From assembly GCA_017527155.1 (NCBI GenBank), contig JAFXQI010000042.1:67600-131599 (forward strand): 64,000 nucleotides of DNA, read 5' to 3'. Position numbers and translations under genes: made by a program. The notes beneath the pieces were generated by a model, which worked only from the letters and a program-made list of their open reading frames with translations, had not been told where the DNA came from and made no database searches. The stretch comes from Kiritimatiellia bacterium (GTDB lineage: Bacteria > Verrucomicrobiota > Kiritimatiellia > CAIQIC01 > Lenti-01). This document shows, in pieces, positions 1-64,000 of the stretch (positions within the stretch are counted from its first letter, which is position 1; each line of letters opens with the position of its first letter).

Positions 1-154
1 GGACGAAGCGCTCGCTGCCGACTTCGACGGTGTGGCCGGCGTTGTTGCCGCCCTGGGCGCGCACGACCCAGTCGGCGCGCTCGGTCAGGACGTCGATGAT
101 CTTGCCTTTGCCTTCGTCGCCCCATTGGGCGCCGATCAGGATGGTGTTGGACAT
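1..154 (-). CDS. purA: Adenylosuccinate synthetase, N-terminal fragment; gene continues beyond the window start
   Basis: Reverse complement of 1-154 reads [51 protein letters not shown], the classic PurA N-terminus ([10 protein letters not shown]-loop, GHNAGH). GAGGAG lies just upstream of the ATG at 154. Confidence 0.7.
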
Positions 155-192
155 GGGTGGGACTCCTCGGGAGGGTTGGATGGGCCGGGAGT

Positions 193-1068
193 CTAGCGCA
201 TGGGGGCGGGCGGGGCGACAAAAAACGCCGCCCGCGCCGCCTCCCGGCGCAAGGCTTCCTGCTTCGGCGGCAGGTCGCCCGCTTGCAGGAAATCCGCCAG
301 CTCGCGGCGGAGGTTGTCCGCCAGCGCGTCGTCGAGGGGCTTGCCCGTGCCGCGCCCCGGATGCGGCAGGCGCCGCAGGCCCAGTGCGCCGTCCACGTGC
401 GCTTGCAGGCGGCGGAAGTTCCAGTGGGTCCGCAGGAGGCGCCTGAGGTGGCGTCGCGCCGCCGCGTGCTGCGTCCGCAGGGCCGGCGGAATCTCCGCGG
501 CGGCGGCGGCTTCCGCGCCCGGCAGCAGCCACTCCAGCGGGAGGCGTTCCTCCAGTTGCAGGAGGGCGCGGAGGTGGACGGCGAGGCGCATGTAGCGCAT
601 GAGGGTCGAGTAGTTCATGCCCACGCGGTTGTCCTCCAGCCAGCCGCGGACGCCGCGGCCGCGGCCGCAGATGCGCTGGGCGCCGGTCGGCGAGACGGCG
701 TAGCGGTTGCCGCGGTCGAGCGTCGGCGCAAGGTCCGCCAGACGCGACCCGATCCGCAGGCGCACCGCCAGCGTGCGCGGGCGCTCTGCCGCGTCGGCGG
801 CCAACTCTTCCGGCGTCGGGATGCCGCGCAGGGAGGGCGAGGGCGGGCGCGGCGCCCGCAGGTGCGCGCGGCGGCGCAGCTCGGCGAGGACGGCGCGCCC
901 CGCCGTGTCGGCAATCCAGCCGCCCAGCGCCGCCGCCGAGAGGGCCGCGACGCCCGCGAGGGCGGCGGGCGCGAGGATGGGCAGGGCCAGGGCGCCGACG
1001 TAGGCGCGGGTGATGTCGCCGGCGATGCCGGCGGCCTCGCGGAGGAGGTGTTTCGTCGTGTTTTTCAT
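193..1068 (-). CDS. Hypothetical membrane-anchored protein, paralog family copy 1 (N-terminal TM helix, Pro-rich linker, possible HTH-like segment)
   Basis: ORF 193..1104 (-). Start chosen at MKNTT (1068) because it is the start shared with the two paralogs at 17386..18255 and 47711..48571 (about 70 % aa identity). Alternatives are ATG 1080 or TTG 1104. The hydrophobic stretch [28 protein letters not shown] is a predicted TM helix. The conserved block [24 protein letters not shown]...[30 protein letters not shown] is shared. The antisense + ORF 157..1392 is R/Q-rich junk. Confidence 0.55.
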
Positions 1069-1130
1069 GGCGCGGAGCATGGGGGAGAACGGCCGGGATG
1101 TCAAGGATTTTTCCTATGTGCAAAAGTGGG
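1069..1130 (-). promoter_or_regulatory. Conserved upstream element of the paralog family, copy 1: TTGACA-N17-CATGCT-N7-ATG plus an upstream A-tract block
   Basis: In gene orientation the sequence reads CACTTTTGCACATAGGAAAAATCCTTGACA-TCCCGGCCGTTCTCCCC-CATGCT-CCGCGCC-ATG. The same architecture is found upstream of copy 2 (18256-18318) and copy 3 (48572-48632). Confidence 0.35.
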
Positions 1131-1169
1131 CTGGATCGGTGCGCGGAGGGGCGCGGCGAGAGCGGGGCG

Positions 1170-2471
1170 TCAGGCGGAGGCGAGGCGGCGGGCGAGGGCG
1201 GCGGCGAGGGAGGGGAAGTCGGGGGCGTCGGGGAAGAGGCCCGCGGCGGCGACTTCGTGGCCGGGGCCGCTGCGGCCGTGGGTGCCGCGGATGCGGGAGG
1301 TGTTCTGGGAGGTGTGCGGGGGCGGGAAGGCGAAGTGCAGTTCGCAGGGGTCGAAGCCGGGTTTGTTGTGGATGTCCATCTGGCTGGCGTAGTCGGGGGC
1401 CTGGCGGGGGGAGGTCCACCAGGGGTAGGCGAACCAGCGGCCGGGGGCGGCGATGAGGAGGAAGTCGCCGGAGCGGGGTTCGTGCAGGACCTCCAGGGTG
1501 CGCTGGGCGTCGGGGTCGAGGACGAGGTCGATGCCGTCGAGGTGCTCCAAAAGGCGGCGGACGGCAGGGCGGTCGGAGGGGGAGGGGACGTGGACGTGGG
1601 CGATCTGGTGGTCGACGATGGCGAAGGCGCGGGAGGTGTAGAAGTCGGGGTAGAGCATCCCGGCGACGGCGCGGGTATGGAAGAGTCCGGCGTCGCGGAG
1701 GGCGCGGTTGGGGAACACGGCGCCGTCGGGGAGGGTGACGGGCTCGATGGCGTAGTCGCCGGTGACGAGCCATTCGTAGCCGAGGGTGGCCGCGGCGTCG
1801 AGGAGGGGGTCGAGCTGGGCGAGGGCTTCGCGGAGGGCGGCGGCGGCCTGGGGGGAGTCGGGGCCGTGGCGCTGCTGGGCGTAGTCGAGGGAGGAGAGGT
1901 AGAGGAAAAGGTGGTCGGGGGAATCGGGACGGCGGAGGATTTCGGCGGCGGCGGCGGCTTCCCAGCGGCCGACGCGTTCGCCGGAGAGGGGGCCCCAGTA
2001 GCGGTAGAGGTCGAATTTGCGGCCGATGGCGCGGCAGAGGTCGGCGTAGAGGGGCTCGGGGCGGGTGTAGCAGTCCATGACGATGCCGCCGTGGTGGCGG
2101 TGGATCGGCTTGGGCGAGAGGAGGAGGTCGAGGCTTTCGCCGAGGCTCTGCTGCCAGAAGGCCATGCCCACGGTTTCGCCGCGGGCGCGGGCGGCGTCCC
2201 AGATTCGCGGTCCGCGGACGAGGGCGGCGGACTGTTCCCAGAAGTAGGGGCGGGCGAGGTCGCGGTGGTACCAGCCGGAGGCGACGACGCCGTGTCCGGC
2301 GGGCGGCAGGGCGGTGCGGAGGGTGGCCTGCGCGGGGCACGTCAGCGAGAGGGGTCCGGGGAGGATGGGGCGGAAGGGGATTTTGGTTTGCGGCTTGTGG
2401 CGCTCGATGAGGTTCCAGCCGAGGCCGGCGGCGACGACGACGAGGGTTTTGCGGGGGGCGGAGGCGGTCAT
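1170..2471 (-). CDS. Alkaline-phosphatase superfamily protein (type I phosphodiesterase / nucleotide pyrophosphatase-like)
   Basis: Start [20 protein letters not shown] at 2471 (residue 114 of ORF 1170..2810). The remainder has AP-superfamily character ([35 protein letters not shown]). The R/P-rich N-terminal extension of the ORF is discarded as non-coding. Confidence 0.55.
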
Positions 2472-2890
2472 GGTTCTTCGGTTTCCAGTATGGCGAGTTG
2501 GACGGGACGGAGGGTGGAGGCGGCGTCGCGGAGGGTCAGGAGGGTCCAGCGGCGGGGCGGGGGAGGCAGCGGGGGGCGGTCGGCGAGGCGGGAGACGGCG
2601 CGGGGAGGAGGGGGCGGCGGCACGAGGAGTTCGTCGCGGTCGATGCGCCAGGGGGAGGGGGCGTCGGTGGCGGTCTCGGCGGGACGGAGGCGGGCCTGGA
2701 CGTGGAGGGTGCGGAGGCGGAGGGTCTGGCCGCGGAGCGTTTCCGCGCGGCGCAGGGCGCGGGAGGACTGGAGGGTGGCGGTGGCGGCGACGCCGGCGAG
2801 CAGAACGCACAGGGCGAGCGCGCCGAGGACTTCGACGAGGGTGAAGCCGCGGGAGGCCGGGCGGGGAAATGGGGGGAGGGGCGAGGTCAT
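2468..2890 (-). CDS. Prepilin-type N-terminal cleavage/methylation domain protein (type II secretion pseudopilin / type IV pilin-like)
   Basis: Start MTSPLPPFPRPASRGFTLVEVLGALALCVLLAGVAATA at 2890. The G-F-T-L-V-E motif followed by a hydrophobic helix is the prepilin signature. The stop overlaps the ATG of the downstream AP-family gene (TGATG-type junction). Confidence 0.65.
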   Translation of the reverse strand: MTSPLPPFPRPASRGFTLVEVLGALALCVLLAGVAATATLQSSRALRRAETLRGQTLRLRTLHVQARLRPAETATDAPSPWRIDRDELLVPPPPPPRAVSRLADRPPLPPPPRRWTLLTLRDAASTLRPVQLAILETEEP

Positions 2891-3110
2891 CTTGCGTTGG
2901 GTGTCATTGTGCGGAAACGGGGCGGGACTGCAAGTGGGAAATGGGGGGAAGGAGCAGGAAAATCCATGGGAGGAGGATGGGGGTGGAAACAGGGGGATTT
3001 CAAGGAGTTTTCCTTGATATCGCAAGTGGTTGGAACGGGGCGGGGGAGAGGCGGGGGAGCGGAGGAGAAAGGCGTTGCGCGGAGGGGGGGAGGGGGATAG
3101 AGTGGAGGGC

Positions 3111-3602
3111 ATGAATGGCATGGATACGAACGTGGAAAGCGATGGGTTCTTTCCGGCAGGACGGACGGAGAGGATCGTGAGCCGGTCGGCGGAGGAGACG
3201 CGGGCGGTGGCGGCGCGGTTGGCGTCGGAATGCCCGGACGGGGCGCTGGTGTGCCTGCACGGGGACCTGGGTGCCGGCAAGACGTGCTTCGTGCAGGGGC
3301 TGGCGCGGGCGCTGGGCATCCGGCGTCCGGTGGGGAGCCCGACCTTCACGCTCGTCAACGAGTACCGGGGAACGCGGGGGCTGGCGCACATCGATCTGTA
3401 CCGGATCCGGGGGGCGGCGGACGCGTTCAGCCTGGGCTTGGAGGACTATCTCCAGCATTACCCGGGAATCGTCGCGATCGAGTGGGCGGAGAGGGCGCTG
3501 GATTTCCTGCCGGAAGATGCCTGGCACGTGCGATTGACGCCGGGCAAGGCGGAAGGGGAGCGGGTGGTGGAAATCGCGCGGCCGGGGCGGTCAAGGGGAT
3601 AG
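3111..3602 (+). CDS. tsaE: tRNA threonylcarbamoyladenosine biosynthesis ATPase TsaE
   Basis: MNGMD...LHGDLGAGKTCFVQGLARALGI...SPTFTLVNEY matches TsaE/YjeE (Walker A GDLGAGKT, SPTF motif). Start at M28 of ORF 3030..3602. Confidence 0.75.
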   Translation: MNGMDTNVESDGFFPAGRTERIVSRSAEETRAVAARLASECPDGALVCLHGDLGAGKTCFVQGLARALGIRRPVGSPTFTLVNEYRGTRGLAHIDLYRIRGAADAFSLGLEDYLQHYPGIVAIEWAERALDFLPEDAWHVRLTPGKAEGERVVEIARPGRSRG

Positions 3603-4283
3603 GGTTCCGTCCCGGAGGGTGAGGCGGAGGGCGGAGGAGGGGGCGTTCCAGGCGGGGTGGTGGGTGACGAGAAGGAGGGTGGTGCCGGCGCGGTTGAGGT
3701 CGGCGAAAAGGTCCATGGTGCGGGCGGCGGTATCGGGGTCGAGGTTGCCGGTGGGTTCGTCGGCGAGGAGGAGGGTCGGGGGATGGGCGATGGCGCGGGC
3801 GATGGCGACGCGCTGCATTTCGCCGGCGGACAGGAGATGCGCGGGCTGGCGGGCCTTGTGGGCGAGTCCGACGCGATCGAGGGCGGCCAGGGATTTCCGG
3901 CGGGCTTCGGCGGCGGGCGTGCCGAGATAGCGGAAGCGGAGTTCGACGTTGGCGAGGGCGGAGCGGCCGGGGACGAGGCAGAATTTCTGGAAGACGGTTC
4001 CGACGGCGGTCTTGCGGAGGGCGGTGCGGTCGCGGTCGGGGAGGGTCGAGACGTCGCGGCCGTCGAAGAGGAAGGTTCCGGCGTCGGGCGGGAGGAGGAG
4101 GCCGGCGACCATGAGGAAGGTGGTCTTGCCGGAGCCGGAGGGGCCGGTGACGACGGCATAGGCGCCGCGGGGGAGGGAGAGATCGATGCCGCGCAGGATT
4201 TCGACGTCGCGGCCGTCGGCGGCGCGGAAGCGCTTTTTCACGCCCTGCATGGAGAGGGCGGGGGTGTCGGCGGGGGGCGGCAT
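3591..4283 (-). CDS. ABC transporter ATP-binding protein (LolD/FtsE/MacB-type), no permease gene adjacent
   Basis: MPPPADTPALSMQGVKKRF...VTGPSGSGKTTFL...LSAGEMQRVAIARAI...LLLADEPTGNLD contains Walker A, the ABC signature and Walker B. The start ATG shares one base with the ruvC stop. Confidence 0.7.
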   Translation of the reverse strand: MPPPADTPALSMQGVKKRFRAADGRDVEILRGIDLSLPRGAYAVVTGPSGSGKTTFLMVAGLLLPPDAGTFLFDGRDVSTLPDRDRTALRKTAVGTVFQKFCLVPGRSALANVELRFRYLGTPAAEARRKSLAALDRVGLAHKARQPAHLLSAGEMQRVAIARAIAHPPTLLLADEPTGNLDPDTAARTMDLFADLNRAGTTLLLVTHHPAWNAPSSALRLTLRDGTLSP

Positions 4284-4783
4284 CAGATGGGGGTGGCGGG
4301 GAAGTAGGTGTGGTTGGTCTGGAGGTGGCAGAGGGCGAGGGCCATGGCGTCGGTGGCGTCGTCGGGCGGGGTGTCCTCGAGGGCGAGGATGGAGGCGACC
4401 ATGCGGGCGACCTGGTCCTTTGGAGCGGCGCCCCAGCCGGTGAGGTTCTGCTTGGCGGAGCGGGGGGAGTATTCGTAGACGGGGACGCCGGCGACGGCGC
4501 AGGAGGAGATGGCGACGCCGCGGACTTCGCCGAGGACGAGGGCGGTCTTGCCGTTCTTGAAGTAGAATCCGCCTTCCATGGACGCGGCGGCGGGGGCGTG
4601 CACGGCGAGGAGTTCGTCGATGCGGTTGCGGATGGCGCGGAGGCACTCGGAGTGCGCGGCCTTGGGGGGCATCTTGACGACCTCCCAGTGGAGGCAGCGC
4701 ATGACGGAGCCGGCCGCTTCGATGACGGCCAGGCCGGTGCCGCGGAGGGAGGCGTCGATACCGAGGACGATGGTGGAGGGCAT
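4283..4783 (-). CDS. ruvC: Crossover junction endodeoxyribonuclease RuvC
   Basis: MPSTIVLGIDASLRGTGLAVIE... carries RuvC catalytic-fold motifs over 166 aa. Confidence 0.85.
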   Translation of the reverse strand: MPSTIVLGIDASLRGTGLAVIEAAGSVMRCLHWEVVKMPPKAAHSECLRAIRNRIDELLAVHAPAAASMEGGFYFKNGKTALVLGEVRGVAISSCAVAGVPVYEYSPRSAKQNLTGWGAAPKDQVARMVASILALEDTPPDDATDAMALALCHLQTNHTYFPATPI

Positions 4784-4801
4784 GGCGGGAGGAGCGTGTG
4801 G

Positions 4802-6013
4802 TCAGTCCACGCGGCAGAGGAAGCCTTTGAGGTAGGACGTTTCCGGGGCGCCGAGGGCCACCGGGTGGTCCGCGCCGGGGCCGAGCGCCTCCAGGATGCG
4901 GACGGATCGTCCGGCGTCGTGGGCGGCCCAGCCGAGCATTTCGAGGAAGGTGTCGGCTTCGACGAGGCCCGAGCAGGTGAAGGTCGCCAGGTAGCCGCCG
5001 GGACGGAGGAGTTTCAGGGCGAGGAGGTTGATGTCCTTGTAGGCTCTCAACCCTTTTTGGAGGCCGCCGCGGGAGGTGACGAGGCGGGGCGGGTCGAGGA
5101 CGATCAGGTCCCAGCTTTCGCGGCGGTCGCGGGCCTGGCGGAGGCGGGTGGGGACGTCGGCTTCTTCGTAGGCGACGGGGGTGCCGCCGGGGTTGGCTTC
5201 CTGGTGGCGGCGGGCGAGGGCGAGGGCGGGTGCCGAGGAGTCCCAGCCGATGACGCTTTTCGCCCCCGCGTGCGCGGCGCAGACTTCGAAGGCGCCGGTG
5301 TAGCAGTAGGCGGAGAGGACGTCGCGTCCGCGTGCGATGGCGGCCACCTTGCGGCGGTTTTCGCGCTGGTCGAGGTAGAAGCCGGTCTTCTGCCCGGCGT
5401 CGGGCGCGGAGAAGAAGCGGAAGCCGTTTTCGCGGAATTCGATTTCGGCGGGGGCGTCGTCGCCGCCGAGGTCTTCGGAAAGCCCCTCGCGGCGCACGGC
5501 GTCGGGGTCGGCGCGGACGAGGACGCGGTCGGCGGCGCAGGTTTCGCGGAGCGATGCGGTGACGCACGGCAGCCAGCGCTCCCAGGCCTTGCCGCCTACG
5601 TGCAGGACGAGCGTGCCGTCGTACTGGTCTGCCACCAGCCCGCTCAGGCCGTCGGCTTCGGAAAACACCATCCGCCACGCGGTCGTGTCCTTCCACTCGG
5701 CGCGCGTGCCGTAGAGGTCGTGGCGGAGGGCGGCGGCGGAACGGATGCGGTCGCGCAGGAAGTCCTCGCCAAGAATGGCATCGGGGGCGCGCGTGAGGAC
5801 GCGGACGCACAGGTCGGCGTCCGGGTTCCAGAGTCCGGCGGCGATCCAGGCGCCGTCGGCGGCGTACACGTCGGCGATGGCCCCGGCGGGCGCGTCGCGG
5901 TCGATGCCGTCCACCGCGCCGGAGAACACCCACGAGCTGCCGTGGCGCACGGGACGGTCGCGTCCGGGCAGCAGGCGCACGCGGATTTCCGCCGCTTCGC
6001 GGGGGGTGCTCAT
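4802..6013 (-). CDS. rlmI: Class I SAM-dependent rRNA (cytosine-C5) methyltransferase with PUA domain (RlmI-like)
   Basis: Start [15 protein letters not shown] at 6013 (M74 of ORF 4802..6232). The N-terminal PUA-like region is followed by the methyltransferase core ([29 protein letters not shown]). The start overlaps the rfbA stop by 4 nt. Confidence 0.65.
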
Positions 6014-6894
6014 TTCGCGGCCTCGGCGCCGTCGGCGAGGGCGAGGAGGTAGCGGCCGTATTCGTTCTTGGCCATCAGCTCGCCGCGTTCGCGGAGGGTG
6101 TCTTCCTTGATCCAGCCGGCGCGGAAGGCGATTTCCTCCAGGCACGCGATCTTGAGCCCCTGGCGCTCTTCGATGGTCTGCACGAAGTTCGACGCCTGGA
6201 GCAGCGATTCGTGCGTGCCCGTGTCGAGCCACGCGAAACCGCGGCCGAGCAGCTCGACGCGGAGCTTGCCGTCGCGGAGGTAGCTGCGGTTGAGGTCGGT
6301 GATTTCGAGTTCGCCGCGCGGCGAGGGCTTGAGGGCGGCGGCGCGGTCGCAGGCTTCGCCGTCGTAGAAGTAGAGGCCGGGGACGGCGTAGTTGGACTTG
6401 GGGCGCTTGGGTTTTTCTTCGAGGCCGAGGACCTTGCCTTCCGCGTCGAACTCGACGACGCCGTACCGCTCCGGGTCGCGCACGAGGTAGCCGAAGACGA
6501 GCCCGCCTTCCTTGAGCTTGCCCGCGCGCCGCAGGATGCCGGTGAGGCCCATTCCGTGGAAGATGTTGTCGCCCAGCACCAGCGCCGACGGCGACCCGCC
6601 CACGAAGTCGCGCCCGATGATGAACGCCTGCGCCAGCCCTTCGGGACGCGGCTGTTCGGCGTACTCCAGCCGCAGTCCCACGCCGCTGCCGTCGCCGAGC
6701 AGCGTGCGGAAGCGCGGAAGGTCCTCCGGCGTGCTGATGACCAGGATGTCGCGGATGCCGGCCAGCATCAGCACCGACAGCGGATAGTAGATCATCGGCT
6801 TGTCGTACACCGGCAGCAGCTGCTTGCTGATGCCTTGCGTGATGGGATAGAGGCGGGTTCCGCTTCCGCCGGCGAGGACGATGCCTTTCATCAT
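6010..6894 (-). CDS. rfbA: Glucose-1-phosphate thymidylyltransferase
   Basis: [51 protein letters not shown] is the canonical RfbA/RmlA N-terminus; 294 aa. Confidence 0.85.
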
Positions 6895-6926
6895 GGGGGG
6901 GCTCCTGGGTTTTCGGTGGGGGGCTG

Positions 6927-6982
6927 TTTTTCTAGATTTCTAGATAACTAGATTCCTAGGAAACTAGATTCTCTAGATTTCC
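6927..6982. repeat. AT-rich CTAG palindromic repeat cluster, locus L1 (tctagatttctagataactagattcctaggaaactagattctctagatttcc)
   Basis: A CTAGAT-rich island lies in an otherwise roughly 70 % GC context. It overlaps the hisC TAG stop and sits 33-88 nt upstream of the rfbA start. It is related to L2 (27463-27493), L3 (34463-34496) and L4 (53320-53356). Confidence 0.5.
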
Positions 6983-8085
6983 TTGAGGGCTTCCGCCAGC
7001 GCCGCGAGGCACGTCGCGTTCTCCTCCTCGGTGCCGATGCTGATCCGCACGTAGTCCGGCAGGCCGAACCCGGCGAGGGGCCGCACGATGACCTTGCGCT
7101 TCGTCATGGCGGCGGTGAGGGCGGCGGCCTTCTCGAAGCGGAACATGATGAAGTTCGTGACCGTTTCGACCGGGTCGAGGCCGAGCGCGCGCAGGCCGTC
7201 GGTCATCTGCTTCTGGCCGGCGATGAGGAGCTTGCGCGTGGACGAAATGTATTCCTGGTCCCCGATGGCCGCGACCGCCGCCGCCTGCGCCATCGCGTTG
7301 ACGTTGAACGGCTGCCGGACCTTGTTGAGCAGGTCGATGCCGTCCGGCTGCGCCATCGCGTAGCCGACGCGCAGCCCGGCCAGCCCGTACGCCTTGGAGA
7401 ACGTCCGCAGCGTGATGACGGGCTTCTTGCCGGCCTTGACGTGCTTGACGGTGTCCACCTGGCGCTCCGGCGGGACGAGCTCCATGTACGCCTCGTCGAA
7501 GACCGTCACCACGCGGTCCGGCACCGCGTCCACGAACGCGTCCACCTGCTCCTGCGTCAGGATGGTCCCCGTCGGGTTGTTCGGGTTGCCGATGACCACG
7601 ACCTTGGTGTTGGGCTTGATGGCGGCGAGCATCGCGTCCGGGTCGTGGGTCATGCCGTTCATGGGCACGAGCGTGCAGGTGCAGCGGAAGAGCTCCGACA
7701 CCAGCTTGTACACGACGAACGACCGCTGCGACGCCACCAGGTCGTCGCCCTCCCACATGAAGGCGTTGCAGATCAGCACCGCGTGCTCGTTGCAGCCGCA
7801 GCCGAGCATCACCATGTCGTCGCCGATGCCGTAATGCCGCGCGATCGCCTGCCGCAGGTAGTACGAGCCGCCGTCGGGGTAGCGGTTCATGTGCTCCACC
7901 GCGTCGTGCATGGCCTGCTTCGCCTTCGGCGAGGGGCCCCAGGCGTTCTCGTTCGACGCCAGTTTCACGATGCCCGACGCGTCCGCCAGCCCCAGCTCGC
8001 GCGCCACCTCCTCGATGGGGCGGCCCGGCTGGTAGGGTTTCTGCGCGGCGATCCAGTTGTTCGCGATGGTTCCGAAAAGACTCAT
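6973..8085 (-). CDS. hisC: Histidinol-phosphate aminotransferase
   Basis: 370 aa; NENAWGPSP, GNPNNPTG and TFSKAYGLAGLRVGY (PLP-lysine region) are typical of HisC. Confidence 0.85.
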   Translation of the reverse strand: MSLFGTIANNWIAAQKPYQPGRPIEEVARELGLADASGIVKLASNENAWGPSPKAKQAMHDAVEHMNRYPDGGSYYLRQAIARHYGIGDDMVMLGCGCNEHAVLICNAFMWEGDDLVASQRSFVVYKLVSELFRCTCTLVPMNGMTHDPDAMLAAIKPNTKVVVIGNPNNPTGTILTQEQVDAFVDAVPDRVVTVFDEAYMELVPPERQVDTVKHVKAGKKPVITLRTFSKAYGLAGLRVGYAMAQPDGIDLLNKVRQPFNVNAMAQAAAVAAIGDQEYISSTRKLLIAGQKQMTDGLRALGLDPVETVTNFIMFRFEKAAALTAAMTKRKVIVRPLAGFGLPDYVRISIGTEEENATCLAALAEALKEI

Positions 8086-8191
8086 GGTGTGTGCTCCTTT
8101 GGTTTGTCAAAATGCGGTTTCAGAAAACTCGATGGATTCGATGGTTTCGAAAAAATCGAAAGAATCGGAACGGTTGCCGCTTGAACGGCGG

Positions 8192-9040
8192 TCACTTTCC
8201 CTCGTCTTCCTCGTCTTCCTCGTCCTCTTCCTCGTCGTCTTCGTCGAACTCGTCCTCGTCCTCGTCGAATTCGTCGTCCTCGTCGAATTCGTCGGTTTCT
8301 TCCTCTTCTTCCTCGGCGGGCATCTCGGCGGCGGCCTCGACGGCTTCGATCTTCATCTGGTTCGGGTCTTCCGGCGGCTGCGGCGGGGTGTCGTCGGCGT
8401 CGTCTCCGCGGGACTTGCGGTCGTTGCCGTAGCGGGCGGCCTGCTCCGCCTCGATTCGGCGGAGCTCGTCCGTGCCCGGCAGGTCGTCGAGGTTCTTGAG
8501 CCCGAAGTGCTCCATGAACTTCTGCGTCGTCCCGAACATCCACGGCCGGCCCGGCAGCTCGCTGCGCCCCACCACCCGCACCAGCTGCAGGTCGAGAAGG
8601 TTCTTCAGGATCGCGTCCACGGCCACGCCGCGCACCGCCTCGATTTCCGAGCGCACGCACGGCTGCCGGTACGCGATGATCGCCAGCGTCTCCAGCGCCG
8701 GCAGCGAGAGCCTCGTCCCGCGCCCCTTCTGGAGCATCGTGCGGAGCCACGGACCGCAGTTCGCGTCGTTTTCCAGACGCCACCCGCCCGCCACCTCGAT
8801 CAGGTGGAACCCCGTCTTGCGGTCCGTCAGGTCCCTCCCCAGCTCCCCGAGCGCCTCCAGCACGAGCTTCTCGTCCGCCTTCGCGAAGTCGGCGGTGATG
8901 CCGCCGCGCCGCTCCGCCGTCGCCTTCAGCACGCGGCGTATCTCCGCGACCGGCAGCGGGTCCTTGCGCACGAACAGCATCGCGCCGATGATCTGCTTCA
9001 GCACCGGCAGCGCGAAATCACGGGTTTCCGTCGGACTCAT
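8192..9040 (-). CDS. scpB: Segregation and condensation protein B with an acidic E/D-rich C-terminal tail
   Basis: Start MSPTETRDFALPVLKQIIGAMLFV (M15 of ORF 8192..9082). The ScpB winged-helix region (LETLAIIAYRQPCVRSEIEAVRGV) is present. The C-terminus is EEEEEETDEFDEDDEFDEDEDEFDEDDEEEDEEDEEDEGK. Confidence 0.75.
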   Translation of the reverse strand: MSPTETRDFALPVLKQIIGAMLFVRKDPLPVAEIRRVLKATAERRGGITADFAKADEKLVLEALGELGRDLTDRKTGFHLIEVAGGWRLENDANCGPWLRTMLQKGRGTRLSLPALETLAIIAYRQPCVRSEIEAVRGVAVDAILKNLLDLQLVRVVGRSELPGRPWMFGTTQKFMEHFGLKNLDDLPGTDELRRIEAEQAARYGNDRKSRGDDADDTPPQPPEDPNQMKIEAVEAAAEMPAEEEEEETDEFDEDDEFDEDEDEFDEDDEEEDEEDEEDEGK

Positions 9041-9959
9041 CTTCAACCTTCTCCTCTTCCGCTTCCGCATCGGCGCCCGCATCCGCGTCCACCGCCGGGG
9101 CTCCGTCCGCGAGCGGCAACGTGCCGGTTTCCGGCGCGGGGGCGGCGTTGAGCTTCTTGCGGCGCCGCAGGATGGCGGCCGTCTGCGGGTCCTCGGCCGG
9201 GGCCTCGTCCTCGGGCTTCGCGCCCTCGGGCGGGATGTCCCGGTGCTCGATGAAAATCTCCCCGTACGTCTCCGACTGCACCGCGCGCGCCTGCCGGAGG
9301 CGGATCAGCTCCAGCAGCGCCAGGAACGTGCACGCGATCTCGTTGCGCGAGCGCATCTTGTCGAGCATCCCCGACAGCGAGAACCGCCGCTCCCGGCGGA
9401 GCCGGAGCCCCAGCGACTCGATCTTGTCGGCGACCGTGTAGCGTTCGGCGAAGATTTCCCGGAGCTCCTCGTCCTTGACCTTCTTGAGCGCCTCGTTGAA
9501 CGCGTTGATCAGGTCGAACAGCCCCACGTCGTGGAGCGCCACCTCCGGCTCGCGGCCGAGGACCGCCTCCGTCCCCTCGCGGCCGAAGATGTCCTCCCGC
9601 CGCACCTCCAGCTCCTCCAGGTGGAGCGCCGCGTCCTTGAACTTCTTGTACTCGACCAGCTGCCGGACCAGATCCCACCGCGGATCCTCCTCCTCGGCCT
9701 CCTCCTCGGGCCGGACCTCGGCGGGCAGCAGCATCCGGCTCTTGATCATCATCAGCGTGGCGGCCATGACCAGGAACTCCCCCGCGACGTTGAGGTCGAG
9801 CCGCTTCATCATCTCGAGGTACTCGATGTACTGCCTGGTGACGCTCTCCATCGGGATGTTGCTGATGTCCAGCTCGTCCTTCTTGATGAGGTACAACAGC
9901 AGATCGAGAGGTCCCTCGAAGACCTCCAGCTTGACCTTGTATTCCTCGTTCCTGTCCAT
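9018..9959 (-). CDS. scpA: Segregation and condensation protein A
   Basis: Start MDRNEEYKVKLEVFEGPLDLLLYLIKKDELDI (M149 of ORF 9018..10403) is the ScpA signature. The 3' end overlaps the scpB start by about 22 nt. Confidence 0.75.
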   Translation of the reverse strand: MDRNEEYKVKLEVFEGPLDLLLYLIKKDELDISNIPMESVTRQYIEYLEMMKRLDLNVAGEFLVMAATLMMIKSRMLLPAEVRPEEEAEEEDPRWDLVRQLVEYKKFKDAALHLEELEVRREDIFGREGTEAVLGREPEVALHDVGLFDLINAFNEALKKVKDEELREIFAERYTVADKIESLGLRLRRERRFSLSGMLDKMRSRNEIACTFLALLELIRLRQARAVQSETYGEIFIEHRDIPPEGAKPEDEAPAEDPQTAAILRRRKKLNAAPAPETGTLPLADGAPAVDADAGADAEAEEEKVEDESDGNP

Positions 9960-10305
9960 GTGGGCGTTTGTCCGTTCAGTGGCAATCTTTTCCACTTTAC
10001 CCTCTCCCCCCGCCCGGGGCAACGCCAAACCCAACGCCAAACCCAACGTCGGCCTGCTCCTGCCTCCAGCGTCCCAGCCGTTGTCCGCGCAAGGTTCCGC
10101 CCCCGGAACAGGCACCACCGGGGTTTTCCCGCTTCGGCCCTGTCCGCATCCGGAGGCTTGTACATGGCGGAGATGCGCCCGCGGAGGACCGGAACGGAGG
10201 TCCGGCACGCGCAAAAACGGTTGACATGGAAGGGAAATGGGGGATGATGGCCGGTGTTCTTGCCGAGCAAGCGGCAACCAAACCAAACAAGGAGTGAAAC
10301 AATCC

Positions 10306-11154
10306 ATGAAGAAGATGATGACCGCCCTGATGCTGGCCGCCCTGGCCGCGTCGATGGCCACGGTTTCCGCGAGCGCGGAGGAAGTGACCCAGGAAGAAGC
10401 CAACTACGCCGTGACCGTCAGCGCCGACGTGCTGAGCGCCTACGTCTCCAAGGGCGTGACCGGCAACGACGAGCCCGTGTTCCAGCCCGACGTGTACGTC
10501 GAGATGCCGTACGGCTTCAGCTTCGACGTCTGGGCCAACATGAACATCACCGACGCCAACTGCAACTGGGATCCCAAGACCGGCGGCAAGTGGTCCGAAT
10601 TCGACCTGACCCTCGACTGGACGGTTCCGATCGAAGGCCCCGTCTCCCTCACCTTCGGCGGCACGTACTTCGTGTACCCGCAGGCCAAGGGCGATGTCAT
10701 CGTCGCGACCGAGGAAGAAGCCGAGAACGTCAAGGCCGGCGCCCCCGCCGACGGCGACTACGAGCTCTTCGTCAAGGCCGGTGTGGATTGCCTCCTCCAG
10801 CCCGCACTCGAGTTCTACCACGACTGCCAGTCCAGCAGCGACTGGTACTTCCTCGGCAAGATCGGCCACGACTTCGAACTGACCGATCTCCTCGGCCTCC
10901 ACCTCGGCGCCACCGTCGGCTTCGTCGGCGACGACTTCGCCGAACGCTACGGCTCCGACGACGGCGCGGCCTTCTCGCACGCCCAGTTTGACGCCAAGCT
11001 CGGCTACGCGGTGACGGACGCCCTCGAAGTCCACGCCAAGGCCAGCTTCAGCACGCTGATCGACGGCGACATCCGCGACGGCGTCAAGGACAGCTACGAC
11101 GACATCGACTGCGAAATCTTCTACGGCGGCGTCGGCTGCGGCTACACGTTCTGA
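10306..11154 (+). CDS. Secreted protein, predicted outer-membrane beta-barrel (function unknown)
   Basis: AAGGAG sits 10 nt upstream of the ATG. The signal peptide is MKKMMTALMLAALAASMATVSASA. Amphipathic strands recur (YAVTVSADVLSAYV, VSLTFGGTYFVY, LGLHLGATVGFVG). The C-terminal ...GVGCGYTF ends in Phe, as in beta-barrel OMPs. Confidence 0.5.
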   Translation: MKKMMTALMLAALAASMATVSASAEEVTQEEANYAVTVSADVLSAYVSKGVTGNDEPVFQPDVYVEMPYGFSFDVWANMNITDANCNWDPKTGGKWSEFDLTLDWTVPIEGPVSLTFGGTYFVYPQAKGDVIVATEEEAENVKAGAPADGDYELFVKAGVDCLLQPALEFYHDCQSSSDWYFLGKIGHDFELTDLLGLHLGATVGFVGDDFAERYGSDDGAAFSHAQFDAKLGYAVTDALEVHAKASFSTLIDGDIRDGVKDSYDDIDCEIFYGGVGCGYTF

Positions 11155-11175
11155 TCCACCGGACAACCGAACGGA

Positions 11176-11216
11176 AGAAAGGCGTCCCCTCCGGGGGGCG
11201 CCTTTCGGCTTTCCGG
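11176..11216 (+). terminator. Rho-independent terminator candidate downstream of the beta-barrel gene
   Basis: aaaggcgtcccc-tcc-ggggggcgccttt forms a GC-rich hairpin with a 1-nt stem imperfection, followed by cggctttcc. Confidence 0.45.
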
Positions 11217-11444
11217 GGTGGGGGAGACCGGTTTTCCATGGGCTGGAGGATTGCGGAAAATTGGAGAAACAGTTTGGATTTTCCACGATCTCGCAAGATG
11301 TCGGGAATGGGGGTGCGGGGGCGGACGGGGAGGGGCGGCGGGGCGGAAAATCGGGTTGAATGCGGAGGAGGGGTGTGGTGGAATGGACACATGGATGATG
11401 GCACGGGACAGTACGGACGGCCGGTCGGGCAGGCCAGGGGCGTG

Positions 11445-12101
11445 ATGGTGGCGGCGCTGGCGGTGGCGTTGCTGCTGGGTGCCGTGGCGGCGCGGGCCGG
11501 GGATTTCGCGGTGCTGGCAGGGGCGGACACGAAGGCGGGCTACCTGGCGCGGCTGCTGATCAACGAGACGCCGTTCCCGGGGGAGCGGGGGTACGTGAGC
11601 GAAGAGGACACGGAGTCGGCGATGCGGGAGGTGCTGTTCGTGCTGCACTCGCGCATCAAGGACATCCCCGCGGGATACAAGCAGGAAGAGATCGCGGCGG
11701 TGCGGACGGGCGACATCCTCGACCTCATCACCGCCCGGAACCAGTGCGAGGGGTTTTCGCGCGACGCGGCGGGGAACCGCACGATGGCGCCGCGCGTGGG
11801 GGAGCGCATCAACTACCTGATGAAGATCGCCAACAGCGGCAAGGCGCCGGGGCGCTTCGCGCGGCTGATCAACTACGCGCAGTCGCTGGCCACGGCCTAT
11901 TTCGCGACCGGGCCGCAGGGGAGCGACCTGTTCGCCAACCTCTCGGTCGTGGGGGGCGTCCCCGTCACGGGGCGCGCCTACTCGTGGATGACGGGCCAGG
12001 ACATGTACCATCCCGGCGGCAATTTCGTGCGCATCCCCGAGTCCCAGCACGGGTTGCTCGGCGGCAACCGTTTCTTCACTTTGCGAAAGGATCCAAAATG
12101 A
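11445..12101 (+). CDS. Hypothetical secreted protein
   Basis: Signal-peptide-like MVAALAVALLLGAVAARAG begins at M70 of ORF 11238..12101; an alternative start is MDDGT at 11391. No recognisable family. The stop overlaps the start of the next gene. Confidence 0.4.
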   Translation: MVAALAVALLLGAVAARAGDFAVLAGADTKAGYLARLLINETPFPGERGYVSEEDTESAMREVLFVLHSRIKDIPAGYKQEEIAAVRTGDILDLITARNQCEGFSRDAAGNRTMAPRVGERINYLMKIANSGKAPGRFARLINYAQSLATAYFATGPQGSDLFANLSVVGGVPVTGRAYSWMTGQDMYHPGGNFVRIPESQHGLLGGNRFFTLRKDPK

Positions 12102-13009
12102 AACACGCGTTTTCCTTCTCCTGCGCGATGGCGCTTCTCCTCGCCGCGACCGCCGCCGCGCCGTGCCGCGCGGTGGCTGCCGACCCGCCGGCGGCGGTGA
12201 TGGAGGAGCCGTTCCTGGCCGAGGTCGCGTTGCACCTGTACGCGTGGTTCCTCGACGAAAAGGACTACGATCCGGAGCGCCTCGGCGACGGCGCCAAACT
12301 CGTGTTCCGCGTGCGGCGGCCGGAGGTGAAGGCCGACGAGGGCGACAACAGCGAATGGGCCGACATCCGGATTCCGCAGCTCAACCTCGGCGCGACGGTC
12401 AAGCGGCCGGATTACGCCATCGAGGAGCTCGGCGTCGAGGTGCGCAGTTCGAAGTTCCGCATCGTGAACGTGTACCGGCTGGAGGCGGAAAACCGCGAGT
12501 TCCCCGAGGAGGAGGACTGGCGCACCGTCGAATGCGACCTGCAGCGCTTGATGGGCACGCTGCGGGACTCCCCGGCGCGGGGGACGTTTCCCGACCAGGC
12601 GCTCAGCGAACGCCTCTACCTGGCCTGCTGCCGGCAGCTGGAGATCGATCCCGACGCCCGGGGGACCGGCGACCAGATCATCCACATCGCGCCGATGTCG
12701 CCGGTGGCCAACGAGGTGTGGGTGTTCCTGGAAAACCAGAACCTGTTCATGCAGTTCACGTCCGACACCGACATCGAGAACCCGGAGCTGTGGACCGCGC
12801 AGCAGTTGCGGGTGCGCACGATCGACGCGGCGAACAACACGGTGGTCTCGATGGAGGAGATGCCGGGCAGCAACGTGTACGTGACGCGCGACCAGATCGG
12901 GCGCTTGCTCTACAACTGCATCGTCTTCGGCAAGCGCATCCTGGTCGTGACCCCGGACGACCCGGACGCTCCCGAGGAAATCCGGGAAAACGTGAAGGCG
13001 AACTGGTGA
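12098..13009 (+). CDS. Hypothetical secreted protein
   Basis: MKHAFSFSCAMALLLAATAAAPCRAVAADP is a signal peptide. The gene spans 303 aa with no recognised domain. Its ATG overlaps the upstream stop (ATGA). Confidence 0.5.
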   Translation: MKHAFSFSCAMALLLAATAAAPCRAVAADPPAAVMEEPFLAEVALHLYAWFLDEKDYDPERLGDGAKLVFRVRRPEVKADEGDNSEWADIRIPQLNLGATVKRPDYAIEELGVEVRSSKFRIVNVYRLEAENREFPEEEDWRTVECDLQRLMGTLRDSPARGTFPDQALSERLYLACCRQLEIDPDARGTGDQIIHIAPMSPVANEVWVFLENQNLFMQFTSDTDIENPELWTAQQLRVRTIDAANNTVVSMEEMPGSNVYVTRDQIGRLLYNCIVFGKRILVVTPDDPDAPEEIRENVKANW

Positions 13010-13122
13010 CGGAGGGTGGGGGAGGGGGACCGGGGGCGGCGCTTTTCCCGTGCATTCCGGGGCGGGATGTGCGATGAAGGGGGCCTGCATACGGCAACCC
13101 CGCAAACCAGAAGGAGTTTTTT

Positions 13123-14790
13123 ATGGCCGGCGAATACATCTTCACGCTCAACCACCTATCCAAGACGCACGACCGGACGACGGTGCTCGACGACATCACG
13201 CTGTCGTTCTTCTTCGGCGCCAAGATCGGCGTCATCGGCGGCAACGGCGCCGGCAAATCGACGCTGCTGCGCATCCTCGCGGGCCAGGACAAGGATTACC
13301 ACGGCGAGTGCATCATCGCGCAGGGGCTGCGGATCGGGTACCTTCCGCAGGAGCCGCAGCTCGACCCGTCGAAGGACGTCGCGGGCAATGTCGCGGAGGG
13401 CGCCGCCGCCGCGCAGGCCATCCTCGACCGCTACGACGAGCTCTGCGACAAGCTCGGCGGCGACCTCTCCGACGATGAGTCCGCGAAGATCGGCGACGAG
13501 ATGGACCGCCTCCAGTCCATCATCGACGCCCGCGACCTCTGGAGCCTCGACAGCCAGATCGAGCGCGCCATGGACGCCCTGCGCCTGCCGCCCGGCGATG
13601 CCGACGTGACAAAACTCTCCGGCGGCGAGAAGCGCCGCGTGGCCCTCTGCCGCCTGCTGCTCTCGAATCCCGACGCGCTGCTCCTCGACGAGCCGACGAA
13701 CCACCTCGACGCGGAGACGGTCGCCTGGCTGGAGGAGTACCTCAAGAAGTTCGCCGGGACGCTCGTCGTCGTGACCCACGACCGCTACTTCCTCAACGAC
13801 GTCACCGAATGGATCCTCGAAATGGACGGCGGCCACGGCTACCCCTACAAGGGCAACTACGAGCAGTGGCTCGAAGCCAAGCGCGCGCAGGCCGCCGTCG
13901 CCAGCAAGCAGAACGCGTCGCGCCAGAAGATGCTCGACCGCGAACTCGAGTGGATCCGCCTCAATCCCACCGGCCGCATGAGCAAGAACAAGGCCCGCCT
14001 CGCCCGCTACGAGGAACTCGCCGCCAAGCAGGTCGACACCCGCGAGGACACGCTCGAAATCCAGATTCCGTCCGGCAAGCGCCTCGGCGACCTCGTCGTG
14101 CGCGCGGACGGGCTGCGGAAGGTGTACGGCAACCGGCTCGTCATGGACAACGTGTCGTTCAACCTGCCGCGCGGCGGCATCGTCGGCGTCATCGGCCCCA
14201 ACGGCGCCGGCAAGACGACGCTCCTGCGCATGATCGTCGGCGAGGAGAAGCCCGACGGCGGAACCCTCACCGTCGGCGAGACGGTGGAGCTCTCCTACGT
14301 CAACCAGTTCCGCGACGAGCTGAAGGCGGAGAACACCGTGTTCGAGGAAATCACCGGCGGCCAGGAAACCCTCGACCTCGGCGGCAAGCCGATGAACGCG
14401 CGCGCCTACTGCACGCGGTTCAACTTCCGCGGCGCCGACCAGCAGAAGAAGGTCGGCGAGCTCTCCGGCGGCGAACGCAACCGCGTGCACCTCGCCAAGC
14501 TGCTGCGGCGCGGCGGCAACCTGCTGCTGCTCGACGAACCGACCAACGACCTCGACGTCACGACCCTGCGCGCCCTGGAGGAAGGCATCCAGAACTTCGG
14601 CGGGTGCGCCGTCGTGGTCAGCCACGACCGCTGGTTCCTCGACCGCATCGCGACCCACATCCTCGCCTTCGAGGACGACGGCTCCGTCACCTGGTTCGAA
14701 GGCAACTTCGAAGGCTACCACGAACAGCGCCGCCGTCTCCTCGGCGACGCCGCCGACCAGCCCAAGCGCATCCGCTTCCGTCCCATCTGA
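13123..14790 (+). CDS. ettA: Energy-dependent translational throttle protein EttA (ABC-F ATPase)
   Basis: MAGEYIFTLNHLSKTHDRTTVLDDITLSFFFGAKIGVIGGNGAGKSTLLRIL... has two ABC cassettes over 555 aa. AAGGAG precedes the ATG. Confidence 0.9.
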   Translation: MAGEYIFTLNHLSKTHDRTTVLDDITLSFFFGAKIGVIGGNGAGKSTLLRILAGQDKDYHGECIIAQGLRIGYLPQEPQLDPSKDVAGNVAEGAAAAQAILDRYDELCDKLGGDLSDDESAKIGDEMDRLQSIIDARDLWSLDSQIERAMDALRLPPGDADVTKLSGGEKRRVALCRLLLSNPDALLLDEPTNHLDAETVAWLEEYLKKFAGTLVVVTHDRYFLNDVTEWILEMDGGHGYPYKGNYEQWLEAKRAQAAVASKQNASRQKMLDRELEWIRLNPTGRMSKNKARLARYEELAAKQVDTREDTLEIQIPSGKRLGDLVVRADGLRKVYGNRLVMDNVSFNLPRGGIVGVIGPNGAGKTTLLRMIVGEEKPDGGTLTVGETVELSYVNQFRDELKAENTVFEEITGGQETLDLGGKPMNARAYCTRFNFRGADQQKKVGELSGGERNRVHLAKLLRRGGNLLLLDEPTNDLDVTTLRALEEGIQNFGGCAVVVSHDRWFLDRIATHILAFEDDGSVTWFEGNFEGYHEQRRRLLGDAADQPKRIRFRPI

Positions 14791-14854
14791 CGCGCGGATG
14801 TCATCCGGCGCGGACAACGGCGAGGCGTGCGGCGGCTGTGCTCGCGTGCATGAA

Positions 14855-14970
14855 CCTCCGCCCGTTGTTTCCCAGTGCGGACGCGCAGAAGCGCGTCCCT
14901 CCCCGTGGAGAGCGCACCGGGAGGGTCGCGCTTCCGCGCGACCATGTGGTAGGGAAGCGTTCGGGAAGCT
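14855..14970 (-). repeat. GC-rich multi-hairpin interspersed element, copy A (inverted orientation)
   Basis: The reverse complement matches copies at 37515-37620, 40537-40640 and 62652-62848: ttctg(c/t)(a/g)gcttccc...ccaca(a/t)ggtcgcgcggaagcgcgaccctcccgg..ccacggggagggacgcgcttctgcgcgtccgc. It lies between the convergent ettA and folK. Confidence 0.6.
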
Positions 14971-15062
14971 GCAGAAAAACGTAAACCGATCCAACGCGCT
15001 CGGGGCGCAAATCCTGCTCGTGTGTCGGGCGATCTCTCCGGGCGAGCCGTTTTGCCCCCGCT

Positions 15063-15578
15063 CTACCAGGCGGACAGGTGGGGCGTGAGGGCCTGGCTGT
15101 CGGCCGGGAGGTCGGCGAGGAGGTCGCGGACGGTGCGGTCGTGGCCGGGGAGGAGGAGTCCGGGGCGGAGGTCGCAGAGGGGCTGCAGGACGAAGCGGCG
15201 CTTGCTCCAGCGGGGATGGGGGACGACCAGGCCGCCGGAGCGGACGATCTGGCTGCCGTAGTAGACGAGGTCGATGTCGATGGTGCGCGGGGAGTTGCGG
15301 ATGGCGCTGCGCTTGCGGCCGAGGTCGGTCTCGATCTGCTGGAGGCGCGCGAACAGGCGGTGGATGTCGAGGGAGGTGCCGACGAGCAGGACGGTGTTGA
15401 GGAACCGGATGTTCTGGTATTCCTCGGGGACGCCGACGGGCTCGGTCTCGTAGATGGGCGCGGAGGCGAGAAGGGTCACTTCGGGGAGGGCCGCGATGGC
15501 CGCGCGCGCGTCGATGAGGTGCCGCAGGCGGTCCTTGAGGTTGGACCCGAGGCTCAAGCCGGCTTCGATGCCGTTCAT
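15063..15578 (-). CDS. folK: 2-amino-4-hydroxy-6-hydroxymethyldihydropteridine diphosphokinase
   Basis: Start MNGIEAGLSLGSNLKDRLRHL (M238 of ORF 15063..16289). The HPPK signature SAPIYETEPVG is present. The start overlaps the dapB stop (ATGA). Confidence 0.8.
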   Translation of the reverse strand: MNGIEAGLSLGSNLKDRLRHLIDARAAIAALPEVTLLASAPIYETEPVGVPEEYQNIRFLNTVLLVGTSLDIHRLFARLQQIETDLGRKRSAIRNSPRTIDIDLVYYGSQIVRSGGLVVPHPRWSKRRFVLQPLCDLRPGLLLPGHDRTVRDLLADLPADSQALTPHLSAW

Positions 15579-16414
15579 CGGGAGGTCTCCAGTCCGAGGA
15601 CGTCGGCCATGCCGTAGAGGCCGGGGGCGCGTCCGGCGGTCAGCCACGCGGCGGCGCGGATGGCGCCGAGGGCCAGGGTGTCGCGGGAGGTGGCGCGGTG
15701 GGTCAGTTCGAGGCATTCGCCGTCGGCCGCGAAGAGGACGGTGTGGTCGCCGACGAAGTCGCCGCCGCGGACGGCGTGGAACCCGATCTGCTCGGCGGGG
15801 CGCTCGCCGACGAGGCCGGAGCGGCCGTCGGTCGCGACGTCGGGGAGGGACCAGCCGTAGGATTCGGCGGCGGCCTTGCCGAGGAAGAGGGCGGTGCCGG
15901 AGGGGGCGTCCTTCTTGTGGCGGTGGTGGCGCTCGATGATTTCGCAGTCGTAGCCGCGTCCGCGGAGGGCCAGCGCGGCCTGCCGGACGAGGGCTTCGAG
16001 GAGGTTGATGCCCACGGACATGTTGGCGGCCTGCACGACGGGGATTTTTTCGGCGGCGCCGCGGACGGCGGCCTGCTCTTCGGGGGTGAGGCCGGTGGTG
16101 CCGACGACCCACGGGATGCCGGCGGTGGCGATGCGCGGGGCGAGGGCGGCGCTGGCGGCGTGGAAGGAGAAGTCGACGGCCACCGCGGGGGCGGCGTCGC
16201 GGACGGCGGCGTCGAAGTCGGCGGCGAGGGGGATGCCGGCGGGGGGCGTACCGGCGAGGGCACCCATGTCGGCGCCGAGGTCGGGGCAATCGGGGCGGTC
16301 GAGGGCCGCCGCGAGGCGGAGGGAGGGTTCGGCGCCTTCGGCAAGAAGGCGGGCGATGGCGCGGCCCATGCGGCCGGCGGCGCCGACGATCAGCACGGTG
16401 GCGGCGGCGCTCAC
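15575..16414 (-). CDS. dapB: 4-hydroxy-tetrahydrodipicolinate reductase
   Basis: GTG start (VSAAATVLIVGAAGRMGRAIARLL), 279 aa. The DapB motif ERHHRHKKDAPSGTAL is present. The GTG overlaps the dapA stop (GTGA). It sits inside the 1308-aa stop-free ORF 15575..19501, which is not one gene. Confidence 0.8.
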   Translation of the reverse strand: MSAAATVLIVGAAGRMGRAIARLLAEGAEPSLRLAAALDRPDCPDLGADMGALAGTPPAGIPLAADFDAAVRDAAPAVAVDFSFHAASAALAPRIATAGIPWVVGTTGLTPEEQAAVRGAAEKIPVVQAANMSVGINLLEALVRQAALALRGRGYDCEIIERHHRHKKDAPSGTALFLGKAAAESYGWSLPDVATDGRSGLVGERPAEQIGFHAVRGGDFVGDHTVLFAADGECLELTHRATSRDTLALGAIRAAAWLTAGRAPGLYGMADVLGLETSR

Positions 16415-17280
16415 GGCAGCAGCCCGACTTTCCGGAGGGTGGCGCGGAGCTGCTCGCGCGGGGCGGGCGACATTTCGCAGAGGGGCAGGCGGTAGACGGC
16501 GGGGCCCATGCCGAGCATTTCCATGGCGGCCTTGACGGGCACGGGGTTGGTTTCGAGGAAGAGGTCGGTGAAGAGGGGATAGAGTTTGTAGTGGAGCGCG
16601 CGGGCCTCGTCCCAGCGGCCTTCGCGGGCGGCGCGGACCATCTCGACGACGGGGCGCGGGGCGACGTTGGTCGCGACGGAGATGACGCCGACGGCGCCGA
16701 GGGACATCATGGGGAGCGTCAGCGAGTCGTCGCCGGAGAGGACGTCGATGTCGCAGACGGACTTGATGCGGGAGACGCGGTCCACCTTGCCGGCGGCTTC
16801 CTTGATGCAGACGATGTTCGGGTGCTTGGCCAGTTCGGCGACGGTCGGGATCGCGATTTCGGCGCCGCTGCGGCCGGGGACGTTGTAGAGGACGACCGGG
16901 AGGCCGAGGTCGGCGACGGCCGTGAAGTGGCGGAGGAGGCCGGTCTGGGTGGGCTTGTTGTAGTAGGGGGTGACCTGGAGGGTGCCGTCGACGCCCTGGT
17001 CGAGGACTTCGCGCGTCAGCTCGATGGCTTCGTGCGTGGAGTTGGCGCCGGTGCCCGCGATGACCTTGAGGCGGCCGGCCGCGTAGCGCACGGCGGCGCG
17101 GATGACGTCGATGTGCTCCGGCGGGGTCAGGGTCGGGCTCTCGCCGGTGGTGCCGACCGGGATGATGCCGTCGATGCCGGCCTCCGCCTGCGCCTCGATG
17201 AGCGCGGCGAAACGGTCGTAGTCCACGGCCCCGTCCGGGCGGAAGGGGGTGACAAGCGCGGTGATGGTTCCTTGGAACAT
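16411..17280 (-). CDS. dapA: 4-hydroxy-tetrahydrodipicolinate synthase
   Basis: Start MFQGTITALVTPF (M26 of ORF 16411..17355). The DapA motifs GTTGESPTLT and KEAAG (active-site Lys region) are present. Confidence 0.85.
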   Translation of the reverse strand: MFQGTITALVTPFRPDGAVDYDRFAALIEAQAEAGIDGIIPVGTTGESPTLTPPEHIDVIRAAVRYAAGRLKVIAGTGANSTHEAIELTREVLDQGVDGTLQVTPYYNKPTQTGLLRHFTAVADLGLPVVLYNVPGRSGAEIAIPTVAELAKHPNIVCIKEAAGKVDRVSRIKSVCDIDVLSGDDSLTLPMMSLGAVGVISVATNVAPRPVVEMVRAAREGRWDEARALHYKLYPLFTDLFLETNPVPVKAAMEMLGMGPAVYRLPLCEMSPAPREQLRATLRKVGLLP

Positions 17281-17385
17281 GGTATGCCTCGTTTCTGTTG
17301 AATCGGGAAACAATTCCACGCATTGTGCGCGAACGGAAGGAAATGGCCAGCACAAAATGACATGCGAAGCCTGGCCGCAGCCGGC

Positions 17386-18255
17386 CTACAGTCCGGGAGG
17401 CAATCCCGGCCCGGGCGGCAGGAACCCCGTCAGCACCTCTGTCCTCAATGCCTCCAGCTTCGGCGGCAGGTCGCGCGCCTGCAGGAAATCCACCAGCTCG
17501 CGGCGGGCGTTTTCCAGCATTACTTCGTCGGGCGGCTTCCCTCCGGCGCCCCCCGGACGCGGCAGGCGCCGCAGGCCCAGCGCGTCGTTCACGTGCGATT
17601 GCAGGCGGGTGAAATTCCAGTGCGCCCGCATCAGGCGCGAGAGGCGGCGTTTCGCCGCCGCGTATTGCGCCTGCAACACCGGGGGAACCGCTGCGGAAGC
17701 CTCCTCGCCGGGCAGCAACCATTCCAGCGGAAGCCGTTCGTCCAGGGCCAGAAGGGCGCGGAGGCGGACGGCGAGGCGCATGTAGCGCATGAGGGTCGAG
17801 TAGTTCATCCCGATGCGGTTGTCGGCCAGCCAGCCCCGGACGCCGCGGCCACGGCCCCGGATGCGTTTTGCGCCCGAAGGAGAGATATCGTAGAGGTTGC
17901 TGCGGTCGAGCGTCGGCGCCAGGTCCGCCAGGCGCGACCCGATCCGCAGGCGCACCGCGAGCGTGCGGGGCCGTACCGCCGCGTCGTCGGCGAACTCCTC
18001 CGGCGTCGGCGTCCCGCGCAGCGACGGCGAGGGCGGCCGCGGCACACGGAGACGGGTCCGGCGGCGCAGCTCGGAGAGGATGGCCTGTCCGCTGTCGGCC
18101 AGCCAGCTGCCGAGGGCGGCCGCCGAGAGCGCGGCGATCCCCGCGACGGCGACGGGCAGGACCACGGGCAGGGCAAGAGGCAGGGCGTAGGCGCGGGCGA
18201 CGTCGCCGGCAATCCCGGCGGCCTCGCGGAGGGTGTATTTGACCGTGTTGTTCAT
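17386..18255 (-). CDS. Hypothetical membrane-anchored protein, paralog family copy 2
   Basis: Start [23 protein letters not shown] (M61 of ORF 17386..18435). About 70 % identity to copies 1 and 3. The stop lies 105 nt upstream of dapA. Confidence 0.55.
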   Translation of the reverse strand: MNNTVKYTLREAAGIAGDVARAYALPLALPVVLPVAVAGIAALSAAALGSWLADSGQAILSELRRRTRLRVPRPPSPSLRGTPTPEEFADDAAVRPRTLAVRLRIGSRLADLAPTLDRSNLYDISPSGAKRIRGRGRGVRGWLADNRIGMNYSTLMRYMRLAVRLRALLALDERLPLEWLLPGEEASAAVPPVLQAQYAAAKRRLSRLMRAHWNFTRLQSHVNDALGLRRLPRPGGAGGKPPDEVMLENARRELVDFLQARDLPPKLEALRTEVLTGFLPPGPGLPPGL

Positions 18256-18318
18256 GGGCGGGAGCATGACGGTTGGGCTTGTGGAAGTCAAGTGTTTTTC
18301 CTGTTTCCAAAAGTGGCA
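18256..18318 (-). promoter_or_regulatory. Conserved upstream element of the paralog family, copy 2
   Basis: Gene orientation reads ...CACTTTTGGAAACAGGAAAAACACTTGACT-TCCACAAGCCCAACCGT-CATGCT-CCCGCCC-ATG. Spacing is the same as in copies 1 and 3. Confidence 0.35.
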
Positions 18319-18449
18319 GCGGTCCCGGGGAGTGAGGAGTGAATGGGAGGGGAAGAGGGGACTCTGGCGGTGAGGGCGGGGATGACGATGGAAGGGGGTG
18401 TTCCGCGGCGGGCGGGGCGGGCTGGACTTTTGCACGGGGGGGTGGCAAG

Positions 18450-20510
18450 ATGCGGCGCATGAAACACGGGCATTTTTCGAGTTTGGGCACGCGGATCCTC
18501 GCGGCGGCCGCGCTGGCGGCGGCGCTTCGGGGCGCCGCGCCGGCGGTGGCGCGGGCGCAGGAGGCGGAGGGCGGGGCGGTCCCGTCGGTGCAGTTCAATT
18601 TCGAGCAGGCGGACATCCGGCTCGTCACGAAGCTGGTGGGGCAGTGGACCGGGCGGACCATCATCGTGCCGGAAGGGGTGCAGGGCAAGCTGACGATCCT
18701 GACGCGCGGGGCGGTCCCCGCGGACGAGGTGTGGCCGCTGTACCTGCGGGCGCTGGAGGCGGCCGGGTACGCGGTGCGCGACGAGGGGGTGGCATGGCGC
18801 GTCGCGGCGCTGCCGGGCGCGGAGGCTCCGGTGACGGCGGGCGGCGCGGGGGACGGCGCCGAGGGCGGGCTGGTCACGGAAATCGTGCGGCTGAAGCACG
18901 TGGGGGCCGCGGACGTGAAGAAGGTGTTCGAGGGCATGGTGCGCGGCGGACGCGAGGGGGCACTGGAGGCGTTCGTGCCGGGCAACCACCTGCTGGTGAC
19001 GGGGACGGCCACGGAAGTGGCGCGCATCAAGTCGCTGGCGGAGCAGCTGGACCAGCCGGGGGCCGGCAGCGCGGTGGAGGTGGTCAAGCTGCAGAACGCG
19101 TCGGCGGAGGACGTGGCGGAGCAGCTGCGGGCGACGTTCGGGGCGTCGGACAGCGCGGCGTCGCGGGTCCAGAAGCACATGGCGCAGGTGACGGCCGGCG
19201 CGGGGGCGGGTCCGGCGGAGTTCTCGGTCGTGGCGGTGCCGCAGGCGAACAGCCTGGTGCTGGTGGGGCTGCCGGTGCAGATCGCGGACATGAAGCGCAT
19301 CCTCGAGAAGATGGATGTGGAGAACGCGGACGGCTTCGGGCGGCTGCGGGCGATTTTCCTGCAATACCTGTCGGCGGAGGAGGCGGCGAAGAGCCTCAAC
19401 GCGCTGCTGGGCAAGTCGGCGGAGGCGGAGCCGGGGCGGCGGTCGATCGCGATCGAGCCGAGCGTGGCGAACAACGCGCTGCTGGTGGACGCGCGGGGCA
19501 AGGATTTCGATTACGTGAAACGGCTGGTGGAGCAGCTGGACCAGGTTCCGCAGCAGGTGCTGGTGGAGGTGCTGATCGCGGAGGTGGACTTGGAGAAAGG
19601 CCTCGACCTGGGCGTGGAGTGGTTCGGCATCGAGCAGCCGGACGGGAGCGGCACGGGCGGCTTCGGGCGCACGCGCTACGGCGAGAGCGATTCGATGATG
19701 CAGCTGCTCGGCGAGGGCAAGTTCCCGCAGGGGCTGGCGGCGGGCGTGCTGAGCGGGACGTTCACGGCGCCCGACGGCACGGTCTACAACCAGATGCCGT
19801 TCTACCTGCGCGCGGTCGCCGGCGACAAGGACATCAAGATCCTTTCCAACATCCCGCTCTGGGCGCAGAACAACCTCGAAGCGAGCGTGAGCGTGGGGGA
19901 GAACATCCCGATCCTGAAGTCGTCGGTGGAGGGCTCCGGCAGCGACCGGGACTACATCCAGAACATCGAGCGGCGCGACGTCGGCATCACGCTGACCCTG
20001 ACGCCGCACGTGAACCCGAACCGGGAAATCCAGCTCGACCTCAACCCGTGCATCGAGACCGTGGTGGCGTCCGCCTCCGGCGACGCCGCGGCGGCGTACA
20101 CCCCGACCATCTCCCGGCGCGAAGTCAAGACGACCATCACCGTTCCCGACCGCAAGACCGTGGTCATCAGCGGCCTCATCCGCGAGGACACGAGCCGCAT
20201 CGAGAGCAAGGTGCCGATCCTGGGCGACATCCCGCTGCTGGGGTGGCTGTTCCGGTCGTCGAGCGACGTGAACAAGCGGACGAACCTGCTGATCTTCGTG
20301 ACCCCGCGCATCGTGACCGACGCCGCCGAAGCCGAAGCCGAGCGCGCGCGCCTCGAAGGCTCCGCCACGCTGCGCAACGCCGTCGACGACATCCAGCAGC
20401 CCTCGCCCGAGGCGGAAATCGCCGACATGGAAGCGCGGGACAAGGCGGCCCGCCGCAAGGCCGCCGCCGAGCGCAAGGCCGCGAAGCGCGCCGCGGATGG
20501 GGAGCCGTGA
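18450..20510 (+). CDS. gspD: Type II secretion system secretin GspD
   Basis: Start MRRMKHGHF (M38 of ORF 18339..20510) is followed by a signal peptide. N0/N1-type domains precede the secretin C-domain (VPILGDIPLLGWLFRSSSDVNKRTNLLIFVTPRIV). Confidence 0.85.
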   Translation: MRRMKHGHFSSLGTRILAAAALAAALRGAAPAVARAQEAEGGAVPSVQFNFEQADIRLVTKLVGQWTGRTIIVPEGVQGKLTILTRGAVPADEVWPLYLRALEAAGYAVRDEGVAWRVAALPGAEAPVTAGGAGDGAEGGLVTEIVRLKHVGAADVKKVFEGMVRGGREGALEAFVPGNHLLVTGTATEVARIKSLAEQLDQPGAGSAVEVVKLQNASAEDVAEQLRATFGASDSAASRVQKHMAQVTAGAGAGPAEFSVVAVPQANSLVLVGLPVQIADMKRILEKMDVENADGFGRLRAIFLQYLSAEEAAKSLNALLGKSAEAEPGRRSIAIEPSVANNALLVDARGKDFDYVKRLVEQLDQVPQQVLVEVLIAEVDLEKGLDLGVEWFGIEQPDGSGTGGFGRTRYGESDSMMQLLGEGKFPQGLAAGVLSGTFTAPDGTVYNQMPFYLRAVAGDKDIKILSNIPLWAQNNLEASVSVGENIPILKSSVEGSGSDRDYIQNIERRDVGITLTLTPHVNPNREIQLDLNPCIETVVASASGDAAAAYTPTISRREVKTTITVPDRKTVVISGLIREDTSRIESKVPILGDIPLLGWLFRSSSDVNKRTNLLIFVTPRIVTDAAEAEAERARLEGSATLRNAVDDIQQPSPEAEIADMEARDKAARRKAAAERKAAKRAADGEP

Positions 20511-22060
20511 GCGCGGCCGCCGCCAGCGAAGGCCTTCCGCGCGTCGAGCGCATCGAGGAGGGGTGGCTCGATCCGGCGCTGCTGGAGAGCGTGCCCGTCG
20601 AGTGGGTGCGGAGGCAGGGGATCCTCCCGGTGCGGCGCGACGGGGCGCTGTGGCTGCTCGCCGCCGACGCCTCCAACGTCCAGGCCTACGAAGACCTCTC
20701 CCTCCTGCTCGGGGCCGACGGCATCTGGGCCACCGCGCCCGCCGACGAAATCCGCCGCGCCGCCGACGCCTGCTACTTCCGCCGCGCCGGCGTCGCCGCC
20801 CCCGCCGCCGACGCCGCCCCCTCCGGCACCCCGCCCCCGCTCCCGGCGCCGCAGAGCCGCGCCGACGACCTCCTCGCGGGCGGTGCCGACGCGCCCGTCG
20901 CGCGGTACGTCAACTCCGTGCTGATCGAAGCGGTCAAGCGCGGCGCCTCCGACGTCCACGTCGAGCCCTTCGAGAGCGGTCTGGCGATCCGCTACCGCAT
21001 CGACGGCCTCCTCTACTCCCAGCCCCCGCCGCCGCCCGCGATGGCGGCGCCGCTGGTCGCGCGCCTCAAGGTGATGGCGAGCCTGGACCTCGCCGAGCGG
21101 CGCCTGCCCCAGGACGGCGTGGCGCGGGTGCGCGTCGGCGAGCGCGAGATCGACATCCGCGTCTCGTGCGTGCCGGTCGCCGAAGGCGAACGCGTGGTCC
21201 TGCGCCTCCTGCACCGCGAGAGCATCCGCTACGCGCTGGGCGACCTCGGGATGGCGACGGGGCTTCTCTCCGACTTCCGCCGCCTCCTGCGCGAACCGCA
21301 CGGGGTCATCCTGGTGACCGGCCCGACGGGCAGCGGCAAGACCACGACCCTCTACGCGGCGCTGCGCGAACTCGACACCGCGCACCTGAACGTGATGACC
21401 ATCGAAGACCCGATCGAGTACCAGCTCGAAGGCATCGGGCAAATCCAGACCCATCCGCAGATCGGCCTGACCTTCGCGAGCGGGCTGCGGCACATCCTGC
21501 GGCAGGACCCCGACGTCATCCTCGTCGGCGAGACCCGCGACATCGAGACGGCGGAAATCGCCATCCAGGCGTCGCTGACCGGGCACCTCGTCTTCACGAC
21601 CCTGCACACCAACGACGCCCCCGGCGCCGTCGTGCGCCTGACCGACATGGGGATTGCGCCCTACCTGCTCGCGTCGAGCGTCCGGGCCGTGCTGGCGCAG
21701 CGGCTGGTGCGGCGGCTGTGCCCGCACTGCCGGAGGCGGGTGGCGCTGGGGGCGGAAGAAGCGGCGCGGCTCGGCGTCGCGGGGCGCGCGGGCGCGGAGA
21801 TTTGGGAGGCGAACGCCGAAGGCTGTCCGCAGTGCCTCGGCGGCTACCGCGGCCGCACGGGCATCCACGAACTGCTGCTGGCGACGCCGGAACTGGCGGA
21901 AGCGGTACGCACGGGGGCGCCGCTGGCGGAGCTGCGGGGGATCGCGGCGCGGGGCGGCTTCACCGACATGCTCGCGGACGGCGCGGAAAAGGTGCTGCGC
22001 GGGGAGACGTCGGTGGCGGAAGTGCTGCGCGCGGTGGGTTCCCGCGAAGCGGGAGCGTGA
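20507..22060 (+). CDS. gspE: Type II secretion system ATPase GspE
   Basis: GTG start overlaps the gspD stop (GTGA). GspE features are VILVTGPTGSGKTTTLYA (Walker A), the Asp box, the His box and the CPHC...CPQC zinc tetracysteine motif. Confidence 0.85.
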   Translation: MSAAAASEGLPRVERIEEGWLDPALLESVPVEWVRRQGILPVRRDGALWLLAADASNVQAYEDLSLLLGADGIWATAPADEIRRAADACYFRRAGVAAPAADAAPSGTPPPLPAPQSRADDLLAGGADAPVARYVNSVLIEAVKRGASDVHVEPFESGLAIRYRIDGLLYSQPPPPPAMAAPLVARLKVMASLDLAERRLPQDGVARVRVGEREIDIRVSCVPVAEGERVVLRLLHRESIRYALGDLGMATGLLSDFRRLLREPHGVILVTGPTGSGKTTTLYAALRELDTAHLNVMTIEDPIEYQLEGIGQIQTHPQIGLTFASGLRHILRQDPDVILVGETRDIETAEIAIQASLTGHLVFTTLHTNDAPGAVVRLTDMGIAPYLLASSVRAVLAQRLVRRLCPHCRRRVALGAEEAARLGVAGRAGAEIWEANAEGCPQCLGGYRGRTGIHELLLATPELAEAVRTGAPLAELRGIAARGGFTDMLADGAEKVLRGETSVAEVLRAVGSREAGA

Positions 22061-22094
22061 GGGGAGCGGGAGTTGTGACGGAAGGAACGCGGCC

Positions 22095-23636
22095 ATGACC
22101 CTGCGCGAATTGGAAAAGCTTGTAGCCGACGGCGAGGGCGAAACCGTCGAATTCAAGGAGACGACCGGACAGCGCGGCGACGCCTGCCGGACCCTGTGCG
22201 CTTTCCTGAACGGAAAGGGCGGGACCGTCGTTTTCGGTGTTTCCCGCAAAGGGGTGTTGCAGGGGCAGGCCGTTTCCGACGCCACGAAGCGCGATTTGTT
22301 CGAGGTTTTCGACCGGTTCGAACCGGCGGCCGACATTGCGACCGAGTGGGTCCGCGTGGACACGATCCGCCAAGCCATCGTCTGCCGCGTGGAGCGCGGC
22401 AACATGCGCCCCTATCTCCACGACGGGAAACCATACCGGCGGGTCCAGTCCTCCACGACGGTCATGTCGCAGGAGGAATACGAGCGGATGCTTTCCGAAC
22501 GCGGCGGATTCAGGAGCGATTGGGACATGCAGCCCGCCCAGCACCTCTCCATGGAGGACCTCAATCTGGATGAAGTCGCGAAAACCGCCCGCATGGCCAT
22601 CGCCGCAGGGCGACTGGCTTCCAACGCCGACACGACCAATCCCTCCACGCTCCTGCGGAAGTTCCGCGTCATGCGCGACGGTCGTCTTCTCAACGCCGCC
22701 GCCGTCCTGTTCGGCACCCCCGACATGTTTTATCCCCAATGCCAAATCAAGATGGCGCGTTTCAAGGGGAGCGGCCGGAACGAATTCGGCGACGAACGTC
22801 GCGAAAGCGGGAACGTCTTCGCCCTCATGGACGCCGCCATGCAGTTCTGCTTCAAGCACTTGAACCTGTCCGGGAAAGTGGAGGGATTTCTCCGTGAGGA
22901 GCGTCTCGAATTGCCGCCGGAGGCCCTGCGCGAGGCCATCCTGAACGCTCTCGCCCACCGCCAGTACTCCCGCACCGCCACTGTTTCCCTGGCGATTTAC
23001 GACGACCGCGTGGAAATCACCAGCCCCGGCGGCTTGCCGCCGGGCAAGACCGTCGGCACCCTGATGGAGGAACACGAATCCGAACCCCGCAACACGCTCG
23101 TCGCCCAAGTGATGTATCTCCGAAAAGCCATCGAGATGTGGGGCCGGGGTTTCTCGCTCATGGCCACGGAATGCGCACGCTACGCCGTTCCCGCGCCGCT
23201 GGTGGCGGAAACCCCGGACGGTTTCGTGAAGGTCACCTTCCAACGCCCCGCTTCTGGCACCCCGGTGGGCCCGGAAGTTGGCACAACAGGCGGGAAATTT
23301 GGCACAACACCCCCGGAAGTTGACACAACAGGCGGAAAAGCTGGCACAACACCCCACGAGCCCGACCCGTTGCTTTCCAAAATTCAGTGGACCCTGGATA
23401 CCTGTTCCCCCGTTCTCCGAAAGAATGTGCGCCACAATGCCGAACAGGTGCTCCTAGAGATTGCCCGAGACCCCGTCGTGACCATCAAGGAGATTGCAGG
23501 CAAGACATCCCTCTCCCGGACAACGGTCAACAACATTCAGACACTGTTGAGGAATTTCGGCATCCTCTACCGGATCGGGGGGCATTTCGGCGGACGCTGG
23601 CTCGTGGTTTGGAAAGGCACTTCCAAAACTCCCTGA
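22095..23636 (+). CDS. AlbA_2 (divergent AAA / Schlafen-like) plus HATPase_c_4 plus C-terminal winged-HTH protein (so-called RecG-like putative transcriptional regulator family)
   Basis: Start MTLRELEKLVADGEGETVEFKETTGQRGDACRTLCAFLNGKGGTVVFGV (M148 of ORF 21654..23636). The HATPase_c_4 signature ILNALAHRQYS...DDRVEITSPGGLP is present. GC is about 60 % against roughly 72 % in the flanks. An internal in-frame 42-bp x2 repeat is listed separately. Confidence 0.65.
   Translation: MTLRELEKLVADGEGETVEFKETTGQRGDACRTLCAFLNGKGGTVVFGVSRKGVLQGQAVSDATKRDLFEVFDRFEPAADIATEWVRVDTIRQAIVCRVERGNMRPYLHDGKPYRRVQSSTTVMSQEEYERMLSERGGFRSDWDMQPAQHLSMEDLNLDEVAKTARMAIAAGRLASNADTTNPSTLLRKFRVMRDGRLLNAAAVLFGTPDMFYPQCQIKMARFKGSGRNEFGDERRESGNVFALMDAAMQFCFKHLNLSGKVEGFLREERLELPPEALREAILNALAHRQYSRTATVSLAIYDDRVEITSPGGLPPGKTVGTLMEEHESEPRNTLVAQVMYLRKAIEMWGRGFSLMATECARYAVPAPLVAETPDGFVKVTFQRPASGTPVGPEVGTTGGKFGTTPPEVDTTGGKAGTTPHEPDPLLSKIQWTLDTCSPVLRKNVRHNAEQVLLEIARDPVVTIKEIAGKTSLSRTTVNNIQTLLRNFGILYRIGGHFGGRWLVVWKGTSKTP
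23261..23344 (+). repeat. In-frame tandem repeat (4 x 21 bp, equivalently 2 x 42 bp) inside the AlbA_2/HATPase_c_4 gene
   Basis: The units are gttggcacaacaggcgggaaa / tttggcacaacacccccggaa / gttgacacaacaggcggaaaa / gctggcacaacaccccacgag. They encode EVGTTGGKFGTTPP-EVDTTGGKAGTTPH in the linker before the C-terminal wHTH. Confidence 0.5.
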
Positions 23637-23647
23637 GGGGCCGCGGC

Positions 23648-24607
23648 GTGAAGATCCTGACCAATCTCGCGTTCGTGCAGAGCCGGGTGTGGAGCGCGGC
23701 GGCGGAGAGCATCTGCGCGGACGGCGAATCGCCGGACGAAATGGGCGCGCTGCGGCAGGCGTGGAGGTTGTGGAGGCGGAGAAGGGGTGCGGACGCGGTG
23801 GTGACGATGGGGGCGCGGGCGTCGCTGGCGTACGGGCTGCTTTGCGCGGCGACGGGCGTCGCGTCGCGGCAGGTGATGATGGAGTATTTCCTCGACATCC
23901 CGCGGCCGGAGTCGTGGCGCTGGCGGTTCAAGCACGCGCTGTACCGGATCGTCGCGCGGCGGGCGCTGGGGATTCTCGTCAACAGCAAGGGGGAAATCGA
24001 GTCCACGGCGTCGCGGTTCGGGCTGGAGAGGGCAAAGGTGCTGTTCGTGCCGATGTATTCGACGATCGAGAAGCCCGAATGCGTCGAGGACAACGAGGGC
24101 ATCGTCGTGTCGGTCGGGCGGACTTTGCGCGACAACGCGACGCTCCTCGCCGCGGCGCGGCGGTTCCGCGCGCCGCTGGTGCTGGTGGTGGGGAAGGACG
24201 ACAAGCTGCCGGAGCCGCTGCCGTCCAACGTCGAGCTGCTGCGCGAGATTCCGCTGGAAGAAGCCCACCGGCTGATGCGGCGCGCCGCGGTCGTGGTCAT
24301 TCCGCTGCTGCCGGCGGAGCGCTCCACGGGGCAGGTCGTCGTGCTGGAAGCGATGGCGCTCGGCAAGCCGGTGGTCGCGACGGAACTGGCGGGTACGGTG
24401 GACCTCATCGCGAGCGGCGTGGACGGGGTGTTGGTCCCGGCGGGCGACGCCGAGGCGCTGGCGTCCGCCGTCAACCACCTCCTGGAAACGCCTGACGAAG
24501 CCCGCGCCATCGGCCGCGCGGCGTACCGGCGGATCGCGGCGACGGGGTCGGCGGACCACCGCGGACGGGCGATGCTGGAGGCGGTCGCTGCGCTCGCCGC
24601 GCGCTGA
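23648..24607 (+). CDS. Glycosyltransferase family 4 (GT-B), with an apparently short N-terminal domain
   Basis: GTG start VKILTNLAFV (res 88 of ORF 23387..24607). The C-terminal GT4 signature is present: VGKDDKLPEP...LLREIPLEEAHRLMRRAAVVVIPLLPAERSTGQVVVLEAMALGKPVVAT (the E-x7-E region). An alternative ATG lies at 23741. Confidence 0.5.
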   Translation: MKILTNLAFVQSRVWSAAAESICADGESPDEMGALRQAWRLWRRRRGADAVVTMGARASLAYGLLCAATGVASRQVMMEYFLDIPRPESWRWRFKHALYRIVARRALGILVNSKGEIESTASRFGLERAKVLFVPMYSTIEKPECVEDNEGIVVSVGRTLRDNATLLAAARRFRAPLVLVVGKDDKLPEPLPSNVELLREIPLEEAHRLMRRAAVVVIPLLPAERSTGQVVVLEAMALGKPVVATELAGTVDLIASGVDGVLVPAGDAEALASAVNHLLETPDEARAIGRAAYRRIAATGSADHRGRAMLEAVAALAAR

Positions 24608-24701
24608 CCTCCGCGGGGAGGGGTGGCGGCGGGGGGTTGTCCGGCACACTTTTTCCTTGCATGGGGCGGGGTTGGAGGGTAGGGTGGGTGGTGTTCGAAG
24701 C

Positions 24702-24783
24702 GCCGGAGTGGCGGAATGGCAGACGCAGCAGACTCAAAATCTGCCGCCCTCTGGGCGTAAGGGTTCAAGTCCCTTCTCCGGTA
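24702..24783 (+). tRNA. tRNA-Leu (anticodon CAA)
   Basis: Hand fold: acceptor GCCGGAG/CTCCGGT, anticodon stem gcaga/tctgc with loop cTCAAaa, a long variable arm cgccctctgggcgt (class II), T-arm aaggg-ttcaagt-ccctt. CCA is not encoded. Confidence 0.8.
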
Positions 24784-24798
24784 CACTTCGGGCGACGC

Positions 24799-24889
24799 GG
24801 AGAGGTGCCAGAGTGGCCTATCGGGCACGCCTGGAGAGCGTGAGTGCTCCAAAAGGGCACCGTGGGTTCAAATCCCACCCTCTCCGCCA
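24799..24889 (+). tRNA. tRNA-Ser (anticodon GGA)
   Basis: Acceptor GGAGAGG/CCTCTCC, anticodon stem cacgc/gcgtg with loop cTGGAga, a long variable arm, T-arm gtggg-ttcaaat-cccac, discriminator G, CCA encoded. Confidence 0.8.
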
Positions 24890-25004
24890 TTTTTGTGCCC
24901 CGGTGCCGGGGGCGGAACCGGGGAGCGGGGGGTTCGCTTTTGGGCTTCAGTTCCGGGACGGGAGGGGGTAAGGTGGTCGGGATGTTTTCCAGCGAGGAAC
25001 CGAG

Positions 25005-26384
25005 ATGAAGAGTTTCAAGAGTCCGTTGAAGTGGTGGCTCGTGGCGGGCGTGCTGTTCGCCAACCTGGCCGCGGGCGTGCGCCTGTATTCCCAGGAGACC
25101 GCCGGTGCCGTCGCCAAGGCCGCCGCCGAGGAGAAGTCCCCGTACGAGATGTACGCGCTCTTCTCCACCGTGGTCGAGCAGATCCGCGCGCAGTACGTCG
25201 ACGCCGACAAGTGCGGCTACGAGGACCTCATCCACAGCGCCCTCCACGGCATGCTGCAGTCCCTCGACCCGCACAGCTCCTTCATGGACGAGGAGGAATT
25301 CGCTTCCATGAAGGAGGACACCTCCGGCAAGTTCGGCGGCCTCGGGATCACCATCGGCATCAAGAACGCCATCCTCACCGTCATCGCCCCCATGGAAGGC
25401 ACCCCCGCCTTCCGCGCCGGCCTGCTCGGCGGCGACAAGATCGTCGAGATCGAGGACGAATCCACCGACGGCCTCGCCCTGGAAGAGGCCGTCAAGAAGC
25501 TCCGCGGCGACCCCGGGACCCAGGTCAAGATCAAGGTCTTCCGGCCCGGCACGCACCTGTTCAAGACGTTCACCCTCACGCGCGCCATCATCAACGTCCC
25601 GAGCGTGAAGGACACGCGCGTGCTCGACGGCGGCATCGGCTACGTGCGGATGCTCCAGTTCGGCGAGGACACGGCGGCCGACCTGCAGGACGCGCTGGAC
25701 GAGCTGGAAGCGCAGGGCGTCAAGGCGCTGGTGCTGGACCTGCGGAGCAATCCGGGCGGGCTGCTGGCGTCGGCGGTGGAGGTGGCGCAGAAGTTCCTGC
25801 GGAAGGGTGACCTGATCGTGTTCACCCGCACGCGCGACGGGCGGATCGACCGCTCGTACTCGGCGCGCCCGCGGAAAGCCTTCCCGAAAGTCCCCATGGC
25901 CATCCTCATCAACGGCTACAGCGCCAGCGCCTCGGAAATCGTCGCCGGCGCCCTCCAGGACCACCACCGCGCGGTGCTGGTCGGCGAGAAGAGCTTCGGC
26001 AAGGGCTCGGTCCAGAGCGTGCTGCCGCTGGACGACGGCAAGGTCGCGATCCGCCTGACGACCGCCAAGTACTACACGCCCAGCGAACGCGTCATCCACG
26101 AGAACGGCATCGAGCCGGACATCGTGGTCCCCATGACCGCCGAGAACTGGCGCAACGTCGTCATCGCCCGCAACAAGGCCGAGCAGCTGACGGGCGACGA
26201 GGAACTCGCCGCGACCGACGAAGGCTGGGAGAGCGGGGACGGCGAGGTCGTCGAGGACGGCGCGGAGCTGCTCCCGGACGGGGAAGAGGCGTCCGTCGGC
26301 AAGGACTCCGGCGACGATACCGACCCGCAGCTCGACCGCGCCTGCGACGTCCTGCGCGGGATGCTCGCGTTGCAGGGGCGCTGA
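25005..26384 (+). CDS. ctpA: Carboxyl-terminal processing protease (S41 family)
   Basis: Signal/TM N-terminus, a PDZ domain, and S41 catalytic motifs GYSASASEIVAGALQD and GEKSFGKGSVQ. Confidence 0.8.
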   Translation: MKSFKSPLKWWLVAGVLFANLAAGVRLYSQETAGAVAKAAAEEKSPYEMYALFSTVVEQIRAQYVDADKCGYEDLIHSALHGMLQSLDPHSSFMDEEEFASMKEDTSGKFGGLGITIGIKNAILTVIAPMEGTPAFRAGLLGGDKIVEIEDESTDGLALEEAVKKLRGDPGTQVKIKVFRPGTHLFKTFTLTRAIINVPSVKDTRVLDGGIGYVRMLQFGEDTAADLQDALDELEAQGVKALVLDLRSNPGGLLASAVEVAQKFLRKGDLIVFTRTRDGRIDRSYSARPRKAFPKVPMAILINGYSASASEIVAGALQDHHRAVLVGEKSFGKGSVQSVLPLDDGKVAIRLTTAKYYTPSERVIHENGIEPDIVVPMTAENWRNVVIARNKAEQLTGDEELAATDEGWESGDGEVVEDGAELLPDGEEASVGKDSGDDTDPQLDRACDVLRGMLALQGR

Positions 26385-26386
26385 CC

Positions 26387-27475
26387 GTGCAAGACCTGCT
26401 CATCCTCGGCATCGAATCCTCGTGCGACGAGACGGCGGCGGCCGTCGTGCGCGGCGGCCGCGAGGTGCTCTCCTCGGCGGTCATCAGCCAGATCGCCCAG
26501 CACCGGCCCTACGGCGGCGTCGTGCCGGAAATCGCCTCGCGCGGCCACGTGGAAGCGTTTCCGGCGGTGGTATCGGAAGCGATGGCGAACGCCGGGGCGG
26601 GGTGGGGGGACCTCGACGCCATCGCGGTGACGTACGGCCCCGGACTGGTCAGTTCGCTCCTCGTGGGCCTCTCCGGCGCGCGCGCGCTGGGACAGGCCGT
26701 CGGCAAGCCGGTATGGGGCGTCAACCACATGGAAGGCCACCTGGCGGGCATGTTCCTCGACCCCGCCACGCCGCCGCCGGAGGAGCTGTGCCCCGCGGTG
26801 GTCCTGCTGGTGTCGGGCGGCCACTCCTACGTCGTGGAGATGCGCGCCGCCGGCGACTACCGCCTGCTCGGCCAGACCATCGACGACGCGGCCGGCGAAT
26901 GCCTCGACAAGGGCGCCAACCTGCTCGGTCTCGGCTATCCCGGCGGACCCGCCATCGAGCGCGCCGCCGCGGGCGGCGACCCGGCCTACGTCCGCTTCCC
27001 GCGCGGCATGGAACACGCCAAGGCGCGCACCACCGAGGACGGGCTCGATCTCGCCTACTGCTTCAGTTTCAGCGGTCTCAAGACCTCCCTCCTCCAGCGC
27101 CTCCGCACCCATCCCGACGACCTGCCCTCGCACCTCGCCGACCTCGCCGCGTCCTACCAGGAAGCCGTCATGGAATCGCTCGCCAAGCGCGCCGACCGGG
27201 CCCTCAAGGCGACCGGCGCGCGCACGCTCGCCTGCGTCGGCGGCGTCGCCAGGAACCGCGTCCTGCGCGCCAAGCTCGAAGCCATCGCGCGCCGCCGCCG
27301 CGCCGTCCTGCGGCTCGCCCCGCTGGCCTACTGCACCGACAACGCCGCCATGATCGCCGCCGCCGCCGGACTCCGCGCCCGCGCCGGCCTCCCGAATCCG
27401 CCGGCCCTCGAAGCCGACCCCAGCCTCCCGCTGGTCGAAGAGCCGGGGGGAGTTGCCGGGGGTCTAGATATCTAG
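26387..27475 (+). CDS. tsaD: tRNA N6-adenosine threonylcarbamoyltransferase TsaD
   Basis: GTG start; MQDLLILGIESSCDETAAAVV...HMEGHL matches the Kae1/TsaD family. Its final codons plus the TAG stop (L-D-I-*) are encoded by the palindrome ctagatatctag. Confidence 0.85.
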   Translation: MQDLLILGIESSCDETAAAVVRGGREVLSSAVISQIAQHRPYGGVVPEIASRGHVEAFPAVVSEAMANAGAGWGDLDAIAVTYGPGLVSSLLVGLSGARALGQAVGKPVWGVNHMEGHLAGMFLDPATPPPEELCPAVVLLVSGGHSYVVEMRAAGDYRLLGQTIDDAAGECLDKGANLLGLGYPGGPAIERAAAGGDPAYVRFPRGMEHAKARTTEDGLDLAYCFSFSGLKTSLLQRLRTHPDDLPSHLADLAASYQEAVMESLAKRADRALKATGARTLACVGGVARNRVLRAKLEAIARRRRAVLRLAPLAYCTDNAAMIAAAAGLRARAGLPNPPALEADPSLPLVEEPGGVAGGLDI

Positions 27476-27493
27476 GTTCCTAGGTATCTAGGA
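27463..27493. repeat. AT-rich CTAG palindromic repeat, locus L2 (tctagatatctaggttcctaggtatctagga)
   Basis: Contains the perfect 12-bp palindrome ctagatatctag and the ctaggtatctagg core shared with L4. It spans the tsaD stop and ends 17 nt before the rlmN ATG. Confidence 0.5.
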
Positions 27494-27509
27494 TTTGCCC
27501 CCCCCCCGC

Positions 27510-28577
27510 ATGAAAACCGCTTTGCAAGGCCTCTTTCCCGACGAACTGCGGGACGTGTGCACCGGCGCGGGATTCCCTGCGTTCCGGGCCAAGCAGCTCT
27601 GGCAGTGGCTGCAGGGCCGCCATGCACTCTCCTGGGACGCGATGGCCAACCTCCCGCGCGCCTTGCGCGGTGCGCTGGACGCCGGGTGGACGCCGGCCCC
27701 CGTCCGTCCCCTCCGCGAAGCCGGCGACCCCGGCGGCACCCGCAAGTGGCTGCTGGGACTCGACGACGGCGAATCCATCGAGACCGTCCTCATTCCCGCG
27801 CGCGACCGCAAGACCGTGTGCGTCTCCACCCAGGTTGGCTGCAAGATGGCCTGCGCCTTCTGCGCCAGCGGCAAGGGCGGCTGGGTCCGCAACCTCGGCG
27901 CCGGCGAAATCGTCGCGCAGGTCCACCACGTCGCCGCGCTGTCGGGCGGGCGCCCCAACAACGTCGTGTTCATGGGCATGGGCGAACCCTTCGACAACTA
28001 CGACGCCGTCCTGCGTGCCGTCCGCCTCCTGAACCATCCCGACGGACTGGCCATCGGCGCCCGAAAGATCACCCTGAGCACCAGCGGACTCGTGCCCGGC
28101 ATCCGGCGTCTGGCGACCGAAGGCCTGCAGGTCGAACTCTCCGTATCCCTCCACGCCCCCGACCCGGAGCGCCGCCGCCGCCTGATGCCCGTCGAAGGCC
28201 GCTGGCCGATGGACGAGCTCCTCGCCGCCTGCCGCGAGTACACGGCGGCGACCAAGCGCATCGTGACCTTCGAGTACACCCTCGTCCGCGGCTTCAACGA
28301 TTCCGCCGCCGACGCCGCGCAGCTGGCGGCCCGCCTGCGCGGCTTCCCGTGCCGCGTCAACGCGATCCCGCTGAGCCCCGTCGCCGAATTCGACGGCGAG
28401 GCGCCCTCCCGCGAGACCTGCCACGCCTTCCTCGACGCCCTCCTCCGCCACGGCATCGAAGGTACCCTCCGCGAATCCAGGGGCAAGGGCGTTTCCGCCG
28501 CCTGCGGCCAGCTCCGCCGCGGCGCCATGCGGGAGAAAACCGATCCCGGCGGCCCAGCCCGTCCGTCCCGCCCGTGA
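27510..28577 (+). CDS. rlmN: 23S rRNA / tRNA (adenine-C2) methyltransferase RlmN (radical SAM)
   Basis: MKTALQGLFPDELRDV... has the radical-SAM motif CKMACAFCASG and the C-terminal Cys. Confidence 0.85.
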   Translation: MKTALQGLFPDELRDVCTGAGFPAFRAKQLWQWLQGRHALSWDAMANLPRALRGALDAGWTPAPVRPLREAGDPGGTRKWLLGLDDGESIETVLIPARDRKTVCVSTQVGCKMACAFCASGKGGWVRNLGAGEIVAQVHHVAALSGGRPNNVVFMGMGEPFDNYDAVLRAVRLLNHPDGLAIGARKITLSTSGLVPGIRRLATEGLQVELSVSLHAPDPERRRRLMPVEGRWPMDELLAACREYTAATKRIVTFEYTLVRGFNDSAADAAQLAARLRGFPCRVNAIPLSPVAEFDGEAPSRETCHAFLDALLRHGIEGTLRESRGKGVSAACGQLRRGAMREKTDPGGPARPSRP

Positions 28578-28594
28578 GGGCCGGCGGGGGGCAT

Positions 28595-29782
28595 TCAGAA
28601 GCGGGCGGCGATCCAGGGGATGGCGGTGAAGGTGCCGATGGAGCTGCCGAGGTTGGTCAGGACCACGACGAGGAGGATGCGGATGGCGGGGTTGGCCATG
28701 AAGCCGCGGAAGGTTTCGAGGGAGGCGGGCAGGGCCTCGAAGTCGCCGACGGTCGGAGGGCGCACCCACGCCTGGACGAGCCCGGCGACCCATCCGGCGG
28801 CAATCATGGGGTTCAGGCTCGTGATGGGCGCGGCGACGAAGGCGGAGAGGACGGTCAGCGGATGGGCGAGGGCGAGGATGGCGCCGACGGCGGCGAACAC
28901 GCCGTTGGCGGCAATCCAGATGGCGATGGACTCGATTCCGCGGTCGGTCCCGCCGCGCACGAATCCCCAGGCGACGAGGGCGACGACGAGCAGGGGAATG
29001 AGCCACGGCCAGACCTTGGACCAGGGGGAAGGCGGGGGGAGTTCTTCGAGTGGGGCGAGGGGGATTTCCTCGCGGACGTGTGCGGCGATGCCGGGGACGT
29101 GTCCGGCGCCGGCCACCGCCACGATGCGCTGGCCGGGCATTGTCCGGATCTTCTGGGAGAGATAGACGTCGCGTTCGTCGATGAGGCGTTCCTTGACGCC
29201 GGGGAAGCCCTTGCCCATCTCGCCCATCAGGCCTTCGAGCTGGTCGCGGTTCTTGAGGGATTCGATTTCGTCTTCACCGATGTCGTCGCCGCCGAAGACG
29301 GCAGTGCACATCAGGAAGACGAGCTTGGCCTTCTGCCACAACCCGAGTCCGCGCCAGATGCGCTTGAGGGTGATGTCGATGCGGCGGTCCATGAGTTCGA
29401 GCCGGGCGCCGGTGGCTTCGGCGCATTCGATGCCGGCGAGCATTTCGGCGCCGGGCTGGACTTCGAGCTGCTTGCCGAGACGGCGGTAGAAGGCCTGCAT
29501 GGCGAGCTGGGCGAGGAGGAAGGTGGCCTTCTTTTCGCGGACGACCCGGAAGATGTCGGTGTTCTTCCAGCCGTCGGCCCCCTTCATGCCGCGGTAGCGG
29601 GGTTCGCAGAGTTCGACGGCGATGGTGTCGGGGGCGACGGCGGCGACGGTGTCGCGGACGTCCTGCACGCTCTTCGCGGAGACGTGGGCGGTGCCGACGA
29701 GATAGACGGTCTTGCCGGGCAGGTCGAGGACGGTGACGCCGGCGGGGAGGGCGGGGGACGGGGGGGGAGGGATTTCGCTCAT
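28595..29782 (-). CDS. TraB/GumN family protein
   Basis: Start MSEIPPPPSPALPAGVTVLDLPGKTVYLVGTAHVSAKS (M83 of ORF 28595..30028). The GTAHVS motif and C-terminal TM helices are present. Confidence 0.65.
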   Translation of the reverse strand: MSEIPPPPSPALPAGVTVLDLPGKTVYLVGTAHVSAKSVQDVRDTVAAVAPDTIAVELCEPRYRGMKGADGWKNTDIFRVVREKKATFLLAQLAMQAFYRRLGKQLEVQPGAEMLAGIECAEATGARLELMDRRIDITLKRIWRGLGLWQKAKLVFLMCTAVFGGDDIGEDEIESLKNRDQLEGLMGEMGKGFPGVKERLIDERDVYLSQKIRTMPGQRIVAVAGAGHVPGIAAHVREEIPLAPLEELPPPSPWSKVWPWLIPLLVVALVAWGFVRGGTDRGIESIAIWIAANGVFAAVGAILALAHPLTVLSAFVAAPITSLNPMIAAGWVAGLVQAWVRPPTVGDFEALPASLETFRGFMANPAIRILLVVVLTNLGSSIGTFTAIPWIAARF

Positions 29783-30621
29783 GGGGCCGGATCGGGCGGC
29801 AGGACGGGAGCCGGAAGGCGGGCGAGGTTGCGGTTGAAGGCGGGCGAAAGGTCGGCGAGGAGCGTGCAGGCGAGCGTGCGGAGGGCGTCGTCGCCCAGCG
29901 GGGCCAGCGCCAGCGCGTCGGGCGGGATGGCCGCGGTGCCGGCGCGCGCGAGGTGGTCGGCGATGTGCAGCGCGAGGGCTTCGGCCGTCGCCGGATCGAC
30001 CAGAACGCCGGACGGGCCGCCATGCCAATCGACGGACGGGAACGCGGCATCGAGTTCGGCCCCGCCGAAGAGGCCGGACTGGTCCGGGTCGTTGAGGAGC
30101 AGGATGTCGATGTCCGCGTACTGGAGGGTGCTGCCGTCGCCGCGCCAGGAGGCGCCGTCGTACGCGGTGGAAAGGAAGCGGCAGAGGCCGGCGATGCCGT
30201 CCGTCGCCGGATCGGCCCCGCCCACGCGCACGAACAGGGCCCAGTCGCCGGGACGGACGTCCGCCCCGTCGCGGAGGCTCCAGTTGGTCCGGGCGTCGCC
30301 GTCGTCGCGGAGGCGCGCGAAGCCTTCGCGGAAGGTCGGGCCCGTGAACGAGGAGACGGCCGGGTTCCAGCGGAGGATGAAGAGGTTCGAATAGGGGACG
30401 TCGGAGATTCCGGATTCGGACGGGAGCGGGTCCGCGGGGAATTCGAGGAGGGTTTCGCCGGGGAGGGCGGCCTCGGGTACCGGGAATTCGGCGGCGGGCG
30501 CCGGGTCCAGGGCCGGTTCCGTGTCCGGGGACGGCGCCGGGGCGCGGCAGGCGCCGGGGAGGGCCGGGAGGAGGACGGCGAGCAGGACGGCGGGAAGGCG
30601 GCGGAAGGAAAAGTGGTTCAT
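29779..30621 (-). CDS. Hypothetical secreted protein
   Basis: Start MNHFSFRRLPAVLLAVLLPALPGACRA (M76 of ORF 29779..30846) is a signal peptide. No recognised domain. The stop overlaps the TraB-family start (ATGA). Confidence 0.45.
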   Translation of the reverse strand: MNHFSFRRLPAVLLAVLLPALPGACRAPAPSPDTEPALDPAPAAEFPVPEAALPGETLLEFPADPLPSESGISDVPYSNLFILRWNPAVSSFTGPTFREGFARLRDDGDARTNWSLRDGADVRPGDWALFVRVGGADPATDGIAGLCRFLSTAYDGASWRGDGSTLQYADIDILLLNDPDQSGLFGGAELDAAFPSVDWHGGPSGVLVDPATAEALALHIADHLARAGTAAIPPDALALAPLGDDALRTLACTLLADLSPAFNRNLARLPAPVLPPDPAP

Positions 30622-30891
30622 GGCTGGTTTCCGGTTGGTGGATGGTCGGGGTTCTGGATTTCGGGGAAAGGATAGTGGGAGGGCGGGGAAAAGGGAAGTG
30701 GGAAAAACGGGCGGGCGGGGCTGTCGTTCATGGACGGTGAGGATGGGGGGAAAAGGACGGAAAATGCATGGTTTTTCCGTAATCTCAAAAGTGGTTCCGG
30801 GCGGGGGACGGGGCGGCCGGGAGCGGGGACGAGTCGACGGTTGCAAGGCGGGCGGCGGGATGGCACAATGGGCGGGTTATTTGGAGACAAC

Positions 30892-32538
30892 ATGAAACCG
30901 ATCACGAAAATCCTCGAAGAGAACGCGGCGCAGTGGCCGAACGACGTCGCGCTGGTGGAGATCAATCCGCAGGAGCTGGAGACGCGGCACACGACGTGGA
31001 AGGAGTACTCGCTGATCGAGTCGAGCCCCATCGAGGCGTTCCGCAGCGAAATGACCTGGGCGGAGTTCGACGAGAAGGCGAACCGCTTCGCGAACTTCCT
31101 GCTGACCCGCCGCGTCAAGCGCGGCGACAAGGTGGCGATCCTGCTGATGAACTGCCTGGAGTGGCTGCCCATCTACTTCGGCGTGCTGCGCGCCGGCGCG
31201 ATGGCCGTCCCCCTCAACTACCGCTACACCGCCGAGGAAATCCGCTACTGCCTCGACCTCGCCGACGCGTCGGCGCTGGTGTTCGGCCCCGAATTCACCG
31301 GCCGCGTGGAGGACATCGCGGACCGCATCCCGAAGGTCGGCCTGCGCCTCTACGTCGGCGAGGACTGCCCCACCTTCGCGGAATCCTACAACTCCCTCGT
31401 CTCCTACTGCTCCGGGCGCAAGCCGGCCATCGAGTACGGCCTCGACGACGACGCGGCCATCTACTTCTCCTCCGGCACCACCGGCTTCCCCAAGGCGATC
31501 ATCCTGACGCACCGCTGCCTCGCCCAGTCGGCCGAGATGGAGCAGAAGCACCACGGCCAGACGCGCGACGACGTCTTCCTCTGCATCCCGCCGCTCTACC
31601 ACACGGGCGCCAAGATGCACTGGTTCGGGAGCTTCATCGCCGGCGGCCGCGCGGTGCTGCTGCGCGGGGTCAAGCCGGAATGGATCCTGCAGGCGGTGAG
31701 CCAGGAGCGCTGCACCATCGTGTGGCTGCTGGTGCCGTGGGCGCAGGACATCCTCGACGCCATCGAATCGGGCGCCGTGCACCTGGAGGACTACGGACTT
31801 TCGCAATGGCGCCTCATGCACATCGGCGCGCAGCCGGTGCCGCCGGCGCTGATCCAGCGCTGGCTCAAGGTGTTTCCGCACCACGACTACGACACGAACT
31901 ACGGCCTGAGCGAATCGACCGGCCCCGGCTGCGTGCACCTGGGCGTGGGCAACGTGGACCGCGTCGGCGCCATCGGCATCCCCGGCTACCGCTGGGAGAC
32001 CAAGATCGTCGACGGCTCGCGCGCCCCCGTGGCGGCCGGCGAAGTCGGCGAACTGGCCGTCCGCGGCCCCGGCGTCATGCGCGGCTACTACAAGGACGAA
32101 GCCGCGACCGCCGCTGTCCTCGACGCCGACGGCTGGCTCTACACCGGCGACATGGCCGTCGAGCGCGACGGCTTCATCTACCTCGTGGACCGCAAGAAGG
32201 ACGTCATCATCACGGGCGGCGAGAACCTGTACCCGGTCCAGATCGAGGACTTCCTGCGCGCGCATCCGGCCATCAAGGACGTGGCGGTCATCGGCCTGCC
32301 CGACCCGCGGCTGGGCGAGATCGCGGCGGCCGTCATCGAAGTCAAGGAAGGCGCCTCGCTGGACGAAGCCGGCATCGAAGACTTCTGCAAGGCCCTGCCC
32401 CGCTACAAGCGCCCGCGGAAAATCATCTTCGCCCCGGTCCCCCGCAACCCCACCGGCAAGATCGAGAAGCCCAAGCTCCGCAAGATCTACTGCGGCGCTT
32501 CCCTCGTCGCCCAGCAGGTCGGCATCGCGCAGTCTTGA
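30892..32538 (+). CDS. AMP-dependent synthetase/ligase (acyl-CoA synthetase family)
   Basis: MKPITKILEENAAQWPNDVALV... carries the AMP-binding motif YFSSGTTGFPKAIILTH, then YGLSE and GWLYTGD. Confidence 0.8.
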   Translation: MKPITKILEENAAQWPNDVALVEINPQELETRHTTWKEYSLIESSPIEAFRSEMTWAEFDEKANRFANFLLTRRVKRGDKVAILLMNCLEWLPIYFGVLRAGAMAVPLNYRYTAEEIRYCLDLADASALVFGPEFTGRVEDIADRIPKVGLRLYVGEDCPTFAESYNSLVSYCSGRKPAIEYGLDDDAAIYFSSGTTGFPKAIILTHRCLAQSAEMEQKHHGQTRDDVFLCIPPLYHTGAKMHWFGSFIAGGRAVLLRGVKPEWILQAVSQERCTIVWLLVPWAQDILDAIESGAVHLEDYGLSQWRLMHIGAQPVPPALIQRWLKVFPHHDYDTNYGLSESTGPGCVHLGVGNVDRVGAIGIPGYRWETKIVDGSRAPVAAGEVGELAVRGPGVMRGYYKDEAATAAVLDADGWLYTGDMAVERDGFIYLVDRKKDVIITGGENLYPVQIEDFLRAHPAIKDVAVIGLPDPRLGEIAAAVIEVKEGASLDEAGIEDFCKALPRYKRPRKIIFAPVPRNPTGKIEKPKLRKIYCGASLVAQQVGIAQS

Positions 32539-32589
32539 ATTGGAAACACCGCGGGGGGGGATAGTGGAACGAAACGAAAGGACAAGAAA

Positions 32590-32808
32590 ATGGAAGAGAA
32601 AATCAAGGCCGTGCTGGAAGAAATCCGTCCGGCGATCCAAGGCCACGGCGGCGACGTCGAATTCGTCTCGCTGGAAGGCAAGACCGCGAAGCTCCATCTC
32701 GTGGGCCACTGCGGGAGCTGTCCGTACGCGATGATGACGCTCAAGAACGGCATCGAGGCGGCCCTCCGCGAGAAGGTGGACCCCGAGATCACCGTCGAAC
32801 GCGTCTGA
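32590..32808 (+). CDS. NifU-like Fe-S cluster assembly domain protein (Nfu C-terminal type)
   Basis: 72 aa with the CGSCPYAMMTL CxxC motif typical of the NifU C-terminal domain. Confidence 0.7.
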   Translation: MEEKIKAVLEEIRPAIQGHGGDVEFVSLEGKTAKLHLVGHCGSCPYAMMTLKNGIEAALREKVDPEITVERV

Positions 32809-32827
32809 CGGACCGCGGAGCGGCGGG

Positions 32828-33706
32828 ATGGCGCGGGTTCCGGCCATCGAAGAGAAGACCGCGCTGGTGACGGGTTGTTCGTCCGGCATCGGCCGGGCGA
32901 CGGCCCGTCTCCTGCGCGACCGCGGCTGGCGGGTGTTCGCCACGGCCCGGCGCGCGGAGGATCTGGACGCGCTGCGCGCGGACGGGTTGGAGGCGGTCGC
33001 GCTGGACCTGGCGGACGCGGAGTCCGTCGCGGCCTGCGCCCGGGAGGTGCTGGAGGCGTGCGGGGGACGGCTCGGCGCGCTCGTGAACAACGCGGGCTAC
33101 GGCCAGCCGGGGGCGCTGGAAGACGTGTCGCGCGAGGCGCTGGAACGGCAGTTCGCGGTGAACGTGTTCGGCACGGCCGACCTGACGGCGCGGGTGATTC
33201 CGGCGATGCGCGCGCAGGGCCGGGGACGCATCGTGCTGCTGAGTTCGGTGGTGGGGCGGGTGGTGATTCCCTTCATGGGCGCCTACTGCGCGAGCAAGCA
33301 CGCGGTGGAGGCGATGGGGGACGAATGGCGCATGGAACTGGCCGGGAGCGGCATCGCCGTGTCGCTGGTCGAGCCGGGGCCGATCGAGAGCTCCTTCCGC
33401 CGGCGCGTGGTGGGCGAAGCCCACGGAGGGGGACTGTCGCTGGACGGCAGCGTCTTCGCCCGCCAGTACGCGCGGGACTGGAAAGACGCGGTGCGGACGT
33501 TCAAACGCCCGACGGACGTGTTCCGCAAGCCGCCGGAAGCGGTCGCGCGGAAAATCCTCCACGCGCTGGAATCCCGCCATCCGCGCGCCCGCTACCCGGT
33601 GACGGGCGCGGCGCATCTGGGAATCTGGGCGTCGCGCTGGCTGCCTTCGCGCTGGCTGGACGCCATCATGGCGTCGAAAGTCATCGGGCGCAGCACGAAG
33701 GACTGA
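32828..33706 (+). CDS. SDR family oxidoreductase
   Basis: TGCSSGIGRATA (NAD(P)-binding), NNAG, and the catalytic YCASKHAVEA motif. Confidence 0.8.
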   Translation: MARVPAIEEKTALVTGCSSGIGRATARLLRDRGWRVFATARRAEDLDALRADGLEAVALDLADAESVAACAREVLEACGGRLGALVNNAGYGQPGALEDVSREALERQFAVNVFGTADLTARVIPAMRAQGRGRIVLLSSVVGRVVIPFMGAYCASKHAVEAMGDEWRMELAGSGIAVSLVEPGPIESSFRRRVVGEAHGGGLSLDGSVFARQYARDWKDAVRTFKRPTDVFRKPPEAVARKILHALESRHPRARYPVTGAAHLGIWASRWLPSRWLDAIMASKVIGRSTKD

Positions 33707-33715
33707 CGGGAGGCG

Positions 33716-34456
33716 TCAGCTGGGGGGATAACGCCGGGCGAGGAGGCGGTTGACGGGATAGAGGAGCAGCGGGAGCAGGGAGAGGGAGAAAGCGGGTTGG
33801 AGGGGCGGCGGGGCGGGGAGGAGGAATGCGCAGAGGCAGAGCAGGGTCTGCAAGGGGAGGAGCAGACGGAGGAGCAGCCCGATGTGGGCGGGGGTGATGC
33901 GGGAGCGCGGGTCGGCTTCGCGGCGGGCGAGGGCGGTGACAACGGCGATGTAGAGTCCGAGGAGGGCGGCGGCGGCGAGGGGCTCGGGCGTCCGGGCGGC
34001 GGGGCCGGCACCGAGGAGGAGGTCGAGGGAGCGGCAGAGACCCATGACGAGGGGGCCGAGGATGGCGGATTTCTTGGCGGCGAAGTCGTAGAGGAGGATG
34101 GCGAGCGCGAGGATGGCGGCGACGGGGAGGGCATGGGCGGGGATGGCGAGCAGGAGGCCGAGGAGGAGAAGAAGGACGCCGGCCAGCCCGACGGCGGCAG
34201 GCGAAACGGCGCCGGAGGGGATGGGCCGTTCGGGGCGCTCCCGGGCATCGATGGCGGCATCGGCGAGGTCGTTGAAGAGGAGGCCGGCGGCGTACAAGCA
34301 CGCGGAGGCGGCGATGGCCGCAAAGAGCCGGAGGGTGGCCACCGGATCGGGTGCGGGGACGAGGAGAATCCCCGAGAGGAGGGCCCCGGCGATGGGGTCG
34401 CCGGGGAGCGTCAGGAGGTTCGGGAGGCGGAGGAGGCGGAGCCAGGGAGAGGTCAT
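33716..34456 (-). CDS. UbiA family prenyltransferase
   Basis: A polytopic membrane protein with LFNDLADAAIDARERPERPIPSG (the NDxxDxxxD motif). Confidence 0.7.
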   Translation of the reverse strand: MTSPWLRLLRLPNLLTLPGDPIAGALLSGILLVPAPDPVATLRLFAAIAASACLYAAGLLFNDLADAAIDARERPERPIPSGAVSPAAVGLAGVLLLLLGLLLAIPAHALPVAAILALAILLYDFAAKKSAILGPLVMGLCRSLDLLLGAGPAARTPEPLAAAALLGLYIAVVTALARREADPRSRITPAHIGLLLRLLLPLQTLLCLCAFLLPAPPPLQPAFSLSLLPLLLYPVNRLLARRYPPS

Positions 34457-34462
34457 GGGGGG

Positions 34463-34496
34463 AAACCTAGAAACCTGGATGTCTAGATATCCAGAA
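34463..34496. repeat. AT-rich CTAG palindromic repeat, locus L3 (aaacctagaaacctggatgtctagatatccagaa)
   Basis: Contains the tctagatatc core in a near-palindrome tctagata/tccaga. It begins about 6 nt upstream of the UbiA-family ATG, in the divergent intergenic region with the AKR gene. Confidence 0.45.
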
Positions 34497-34777
34497 TGCC
34501 GGGGAGCGGTGTGGGCATGGCGTCACCCACCGCCTGGAACGTGGGGGGAGCCGTCGTCGGTTGCTCGCGCAATCATGCGACAGTGGGGGGCGATGATGGT
34601 CATGGTGGAAATCCTTTCGTTCTTCGTCGGCGGGAAGCCCGACAAAAGACAAGCGGCGGAGCGGGGGGAAAGGTTCAGCGGGAGAATGGGGGCGGGGAAA
34701 GCGAGATTCGTGTGGCGGGGGCGGGGAGGATGTGGTAGTGAAAAGGGAAAGAACGGGTTCAAGGAAGGAGAGCGAAC

Positions 34778-35890
34778 ATGGAACTGCCGAGGACGGGAAA
34801 GCTGGGATTCGGGTTGATGCGGTTGCCGAAGAAAGGGGAGGCCATCGACGTGGAGCAGGTGGCGGAGATGGCGGACCGGTTCCTGGAGAGCGGATTCAAC
34901 TACTTCGACACGGCGTGGGCGTATCCGGGAAGCGAAGAGGCAATCCGGAAGGCGCTGGTGGAGCGGCATCCCCGGGAGTCGTTCCTGCTGGCGAGCAAGA
35001 ACGCGGCATGGCTGAAGTGCACGTCGCCCGCGGAGGCGAAGGCGCAGCTGGACGTGTCGCTGGAGCGGAGCGGGGCGGGCTATTTCGATTTCTACCTGCT
35101 CCACAACCTGGGGGAGGGACGGACGCGGACGTTCGACGACTGGAAGCTGTGGGACTGGGCGCTGGAACAGCGGGAGGCGGGACGGATCCGGCATCTGGGC
35201 TTCTCGTTCCACGCGGGGGCGGACGAACTGGAAGCGATCCTGGAGGCGCACCCGGAGGCGGAGTTCGTGCAGTTGCAGATCAATTACGCGGACTGGGAGT
35301 CGCCGTCGATCCAGTCCCGCCGCTGCCTGGAGGTCGCGCGGGCGCACGGGAAGCCGGTGATCGTGATGGAGCCGGTGAAGGGGGGCTTGCTGGCGGTGCC
35401 CCCGGCGGACGTGGCGGCGGTGCTGGAGGCGGCGGAACCGGGAGCGTCCTGCGCCTCGTGGGCGGTGCGGTTCGCGGCGGACTGCGAGGGGGTGTACACG
35501 GTGCTGTCGGGGATGTCGGACCGGGCGCAGATGGAAGACAACCTGCGGACGATGCGCGGGTTCGCGGGGCTGACGGCGGCGCAGCGGGAGGCGCTCCGCA
35601 AGGCGCGGGAGACGCTGGAGGCGCATCCGATGGTGCCGTGCACGTCGTGCGACTACTGCGCGAAGGCGTGTCCGGCGGACGTCGGGATATCGGGGACGTT
35701 CGCGGCGCTGAACGTGCTGGAGGTGTACGGGGACCGGAAAAAGGCGGAGGGCGAGCTCGCGTGGAACGTGGACGGGGCGGGCCGCAAGCGGGCGGTGGCC
35801 TGCCTGCGGTGCGGGGCGTGCGAGAAGGTGTGCCCGCAGCACATCGCAATCCGCGAGGTGCTGGCGCGGGCGGCGGCGGCGTTCGGGTGA
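34778..35890 (+). CDS. Aldo/keto reductase with a C-terminal 4Fe-4S ferredoxin domain
   Basis: The AKR N-terminus (GFGLMRLP, FDTAWAYPGSEE) is followed by C-terminal cysteine clusters CTSCDYCAKACP and CLRCGACEKVCP. AAGGAG sits upstream. Confidence 0.75.
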   Translation: MELPRTGKLGFGLMRLPKKGEAIDVEQVAEMADRFLESGFNYFDTAWAYPGSEEAIRKALVERHPRESFLLASKNAAWLKCTSPAEAKAQLDVSLERSGAGYFDFYLLHNLGEGRTRTFDDWKLWDWALEQREAGRIRHLGFSFHAGADELEAILEAHPEAEFVQLQINYADWESPSIQSRRCLEVARAHGKPVIVMEPVKGGLLAVPPADVAAVLEAAEPGASCASWAVRFAADCEGVYTVLSGMSDRAQMEDNLRTMRGFAGLTAAQREALRKARETLEAHPMVPCTSCDYCAKACPADVGISGTFAALNVLEVYGDRKKAEGELAWNVDGAGRKRAVACLRCGACEKVCPQHIAIREVLARAAAAFG

Positions 35891-35909
35891 GGCCGCCGCC
35901 GGGGAGGGG

Positions 35910-37085
35910 TCAGAAGCCTTCGGCGGCGGCGGCCACGATGCGGCGCAACCACGCCGTCCCGGCACGCTTCGCTTCGGCGGAGAGGCCGTGCACCCGGTCG
36001 AGGTAGGCGGCTTCCGGGGCCGCTTTCCAGGCCGCCAGGAAGGCGGTCCGCTCGTCGCACTCCACGTCCCCGAGCGAGGTCAGGCGCGCCTTGGCCGCGG
36101 GCCAGTCCGCCACGAGCTCCGCGTGTGCCGCGGCGAGTTCCGCGTCGAGCCCGGAGCGGTCTTCCCCGGCGATGGCCTGCACGACCGCGTCCAGGCGCTT
36201 GATGCGCTCCTTGCGGACGGCGGCGAGCTGGCGCATGGCGCCCTCGCGGCAGGCCGCGCCCCAGGGCGTGCGGTCCATCAGCGGGGCGCGCACGGCCGCG
36301 TACCAGGCCTGCAATGCCGCGATATTCCCGACGTAGACCGCGCCGTGCTCCATCGTGCGCGCCACCGAACGGTACGTGCGCGAATAGGGGATTTCGCCGC
36401 CCGGCAGCGGCTTCGGCACCACGAGCAGCCCCGGTTCGGTGACGTCGCGCCGCAGCACGTTCCCGGCGACCAGCACCGTCCCGTACTCCACGCGCACCGG
36501 TCCCGCCATCCCGCCCTGGCCGCCGAGGAACACCGGCGGCTGGTCGAGCATCACCCCGCGCGGAACGTCCCCCACCAGCGACGCCGTGGCCTTGTCGCCG
36601 CGCGGCGTGTAGTTGAAGTGGATGAACGACGAGCCGATTTCGCTGTGGTTCTTGCGGTCGGTCCCGCCGGCCATCAGCGCGTCGCAGAAATTGATCAGGC
36701 TTCCGCCCACCACGAACGGCAGGAACACCGTCTGCTTGAGCCCCACCGTATGGGCCATTTCGGCACCTTCCTCCAGGAGGGTCCCCGACCGCACGTGCGC
36801 GCCGCTGCCCATCGCCGCCCCGTCCAGGAACACGGCCCCGGCGAAGTAGCCGCCCTTGAGGCGCACCTTCTCGCCGAGCTGGCAGTCATCGACCGTCGCG
36901 GGCGTTTCCTCGCCGAGCACGCAGCCCGGTCCCATCGACGTCACCGCCCCGTACACCTTGCACCCCGCGTGGAGGACCACGCCCGGCGCGATCCGGTCCG
37001 CCCGGACCTCCTCCCCGACTTCCACCGCCTCCGGCGCCGGAATGACCACCCCCCGCTCCAGCAACGCCTTGACCGCCGCGTTCAT
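35910..37085 (-). CDS. Left-handed beta-helix (hexapeptide-repeat) family protein
   Basis: Start MNAAVKALLERGVVIPAPEAVEVGEEV (M65 of ORF 35910..37277). The body is rich in hexapeptide-like repeats (GAVFLDGAAMGSGAHVRSGTLLEEGAEMAHTVGLKQTVFLPFVVGGSLINF). Confidence 0.45.
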   Translation of the reverse strand: MNAAVKALLERGVVIPAPEAVEVGEEVRADRIAPGVVLHAGCKVYGAVTSMGPGCVLGEETPATVDDCQLGEKVRLKGGYFAGAVFLDGAAMGSGAHVRSGTLLEEGAEMAHTVGLKQTVFLPFVVGGSLINFCDALMAGGTDRKNHSEIGSSFIHFNYTPRGDKATASLVGDVPRGVMLDQPPVFLGGQGGMAGPVRVEYGTVLVAGNVLRRDVTEPGLLVVPKPLPGGEIPYSRTYRSVARTMEHGAVYVGNIAALQAWYAAVRAPLMDRTPWGAACREGAMRQLAAVRKERIKRLDAVVQAIAGEDRSGLDAELAAAHAELVADWPAAKARLTSLGDVECDERTAFLAAWKAAPEAAYLDRVHGLSAEAKRAGTAWLRRIVAAAAEGF

Positions 37086-37264
37086 GCCCGCACCATCACG
37101 CCGACGACGATTCCCGCCACCGCCGAAGCCAGCAGCGCGTACACCGTCTTCATCGTCCACTTCAGCCCGAACAGATCGAACCCCACGCTGCCCGTCGTCG
37201 CATTCAGCGCGACGACCACGATCGCCCCCAGCACCACCAATCCGATCAACACTCTTTTCTGCAT
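37082..37264 (-). CDS. Small membrane protein, LapA/DUF1049-like
   Basis: MQKRVLIGLVVLGAIVVVALNATTGSVGFDLFGLKWTMKTVYALLASAVAGIVVGVMVRA has two TM helices. The stop overlaps the downstream gene start (ATGA). Confidence 0.4.
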   Translation of the reverse strand: MQKRVLIGLVVLGAIVVVALNATTGSVGFDLFGLKWTMKTVYALLASAVAGIVVGVMVRA

Positions 37265-37514
37265 GATCCATCTCCATTTGGTCTTTTCATCCACTCAACC
37301 AAATCCCCGCCCCGATGGAAACCTTTTTCCGCGCCGGAAGGGGAGGGGGGGCAGGACAAGACCATGGCGTTGGATCGGGCGGCCGTCCTCGGATGGGTTT
37401 CCCGGACGGCCTACCGGAGCGGGGCCGTCACGGAGGTCGCTGCGCCGCATCCCGTGCCGTGCCGATCCCGACTCCGTCGTCCGGTGGAGCGAGCTCGCCT
37501 GGAGCGGGTAAAGT

Positions 37515-37620
37515 TATTCTGTGGCTTCCCAGACGTTTCCCAACCACAAGGTCGCGCGGAAGCGCGACCCTCCCGGGGTGCGCTCTCCACGGGGAGGGAC
37601 GCGCTTCTGCGCGTCCGCCC
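37515..37620 (+). repeat. GC-rich multi-hairpin interspersed element, copy B
   Basis: ttctgtggcttcccagacgtttcccaaccacaaggtcgcgcggaagcgcgaccctcccggggtgcgctctccacggggagggacgcgcttctgcgcgtccgc. Hairpins are ggtcgcgc-GGAA-gcgcgacc, ccctccc...gggaggg and ggacgcgc-TTCT-gcgcgtcc. Confidence 0.6.
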
Positions 37621-37873
37621 CCCCCATGATGGCCAGCCCCTTAGGTTGGCCCATCCAACCCCTTTTCCCACCGGTGCAATCCATTCGCGATATCAAGGAA
37701 AACATTCGGATTCTGCCCGCATTTTCCCCATCCCTCACCCATGAACCATTTTCCCGGGAGGCGGTCCGATCCGTTTTGTGCGCGGTCTTCCCTCCGGCCC
37801 CTTTGCACGAAGTGGAGATACGCCCGAGCGGGGGCCGTTGCGGGGGGGGCGGGAGTTTGGTAGGGTGGGGGGC

Positions 37874-38905
37874 ATGGAAAAGAAGAATTCGTACACGATC
37901 GCGCTCACGCCAGCGCAGACGGAGGCCGCCGCGGACATCCTCCGGAACGGGAACTACCGGTTGCGGAACGTGCAGTACGCCGTCGCCGCCGCGGAGGGGC
38001 CGGACTGCCAGATCGCCGTCTACAAGAGCGGCAAGTGCCTGGTGCAGGGGAAGGGGGCGTACGACTGGATCACGTTTGTGCTCGAGCCCGAGGTGCTCGG
38101 CGAGGCCCGCCTCGGCTACGAGGACCAGCTCGACCCCAAGGCCCTCGATCCCCACATGGGCGTCGACGAAAGCGGCAAGGGGGATTTCTTCGGCCCGCTC
38201 GTCGTCGCGGCCGCCTACGTCGACGCCGCCATCGTCAAGGACCTGCGCGCGATGGACGTCCGCGACAGCAAGGCCATCACCACCGACCGCGCGGCGCGCG
38301 AGCTCGCCCGGAAAATCCGCGAGCGGCTCGGCCCGGACCGGTATTCGCTGGTGCGGCTCGGCCCGGCGGCCTACAACCGGATGTACGCCTCGATGGGCAG
38401 CGTCAACCGCATCCTCGCCTGGGGGCACGCGAAGTGCATCGAGACGCTGCTGGAGAAGGTCCCGGATTGCCCGCGCGCCATCAGCGACCAGTTCGGGCCG
38501 GAGTACCAGATCAAGCGGGCGCTCCAGGAGCGCGGGCGCAAGATCGTGCTCGAGCAGCATCCGCGCGCGGAGGCGGACACGGCGGTCGCCGCGGCGTCGA
38601 TCCTCGCGCGGGAGGGGTTTTTGGACATGATGGAGCGGCTCGGGAAGACGGTCGGGCGCACGTTGCCGAAGGGGGCGTCGGCGCAGGTGAAGGCGGCGGC
38701 GCGGGAGCTCGCGGCGGCGCACGGCGGGAAGGTGTTCCTGGAGGTGGCGAAGTGCCACTTCAAGACGACGGACGACGTGCTCGGCGAGCTCGGCAAGACG
38801 CGCGAAGCGGAGGGGCTGCCGCCGGCGCCGGTGCACAAGCCGTTCGTGCGGTACAAGAAGGCGGAGGCGAAGCCGGAGCCGCCGCCGATGGATTCGCTGT
38901 TCTGA
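37874..38905 (+). CDS. rnhC: Ribonuclease HIII
   Basis: Start MEKKNSYTIALTPAQTEAAADIL (M33 of ORF 37778..38905), an RNase HIII N-terminal domain. The catalytic motif is DESGKGDFFGPLVVAAAY. Confidence 0.75.
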   Translation: MEKKNSYTIALTPAQTEAAADILRNGNYRLRNVQYAVAAAEGPDCQIAVYKSGKCLVQGKGAYDWITFVLEPEVLGEARLGYEDQLDPKALDPHMGVDESGKGDFFGPLVVAAAYVDAAIVKDLRAMDVRDSKAITTDRAARELARKIRERLGPDRYSLVRLGPAAYNRMYASMGSVNRILAWGHAKCIETLLEKVPDCPRAISDQFGPEYQIKRALQERGRKIVLEQHPRAEADTAVAAASILAREGFLDMMERLGKTVGRTLPKGASAQVKAAARELAAAHGGKVFLEVAKCHFKTTDDVLGELGKTREAEGLPPAPVHKPFVRYKKAEAKPEPPPMDSLF

Positions 38906-38951
38906 GTTTTGGCCGCAAAGGCCGCAAAGGGCGCAAGGAAAGGATGCTGTC

Positions 38952-39827
38952 ATGAAACTGGTGAGATACGGCGAGGCGGGGAACGAACGGCCGGGGATTT
39001 GGCTGGACGGGGCGGACGGGGAAGGGGCGCGGATCGTGGACGTGCGGGGGATGGTGTTCGACATCCAGGACTACGACGCGCGCTTCTGGCGGTGCGGCGG
39101 GCTGGCGCGGCTCCGCGGTCTGCTGGGGGAGCCGCGGCTGAAGACGGTGGCGGCGGACGGGGTTCGCCTGGGACCGCCGGTGGCGTGTCCGGGGCAGCTG
39201 CTGTGCGTGGGGAAGAATTACCGGGAGCATGCGGCGGAGTTCGGCGGCGGCCTTCCGGAGGAGCCGGTGTGGTTCGCGAAGAATCCGCGGTGTTTGATCG
39301 GCGCCGGGGACGCGATACCGGTCCCGGCGGGGGAGGGGGCGTGCGTGGACGGGGAGGTGGAGCTGGCGCTCGTCGTCGCGCAGCGCGCGTGGCGGCTGGT
39401 GGAGGATGAGGCGCTTTCCGCGGTGGGCGGGTACATGGTGTTCAACGACGTGACGGACCGCGCCCTCCAGCGCGCGCGCGGCCAGTGGTTCATGGGCAAG
39501 AGCGCCGACGGGTTCGGTCCGTGCGGGCCGTGGCTCGTCACGCCCGACGAGCTGGGGGACGCGGGCGACCTGCCGCTGTCGCACCGGGTGGACGGCACGG
39601 AGCTGCAACGCGCGCGCACGTCGGAGATGGTGTTTTCCGTGGCGCGGCTGCTGGCGGACATCACGTCGGTGATGGCGCTGGAGCCGGGCGACGTGGTGTC
39701 CACGGGCACGCCGGGCGGGATCGGGTCGGCGCGGACGCCGCCGGTGCTGTACCGTCCGGGGTGCACGGTGGAGTGCGAGATCGGCGGCATCGGCGCGCTG
39801 CGCAACACGGTGGGGGTGCGGCCGTGA
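38952..39827 (+). CDS. Fumarylacetoacetate hydrolase (FAH) family protein
   Basis: 291 aa; CVGKNYREHAAE...EVELALVV...GTPGGIG is the FAH-fold signature. Confidence 0.8.
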   Translation: MKLVRYGEAGNERPGIWLDGADGEGARIVDVRGMVFDIQDYDARFWRCGGLARLRGLLGEPRLKTVAADGVRLGPPVACPGQLLCVGKNYREHAAEFGGGLPEEPVWFAKNPRCLIGAGDAIPVPAGEGACVDGEVELALVVAQRAWRLVEDEALSAVGGYMVFNDVTDRALQRARGQWFMGKSADGFGPCGPWLVTPDELGDAGDLPLSHRVDGTELQRARTSEMVFSVARLLADITSVMALEPGDVVSTGTPGGIGSARTPPVLYRPGCTVECEIGGIGALRNTVGVRP

Positions 39828-40423
39828 TCGCGGAATCGCTGCGCGTGGTGCCCGCGAGCGAGGCGGAATGGCTCGGGCCGCTGGACGTGCGGACGCGGTT
39901 CGCGCATCCGGAGCGGCCGCTGGAGATCGACCTGGGCTGCGGCAAGGGGCGTTTCCTGCTGGCACACGCGGCGAAGCACCCGGAGGTGAACTTCTGGGGC
40001 ATCGACCGGATGCTCCGGCGGATCCGCAAGATCGACAACCGGGCGCGGCGGCTGGACCTGGAAAACATCCGTCTCTCGCGGATGGAGGCGTACTACGCGA
40101 CGACGTACTGGGTGCCGGAGGCGTCGGTGCGGACGATGTACGTGTTCTTCCCCGACCCGTGGCCCAAGGCGCGCCACGAAGGGCACCGGCTGTTCAATCC
40201 GCGCTTCCTCGACGCGCTGTGGCGGTCGCTGGAGCCGGGCGGGACGGTGCACGTGGCGACGGACCACGCGCCGTACTTCGAGCAGCTGTCGGAGGTGTTC
40301 GCGGCGGACGGACGGTTCGCGCCCGCGGAGGTGTTCGCGCCGCCGCCGGACGAGATGACCGACTTCGAGCTGTACTACGCCGACAAGAAGCCCATCGGGC
40401 GTCTCTCGGTGCGGAAGGGGTGA
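39824..40423 (+). CDS. trmB: tRNA (guanine46-N7)-methyltransferase
   Basis: GTG start overlaps the FAH-family stop (GTGA). TrmB motifs are EIDLGCGKGRFLL and FFPDPWPKARH. Confidence 0.75.
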   Translation: MIAESLRVVPASEAEWLGPLDVRTRFAHPERPLEIDLGCGKGRFLLAHAAKHPEVNFWGIDRMLRRIRKIDNRARRLDLENIRLSRMEAYYATTYWVPEASVRTMYVFFPDPWPKARHEGHRLFNPRFLDALWRSLEPGGTVHVATDHAPYFEQLSEVFAADGRFAPAEVFAPPPDEMTDFELYYADKKPIGRLSVRKG

Positions 40424-40536
40424 AACAGCGGAGAATGGCCCCCCACGGGCTCCTCTCCGTGTCGTGTCCGGCTCTCCACTCCCACGGGAGGGATCGTGAG
40501 CGGACGCCGACGAGGGCGGGCTAGAGCGGTTTGCGT

Positions 40537-40640
40537 CATTCTGTGGCTTCCCAGGCGTTTCCCAACCACAAGGTCGCGCGGAAGCGCGACCCTCCCGCTG
40601 TGCTCGCCACGGGGAGGGACGCGCTTCTGCGCGTCCGCGA
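40537..40640 (+). repeat. GC-rich multi-hairpin interspersed element, copy C
   Basis: ttctgtggcttcccaggcgtttcccaaccacaaggtcgcgcggaagcgcgaccctcccgctgtgctcgccacggggagggacgcgcttctgcgcgtccgc. Confidence 0.6.
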
Positions 40641-41241
40641 AAGAATAAGGTGAAGACACAATGGACTGCGGCCACATTAATTCTGAACCTGCCCCAAGAA
40701 ACACTGTGGTTGTTTCCGAACAGGAAAACTCCGAGGTTCTGGCCGAATGGCATCCCCCTCCATCGCTTGCACGTTCCAGTGCCCGGCGGCGAGGGGACTC
40801 GCCGTCCGTCCCACACAGCTTTGCACGAACGAAAAACTTCTTCACCTGACAACTCCATTGGACCCATTGGACAAAGCCAATGCGGAATGGTTGCCAAGGC
40901 CATGGAGTCCGGACAAAAAAAAGGTCCGTGCCAGGCTTGGGGGGGGGCACCTGGCACGGAGGAAACAGGCAGGGGCCCCGGGGGGGGGGAGGAGGGGCAT
41001 CTTCCTGCCTGCTTGTTGCGTGTTTAGCAACAAGATGTTCAAAATCGTTTGGGCGTTGAAAGAACGGTCTGTTTCTTGCGAAACTGGGGTGCACTATACT
41101 CTTTGCGTCTGGGGTGTCAAGAGGAAAAAGAAAAAATTTTCCGGTAGGTGGAACCGGGCCCGCCGGGAATGAAAAACTCCGCCGTGCGGACGGCGGAGCG
41201 CGAGGGGCCGGTGGAACGGCCCGGAGGGCAGGGGCGGGGGG

Positions 41242-41877
41242 TCACTCCTCGACGAGTTCCTCGGCGATTTCGCGGGCGGCGTCGATGGCCATGTCGCGGC
41301 GCTCGGCGGAATCGAAGTGGCGCTCGGCGTCCTGGCCGTCGGCCCAGGCGATGCGGATGTCGTCCACGCCGATGCAGGAGAAGATGGCGCGGATGGCGGG
41401 GGTGAGACCGTCGGCGGGATCGTTTTCCTTGTAGACGGAGTCGGAGGAGACGAGAAGGACGACGGTACGGATGTGGTGGGTGGGGATGGGACCGTCGGGC
41501 CCCATGCGGTAGAGCTTGCCGGGGACGACGATCTGGTCGAGCCAGGCCTTGAGGATCGCGGGCATGGAGTTGAGCCAGACGGGCATGGTCAGGACGACGA
41601 CGTCGGCGTCGATCATGGCCTGCGCGTTGTTGTTGGAGTAGTTGGCGGCGTTTTCCTCGGCCTTGGACGGGATGTAGGCGGGGTCGATGACGGGGCGCCA
41701 GAAGTAGTTGAGCGCGTCGGCGCTGACGAAGGGCGGCTTGTTCTGGTAGAGGTCCACGTTCTCGACGACCACGTCGGGATCCTTCTCCATCAGGGCGGAG
41801 AAGAACTCCAGGGCCAGCTTCTTGGAAACGGAGGTCTCCGAGGGCTTCGGGTTGGCAATCAGGTGCAATACGTTCAT
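41242..41877 (-). CDS. azoR: FMN-dependent NADH-azoreductase / flavodoxin-like NAD(P)H quinone oxidoreductase
   Basis: Start MNVLHLIANPKPSETSVSKKLALEFFSAL (M36 of ORF 41242..41982) on a flavodoxin-like fold of 211 aa. Confidence 0.65.
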   Translation of the reverse strand: MNVLHLIANPKPSETSVSKKLALEFFSALMEKDPDVVVENVDLYQNKPPFVSADALNYFWRPVIDPAYIPSKAEENAANYSNNNAQAMIDADVVVLTMPVWLNSMPAILKAWLDQIVVPGKLYRMGPDGPIPTHHIRTVVLLVSSDSVYKENDPADGLTPAIRAIFSCIGVDDIRIAWADGQDAERHFDSAERRDMAIDAAREIAEELVEE

Positions 41878-42068
41878 CTGGAAAAGTCTCCTTTCAAGGG
41901 GGGTGGAAGAAACGTTTTCCGTTTGTGCCACAGTCGGACGGCAAAGGCAATGCCAAAATGGGGAAAACGGCGCGCCGCGCAATCAGGCTTGAACCCGTGG
42001 CACGCGGCGCCTATAGTCTCCGCGTTTCCACCCACGGCCCGACGGCCGACGAAAGGAAGGATGTATTC

Positions 42069-43871
42069 ATGGACATGAGAACCCACACCTGCGGCCAGCT
42101 CCGCGCCACCGACGACGGCGCCAACGTCACCCTCTGCGGCTGGGTCGACAGCGTCCGCGACCACGGCGGGCTGATTTTCCTCGACCTGCGCGACCGCTAC
42201 GGCATCACCCAGTGCGTCTTCGATCCCCAGGATTCCCAGGACGCCTGGTCCCGCGCCGAAAGCTGCCGTCCCGAGTATGTCGTGCGCGTCAACGGCACCG
42301 TCCGCGCGCGCCCCGCCGACATGGTCAACGACAAGATCGCCACCGGCGCCATCGAGGTCCGCTGCTCCGGCATCGAGGTCCTCAACCGCGCCAAGACCCC
42401 GCCCTTCCCGCTCGAGGACCGCGAAGCGATGGCCGTCAGCGAGGACCTGCGCCTCGAGTACCGCTACCTCGACCTCCGCCGCCCCTCCATGCAGCGCAAC
42501 CTGCTCCTGCGGCACAAGCTCATCCAGACCGCCCGCAACTACTTCGACGCCAACGGCTTCATGGAGATCGAGACCCCGATCCTCACCAAGTCCACCCCCG
42601 AAGGCGCCCGCGACTACCTCGTGCCCAGCCGCGTGTGCCCGGGCACCTTCTTCGCGCTCCCGCAGGCCCCGCAGCAGTACAAGCAGCTGCTGATGATGTC
42701 CGGCATGGACCGCTACTTCCAGGTCGCCCGCTGCTTCCGCGACGAAGACCTCCGCGCCGACCGCCAGCCCGAGTTCACCCAGCTCGACGTCGAAATGTCG
42801 TTCGTCGGCCAAGAGGACATCATCACCCTTATCGACGGCCTCATCGCCAAGCTCATGGAAGCCGCCGGCAAGCCCGTACCGGCCCTCCCGCTGCCGCGCA
42901 TGACCTGGCGCGAGGCGATGGACCGCTTCGGCTCAGACAAGCCCGACCTCCGCTTCGGCATGGAAATCACCGACCTGGCCGATGTCTTCGCCGGCACCTC
43001 CTTCAAGGTCTTCGCGCGCGCGCTGGAGAGCGGCGGCGTCCTCAAGGCCATCAACGTCAAGGGCGGCTCCCCGCACTGCTCCATCAAGATGGTCGAGCAG
43101 GACTGGACCGGCATGGCCAAGGAAGCCGGACTCGGCGGCCTCGCCTACATCCGCGTGCAGGAAGACGGCACCTGGAAGTCCCCCATCGTCAAGTTCTTCT
43201 CCGACGCCGAGAAGGCCGCCATGACCGCCAAGCTCGGCATCGCCCCCGGCGACCTCGTCCTCTTCGGCGCCGACAAGGCCGAGAAGGTCCTCCCCCTGCT
43301 CGGGCGCATCCGCCTGCTGGCCGCCGCGCAGGTCGGGGCCATCCCGGAGGACGTGTTCAAGTTCACGTGGGTGACCGACTTCCCGCTCTTCGAGCGCAAC
43401 GACGAAGGCCGCCTGGTGAGCGTCCATCATCCCTTCACCTCGCCGAACCCCGACGACATCCCGTTGCTGGACAGCGACCCCGAAAAGGTCCGCGCCGTCG
43501 CCTACGACATCGTCCTCAACGGCACCGAACTCGGCGGCGGGTCCATCCGCATCCACGATCCGGAGTTCCAGGCGCGGATGTTCAAGGTCCTCGGCCTGCC
43601 GGAGGCGGAAATCAAGGACCGCTTCCAGCACCTGATCCGGGCCCTCGAATACGGCGCTCCGCCGCACGGCGGGCTGGCCATCGGCGCCGACCGCCTGGTC
43701 ATGCTGCTGGCGGGCTGCAAGAGCATCCGCGACGTCATCGCCTTCCCGAAGACCCAGAAGGCGATGGACCTGCTGATGTCCGCCCCCGCCACCGTGGACG
43801 CCAAGCAGCTCCGCGACATCCACATCCGCCTCGCCGCGGAGACGCCCCCCGCCGCCCCGGCCGCGGAATGA
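42069..43871 (+). CDS. aspS: Aspartate--tRNA ligase
   Basis: Start MDMRTHTCGQLRA (M49 of ORF 41925..43871). The anticodon-binding OB fold and class II motifs (FRDEDLRADRQPEFTQLD, GGGSIRIH, GLAIGADRL) are present over 600 aa. Confidence 0.9.
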   Translation: MDMRTHTCGQLRATDDGANVTLCGWVDSVRDHGGLIFLDLRDRYGITQCVFDPQDSQDAWSRAESCRPEYVVRVNGTVRARPADMVNDKIATGAIEVRCSGIEVLNRAKTPPFPLEDREAMAVSEDLRLEYRYLDLRRPSMQRNLLLRHKLIQTARNYFDANGFMEIETPILTKSTPEGARDYLVPSRVCPGTFFALPQAPQQYKQLLMMSGMDRYFQVARCFRDEDLRADRQPEFTQLDVEMSFVGQEDIITLIDGLIAKLMEAAGKPVPALPLPRMTWREAMDRFGSDKPDLRFGMEITDLADVFAGTSFKVFARALESGGVLKAINVKGGSPHCSIKMVEQDWTGMAKEAGLGGLAYIRVQEDGTWKSPIVKFFSDAEKAAMTAKLGIAPGDLVLFGADKAEKVLPLLGRIRLLAAAQVGAIPEDVFKFTWVTDFPLFERNDEGRLVSVHHPFTSPNPDDIPLLDSDPEKVRAVAYDIVLNGTELGGGSIRIHDPEFQARMFKVLGLPEAEIKDRFQHLIRALEYGAPPHGGLAIGADRLVMLLAGCKSIRDVIAFPKTQKAMDLLMSAPATVDAKQLRDIHIRLAAETPPAAPAAE

Positions 43872-43897
43872 CCTCCGCCTCCATCCTGCCAGCAACA

Positions 43898-43936
43898 ACC
43901 CCGGTCGCCCCGCGCGGCCGGGGCTTTCCGTTTTCC
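43898..43936 (+). terminator. Rho-independent terminator candidate after aspS
   Basis: ccccggtcgc-cccgc-gcggccgggg forms a 10-bp GC stem with one mismatch, followed by ctttccgtttt. Confidence 0.45.
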
Positions 43937-44099
43937 AGGACACGCTGTTCCCGGTTCCCCGCCTGGTGATGCGTCCGGCTCGCACGGAGTGCTCGCCCCA
44001 CCGTCCCCGGGTGCGGAGCGACCGCGCTCCCGCCGTCGTGTGGCCACAGGGTGGAAAGTGGAGGGGCAATCGCAATCCCGCTCGTGGATGCGCCGGGGC

Positions 44100-44127
44100 T
44101 TGAATCCCGGCGCCGGGCGTGTATAGT
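44100..44127 (+). promoter_or_regulatory. Sigma70-like promoter for tRNA-Arg: TTGAAT-N16-TATAGT
   Basis: The -35 TTGAAT (44100-44105) and -10 TATAGT (44122-44127) are separated by a 16-nt spacer containing the palindrome cccggcgccggg. The tRNA 5' end lies 13 nt downstream. Confidence 0.5.
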
Positions 44128-44140
44128 ACGTACCCGTTGC

Positions 44141-44217
<77 letters not shown>

Positions 44218-44315
44218 TCGTCCGGACGGCCGTGGGGAGGTGGAGAGAGGGGTCGAGCGGTTGTCATCGCTTCTTTTGCGGGGAGGGTGAGTTTGCGGTT
44301 GCCGGAGGATGGGAA

Positions 44316-46142
44316 ATGGTGCATATAGAAGCCATGAGCGAGTCGGACATCCATGACAGGCGGGCGAATGCGGTTGCCGGCGGCATCGTGGCGCCCGGTG
44401 TGTGCCTCTGGGGACGATACGAAGTGGTCGATCCCCTGGGGGAGGGCGTCCTGGGCCGCCTGTGGGTCTGCCGCGACCTGCAGGATGACGGCGCCCCCGT
44501 GGTGCTGCGCTGGCTGCCGCCGGACGTACGGAGGTCGCGGGCCCTGCTCGCCGTCCTGCACGAGAACATCCGCAAGCTCGCGGACAGCACGCATCCGAAC
44601 GTGGCGCCGGTGCGCCAGATGGTGTACGCGGGGAACGAAGTCTTCCTCCTGGGCGACTACGCGCCCGGCGTCCCCCTCTCCGAATGGGCCGAGGGGCTGG
44701 AAGCGGAACGCGGCGGGCGGCGGCCGTCCCTCGGCGAACTGCTGCCGGTGCTCGAGCAGGCCGCCGATGCCCTGGACTACGTGCACGCCCGCGATGCGGC
44801 ACACGGGAACCTGACGCCGGCGAACGTGTTCGTGGACGGGGACGGGGCGGTGCGGGTGACGGACTTCGGGCTCGCGTTCGGCCGCCACACGTCCGTACGG
44901 CGCGCGGAGGATGCATCCGGCGGCGGCGCGGAGGCGGAGGCCCTCGCGACCGCGTTCCGGGCCCCGGAACAGCGCGCCGGATCGGGTGCGGACTCGGCCG
45001 CCGACCAGTACTCGCTGGCGGCGCTCGCGTGCTGGACGATGACCGGCCACGCCACCCCCGCGGATGCCGACTGGGCGGCCTGGCCGCCGAATGCGCGGGC
45101 GGCATTCCGCCGGGCACTGCATCCGAAGCCGGGCAAGCGGTTCGTGTCGTGTTTCGACTTCGTGCGGGCGTTGCGCGGGGAACGCGTCGGGGGGCGGCGC
45201 AAGGGATCGGCCGAGGCGCGCCGGAAGGCGCAGCGCTTCGCGGGGATCGCCGCGGGCGTGGTCGCGCTGGTCGCCCTGGGCGCCGGTGCGGTGCTGGGCA
45301 TCGCACGGGCCCTCAACGGCCGCTCCATCGTGGAGGCGGTGACGGCGGAGCGCCCCGAGGCGGCGGAAACGCCCGTGACCTACGCGGCGCGAAACACGCA
45401 GCCGGTCAAGCCGCTGGTGGCGGAGACGCCGCTGCCGACGGAAGGCAAGCCGTGGGTGGCGTCCACGGTGCCGATGCAGTTCGTGTGGGTGTTCGAGATG
45501 CAGATGTGGATCGGGCGGTTCGAGGTCACCAACGAGGAATACCTCGAGATGAACCCGAACCACGAAAGCGGCCGCTTCGTCAGCCCGAAAGGTTCGATGG
45601 CGGTGTCGCTGGAAGGGAAGAACCATCCGGTCGTGGGCGTGAATTTCGCGGAAGCCTACCGCTACGCGCGGTGGCTGACGGAGCGCGAGCGCGAGGCCGG
45701 GAAGCTGCCGGAGGGCTGGGCGTACCGCCTGCCGTCCGCGGCGGAAGCGGAGGCCTACATCCGGGCCGGCACGGACGCGGAGTACCCGTGGGGCGACGAG
45801 CTGCCGCCGGTGCGCGGCAACTACGCGGACGACACGCTCGCGGCCGTCTTTTCCGACATGCCGGTCATCGAAGGCTACCGCGACGGCGCCATCTGCACCG
45901 CCGAGGTCCAGGAAAGCGGCGAGAACGCGTGGGGCCTCTTCGGCGCGAACGGCAACGTGTGGGAAACCGCCTCGCGCGGGCCGGGCGACTCCCATTTCGG
46001 TGGCTGGTTCGGCGGAGCGTGGGACGACTGGCAACCGAGCCGGCTCCGCGCCGATGCCCGCTACGGTTTCCGCGGCGACGCCCACGGCATGGTCAACGGC
46101 TTCCGGCTCGTGCTCGCGCCGGTTGCCGCCCCGCACGAGTGA
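44316..46142 (+). CDS. Ser/Thr protein kinase-like domain (predicted pseudokinase) fused to a formylglycine-generating-enzyme (FGE/SUMF1)-like domain that lacks the catalytic cysteines
   Basis: Start MVHIEAMSE (M29 of ORF 44232..46142; alternative 44334). The kinase fold retains the Gly loop LGEGVLG, DFG (VTDFGLA) and APE (FRAPEQ). The beta3 Lys is replaced by Arg (VVLRWL) and HRD by HGN (HGNLTPAN). The C-terminal FGE fold (GKNHPVVGVNFAEAYRYARWLTERE...GFRLV) has no Cys pair. A TM helix (GIAAGVVALVALGAGAVLGIA) separates the two domains. Confidence 0.6.
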   Translation: MVHIEAMSESDIHDRRANAVAGGIVAPGVCLWGRYEVVDPLGEGVLGRLWVCRDLQDDGAPVVLRWLPPDVRRSRALLAVLHENIRKLADSTHPNVAPVRQMVYAGNEVFLLGDYAPGVPLSEWAEGLEAERGGRRPSLGELLPVLEQAADALDYVHARDAAHGNLTPANVFVDGDGAVRVTDFGLAFGRHTSVRRAEDASGGGAEAEALATAFRAPEQRAGSGADSAADQYSLAALACWTMTGHATPADADWAAWPPNARAAFRRALHPKPGKRFVSCFDFVRALRGERVGGRRKGSAEARRKAQRFAGIAAGVVALVALGAGAVLGIARALNGRSIVEAVTAERPEAAETPVTYAARNTQPVKPLVAETPLPTEGKPWVASTVPMQFVWVFEMQMWIGRFEVTNEEYLEMNPNHESGRFVSPKGSMAVSLEGKNHPVVGVNFAEAYRYARWLTEREREAGKLPEGWAYRLPSAAEAEAYIRAGTDAEYPWGDELPPVRGNYADDTLAAVFSDMPVIEGYRDGAICTAEVQESGENAWGLFGANGNVWETASRGPGDSHFGGWFGGAWDDWQPSRLRADARYGFRGDAHGMVNGFRLVLAPVAAPHE

Positions 46143-46265
46143 GGAACACCCGCACGGCGGGGTGGGGGGAGGGACAACGGCAAGCCCCGCCTTTTCCGGC
46201 GGGGCTTGAGTTCAAGCATGCAAGGGTTTCTCCATGCCATGTTCGGCATGGTGTGCGGTTCGATG

Positions 46266-47576
46266 TCAGCGGCCGATGCGTTCGACGACGAGGGGCTCGG
46301 CGGGGGCCGGGGCGTCGGCGATGGCGAAAGCGTCGCGGACGTAGGCGAGGGCCTGGTCGAGCTTGCCCGGGTCGTTGGCGTGGATGGTCGCGAGACGGTC
46401 GCCCTTGGATACGGTCTGGCCGACCTTCGCGAGGTTGGAGAGGCCGACGGCGAAGTCGATGCCGTCGTCGGTCTTCTGGCGGCCGCCTCCGAGGACGAGG
46501 GAGGCGCGGCCGATTCCGTCGGCGTCGACGCGGGCGAGGATGCCGGAGGCGGGGGCGACGTAGTCGTGCACGATGGAGGCCGTGGGGAGCTTGGAGAAGT
46601 CGTCGAGGGCGGAGGGATCGCCGCCCTGGAGGGCGGTCATCTTCTTGAAGCATTCGAAGGCGGCGCCGGAACGGAGCAGGCCGAGCAGGATGTCGTTGGC
46701 TTCGGCTTCGGAGGAGGCCTTCCCGGCGAGCTGGAGCATCTCGGCGGTCAGGCGGAGCGTCACCTGCATGAGGTCGCCGTCGAGGTGCTGCCCTTGCAGG
46801 CATTCCATGGACTCGATGATTTCCAGCGAGTTGCCGACGGCCTGGCCGAGGGGCTGGTTCATGGAGGTGATGAAGGCGGTGATGTTCTTGCCCATCGCTT
46901 CGCCGACGCGGACCATCGACTCGGCGAGCTCGCGGGCGGCGGCGACGGACTTCATGAAGGCGCCGGTGCCCCATTTGACGTCGAGGACGAGCGAGTCGAT
47001 GCCCTCGGCGAGCTTCTTGCACATGATGGAGGCGGTGATGAGCGGGATGGAGGGGACGGTGGCGGTGACGTCGCGCAGGGCGTAGAGCTTCTTGTCGGCG
47101 GGGGCGACGTCGCCGGTCTGGCCCATCATGGAGAAGCCGCAGGCCTGGATGATCTCGATGAAGCGCTTCTCGGTGAGGTCGGTGCGGAAGCCGGGGATGG
47201 ACGCGAGCTTGTCGAGCGTGCCGCCGGTGATGCCGAGACCGCGGCCGGAAATCATGGGCACGGCGACGCCCGCGGCGGCGGCGAGGGGGGCGAGGACGAT
47301 GGAAACCTTGTCGCCGATGCCGCCGGTGGAATGCTTGTCCACCTTGGGGAGGGAGATGGCGGACGTGTCGATGACGTCGCCGGTGTGGAGCATGGTGTCG
47401 GTGAGGGCGGCGATTTCGGCGGGGGTCATGCCCTTGAAGTAGATGGCCATCGCCATGGCGGCCATCTGGTAGTCGGGGATGCGGCCGGCGGTGTAGCCTT
47501 GGATGAAGTCGCGGATTTCGTCCGCTTCGAGAACCTGGCCGTCGCGTTTCTTTTCGATGATCCATTGGGGTACCAT
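46266..47576 (-). CDS. deoA: Thymidine (pyrimidine-nucleoside) phosphorylase
   Basis: Start MVPQWIIEKKRDGQVL (M23 of ORF 46266..47642). The motifs DKHSTGGIGDK and ISGRGLGITGGTLDKL are present over 437 aa. Confidence 0.8.
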   Translation of the reverse strand: MVPQWIIEKKRDGQVLEADEIRDFIQGYTAGRIPDYQMAAMAMAIYFKGMTPAEIAALTDTMLHTGDVIDTSAISLPKVDKHSTGGIGDKVSIVLAPLAAAAGVAVPMISGRGLGITGGTLDKLASIPGFRTDLTEKRFIEIIQACGFSMMGQTGDVAPADKKLYALRDVTATVPSIPLITASIMCKKLAEGIDSLVLDVKWGTGAFMKSVAAARELAESMVRVGEAMGKNITAFITSMNQPLGQAVGNSLEIIESMECLQGQHLDGDLMQVTLRLTAEMLQLAGKASSEAEANDILLGLLRSGAAFECFKKMTALQGGDPSALDDFSKLPTASIVHDYVAPASGILARVDADGIGRASLVLGGGRQKTDDGIDFAVGLSNLAKVGQTVSKGDRLATIHANDPGKLDQALAYVRDAFAIADAPAPAEPLVVERIGR

Positions 47577-47710
47577 GGGAATGTCCTTTCGTAGTGGGTT
47601 GCCGATGGCCCGGATTGTGCCGCAAGGGGTGGGGAAAAGCAAGCCCGATGGAAGGGCGGGCGCAGCCCGAAAACGTCAGGGCGCGGACGGGTATGGCGTG
47701 GGGGCGTGTT

Positions 47711-48571
47711 TCACGGAAGAACCGTACCGCTCGCCCATCCGGCCAGCGCCTCCCGGCGCAGTGCTTCCAGTTTCGGGGGCAGGTCGCCGGCCTGCACGAA
47801 ATCCGCCAGCTCGCGGCGGGTGTTCTCCGCCAAGGTCTCGTCTAGGGGCTTGCCTCCGCCGCGTCCCGGACGCGGCAGGCGCCGCACCCCCAGCGCCCCG
47901 TCCACATGCGATTGCAGGCGGCTGAAGTTCCAGTGTGCCCTGAGCAGGCGCGCGAGGCGGCGTCGGGCCGCCGCGCAATGCGCCTGCAACGCCTCCGGCA
48001 CGGCCGCGGAAGCCTCCGCGCCCGGCAGCAACCATTCCAGCGGCAGCCGTTCGTCCAGACCCAGTAGCGCGCGGAGGCGGACGGCGAGACGCATGTAGCG
48101 CATGAGGGTCGAGTAGTTCATTCCGACGCGGTTGTCCTCCAGCCAGCCCCGGACGCCGCGGCCGCGGCCGCGGATGCGCTTTGCGCCCGTCGGCGAGATG
48201 TCGTAGTGGTTGCCGCGGTCGAGCGTCGGTGCCAGGTCCGCCAAGCGCGACCCGATCCGCAGGCGCACCGTCAGGGTCCGCGGGCGCACCGCCGCATCGG
48301 AGGCGAATTCCTCCGGCGTCGGCGTCCCGCGCAGGGAGGGCGATGGCGGGCGCGGCGCCCTCAGACGCGTCCGGCGGCGCAATTCGGAGAGGATGGCGCG
48401 TCCGGTGGCTCCGGCAATCCAGCTGCCGAGGGCCGCCGCCGAGAGGGCCGCGACACCGGCGAGGGCGGCGGGGACGAGGACGGGGAGGGCCAGGGAGCCG
48501 ACGTAGAACCGGGCGGTGTCGCCGGCGATGCCGGCAGCCTCCCGGAGAGCGTATTTGCAGGTGTTGTTCAT
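47711..48571 (-). CDS. Hypothetical membrane-anchored protein, paralog family copy 3
   Basis: Start [23 protein letters not shown] (M28 of ORF 47711..48652). About 70 % identity to copies 1 and 2. The stop lies 135 nt upstream of deoA. Confidence 0.55.
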   Translation of the reverse strand: MNNTCKYALREAAGIAGDTARFYVGSLALPVLVPAALAGVAALSAAALGSWIAGATGRAILSELRRRTRLRAPRPPSPSLRGTPTPEEFASDAAVRPRTLTVRLRIGSRLADLAPTLDRGNHYDISPTGAKRIRGRGRGVRGWLEDNRVGMNYSTLMRYMRLAVRLRALLGLDERLPLEWLLPGAEASAAVPEALQAHCAAARRRLARLLRAHWNFSRLQSHVDGALGVRRLPRPGRGGGKPLDETLAENTRRELADFVQAGDLPPKLEALRREALAGWASGTVLP

Positions 48572-48632
48572 GGGCGGGAGCTTGGGGAAGGGACGGTGGA
48601 AAGTCAAGGATTTTTCCTGTGTGCAAACGTGA
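48572..48632 (-). promoter_or_regulatory. Conserved upstream element of the paralog family, copy 3
   Basis: Gene orientation reads CACGTTTGCACACAGGAAAAATCCTTGACT-TTCCACCGTCCCTTCCC-CAAGCT-CCCGCCC-ATG. Confidence 0.35.
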
Positions 48633-48742
48633 AAAAGGGGACAGCATGGCAACCTTGAACCGATCCCTTTTCCCGGCCTGCACCCGGTCAGGGCGGACGA
48701 AGGGAAAGAGGAACGGAAGGGGTGGAAGGGGCGGCGGCGGGG

Positions 48743-50314
48743 TCAGAGGCCGCGGAAGTCGGGGCCGTTGCCGTGGACGGGGGTGGTCCAGCGGATGGCG
48801 TCGGAGGGGCACTTGAGGGTGCAGGTGCGGCACTGGAGGCAGTTTTCGTGGCGGATGCGGATGGGCGGGGCGTCCGCGGGGGCGCCATCGGGGGCGCGTT
48901 CGTAGACGGCGGCGGGGCAGAAGCGGGTGCAGGGGGCGCCGTAGCGGGCGATGCAGTCGCGGCAGGGGGAGGGATCGGGGATGGAGATGTGGGAGGGGGT
49001 GCCGTCGCGGTAGGAGAGGTTGGCGAGGTAGAGGTCGGAGTCGATGCCGAGGTCCAGCGGGCCGGACTCGGGGCGCGGCGCCGGGGGCGCGGCCTTGGCG
49101 GGACGCAGGCAATGGCGTTCGTCGCGCTGGGCGATGCGTCCGGGCGGGAGGAGTCCGCGCGTGATCCAGGCGAGTCCGGCCATGCCCATGCCGACGGGGA
49201 GGCCGCCGCGGAAGGCGGCGCGGTAGTTCTTCGTGCGGCGGAGGCCGTCGAGCGAGGGGATGCCGTCGCCGGGCGGCAGGGCGTTGGCGGGCACGGGCAG
49301 GCCGCGGTCGCGCAGGATGCCGTCGGCGGCGTCGATGCCGGATTCGATGGCCAGGTGCAGGCCCTTGAGTTCCATGGCGTCGACGAGCCCGGCGGCGTCG
49401 CCGACGATGCGCACGCCGGGCGCGGCGGGGGCGGTGCGGGAGAACCAGCCGCCTTCGGGGATGAGGCGGGCGCCGTAGGCGACGGGCTTGCCGCCGGCGG
49501 TTTCGCGGCGGATCAGCGGGTGGGTTTTCCAGCGGCGGAAGAGTTCGTGGGGGTCGAAGCCCGGGTCGGTCGAATCGAGCGCGACGGCGAGTCCGAGGGC
49601 GATCCGGTCGGGCGCGGTGCGGTAGAGGAACCCGCCGCCGTAGAGGCTCCACGGCAGCGGCCAGCCGAAGGTGTGCAGGACGCGGCCGGTCTTGTCCGGA
49701 TCGGCGGGGACTTCGAGGACTTCCTTGACGCCCACCGCGTAGGTCTGGAGGTTGGGGCCGCGCAAGGCGGGATTCCGCTTGAGCAGTTCGGCCGCCAGCA
49801 GTCCGGCGGGGCCCTCGGCGAGGACGGTGCAGGCGGCGCCGATTTCGTCGCCGTCGCTGGCGACGCCGGCCACGCGGTCGCCGTCCCAGAGCAGGGTGTC
49901 GGCGGTCTGGGAAGTGACGATTTCGACGCCGAGCCCCGCCGCGATCTCCGCCAGCGCGCGCGCCACGGCCCCGACGTCGAGCATCGGCAGGCCTTTCATC
50001 CGCATCTTGGGCGGCACGAACGGCAGGCGCAGCGAGAAGCCGGGCAGGAGCGCGTGGAAATGGTCGGCGACGACCACCGGTCCCAGCGGCAAGGCGCCCC
50101 GCTCCTCCGGCGTCAGCAGGCGGTCCAGCGCGCGGGGGCGCAGCACGGCCCCCGACAGCAGATGCCCGCCGATGCGCGACGCCTTCTCCAGCAGCAGCAC
50201 GGAAAGCTTCCCCTCCGACGCCCGCGCGAGCCGTATCGCGCAGGCGAGCCCCGCGAACCCGCCGCCCACGATCAGGACGTCGGTCTCCAGCCGGTCGGCG
50301 GCGGCGGCGCTCAC
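48743..50314 (-). CDS. Electron-transfer-flavoprotein:ubiquinone oxidoreductase-like protein (FixC/ETF-QO family with a C-terminal 4Fe-4S domain)
   Basis: GTG start (VSAAAADRLETDVLIVGGGFAGLACAIRLA, FAD-binding GxGxxG). The C-terminal CRDCIARYGAPCTRFCP...CLQCRTCTLKCP is ferredoxin-like. The GTG overlaps the BtpA-family stop (GTGA). Confidence 0.7.
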   Translation of the reverse strand: MSAAAADRLETDVLIVGGGFAGLACAIRLARASEGKLSVLLLEKASRIGGHLLSGAVLRPRALDRLLTPEERGALPLGPVVVADHFHALLPGFSLRLPFVPPKMRMKGLPMLDVGAVARALAEIAAGLGVEIVTSQTADTLLWDGDRVAGVASDGDEIGAACTVLAEGPAGLLAAELLKRNPALRGPNLQTYAVGVKEVLEVPADPDKTGRVLHTFGWPLPWSLYGGGFLYRTAPDRIALGLAVALDSTDPGFDPHELFRRWKTHPLIRRETAGGKPVAYGARLIPEGGWFSRTAPAAPGVRIVGDAAGLVDAMELKGLHLAIESGIDAADGILRDRGLPVPANALPPGDGIPSLDGLRRTKNYRAAFRGGLPVGMGMAGLAWITRGLLPPGRIAQRDERHCLRPAKAAPPAPRPESGPLDLGIDSDLYLANLSYRDGTPSHISIPDPSPCRDCIARYGAPCTRFCPAAVYERAPDGAPADAPPIRIRHENCLQCRTCTLKCPSDAIRWTTPVHGNGPDFRGL

Positions 50315-51135
50315 GGCTCCGCCCCTTCCACGGCGGCGAGGACGGCGCGGATGCGGCCGGCGTCGAGCGGATTCTTCCAGTCGCCGCCGTGCTTGAAATA
50401 CGATCCGACGACCAGCGCGTCGGCCAGCGGCGCGTACGCCGCCGCGTTCTCCGCGGTGATGCCCGAGCCGACGATCACGGGGATCCGCACCGCCGCCCCC
50501 ACCGCCCGCAGCTCCTCCAGGCTCGCGCTCTCGCCGGTGGCGGCGCCGGTCACGATGACGCCGTCCGACAGGAAATACTCCGCCGCGCGCGCCGTCTGCG
50601 CGATGTCCACGTCGGCCGTCGCGGCGTGGGCGGAATGCTTTTTCTTGATGTCGGTGAAGACCGCGATGCGCTCCGCCCCGATCGCGCGGCGGTACCGGAG
50701 GAGACGGCCCGCGCAGGCGTCCATCCATCCCTCGTCCGCGACGTGCCCGAAAACGAACCCCTCCGCCCGCACGAAATCGGCCCCGCCCGCCAGCGCCACC
50801 GCCAGCGCCGCCTCGTTCGCGCCGGCGAGCACCTGCACGCCGAGCGGCATGTCCGGCTGCGCGCGGCGGACCTCGCGGACGAGCACCGCCATCGCGGCCG
50901 TGATTTCCGGTCCGGGCCGCTGCACGTACGGCACGTCGTGCATGTTCTCGAGCATGAGCGCGTGGATGCCGCACTCCCGGTAGAGCGCCGCCTCGGCGAG
51001 CGCGTGGTCGACGAGCGCGCCGAAGCCGCCCGCCGCGTCGTGGCGCGGCGTGCCCGGCAGCGCGTGGACGTGGATCATGCCGATGACGCTGCACCGGAGG
51101 GGGCCGAACAACCGTTGGAACGCTTCCGTCTTCAT
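50311..51135 (-). CDS. BtpA/SgcQ family TIM-barrel protein
   Basis: Start MKTEAFQRLFGPLRCSVIGMIHVHALPGTPRHD (M34 of ORF 50311..51234) is a BtpA-like N-terminus; 275 aa. Confidence 0.6.
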   Translation of the reverse strand: MKTEAFQRLFGPLRCSVIGMIHVHALPGTPRHDAAGGFGALVDHALAEAALYRECGIHALMLENMHDVPYVQRPGPEITAAMAVLVREVRRAQPDMPLGVQVLAGANEAALAVALAGGADFVRAEGFVFGHVADEGWMDACAGRLLRYRRAIGAERIAVFTDIKKKHSAHAATADVDIAQTARAAEYFLSDGVIVTGAATGESASLEELRAVGAAVRIPVIVGSGITAENAAAYAPLADALVVGSYFKHGGDWKNPLDAGRIRAVLAAVEGAEP

Positions 51136-51423
51136 GCTGGATCTCCTGTTCCCCTCATACCACGCCCCGCCTGCCGCCGCAAGCGCGCGACAGCCGGAGC
51201 GGCGGACCGGGGGCGGGGGAGAGGCCGGTGCCAATACTTTTGGAAATAGGAAAATTCTTGATATTTCCCCCCTTTTTCAGTCATCCTCCCCTGCATGAAC
51301 GACAGGGGGGGCTGGGGCTGCCGAGGCGGGGGGGGCGGAGGCTGCGGGGGGGGCGGAAGAAGCGGGCGGAAGGAGCGCGAGATGGGGCTTCCGGCGGGAG
51401 GGAAAGGGTGGTAAGGTGAAGGC

Positions 51424-52779
51424 ATGAGCGACGTCACGTTCCTGGTATTGTTTCTCGGCCTCACGGCGGTGATGGCGGTGTTCCCGCTGGCGATGAAGCG
51501 GGCGGGGGTGCCGTCGGTCATTTCGCTGCTCGTGGTGGGGATGCTGGTCGGGGATACGGGAATCGGGCTGGACCTGATTCCGCGGCTGGCGCGGGCGATC
51601 GATTTCCTGGTGGGCTCCACGGCGGGGGCGGCGGAGACGGCGCGGGCGTTCACGCTGTTCATCGACAAGCTCGGGGCGCTGGGGCTGATGTTCTTGATGG
51701 CACTGGCGGGGATGGAGGCGGACTTCAAGCTGGTGGGAACGTGCCGGAAGCCGGTGATGTGGCTGAGCGTGCTGACGTTCTTCGTTCCGGCGGCGGGCGG
51801 CTTCTTCCTGTACCGGCATTATTTCCCGGAGGCGGTGGCGGGACAGGTGCTGTACGCGTCGCTGTTCGCGTCGCATTCGGTGGGCATCGTGTTCCCGGTG
51901 ATGCGGGAGCTGGGGCTGACGCGGACGCGGTTCGGGGTGTCGGTGCTGGTGGCGACGGTGGTGACGGACGTGGCGTCGATCCTGCTGCTGGCGGTGGCGG
52001 TGCAGCTGCAAGGGCAGGTGGGGGCGGCGGGCGGCGTGGGGTCGCTGTCGATCCTGGAACGCCACGCGGAGGTGCTGGGCGGGCATTACATGGCGGTGTT
52101 TGCGGCGGCGGCGGCGCTGTACGTGGTGGTGGCGGTGCTGGGGGTGCGGCGGATCGGAAGGGCGGCGGTGCGACGGGTGGGGCCGGGGGAGGACGTGATG
52201 GTGACGCTGATGCTGCTGATCATCTTGTTCGCGGCGCTGGCGGGGGAGTTGGTGGGGATCAATTTCATCGTGGGCTCGTTCATCGCGGGGTTGGGGCTGT
52301 CGCGGGTGGTGCGGCAGCAGGACATGCGGCTGTTCAGGCGGTTCGAGAGCATCGGGTACGGGTTCCTGATTCCGTTCCTGTTCGTGTCGATCGGGATGAA
52401 GACGGACTTCCGGGTGTTCGCGCGTCCGGGGTCGGTGGAGATCATCGTGCTGACGATCGCGGTGCTGGTGGGGACGAAGCTGTTGTCGGGCTACGCGGCG
52501 CTGCGGGCGTGCGGGTTCGGGCGGCGCGCGGGGCTGGCGGCGGGGTTGATGACGGTGCCGCAGCTGTCGGCGACGTTGACGGCGGCCGCCATCGGGAAGG
52601 GGCTCGGGATTCTCGACGAGCGGTTCTTCAATGCGGTGATCGTGCTGTCGATCGTGACGACGCTGCCGGTGCCGTCGATGGTGCGGGCGCTGCTGTTCAA
52701 ACGGGGCGTGCGGCGCGGGAACGCGGGAACGGGGGATTTCGCGATCCCGGACGTGGTGCAGGACGAGGATTTGTTGTGA
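51424..52779 (+). CDS. Cation:proton antiporter (CPA2-type Na+/H+ exchanger family)
   Basis: A 451-aa polytopic membrane protein with CPA fold repeats (LGLMFLMALAGMEADF, GSFIAGLGLS). Confidence 0.75.
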   Translation: MSDVTFLVLFLGLTAVMAVFPLAMKRAGVPSVISLLVVGMLVGDTGIGLDLIPRLARAIDFLVGSTAGAAETARAFTLFIDKLGALGLMFLMALAGMEADFKLVGTCRKPVMWLSVLTFFVPAAGGFFLYRHYFPEAVAGQVLYASLFASHSVGIVFPVMRELGLTRTRFGVSVLVATVVTDVASILLLAVAVQLQGQVGAAGGVGSLSILERHAEVLGGHYMAVFAAAAALYVVVAVLGVRRIGRAAVRRVGPGEDVMVTLMLLIILFAALAGELVGINFIVGSFIAGLGLSRVVRQQDMRLFRRFESIGYGFLIPFLFVSIGMKTDFRVFARPGSVEIIVLTIAVLVGTKLLSGYAALRACGFGRRAGLAAGLMTVPQLSATLTAAAIGKGLGILDERFFNAVIVLSIVTTLPVPSMVRALLFKRGVRRGNAGTGDFAIPDVVQDEDLL

Positions 52780-52906
52780 GGACGGGGCGAGGGGGTAGGG
52801 GAAGGGCGGGGAGAAGGGCGGGGGAGGGGGAAAATCCCACGCAGAGGCGCAGAGAGAGGGAGGCGCAGAGGGCTTGGAGGAGGGAGGGCTTGGAGGAGGG
52901 AGGGGG

Positions 52907-53308
52907 TCAGCCGACGTGGAGGCGGAGGGTGGTGACGGCTTTGGGGCCGAAGCGGGATTGGAGGCGGCGGAGGAGTTCTTGCTGGAGGGGGCCGCGGAGT
53001 TCCATCAGGAGCATGGGGTGGTCGAGGCGGAGGGTCAGGGTGCCTTTTTCGAGCTTGATGGGCTCCGTCAGGCGGCAGAGGGGCGCGCCCGCGATGTCCG
53101 GCCAGGCGTTCTGGACGGCGCGGAGGTCGGCGGCTTCCTTGAGGTGGAGGCTCTCCAGGGCCGCGGGGATGAGGTCGGAAAGGGGGCGGACCGGAGCGGA
53201 GGGGTAGGGGGGGATGGCGTCGGGGCCCAGGCCGTAGCGCTCGCAGTGGACTTGCCATTGGCCGCGGGTGCGGTGGAGGTAGCGGTTGCGGCGGTCGGAG
53301 TCGTTCAT
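52907..53308 (-). CDS. DUF721 domain protein (DciA-like)
   Basis: 133 aa; ...LKEAADLRAVQNAWPDIAGAPLCRLTEPIKLEKGTLTLRLDHPMLLMELR matches the DUF721 pattern. Confidence 0.5.
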   Translation of the reverse strand: MNDSDRRNRYLHRTRGQWQVHCERYGLGPDAIPPYPSAPVRPLSDLIPAALESLHLKEAADLRAVQNAWPDIAGAPLCRLTEPIKLEKGTLTLRLDHPMLLMELRGPLQQELLRRLQSRFGPKAVTTLRLHVG

Positions 53309-53319
53309 GGGGGGGGGGG

Positions 53320-53356
53320 CTAGGTATCTAGGTTTCTAGGTATCTAGGTTTCTAGG
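53320..53356. repeat. AT-rich CTAG palindromic repeat, locus L4: tandem (ctaggtatctaggttt) x2 plus ctagg
   Basis: ctaggtatctaggtttctaggtatctaggtttctagg. It overlaps the TAG stop of the TrmH-family gene and ends about 12 nt upstream of the DUF721 gene ATG. Confidence 0.55.
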
Positions 53357-54233
53357 GGGAGTGGGAGTGGGGGCGGATGTAGTCGTCGGGGGGTGGGGGG
53401 GGGACGGGGCGGCGGCGCTGGCGGACGACTTCGTAGAGGAGGATGGTGGCGGCGGCGGCGACGTTCAGGGAGTCGGCCTGGCCCAGCATCGGGATGCGGA
53501 CGAGGTGGTCGGCGCCCTCCATCCAGGCGTCGCTCAGACCGAATTGTTCGGCGCCGACGATGACGGCGACGGGGCCGGTGAGGTCGATGTCGGTGTAGAA
53601 GGGCTCGGCGTGGGGGGAGGCGGCGACGGTGGCGATGTGGTGGGCGCGGAGCCAGGCGATGGTTTCCTGCGTGGTGGCTTCGGCGACGGGGACGGTGAAG
53701 AGGGTCCCGATGGAGGCGCGGACGACGTTGGGGTTGTTGATGTCGGTGCAGCGGTCGCAGACGATGAGGGCGTCGGCGCCGGCGGCGTCGGCGGTGCGCA
53801 GCATGGTGCCGAGGTTGCCCGGTTTTTCGATGTGTTCGCCGACGACGAGGAAGGGGTTGTCGGGGAGGACGAGGTCGGAGAGGGTGCGCCGGATCTGGGG
53901 GCAGAGGGCGAGGAGGCCTTCGGGGCGGTCGCGGTAGGCGATCTTCATGAAGACGGGTTCGGTGCATTCGGTGACGGCGGCGCCGGCGGCGCGGCAGCGT
54001 TCGACCAGGACGGGCTCGTTCTTGCCCTGGTAGAGGGACGGGCAGTGGAAGAGGCGCAGGACGGGGACGTGGTTGTCGAGAGCGCGCTTGACTTCGCGGT
54101 AGCCTTCGACGATCAGCCGGCCGGAGTCGTCGCGGTGGGACCGCTGGCGGAGGCGGACGACTTCCTTGACGAGCGGGTTCTGGAGGCTCGTCAGGAGGGG
54201 GGAGGGCGCGGGGTGGGGGGCGGGATGGCTCAC
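53352..54233 (-). CDS. TrmH/SpoU family RNA 2'-O-methyltransferase (RlmB-like)
   Basis: GTG start overlaps the metY stop (GTGA). SpoU N-terminal and MTase motifs (VVGEHIEKPGNLGTMLRTADAAGADALIV, IPMLGQADSLNVAAAATILLYE) are present. Confidence 0.7.
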   Translation of the reverse strand: MSHPAPHPAPSPLLTSLQNPLVKEVVRLRQRSHRDDSGRLIVEGYREVKRALDNHVPVLRLFHCPSLYQGKNEPVLVERCRAAGAAVTECTEPVFMKIAYRDRPEGLLALCPQIRRTLSDLVLPDNPFLVVGEHIEKPGNLGTMLRTADAAGADALIVCDRCTDINNPNVVRASIGTLFTVPVAEATTQETIAWLRAHHIATVAASPHAEPFYTDIDLTGPVAVIVGAEQFGLSDAWMEGADHLVRIPMLGQADSLNVAAAATILLYEVVRQRRRPVPPPPPDDYIRPHSHSP

Positions 54234-55525
54234 TGGGCGGATTTTTCGAGGGCCTGGGCGAGGTCGGCGAGGATGTCGTCGATGTGTTCGATGCCGACGG
54301 ACAGGCGGATGAGGTCGGCGGGGATGCCGGCGGCGGCGAGCTGTTCGTCGGTGAGTTGCCGGTGGGTGGTGGAGGCGGGGTGCAGGAGGCAGGTGCGGGC
54401 GTCGGCGACGTGGGTGAGGATGGCGCCCAGTCGCATGGAATCCATGAGCTTGGTGGCGGCGGCGCGGCCGCCCTTGACGCCGAAGGAGACGACGCCGCAG
54501 GTTCCGCGCGGCATGTATTTCTGCGCGAGGGCGTGGTAGGGGCTGGAGGGGAGGCCGGGGTGGTTGACCCACGCGACGCGGGGGTGGTTCTCCAGGAATT
54601 CGGCGACGGCCAGGGCGTTGCGGACGTGGCGTTCCATGCGCAGGGGCAGGGTTTCGAGGCCGAGGTTGAGGACGTAGGCGGCGAGGGGCGTCTGGGCGGT
54701 GCCGAGGTCGCGCATGAGCTGGGCGCGGGCCTTGACGATGTAGGCGGAGGGGCCGAAGGCGTCGGTGTAGACGAGGCCGTGGTAGGAGGGGTCGGGTTCG
54801 GTCAGGCCGGGGTATTTGCCGGAGGCTTTCCAGTCGAAGCGGCCGGAATCGACGATGACGCCGCCGGTGGTCTGGGCGTGGCCGTCCATGTACTTGGTAG
54901 TGGAATGCACGACGATGTCGGCGCCGTGCTCGAAGGGGCGGCAGAGGGCCGGGGTCGGGAAGGTGTTGTCGATGACGAGCGGCACGCCGTGGGCGTGGGC
55001 GACGGTGGAGAGTTTGGCGAAGTCGGCGACTTCGAGGGACGGGTTCGTCACGGATTCGGCGAAGAGGGCGCGGGTGTTGGGGCGGAAGGCGGCCGCGATT
55101 TCGTCGGCGGAGGCGGAGGGCGGGACGAAGGTGGTCTCGATGCCCATGCGCTTCATGGTCACGGCGAAGAGGTTGAAGGTGCCGCCGTAGATGGCGGAGG
55201 AGGCGACGAGGTGGTCGCCGGCGCCGAGGAGGTTGAAGACGGCCAGGAAGGACGCGGCCTGGCCGGAGGAGGTGAGCATGGCGCCGATGCCGCCTTCGAG
55301 GGCCGCGATCTTCTTTTCGACGTAGTCGAGGGTGGGGTTGCCGAGGCGGGTGTAGAAGAAGCCGGGCTCGGCCAGGTCGAAGAGGCGCGCCATCTGCTCG
55401 GAGGAGTCGTAGTGGAAGGTGGTGGACTGGTAGATGGGCATGACGTGGGGTTCGCCGTTGCCCGGGCGCCAGCCGGCTTGCAGGCAGAGGGTTTCGATGT
55501 GGTCGGTGGGGGGGAGTTGGCTCAT
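54230..55525 (-). CDS. metY: O-acetylhomoserine aminocarboxypropyltransferase / sulfhydrylase
   Basis: 431 aa; it belongs to the PLP-dependent Cys/Met metabolism family, with STTKYMDGH (PLP-Lys) and the N-terminal ETLCLQAGW. Confidence 0.85.
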   Translation of the reverse strand: MSQLPPTDHIETLCLQAGWRPGNGEPHVMPIYQSTTFHYDSSEQMARLFDLAEPGFFYTRLGNPTLDYVEKKIAALEGGIGAMLTSSGQAASFLAVFNLLGAGDHLVASSAIYGGTFNLFAVTMKRMGIETTFVPPSASADEIAAAFRPNTRALFAESVTNPSLEVADFAKLSTVAHAHGVPLVIDNTFPTPALCRPFEHGADIVVHSTTKYMDGHAQTTGGVIVDSGRFDWKASGKYPGLTEPDPSYHGLVYTDAFGPSAYIVKARAQLMRDLGTAQTPLAAYVLNLGLETLPLRMERHVRNALAVAEFLENHPRVAWVNHPGLPSSPYHALAQKYMPRGTCGVVSFGVKGGRAAATKLMDSMRLGAILTHVADARTCLLHPASTTHRQLTDEQLAAAGIPADLIRLSVGIEHIDDILADLAQALEKSAQ

Positions 55526-55685
55526 GGTCGGAAGGTCCTTTCGGGGTTCGGGTGGGTGTTGTAGCGCGCGGGGGGGCGGATGGGAAGCGAAAACAGGCGG
55601 CCGGCCGACGGCCGGCCGTCAGGAGGGGGAGGGCGCCCCGGCGGGGCGGGGCGGAGCAAAACTCATAGGGAGGAGGGGGGAGGGG

Positions 55686-58600
55686 CTAGGGGGTGGGGCA
55701 GGTGGCGCGGAGGTGGTAGAAGGTGGCGGGGGTGGAATTGGTGTCGAAGTACATGGAGACGGGGGGGGTGTTGGTGATTGCGAACTGGGAGGTGGATGCG
55801 GGCAGGAGAAGGTTGGTGGTGAAGGAGAGCTGGTAGGTGACGCCGGTGGCGGAGGGCCAGGAGAGGAGGGTGCCGGTGGAGTCGGCTTCGGCGTCGAGAC
55901 GGAAGAAGGACGCGCCGTCGTTGGGGTCGGTGCCGAGGTGGTATTCTTCGAGGTTGGTGAAGCCGTCGGCGTCGGGGTCGAGGTTGGGGTTGCAGGCGGT
56001 GGCGCCGCCGAAGTGGGCGATGGCCCACCAGTCGGGGATGCCGTCGGAGTCGGTGTCGAGGCGGCGGATGGCGTTGGTGAAGGTGACGGAGGCGGTGCCG
56101 AGGGTGTTGGAGGCGATGAAGGTGAAGACGTTGGTGGCGGGATAGCTGGAGTTGATTTCGAGATAGCCGGTGCCGACGTCGAAGGAGTAGGTGTATTCGT
56201 CGGCGACGGTGTGCGCGGCGTCGAGGGTGATCAGGGGGTATTCGCCGGAGACGTATTGGTAGAGGTTCAGGATGGGCGCGGCGTCGAGGTCGACGAGAAG
56301 GTCGCCGAGGGGCTGCCAGGCGGGGGCGTTGCCGGCGGTGACGGTGACGTCCTGTTCGATGCTTCCGGCGGCGTTTTCGGCGCGGAAGGTGAAGGTGTAG
56401 GCCCCGGCGGCGGGGGCTTCGAAGATGAAGATGTCTTCGGCGATGGCATAGGCGGAGTCGTCGATTTCGTCGCCGGTGCGGGAGTCGAAGGTCCCGACGA
56501 GGGTGACGGCGGGGGACGGAAAGCCGGTGACCTGGCTCTTGAGGTCGATGGTGATTTCGCCGCCGACGCCGGTGGTGTAGGCGGTTTCGCCGGTCCAGGC
56601 GGGGGCGGTCTGGTTGGCGTCGAAGAAGTCGAGGATCTTCTTCATGAGGGTGTTGCGGCGGGTGGCGTCGGTGATGGTCTCGAAGGGGAAGCCGGCGACG
56701 ACGGTGCGGCAGACGGAGTTGGAGCAGGCGATGATGGCGCCGTTGGTGCCGGAGGTGCCGCCGTAGGTGGCGGCGACGAAGGCTTCGCCGACGGGGGCGA
56801 GGGTGTCGGGGTAGTTGGCGGCGTAGATGTCGGGGAGGTTGTTGGTGTAGTTGAAGTCGGCGCGGGTGCCGGAGAGGAAGGTGCCGCTCTTGCCGCTGAC
56901 GATGGCGCTGCCGCCGTCGTCGGCGACGTAGGTGCAGTGGAGGTAGTTGGTCATGAAGGCCTTGTCGGAGTCGGAGCCCTTGGCGGAGAGGTCCCAGCCG
57001 ATTTCGGAGCCGGAGACGAAGAGGGCGCCGCCGTTGTCGAGGAAGGCGGCAAGGCGCTGCTGTTCGTCGTAGGTGAAGGTTTCGTCGGCGGTGGATTCTT
57101 CTCCGAGGCACCAGACGACCTTGGGGTAGCGGGCGAGGTCGGAGGAGGTGACGCGGGAGGCGTCCATGTAGTCGAAGGAGCGTCCGGCGGCGGCGATGGC
57201 GTTGCCGTGTTCCTTGACGTAGTCGAAGGAGTTGATCATGCGCGGGCGGACGAGGGTGACGTTGCCCTTGAGGTTGTTGGCGAAGTAGCGGGTCGGGGAC
57301 TGGGCGCCGTCGTTGCGCTTGAAGCCGTCGACGACGAGGACGTCGGCGGTGGAGCCGTCGGAGGAGAGCCCGGCGCCGGCGACGGGCGAGGAGAGGGATT
57401 CGCCGCCGAGGTTGGTGGCGCAGACGCGGAAATAATATGGGTTCCCGGCGGGGAGGTCGGTGAATTTGTGGGCGTATTCGTCGGCGGGGGAGGTGATGGC
57501 GACGGGGTTGCCGAAGGCGTAGCCGTTGGTGGAGACGTAGATGACGAAGCCGGTGTGGGGGTCGGACATGCGGTTGGTGCCGTGGGGCATCTGCCAGGAG
57601 ACGGTGACGCAGTTGGGGCCGGAGTTGGTGGCGGCGACGGCGACGGGGGCGTCGGGGGCGCAGATTTCGCGGACGGTGAGGGTGGAGTCGGTGGCGTAGC
57701 GGGTGACGAAGTGGCGCAGGATGCCGCGCAGGGCGGAGCGGGCGAGCCATTCGCGGCCGGTGGGGGACTTCATGATGGCGGCGTCGAGTTCCTTGTCGTG
57801 GAAGGCGACTTCGGCGATGGTGTTGTCCATCTTGGTCCAGATGGAGCCGCCGTAGATTTCGCCGTAGTGGGAGCCGAGGGTGCGCGCGCAGTCCTGCTGC
57901 CAGGCGGTGGCGACGAGGCCGTGGGCGTGGGCGGCGGTCATGTTGCTGACGATGGAGTTGGCGATGCAGCGGGCGAGGTTGGTCTGTCCGGCGAGGTAGG
58001 AGCCGGTGACGCGGGTGTCGTAGAGGCCCATGCAACCGCGCTGGGAGCCGGAGGCGTTGGAGTGGAAGGAGAGGTACAGGCGGCGCCAGCGCGGCCAGTC
58101 GTTGGTGCGGCACATGGCGTAGGCCATGCGGTTGGGGGCGGAGACGTTGTCGTCCTGGTCGTAGCTGGCGGTGGAGTTGTAGATGGAGTCGGGGAGGCCC
58201 TGGGAGTCGAGGACCATGCGCTGGGTCCAGTAGCGGGCGCCTTCGAGTTCGCGCTCGTAGCCGGATTTGCCGGCGGTGCCGCGCGAGATGTCGCCCATGC
58301 CGTTGCCGAAGCGGACGGCGTCGGCGATGACGGTGCCGTCGTCGAAGCCGGGGGCGAAGTTGGAGATGTTGACGCAGCCGTTGGTGCCGGCGTCGAACCA
58401 GTAGTTGCCGAGCCAGACCCATCCGTTGCCGACCTGGCGGTGGTCGACGCGGACGTCGGTGACGCCGCCGGCGTGGTGGACACGGTAGAGCTGCGGGACG
58501 CGGTCGGAGCCGGGACGCGCCCAGACGTAGACGGGGTATTCGCCGGCCGCGGGAAGGGACGGGCGGAAGGAGGCCCAGGCGGTGGTGCCGGTGGCGCAGA

Positions 58601-61600
58601 TGTTGGCCCAGCGGTAGCCGACTTCGCCGGCCTTGCCGTGGTAGTAGTCGGTCTGGGACGTGTTGCCCCAGTTGCCGCCGTAGGTGACGCGCGAGGCGAG
58701 GGAGGCGGCGGTGTCGACGTTGTCGATGACGACTTCGTTGGTCTGGTAGCCGAGCGGGCGCATGGGGACGACGGTGGCGCCGGCCTTCCACGCCTGCAGG
58801 GCGAAGTAGTTGAGCTGGTCGATCGTCCCCATGTCCTCGACCATGCCGTAGGTGATGCCGCGTCCGGCCGCCCAGGCGTTGGTCTGGCCGTTGGCGGTGA
58901 AGCCGTGGCCCGCGGCGACGTAGAGGACGATGCCGGAAAGCGCCCCGTGCGGCTGCTCGGCGGTGGAGGTGCCGAAGGGGGACCAGGAGTCGGCGTCGGG
59001 TTCCTCGGGGGCCGTGGAGGTGCCCTCGATGGTCAGGCGGCGCCACTGGATGGACCCCGCCGTGCCGGAGTTGCTGGCGCAGAAGATGACGCCGTGCTCG
59101 CCGCCGTCGAGCGCGGGGGAGAAGGAGAAGGTGTTGGTGTAGGTCTGCTTCAGGGGCGTGGCGCAGACGCCGACGGGGGAGAAGCTGGCGCCGCCGTTGG
59201 TGGAGGCGTAGAGGGTGGCCTGGCGGGTGTCCGCGGCGGAGGCGGGGCGGAAGAGGGTGGTCACCTGCGTGACGACGCCGGCGAAGGCCGGGGTGGTGGC
59301 CCAGGAATTGGTGGGTTTGTAGAGGTAGACGTAGCCGGTGTCTCCGCTCGTCTCGTCCGTGGGCCGGACGTAGCAATTGCCGAGGTTCCACGCGTGGTTG
59401 TTGACGTTGGTTTCGCCGCTGTAGAGGGCGTCGTCGCACAAGGACCAGCCTTCGGGGACGGTGAAGTCCCATGTGGTCGATACGGGCGTGATTTCGGTGG
59501 AGGGTTCGTCGCCGCCGGTCTCCTCGGTGGTGGTGGCGGTGGTCTCGACCCAGACGGAGCGGGTGTTCTCGGTGAGGGCCTGGACGCGGATCCAATATGG
59601 GGTTTCGGGGGAGAGGCCTTCGATGGTGTCGGAGGGGGAGGTGACGGTCTTGGGATAGCCTTCGGGGCGGTTGGCGTCGCAGTAGCGGCCGGTGGTGCCG
59701 GAGAAGGAGAGTTTGATGTTCTTGAGGCCCGCGCCGCGGAGGGAGCCGGAGGTGGAGTCGGCGTGGCGTTCGGCGTAGGGGGCGACGATCTTCACGGCGA
59801 GGGTTTCGCCGTCGAGATAGGGGAGGTCGTAGGACTGTGCGGACCAGTCTTCGTCGTCGGTGGAGGCGGCGCGGCACTCGCCGAGGAAGTTCCAGGGGCC
59901 TTGGTCGAGGCGGTAGTAGACGCGGAGGACGGAGCAGGTGATGCCGACGGTGGATTTGGCGGCATTCCACGGGCAGTTGGAGAAGGAGAGGTTCGCGCTG
60001 GTCGCCCCGTAGAGCGGGAAATCCCACGATTGGAGAGCCTGTCCGGGATGGCCGGCCAGGTAGTGTCCCGCATATTTGGCCGTGGAGCAGTAGCCGGGGC
60101 CTGCGCCGAGGTTGCTGGAGGTCGTGACGGTGCGGACGGTGCCGGTGTAGCACCAGGACTGGCCGGTGAGGAACTGGTTCGTCCCGAGGGAGGCCGACGG
60201 GCAGGTGGCGGTCCAGTTGGTGTAGGGGCCGCTGGCGACGTCGACCTGGTAGGCGGCGGCGCCAGGGGCGGCGGTCCAGGAGAGGGCGATGTTGGTGGCG
60301 GCGGGCTCGGCGGCGAGGCCGGAGGGTACCATGCCGGGGGTGACCGTCACGATGTCGGACCAGTTCGTGGAGGAGGCGTTGCGGACGCGCAGGCTGACGG
60401 GCGAGGAGAGGCCGGTGAGGTTGGTCGCGCAGGTGTCGGCGAGGGGGGTTCCGGTGGCGGCGACCCAGTTGGTGGTCGTGCCGGTGGCAACGAAGGAGTG
60501 GAGCAGGACCGTCGTGGGCTCCCCGGTCGTCACGTTTTCGAAGCGGAAAACGGTTCCGCCGGGATTGGAGATGGAACAGGCCGTGGCGTAGTCGAGGATG
60601 GCCGAGACGTTGGAGCAGGCGTAGGTGCCGACCGTGGTGAAGCCGGTGCTCCCGGCGGGGGCGGCCAGGACGCGGAGTTTGCGGCCTTCGTAGTTCGACG
60701 CGGCGGCGGCGCGAACGCGGACGGCCAGCTGCGTGACAGTGCCGGAAACGGGCGGCGTCTGGATGTAGGAATTGGAGTACGTCAGGTAAACGTAGCCGGG
60801 GTCCTGGTAGTTGGTGATGCCGGGGCGGAGTTCCAGCTTGCCGCGGAGCCCCCAGGCGCTGCCGGCCACGTTGACGGTGGTGGGCGTGGTCGTGGTGACG
60901 TTGTTCGTCACCCAGCCCTCGGCGGAGGAGAACGAATTGGAGAAGACGAGCGGCACGTCCTCCCACCAGCCGTCCGCGAGCCCTTCGGGCGTGGGGGCGG
61001 ACTGGACGACGTAGCCGGCGGGATCCACGACGGCGGGGGTCCAGGAGAAGAGCGCGGAGGAGGCGCCGATGCCCGTGGCGCGGGCGTCGGGGGCGCTGGC
61101 GCCGGAGCCGCCGCCGGAGCCGCCGCCGGAGTAGGTGTCGAACTTCTCGCCGAGGAGTTCCCACAGCTCCTCCGCTTCCGGCGCGTGGGTCAGGCACCAG
61201 ATGCCGACGCCGCCGAGGCCCTTGGACTTCGCGTAGTCGTACTTGAGGCCGAGCGATTCCGCGTCGTCGTAGAAACACTGGTAGGCGTTGGTGCCGGACT
61301 TGTACGCGTAGTACGGGACGGACCCGTTCGAGTCCCATTGGCGCCCGTGGTTTTCGGCGGCGGCGACCGCGTTGGGGTATGTCACGGCGGCCGAGTAGGA
61401 CGAGCCGCAGGACTTCGAGCCGATGCTGGTGGTGGCGGACTTCCAGCGGCGGCCGTAGTAGGGCACCGCCAGCATGAGGTGGGCGGCGTTGGTCATCTTG
61501 TTGAGATAATAGCGGGTCGAATAGTCCACGCTGCACCAGGAGGATGCCCCCTGCCACTGTGCCGACGAATAGAGCGGCGCGACGGGCCCGGGCGTGGCGG

Positions 61601-62444
61601 AACCGGCATAATAATAGTCGTAGCCCATGATGATCGAGTAATCCACGCCGATCTTCTCGTACTCCCCGACCGCGAAGTCCGCGTACCAGTCCACCGACGG
61701 CAGGCAGATCGAGACTTCCAGGTTGGCCGCGTGCGCCTTCGCGACGAGATTGCTCATGAACGCCGTCAGCGCCTTCGTCGCCCCCGACCACGACCCGACC
61801 GACTCGAAGTCGATGCAGATCCCGTCCCCGCCGCGTGCCGTGGTTTTCGCGACGAGATTGGTGATCAGCTTCGTGCAGGCCGCGCTGTTGGTGAGCAGCG
61901 CGTGGTTGGCGGTCTCGCCGAAGAGCGTCGCCGTGAGGAGAACCTTCACGCCGTTGGAATGCGCGGTTTCGACGACGGGATCCGTGTTCCACCCATGGAG
62001 GCTGGAGATGCTTCCGGCGCTCCCGACCTCGGCGGAAAAATACGCGACGTGGGTCAGGTTGGAGTAGTCATAGGAGAGATAATCCCCCGCCTCGGCCCAG
62101 TAGGGATGCCACCCGAGCACGCGCGCCCCGTCCGCGATGCCGGTGGCCCGCGGCGTGATGACCGACTTCTTCGGCACGGCCCTGAGCGCCTTGCGCCGCT
62201 GCGCCGCCGTCTGCCCGTCCGGATGCGCCTCCATCTCCAGCTGGTGGATGGGGACGAACCCCGCGAAATCCGCCGGCGGCGCGAACGGGAAATCCGCCTC
62301 CGAAACGTCCGGCACCTCGAACGGCGGCGGATCGTCGGCCACGTCGCCTTCTTCCTCGATCTGGGCCTTCGCGCACCATGGCACGGCCACGGCGAAAAGG
62401 GCGGAAAGGGTCAATGCACGGCGGACAATACGGATGGCTTTCAT
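55686..62444 (-). CDS. Giant secreted multidomain protein (2252 aa): GH18 chitinase-like domain, beta-sandwich (FN3/Ig-like) repeats, an Amidase_3/M14-like zinc-hydrolase domain, and C-terminal thrombospondin-type-3 Ca-binding repeats
   Basis: Start MKAIRIVRRALTLSALFAVAVPWCAKAQ (signal peptide) inside ORF 55686..63578. The GH18 catalytic motif is DGICIDFE (DxxDxDxE) with GVDYSIIMGYDYYY. An amidase-like region follows (VAAGHG...LSFHSNA...AEVAFHDKELD). The TSP3-like stretch is DTDSDGIPDWW...DPDADGFTNLEEYHLGTDPND. A G/S linker is encoded by ggagccgccgcc repeats. Confidence 0.7.
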   Translation of the reverse strand: MKAIRIVRRALTLSALFAVAVPWCAKAQIEEEGDVADDPPPFEVPDVSEADFPFAPPADFAGFVPIHQLEMEAHPDGQTAAQRRKALRAVPKKSVITPRATGIADGARVLGWHPYWAEAGDYLSYDYSNLTHVAYFSAEVGSAGSISSLHGWNTDPVVETAHSNGVKVLLTATLFGETANHALLTNSAACTKLITNLVAKTTARGGDGICIDFESVGSWSGATKALTAFMSNLVAKAHAANLEVSICLPSVDWYADFAVGEYEKIGVDYSIIMGYDYYYAGSATPGPVAPLYSSAQWQGASSWCSVDYSTRYYLNKMTNAAHLMLAVPYYGRRWKSATTSIGSKSCGSSYSAAVTYPNAVAAAENHGRQWDSNGSVPYYAYKSGTNAYQCFYDDAESLGLKYDYAKSKGLGGVGIWCLTHAPEAEELWELLGEKFDTYSGGGSGGGSGASAPDARATGIGASSALFSWTPAVVDPAGYVVQSAPTPEGLADGWWEDVPLVFSNSFSSAEGWVTNNVTTTTPTTVNVAGSAWGLRGKLELRPGITNYQDPGYVYLTYSNSYIQTPPVSGTVTQLAVRVRAAAASNYEGRKLRVLAAPAGSTGFTTVGTYACSNVSAILDYATACSISNPGGTVFRFENVTTGEPTTVLLHSFVATGTTTNWVAATGTPLADTCATNLTGLSSPVSLRVRNASSTNWSDIVTVTPGMVPSGLAAEPAATNIALSWTAAPGAAAYQVDVASGPYTNWTATCPSASLGTNQFLTGQSWCYTGTVRTVTTSSNLGAGPGYCSTAKYAGHYLAGHPGQALQSWDFPLYGATSANLSFSNCPWNAAKSTVGITCSVLRVYYRLDQGPWNFLGECRAASTDDEDWSAQSYDLPYLDGETLAVKIVAPYAERHADSTSGSLRGAGLKNIKLSFSGTTGRYCDANRPEGYPKTVTSPSDTIEGLSPETPYWIRVQALTENTRSVWVETTATTTEETGGDEPSTEITPVSTTWDFTVPEGWSLCDDALYSGETNVNNHAWNLGNCYVRPTDETSGDTGYVYLYKPTNSWATTPAFAGVVTQVTTLFRPASAADTRQATLYASTNGGASFSPVGVCATPLKQTYTNTFSFSPALDGGEHGVIFCASNSGTAGSIQWRRLTIEGTSTAPEEPDADSWSPFGTSTAEQPHGALSGIVLYVAAGHGFTANGQTNAWAAGRGITYGMVEDMGTIDQLNYFALQAWKAGATVVPMRPLGYQTNEVVIDNVDTAASLASRVTYGGNWGNTSQTDYYHGKAGEVGYRWANICATGTTAWASFRPSLPAAGEYPVYVWARPGSDRVPQLYRVHHAGGVTDVRVDHRQVGNGWVWLGNYWFDAGTNGCVNISNFAPGFDDGTVIADAVRFGNGMGDISRGTAGKSGYERELEGARYWTQRMVLDSQGLPDSIYNSTASYDQDDNVSAPNRMAYAMCRTNDWPRWRRLYLSFHSNASGSQRGCMGLYDTRVTGSYLAGQTNLARCIANSIVSNMTAAHAHGLVATAWQQDCARTLGSHYGEIYGGSIWTKMDNTIAEVAFHDKELDAAIMKSPTGREWLARSALRGILRHFVTRYATDSTLTVREICAPDAPVAVAATNSGPNCVTVSWQMPHGTNRMSDPHTGFVIYVSTNGYAFGNPVAITSPADEYAHKFTDLPAGNPYYFRVCATNLGGESLSSPVAGAGLSSDGSTADVLVVDGFKRNDGAQSPTRYFANNLKGNVTLVRPRMINSFDYVKEHGNAIAAAGRSFDYMDASRVTSSDLARYPKVVWCLGEESTADETFTYDEQQRLAAFLDNGGALFVSGSEIGWDLSAKGSDSDKAFMTNYLHCTYVADDGGSAIVSGKSGTFLSGTRADFNYTNNLPDIYAANYPDTLAPVGEAFVAATYGGTSGTNGAIIACSNSVCRTVVAGFPFETITDATRRNTLMKKILDFFDANQTAPAWTGETAYTTGVGGEITIDLKSQVTGFPSPAVTLVGTFDSRTGDEIDDSAYAIAEDIFIFEAPAAGAYTFTFRAENAAGSIEQDVTVTAGNAPAWQPLGDLLVDLDAAPILNLYQYVSGEYPLITLDAAHTVADEYTYSFDVGTGYLEINSSYPATNVFTFIASNTLGTASVTFTNAIRRLDTDSDGIPDWWAIAHFGGATACNPNLDPDADGFTNLEEYHLGTDPNDGASFFRLDAEADSTGTLLSWPSATGVTYQLSFTTNLLLPASTSQFAITNTPPVSMYFDTNSTPATFYHLRATCPTP

Positions 62445-62651
62445 GCTTTCGATTTTACCCCCACGCGCGCGCGGAGGAAAGCCGAAAAAGCGGGGAGGAA
62501 TGGAGCGGAGGGCATCCCGCTTTGTGCAAGGTGCAAGCCCGGAAGCGGAGAGGGAGGACGGGGGAAAACTCCGATTGGTCCGATGGCCCGGGATGCGGGA
62601 GAAACGCGCGAAGCCGGCGGTTCCAGCGGGGAATGGGGGGCTTCCTCTTTT

Positions 62652-62848
62652 CCTGCAGCTTTCCGGACGTTTTTCCACCACAAGGTCGCGCGGAAGCGCG
62701 ACCCTCCCGGTGCGTTCTCCAGGGGGAGGGACGCGCTTCTGCGCGTCCGCGGGGGAAACCGGACGTTTTTCCACCACAAGGTCGCGCGGAAGCGCGACCC
62801 TCCCGGTGCGTTCTCCACGGGGAGGGACGCGCTTCTGCGCGTCCGCGG
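62652..62848 (+). repeat. GC-rich multi-hairpin interspersed element, two tandem copies (D and E)
   Basis: Two consecutive units of about 98 bp lie immediately upstream of the giant gene's start. Each is ccaccacaaggtcgcgcggaagcgcgaccctcccggtgcgttctcca(g/c)ggggagggacgcgcttctgcgcgtccgc. The 204-aa ORF 62441..63055 (-) with a duplicated peptide is their translation artefact. Confidence 0.6.
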
Positions 62849-63061
62849 TGGAAATGCCCGGAGGGACGATGGATGGAGGCCCCCCTGTTCCTTTGAGCGG
62901 TTCAAGAAACAGTACAGCTCCTGTTTCGCCTTCCAGACTGGTGGGGGCGAGCTCTCCGAGCGAGCCGTTCCTTGCGCCTCTGAGGCTCGCACGGAGTGCT
63001 CGCCCTGCCAGGCCCCTGTCACGGGGCGACCACGGTATTTCTCGACCCGCTCCAAACCGCG

Positions 63062-63940
63062 CTAGGGGGCGAAGACGCGGGTGCGGAAGAAGCGGACGAC
63101 GGCGCGGTGGCGGATGCGGATGCGGTTCTGGTAGGGGAGAAGGCTGGCGGGGGGCCAGTGGAGCATCTCCATTTCCAGGTCCAGCGACGGGGTGTAGCGG
63201 TTGTCGAGGTACCACGCGTAGGCGAGGCCGAAGAAGATGCCGCAGGGCAGGAAGCCGGTATCGCGGGGAACCGCGCGCCACCAGCGGAGGGGCTCGCCGG
63301 GGCGCGGCTGCATCTGGGACAGGTGGAGGCCTTCGGCGAGGTCGCGGTCGCCGAAGAAGCAGTGGCGGGCGCCTGCGGGGCGGAGGCGGATTTCGTAGAC
63401 GCGGCAGGCGGCGGAGGGGTCGTCGAGCCAGCGTTTTTCGTCGATGTAGTCGCCGAGGAGGGATTCGCCGAGGGCGATGGCGAAGTTGGCCATCAGGGTC
63501 TGCGGGGTGGCCAGGGCCTGGGCGTGGAGGTTGATGGTGGAGGTGGCGGGATCGTAGTAGCCCTGGATGTTGTCCCATTCCTGGCTGCGGGTCCAGCGGT
63601 CGGCGGGGACGACGCGGATGCGGCGGACGCGGGCGAGGTGGGAGGGGAGGATGTCGGCGTGCTTCCAGAGGAAGTCTTCGAGGAGGGGCCGGAGGGTGGG
63701 GGGGGAGACGGGGATGCGGGAGAGGGCGGTGCGGCAGGACTCCATGCGGGAAAAGGCGGTGGGGGCGTCGGTGGCGAGGGGGGAGGGGACCGCGGCGTTT
63801 CCGCCGCGGCGCGGGACCTCTTGGCGCGGGACTGCCGGGAGAGCGGGGGGGCGAGGGCGGGCGGGGCGGGGGGAGGCGGAGAGTTCTTCGTAGAGGGTGC
63901 GGAGGGCGGCGGCGAAGCGGGCGGCGTCGTGGTGGAGCAT
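63062..63940 (-). CDS. Hypothetical protein
   Basis: The 292-aa ORF starts MLHHDAARFAAALRTLYEEL. Its C-terminal half (WDNIQGYYDPATSTINLHAQALATPQTLMANFAIALGESLLGDYIDEKRWL) looks globular and non-repetitive. No family recognised. The true start could lie beyond 63940. Confidence 0.35.
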   Translation of the reverse strand: MLHHDAARFAAALRTLYEELSASPRPARPRPPALPAVPRQEVPRRGGNAAVPSPLATDAPTAFSRMESCRTALSRIPVSPPTLRPLLEDFLWKHADILPSHLARVRRIRVVPADRWTRSQEWDNIQGYYDPATSTINLHAQALATPQTLMANFAIALGESLLGDYIDEKRWLDDPSAACRVYEIRLRPAGARHCFFGDRDLAEGLHLSQMQPRPGEPLRWWRAVPRDTGFLPCGIFFGLAYAWYLDNRYTPSLDLEMEMLHWPPASLLPYQNRIRIRHRAVVRFFRTRVFAP

Positions 63941-64000
63941 GACGTCGCGGCGCCAGTGGAGGTGGTGGAAGAGGCTGGCTTCGACGGGGAGGACGCCGAG

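Follow-up and report, generated by a model that had tools for sequence, protein, structure and literature searches.

To our knowledge, all characterised Amidase_3 enzymes are MurNAc-L-Ala amidases. An amidase and a glycosidase can be carried on one exported polypeptide, as in Staphylococcus aureus Atl, where Amidase_2 is followed by GH73 and the product is processed into two enzymes. For Amidase_3, GH73 is the sole catalytic partner given in a 2019 overview of how cell-wall hydrolases are built, and GH18 is unmentioned there (PMC6403190). The substrates of GH18 enzymes are very diverse (PMC11218509), and SleL/YaaH is referred to in PMC10653849, citing Lambert and Popham 2008, as an experimentally shown N-acetylglucosaminidase on peptidoglycan fragments. 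Golvesin_C-type modules are described as glycan-binding lectins in gut Bacteroides (Cbeg4/5, PMC9166713), and a role in breaking down the cell walls of prey has been proposed for giant surface proteins of Omnitrophota and other PVC-related bacteria (bioRxiv 10.1101/2023.11.21.568195; PMC12057145). A literature search found no paper dealing with the amidase-module family described below, with amidases that bear a Golvesin_C module or with fusions of GH18 to an amidase.

The window, i.e. the whole stretch of 64,000 nucleotides that was analysed, belongs to a sheep/goat-rumen Kiritimatiellae MAG from an uncultured, non-sporulating bacterium of the PVC group. Close to its end lies a gene for a 2252-residue protein with a predicted mass of ~235 kDa:

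55686-62444, minus strand: whole gene, 2252 codons plus stop (55686-55688), from the ORF and its translation
62364-62444, minus strand: signal peptide-like N-terminus, residues 1-27, with a basic n-region, a hydrophobic core and A-K-A followed by Q
55598-55618, minus strand: GC hairpin with a T-run behind it, resembling a terminator, 68 nt past the stop codon (consensus scan)
62663-62854, no strand assigned: two tandem 96-nt copies of a dispersed repeat with two GC-rich hairpins each, starting 218 nt ahead of the ATG

The gene is real. The giant reading frame put forward by an earlier, sequence-only reading was recovered on the minus strand from 62444 to 55686 including the stop codon, exactly the same 2252-aa product is called on six public metagenome contigs, and its homologs make up more than 100 protein clusters. 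The frame is embedded in a longer stop-free stretch of the minus strand, and three frames are essentially stop-free across the region, as had been remarked. This is trivial and expected from the GC content at the three codon positions of the gene frame (0.57/0.54/0.93, GC3 = 0.926), and the open frames carry no information on overlapping genes. Accordingly, the plus-strand ORF at 55434-63065 and the minus-strand ORF at 55663-61992 were rejected as genes: both have Gly/Ala/Arg/Val-rich translations without homologs and are open through the GC3 of 0.93. The N-terminus (MKAIRIVRRALTLSALFAVAVPWCAKA, then Q) resembles a Sec signal peptide when read by eye, in line with the initial description, and is also kept in the ortholog consensus. 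No transmembrane helices are present besides the signal peptide; export past the outer membrane is assumed. As terminator-like sites in the window do not exceed their frequency in shuffled sequence, the downstream hairpin is weak evidence for a terminator. The two tandem hairpin copies were correctly noticed, but "immediately upstream" does not describe a dispersed genomic repeat that begins 218 nt from the ATG and has three further copies in the window (14879-14943, 37550-37616 and 40572-40636). An Rfam search of the 96-nt element gave zero matches; with no match and dispersed copies, a role as regulatory RNA was set aside in favour of a genomic repeat, which is probably functionally separate from the gene.

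The first of the two candidate hydrolytic centres follows the signal peptide:

61191-62102, minus strand: GH18 catalytic domain, residues 115-418 (Pfam PF00704)
61803-61826, minus strand: GH18 active-site motif D207-G-I-C210-I-D212-F-E214 (sequence and alignments)

The GH18 domain proposed at the outset is confirmed by a PF00704 match of 109.4 bits (E 3.8e-31, cut-off 29.6 bits) that spans profile positions 5-314 of 317 and covers the whole (beta/alpha)8 domain. Its motif had been called a complete DxxDxDxE, which does not hold: DGICIDFE (residues 207-214) reads D-x-x-C-x-D-x-E, Cys210 replacing the second Asp, and among 111 relatives this position is C in 67, N in 44 and D in none. D212, E214, an MGYDY motif and W416 are invariant in all 111. 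The pair D212/E214 aligns with the D-x-E of chitinase 8hw6 (DGCDIDWE), of 4wiw and of YdhD. Absence of the catalytic Glu had been named as a possible refutation; in alignments E214 coincides with the chitinases' catalytic Glu, and it is retained throughout the family. In a search against the PDB, the GH18 family profile placed 4wiw (E 2.4e-38) and YdhD (3cz8, E 3.4e-36) above the true chitinases, many of which were matched at E 1e-26 to 1e-32 (about 1e-31); YaaH was also matched, as was SleL (4s3j, E 1.2e-24). The GH18 region contains a segment matching the chitinase insertion domain, and a weak GH85-like signal was seen in the protein (Pfam).

The second candidate centre lies in the C-terminal half and is continuous with two further domains:

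57675-58952, minus strand: Amidase_3-fold zinc amidase domain, residues 1165-1590 (fold, profile and residue conservation)
58905-58907, minus strand: zinc ligand H1180 (GHG motif alignment and fold-match coverage)
58836-58838, minus strand: zinc ligand E1203 (GHG motif alignment and fold-match coverage)
58062-58064, minus strand: zinc ligand H1461 (aligned to the motif of CwlD and CwlV)
57810-57812, minus strand: catalytic E1545 (aligned to the motif of CwlD and CwlV)
58290-58739, minus strand: Golvesin_C/CBM35-like beta-sandwich inserted in the amidase, residues about 1236-1385
57384-57653, minus strand: fn3 domain, residues 1598-1687 (Pfam fn3 and Foldseek fn3 matches)
56616-57347, minus strand: GATase1/ThuA/GH42-middle-domain-like alpha/beta domain, residues 1700-1943, with no Cys-His-Glu triad

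The region had been described as Amidase_3/M14-like on the strength of a GHG ... LSFHSNA ... E spacing. The spacing is present and the first half of the description stands, as the predicted structure gives a fold match to a complete Amidase_3 domain; the M14 carboxypeptidase assignment was discarded, no M14 fold or sequence match having been found for the amidase region. The PF01520 score is 26.7 bits for the domain alone and 22.4 bits for the whole protein against a cut-off of 27, and the profile is matched at positions 42-173 only, because the insertion splits the domain. Some relatives exceed the cut-off (32-35 bits). The amidase family profile reaches CwlD at 4e-7, and its HxN and E motifs align with those of both CwlD and CwlV. 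None of the four residues H1180, E1203, H1461 and E1545 varies among 215 sequences from several phyla, which, together with the complete predicted fold, speaks against a non-enzymatic fold, the outcome that had been raised as a possible refutation. The inserted module, which shares 30% identity with the module at the C-terminus of 6f2p, was overlooked in the earlier reading.

For the GATase1-like domain the best predicted fold match is the N-acyl amino-acid acylase 8i5a. A sequence search against the PDB gave no match for this domain, no conserved Cys or His reaches a 93% threshold in 173 sequences, and its elbow reads G-S-E1814-I-G with E, D or N at the variable position in relatives; lacking a triad, it was not accepted as a glutaminase or peptidase. 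Amidase, fn3 and GATase1-like domains are predicted to form one rigid module of ~800 aa (AF2, pTM 0.92). The module is present in about 1000 protein clusters and in 424 species-level genomes of Planctomycetota, Verrucomicrobiota, Kiritimatiellota, Lentisphaerota and Sumerlaeota, mostly without GH18; some 90 protein clusters conserve it together with GH18. Neither the conserved unit nor membership in this large PVC-group family had been recognised from the sequence at first. In the GH18-only giant paralogs no further catalytic domains were found.

Most of the remaining protein is built from non-catalytic modules:

59010-61094, minus strand: non-catalytic all-beta region, residues 451-1145, of CBM-like jelly rolls (residues about 495-660, about 741-925 and about 990-1140) and fn3 segments
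56070-56597, minus strand: two spacers with an Ig/PKD-like beta-sandwich, residues about 1950-2125 (Pfam matches to PKD and I-set, weak ones only)
55917-56057, minus strand: two Asp-rich calcium-loop motifs (DTDSDGIPD... and DPDADGFTNLEE), dockerin/TSP3-like, residues 2130-2176
55689-55907, minus strand: C-terminal beta-sandwich-like tail, residues 2180-2252

Multiple beta-sandwich repeats had been described after the GH18 domain, and beta-sandwich domains are indeed numerous, whereas the supposedly repeated pattern VTVTPG...W.A.PGAAAYQV occurs once, at residues 699-735. Detectable kinship is limited to two of the jelly rolls (34% identity over 116 aa, E 6e-10). Several modules are CBM6/35/36-like, a class whose known relatives bind polysaccharides. 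The Ig/PKD-like spacers are kept in the 17 closest orthologs only, and the calcium loops and the C-terminal tail are kept together in 70 homologs. The suggestion of TSP3 repeats was not upheld: residues 1946-2252 gave no match to TSP3 (PF02412) or TSP3_bac (PF18884) at a Pfam E <= 1, and the sequence holds only two generic DxDxDG calcium-binding loops, at residues 2130-2141 and 2156-2167. Some homologs have precomputed PF18884 matches, and a partial match to NCBIfam Amuc_1099_fam was obtained at the loops (31.7 bits, cut-off 50). The peptidoglycan-binding modules LysM, SPOR, PGB and SH3b were not recognised in the 2252-aa protein.

Genomic context provided no functional clue. No conserved neighbourhood was found around the fused GH18-amidase gene or around two stand-alone members of the amidase-module family, and all-against-all clustering of flanking ORFs at 80 amidase-module loci returned only the gene and its shadow ORFs. 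The examined neighbourhoods held no muropeptide-uptake or recycling genes and no linkage to genes of division or cell-wall synthesis.

In summary, the earlier interpretation is partly supported; its core, a glycan-cleaving and an amide-cleaving domain on one giant exported protein, is borne out by fold and residue conservation. The likeliest reading, to which we give even odds, is a secreted modular enzyme with two hydrolytic centres that jointly break down bacterial peptidoglycan in the extracellular space. The Amidase_3 domain retains a His-Glu-His zinc site and the catalytic Glu, and would remove stem peptides from MurNAc. The GH18 domain retains the Asp-x-Glu pair (D212, E214) used in substrate-assisted cleavage after GlcNAc, and might act as an N-acetylglucosaminidase on the glycan strand, by analogy with its relative SleL on peptide-poor spore cortex. 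Peptide removal by the amidase would then feed the glycosidase, while the CBM-like modules may grip the polymer and the C-terminal calcium loops and beta-sandwich may serve as an anchor of the enzyme on the cell surface or on a partner. The protein could serve to scavenge debris of cell walls or to attack other bacteria nearby in the rumen. An extracellular degradative enzyme fits because of the signal peptide, the CBM-like modules, the dockerin-like loops, the dockerin and Ig domains of relatives and the several paralogs per genome.

Several points count against this reading. The GH18 profile matches genuine chitinases almost equally (E about 1e-31 as compared to 1e-38), and YdhD is itself uncharacterised; the protein has no recognised peptidoglycan-binding module; the amidase is 14-19% identical to known enzymes and falls just under the Pfam cut-off; and the neighbourhoods are unconserved and without genes for muropeptide uptake or recycling. 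The first of these bears on an unlikely but substantial alternative, in which the protein degrades chitin or other GlcNAc-containing glycans (fungal walls, chitooligosaccharides, or host or microbial N-glycans), GH18 serving as a chitinase or endo-beta-N-acetylglucosaminidase and the amidase domain acting on another amide or being chiefly a platform for carbohydrate binding by means of the CBM nested in it. The rumen houses chitin-walled anaerobic fungi. The many chitinase matches, the insertion region, the GH85-like signal, the polysaccharide-binding relatives of the CBM6/35/36-like modules, the lectin character of Golvesin_C-type modules (PMC9166713) and the breadth of GH18 substrates (PMC11218509) can all be read in this way. 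Still, GH18 is matched best by the YdhD/4wiw group and not by chitinases, the chitin-binding modules CBM5/12, CBM14 and LysM were not found by Pfam, and four invariant catalytic residues are hard to square with an idle amidase domain. On sequence grounds the evidence leans towards peptidoglycan over chitin. That neither domain is an enzyme, and that the protein is an adhesin or lectin with two glycan-binding pseudo-enzymes, appears very improbable. The missing second Asp, the sub-threshold Amidase_3 score and the dominance of binding-type modules would agree with it, and dead GH18 lectins exist, such as the chitinase-like proteins among the PDB matches; however, these typically lose the catalytic Glu and neighbouring Asp, which are invariant here in 111 sequences, and the four amidase residues are invariant in 215 sequences from several phyla.

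If peptidoglycan is the substrate, it could also be the cell's own. A housekeeping autolysin for growth or daughter-cell separation, as a PVC counterpart of AmiA/B/C fused to a glycosidase, would account for the very wide conservation of the amidase-fn3-GATase1-like module across five phyla and for the housekeeping genes that adjoin the gene within the window, and one source labels a family member 'AmiA-like protein'. We rate this as rather improbable: 2252 residues with many CBM-like and spacer modules are atypical of a periplasmic autolysin, relatives bear dockerin, LEPR-XLL or Ig modules of the kind usual in proteins at the surface or outside the cell, several genomes hold at least two copies of the amidase module (including one tandem pair), and genes of division or cell-wall synthesis are not linked. 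Similarly improbable is that the ~800-aa unit constitutes a distinct, undescribed class of extracellular enzymes of the PVC group and Sumerlaeota, with a substrate or mode of action unlike classical cell-wall amidases. In that case a new composite active site or binding groove might arise from the nested CBM together with the GATase1-like domain, an amide-linked glycoconjugate other than peptidoglycan might be the substrate, and a third catalytic centre might lie in the GATase1-like domain, as its predicted fold match to acylase 8i5a would allow.

Should the two-centre peptidoglycan hydrolase be correct, a large uncharacterised family would couple, within a single secreted polypeptide, two steps in the breakdown of peptidoglycan. 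Its hosts (Kiritimatiellota, Verrucomicrobiota, Planctomycetota, Lentisphaerota and Sumerlaeota) are poorly cultured but abundant inhabitants of guts, digesters, soils and sediments. Rumen Kiritimatiellae, which tend to be viewed as degraders of polysaccharides, would gain bacterial cell-wall debris as a substrate, peptidoglycan-active GH18 enzymes would extend past spore germination, GH18 plus Amidase_3 would join the known cell-wall hydrolase architectures, and such enzymes would be candidate lytic agents. A chitin degrader would instead be one more modular chitinase, its accessory domain left unexplained; in a distinct enzyme class, the YdhD-like GH18 fusion would mark a new two-step depolymerisation pathway for a GlcNAc-containing polymer.

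Compared with described systems, the GH18 (beta/alpha)8 domain is shared with the SleL/YaaH/YdhD group (4s3j, 4s3k, 3cz8 and the structural-genomics protein 4wiw), of which YdhD, the second-best solved match, is itself without determined activity. The second Asp is likewise absent in 4wiw (DGVVIDFE) and YdhD (GGVTIDFE) and D-F-E is kept, as in DGICIDFE, albeit with V or T at motif position 4 where the family of the rumen protein has Cys or Asn. Members of that group are small Firmicutes spore proteins of 320-430 aa with LysM domains, whereas the rumen protein has 2252 residues and no LysM. With the Amidase_3 (NALAA-3) enzymes the amidase shares the zinc ligands His/Glu/His and the catalytic Glu in the same motifs (GHG, E, xHxNA and E-x-x-F), at 14-19% identity to 4rn7 (C. 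difficile), CwlD (7rag), AmiC (4bin, E. coli), LytH (7tj4, S. aureus) and CwlV (1jwq). Unlike these, it has a CBM35-like Golvesin_C module of ~150 residues between the second and third zinc ligands, is always followed by fn3 and a GATase1-like domain, and lacks an AMIN, LysM, SPOR or SH3 targeting domain. The inserted module is of the same domain class as the Bacteroides lectins Cbeg4/5 and as the Golvesin_C/CBM6-CBM35-CBM36_like_2 module of Paenibacillus xanthan lyase (6f2p), but it is nested within the catalytic domain and not appended. The Omnitrophota giants are likewise very large exported multi-domain proteins with carbohydrate-binding and cell-wall-hydrolase-type domains; they exceed 5000 and reach 85,800 aa, as against 2252 aa for a protein of well-defined domain content without transmembrane helices beyond its signal peptide. 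The logic of Atl, a stem-peptide amidase and a glycan-strand glycosidase (N-acetylglucosaminidase) on one exported polypeptide, is the same as that proposed here, with GH18 and Amidase_3 in place of Amidase_2 and GH73, and in reversed order.

Two hydrolytic centres, both intact-looking, lie on the exported polypeptide that we call the giant protein, with CBM-type modules around them. Its modules are listed below.

Modules of the giant protein (gene on the minus strand)
Residues 28–105 (window 62130–62363): acidic, Pro-rich conserved stretch between signal peptide and GH18
Residues 115–418: GH18 (Pfam E 4e-31)
Residues 1250–1380: Golvesin_C (Pfam E 2e-24)
Residues 1422–1576: Amidase_3, C-terminal two-thirds only (Pfam 22–27 bits against a cut-off of 27)
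Residues 1598–1687: fn3 (Pfam E 1.2e-12, two stretches over the whole protein)

The first of these reads DDPPPFEVPDVSE.DFPFAPPAD...VPIHQLE.EAHPDG in the ortholog consensus; it may be a pro-peptide, or it may extend the GH18 domain at its N-terminus. GH18 membership is clear apart from the full chitinase signature. The DGICIDFE motif, described as complete in the sequence-only reading, is D207-x-x-C210-x-D212-x-E214, i.e. Cys occupies the second Asp of DxxDxDxE, although D212 and E214 are kept. In 111 relatives the motif reads D-G-[VI]-[C/N]-I-D-F-E, with little or no variation at D212, E214, the MGYDY strand and W416.

The likeness to a MurNAc-L-Ala amidase was well founded: fold and catalytic residues are those of Amidase_3, while the Pfam score is borderline. 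When the family profile was compared with the Amidase_3 enzymes CwlD (E 4e-7) and CwlV (4e-6), xFHSNA and IxEVAFH aligned with the zinc-ligand His and catalytic Glu motifs, respectively. Moreover, 215 sequences drawn from several phyla all keep H1180, E1203, H1461, N1463 and E1545. This invariance and the profile alignment therefore place Golvesin_C between zinc ligands two and three of a complete and apparently active amidase. The suggested M14 affinity drew no M14 peptidase match. The GATase1-like domain of the module has no catalytic triad and is not a catalytic GATase1; at its “nucleophile elbow” stands Glu1814, a position taken by E, D or N in relatives, and a sequence search against the PDB returned no match.

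The predicted model of residues 436–1150 is all-beta (pLDDT 83, pTM 0.48) and matches CBM36/6/4/35-type and MAM/reelin-type jelly rolls as well as fn3 domains, two of the jelly rolls being akin to one another. The “VTVTPG...W.A.PGAAAYQV” pattern, taken for a repeat, occurs once, and judging from sequence and the predicted pattern of strands it resembles the opening of an fn3 domain into which a jelly roll is inserted. This kind of interruption seems to affect two fn3 domains within residues ~455–985 (window 59670–60350 and ~60240–61094), with N-terminal strands at ~455–490 and 703–740 probably completed at ~659–702 and 930–972. Towards the C-terminus, two weakly Ig/PKD-like segments precede two DxDxDG calcium-loop motifs; these two loops are all that underlies the reported TSP3 repeats. 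No TSP3 model matched. The final segment of ~70 residues is conserved in 70 homologs, and a partial C-terminal match to Amuc_1099_fam falls below threshold.

An ORF scan of the window (G+C ~70%) gave three ORFs of >2000 codons, overlapping one another at 55.4–63.6 kb. A protein-like translation comes only from the minus-strand frame that ends at 55686; it begins at Met (62444) with MKAIRIVRRALTLSALFAVAVPWCAKAQ and runs for 2252 residues. The plus-strand ORF was rejected as a gene, its translation being Gly/Ala/Arg/Val-rich without protein-like character. GC1/2/3 of the coding frame is 0.57/0.54/0.93. The three stop-free frames noted earlier do exist but are a compositional by-product: stops are almost absent from the two other frames because G/C makes up 93% of third positions and all stop codons begin with T. 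Six public metagenome contigs carry a called gene whose 2252-aa product is exactly the same, and GTDB genome RGIG6903 (a sheep-rumen Kiritimatiellae MAG) shows 99% identity over the region tested. There is no sequence-level anomaly in this gene.

Hairpin and repeat elements in the flanking DNA
55598–55618, minus: terminator-like hairpin from a scan, perfect 9-bp GC stem then T-run, 68 nt 3′ of the stop codon
62663–62758 and 62759–62854: two tandem 96-nt repeat copies, starting 218 nt from the ATG
37550–37616 and 40572–40636: further repeat copies
14879–14943: further repeat copy, orientation opposite to the other four

The terminator-like hairpin hints at separate transcription of the giant gene, but the scan showed no excess of such sites over shuffled sequence. 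Upstream lies an intergenic region of 618 nt. It does hold the tandem hairpin elements, but these are set back from the start codon and recur elsewhere in the window. They belong to a REP/MITE-like intergenic repeat of ~90–96 nt (five copies in 64 kb, mean column identity 88%) with two GC-rich hairpins, GGTCGCGC-GGAA-GCGCGACC and GGACGCGC-TTCT-GCGCGTCC; the hairpin pattern was found 10 times against 0.03–0.17 expected by chance, and an Rfam search matched no family. We treat the 96-nt element as a repeat dispersed in the genome that probably has no functional tie to the giant gene.

The giant gene's family is large, visible in databases and uncharacterised. A whole-protein search gave 114 clusters (1300–3400 aa) from Kiritimatiellae, Lentisphaerota and Verrucomicrobiota MAGs, named “spore germination protein YaaH”, “GH18 protein” or “fn3 domain-containing protein” at source. 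GH18 is present in 112 of them, and amidase, fn3 and GATase1-like domains occur together in 91–92; the middle and the C-terminal part differ between members. Many relatives (A2 alignment, P0020–P0090) carry propeller-like repeats (WTxRxSGxxxxLxxVxYGNGxxVAVGxxGxIxTSxDGxxW) in place of jelly rolls between GH18 and amidase, some with precomputed matches to PF25852. One Kiritimatiellae MAG encodes both a 2244-aa GH18-amidase giant protein (P0008, IJT88_03605) and a 2810-aa GH18-only giant paralog (P0095, IJT88_08790) with reelin-like jelly rolls and fn3, in which Pfam shows no second catalytic domain.

The amidase module is more widespread. Exhaustive searching with the amidase domain gave 2976 representatives (318 at E <= 1e-30), and a word-index search with the 796-aa module gave 985 clusters at E <= 1e-20. 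Most are proteins of 850–1400 aa with a signal peptide and amidase-fn3-GATase1-like order, lacking GH18; dockerin, Ig or LEPR-XLL modules are also present in some of them. Cultured Planctomycetes are represented by Botrimarina hoheduenensis (“AmiA-like protein”) and Aeoliella sp. Relatives occur in 424 species-level genomes, the best 80 of which belong to Kiritimatiellae, Verrucomicrobiota, Lentisphaerae, Planctomycetota and Sumerlaeota, a few stray or uninformative labels excepted. More than one copy occurs in some genomes, with one tandem case. On a 2.3-Mb metagenomic contig (L087), stand-alone amidase-fn3-GATase1-like paralogs of 1005 and 978 aa lie in tandem (4944–7961 and 8001–10937), adjoining gamma-glutamyltranspeptidase and genes for LTD/dockerin and PEP-CTERM proteins. 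No conserved neighbourhood was found around the GH18-amidase genes, amidase-module loci or stand-alone members examined.

The proposed combination of glycan and amide cleavage is confirmed in part as an observation, and its interpretation is likewise supported in part. We see roughly even chances that the giant protein is an extracellular peptidoglycan hydrolase, scavenging cell-wall debris or attacking neighbours rather than remodelling its own wall. Size, CBM-like modules, dockerin-like loops, surface-type modules in relatives and multiple paralogs per genome point to this extracellular role. Peptidoglycan is favoured as substrate because of the GH18 profile, the SleL precedent and Amidase_3 specificity. 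The best PDB matches of the family GH18 profile are 4wiw (2.4e-38) and B. subtilis YdhD (3.4e-36), whose motifs likewise lack the second Asp; chitinases follow at ~1e-31, and SleL (1.2e-24) and YaaH (1.5e-19) match as well. According to PMC10653849, experiments establish SleL/YaaH as an N-acetylglucosaminidase on peptidoglycan fragments, and YdhD owes its assignment to similarity alone. MurNAc-L-Ala is the bond cleaved by every characterised Amidase_3 enzyme (PMC6403190). Plausibly, the amidase would strip stem peptides and GH18 would then cut the bared glycan after GlcNAc, by analogy with SleL on peptide-poor spore cortex.

A GH18 domain acting on chitin or another GlcNAc-glycan is unlikely in our estimate, and would leave the amidase unexplained. 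Less likely still is a housekeeping autolysin of the PVC group, for which we see only a slim chance. A pseudo-enzyme adhesin is very improbable, as the catalytic residues are invariant.

In summary, the giant protein represents a putative modular bifunctional cell-wall or glycan hydrolase, and its appeal lies in its putative substrate and in the conserved amidase-CBM-fn3-GATase1-like module. Atl is a bifunctional autolysin combining Amidase_2 and GH73. The giant protein would follow the same logic, amidase and glucosaminidase on one polypeptide, although with different families (GH18 and Amidase_3). A 2019 survey of cell-wall hydrolase architectures pairs Amidase_3 with no catalytic domain other than GH73, and GH18 goes unmentioned there (PMC6403190). 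We found no literature on the family or the nested-CBM amidase module. Cell-wall degradation by very large surface proteins has been proposed in Omnitrophota and other PVC-related lineages (bioRxiv 10.1101/2023.11.21.568195; PMC12057145); those proteins are much larger than the giant protein.
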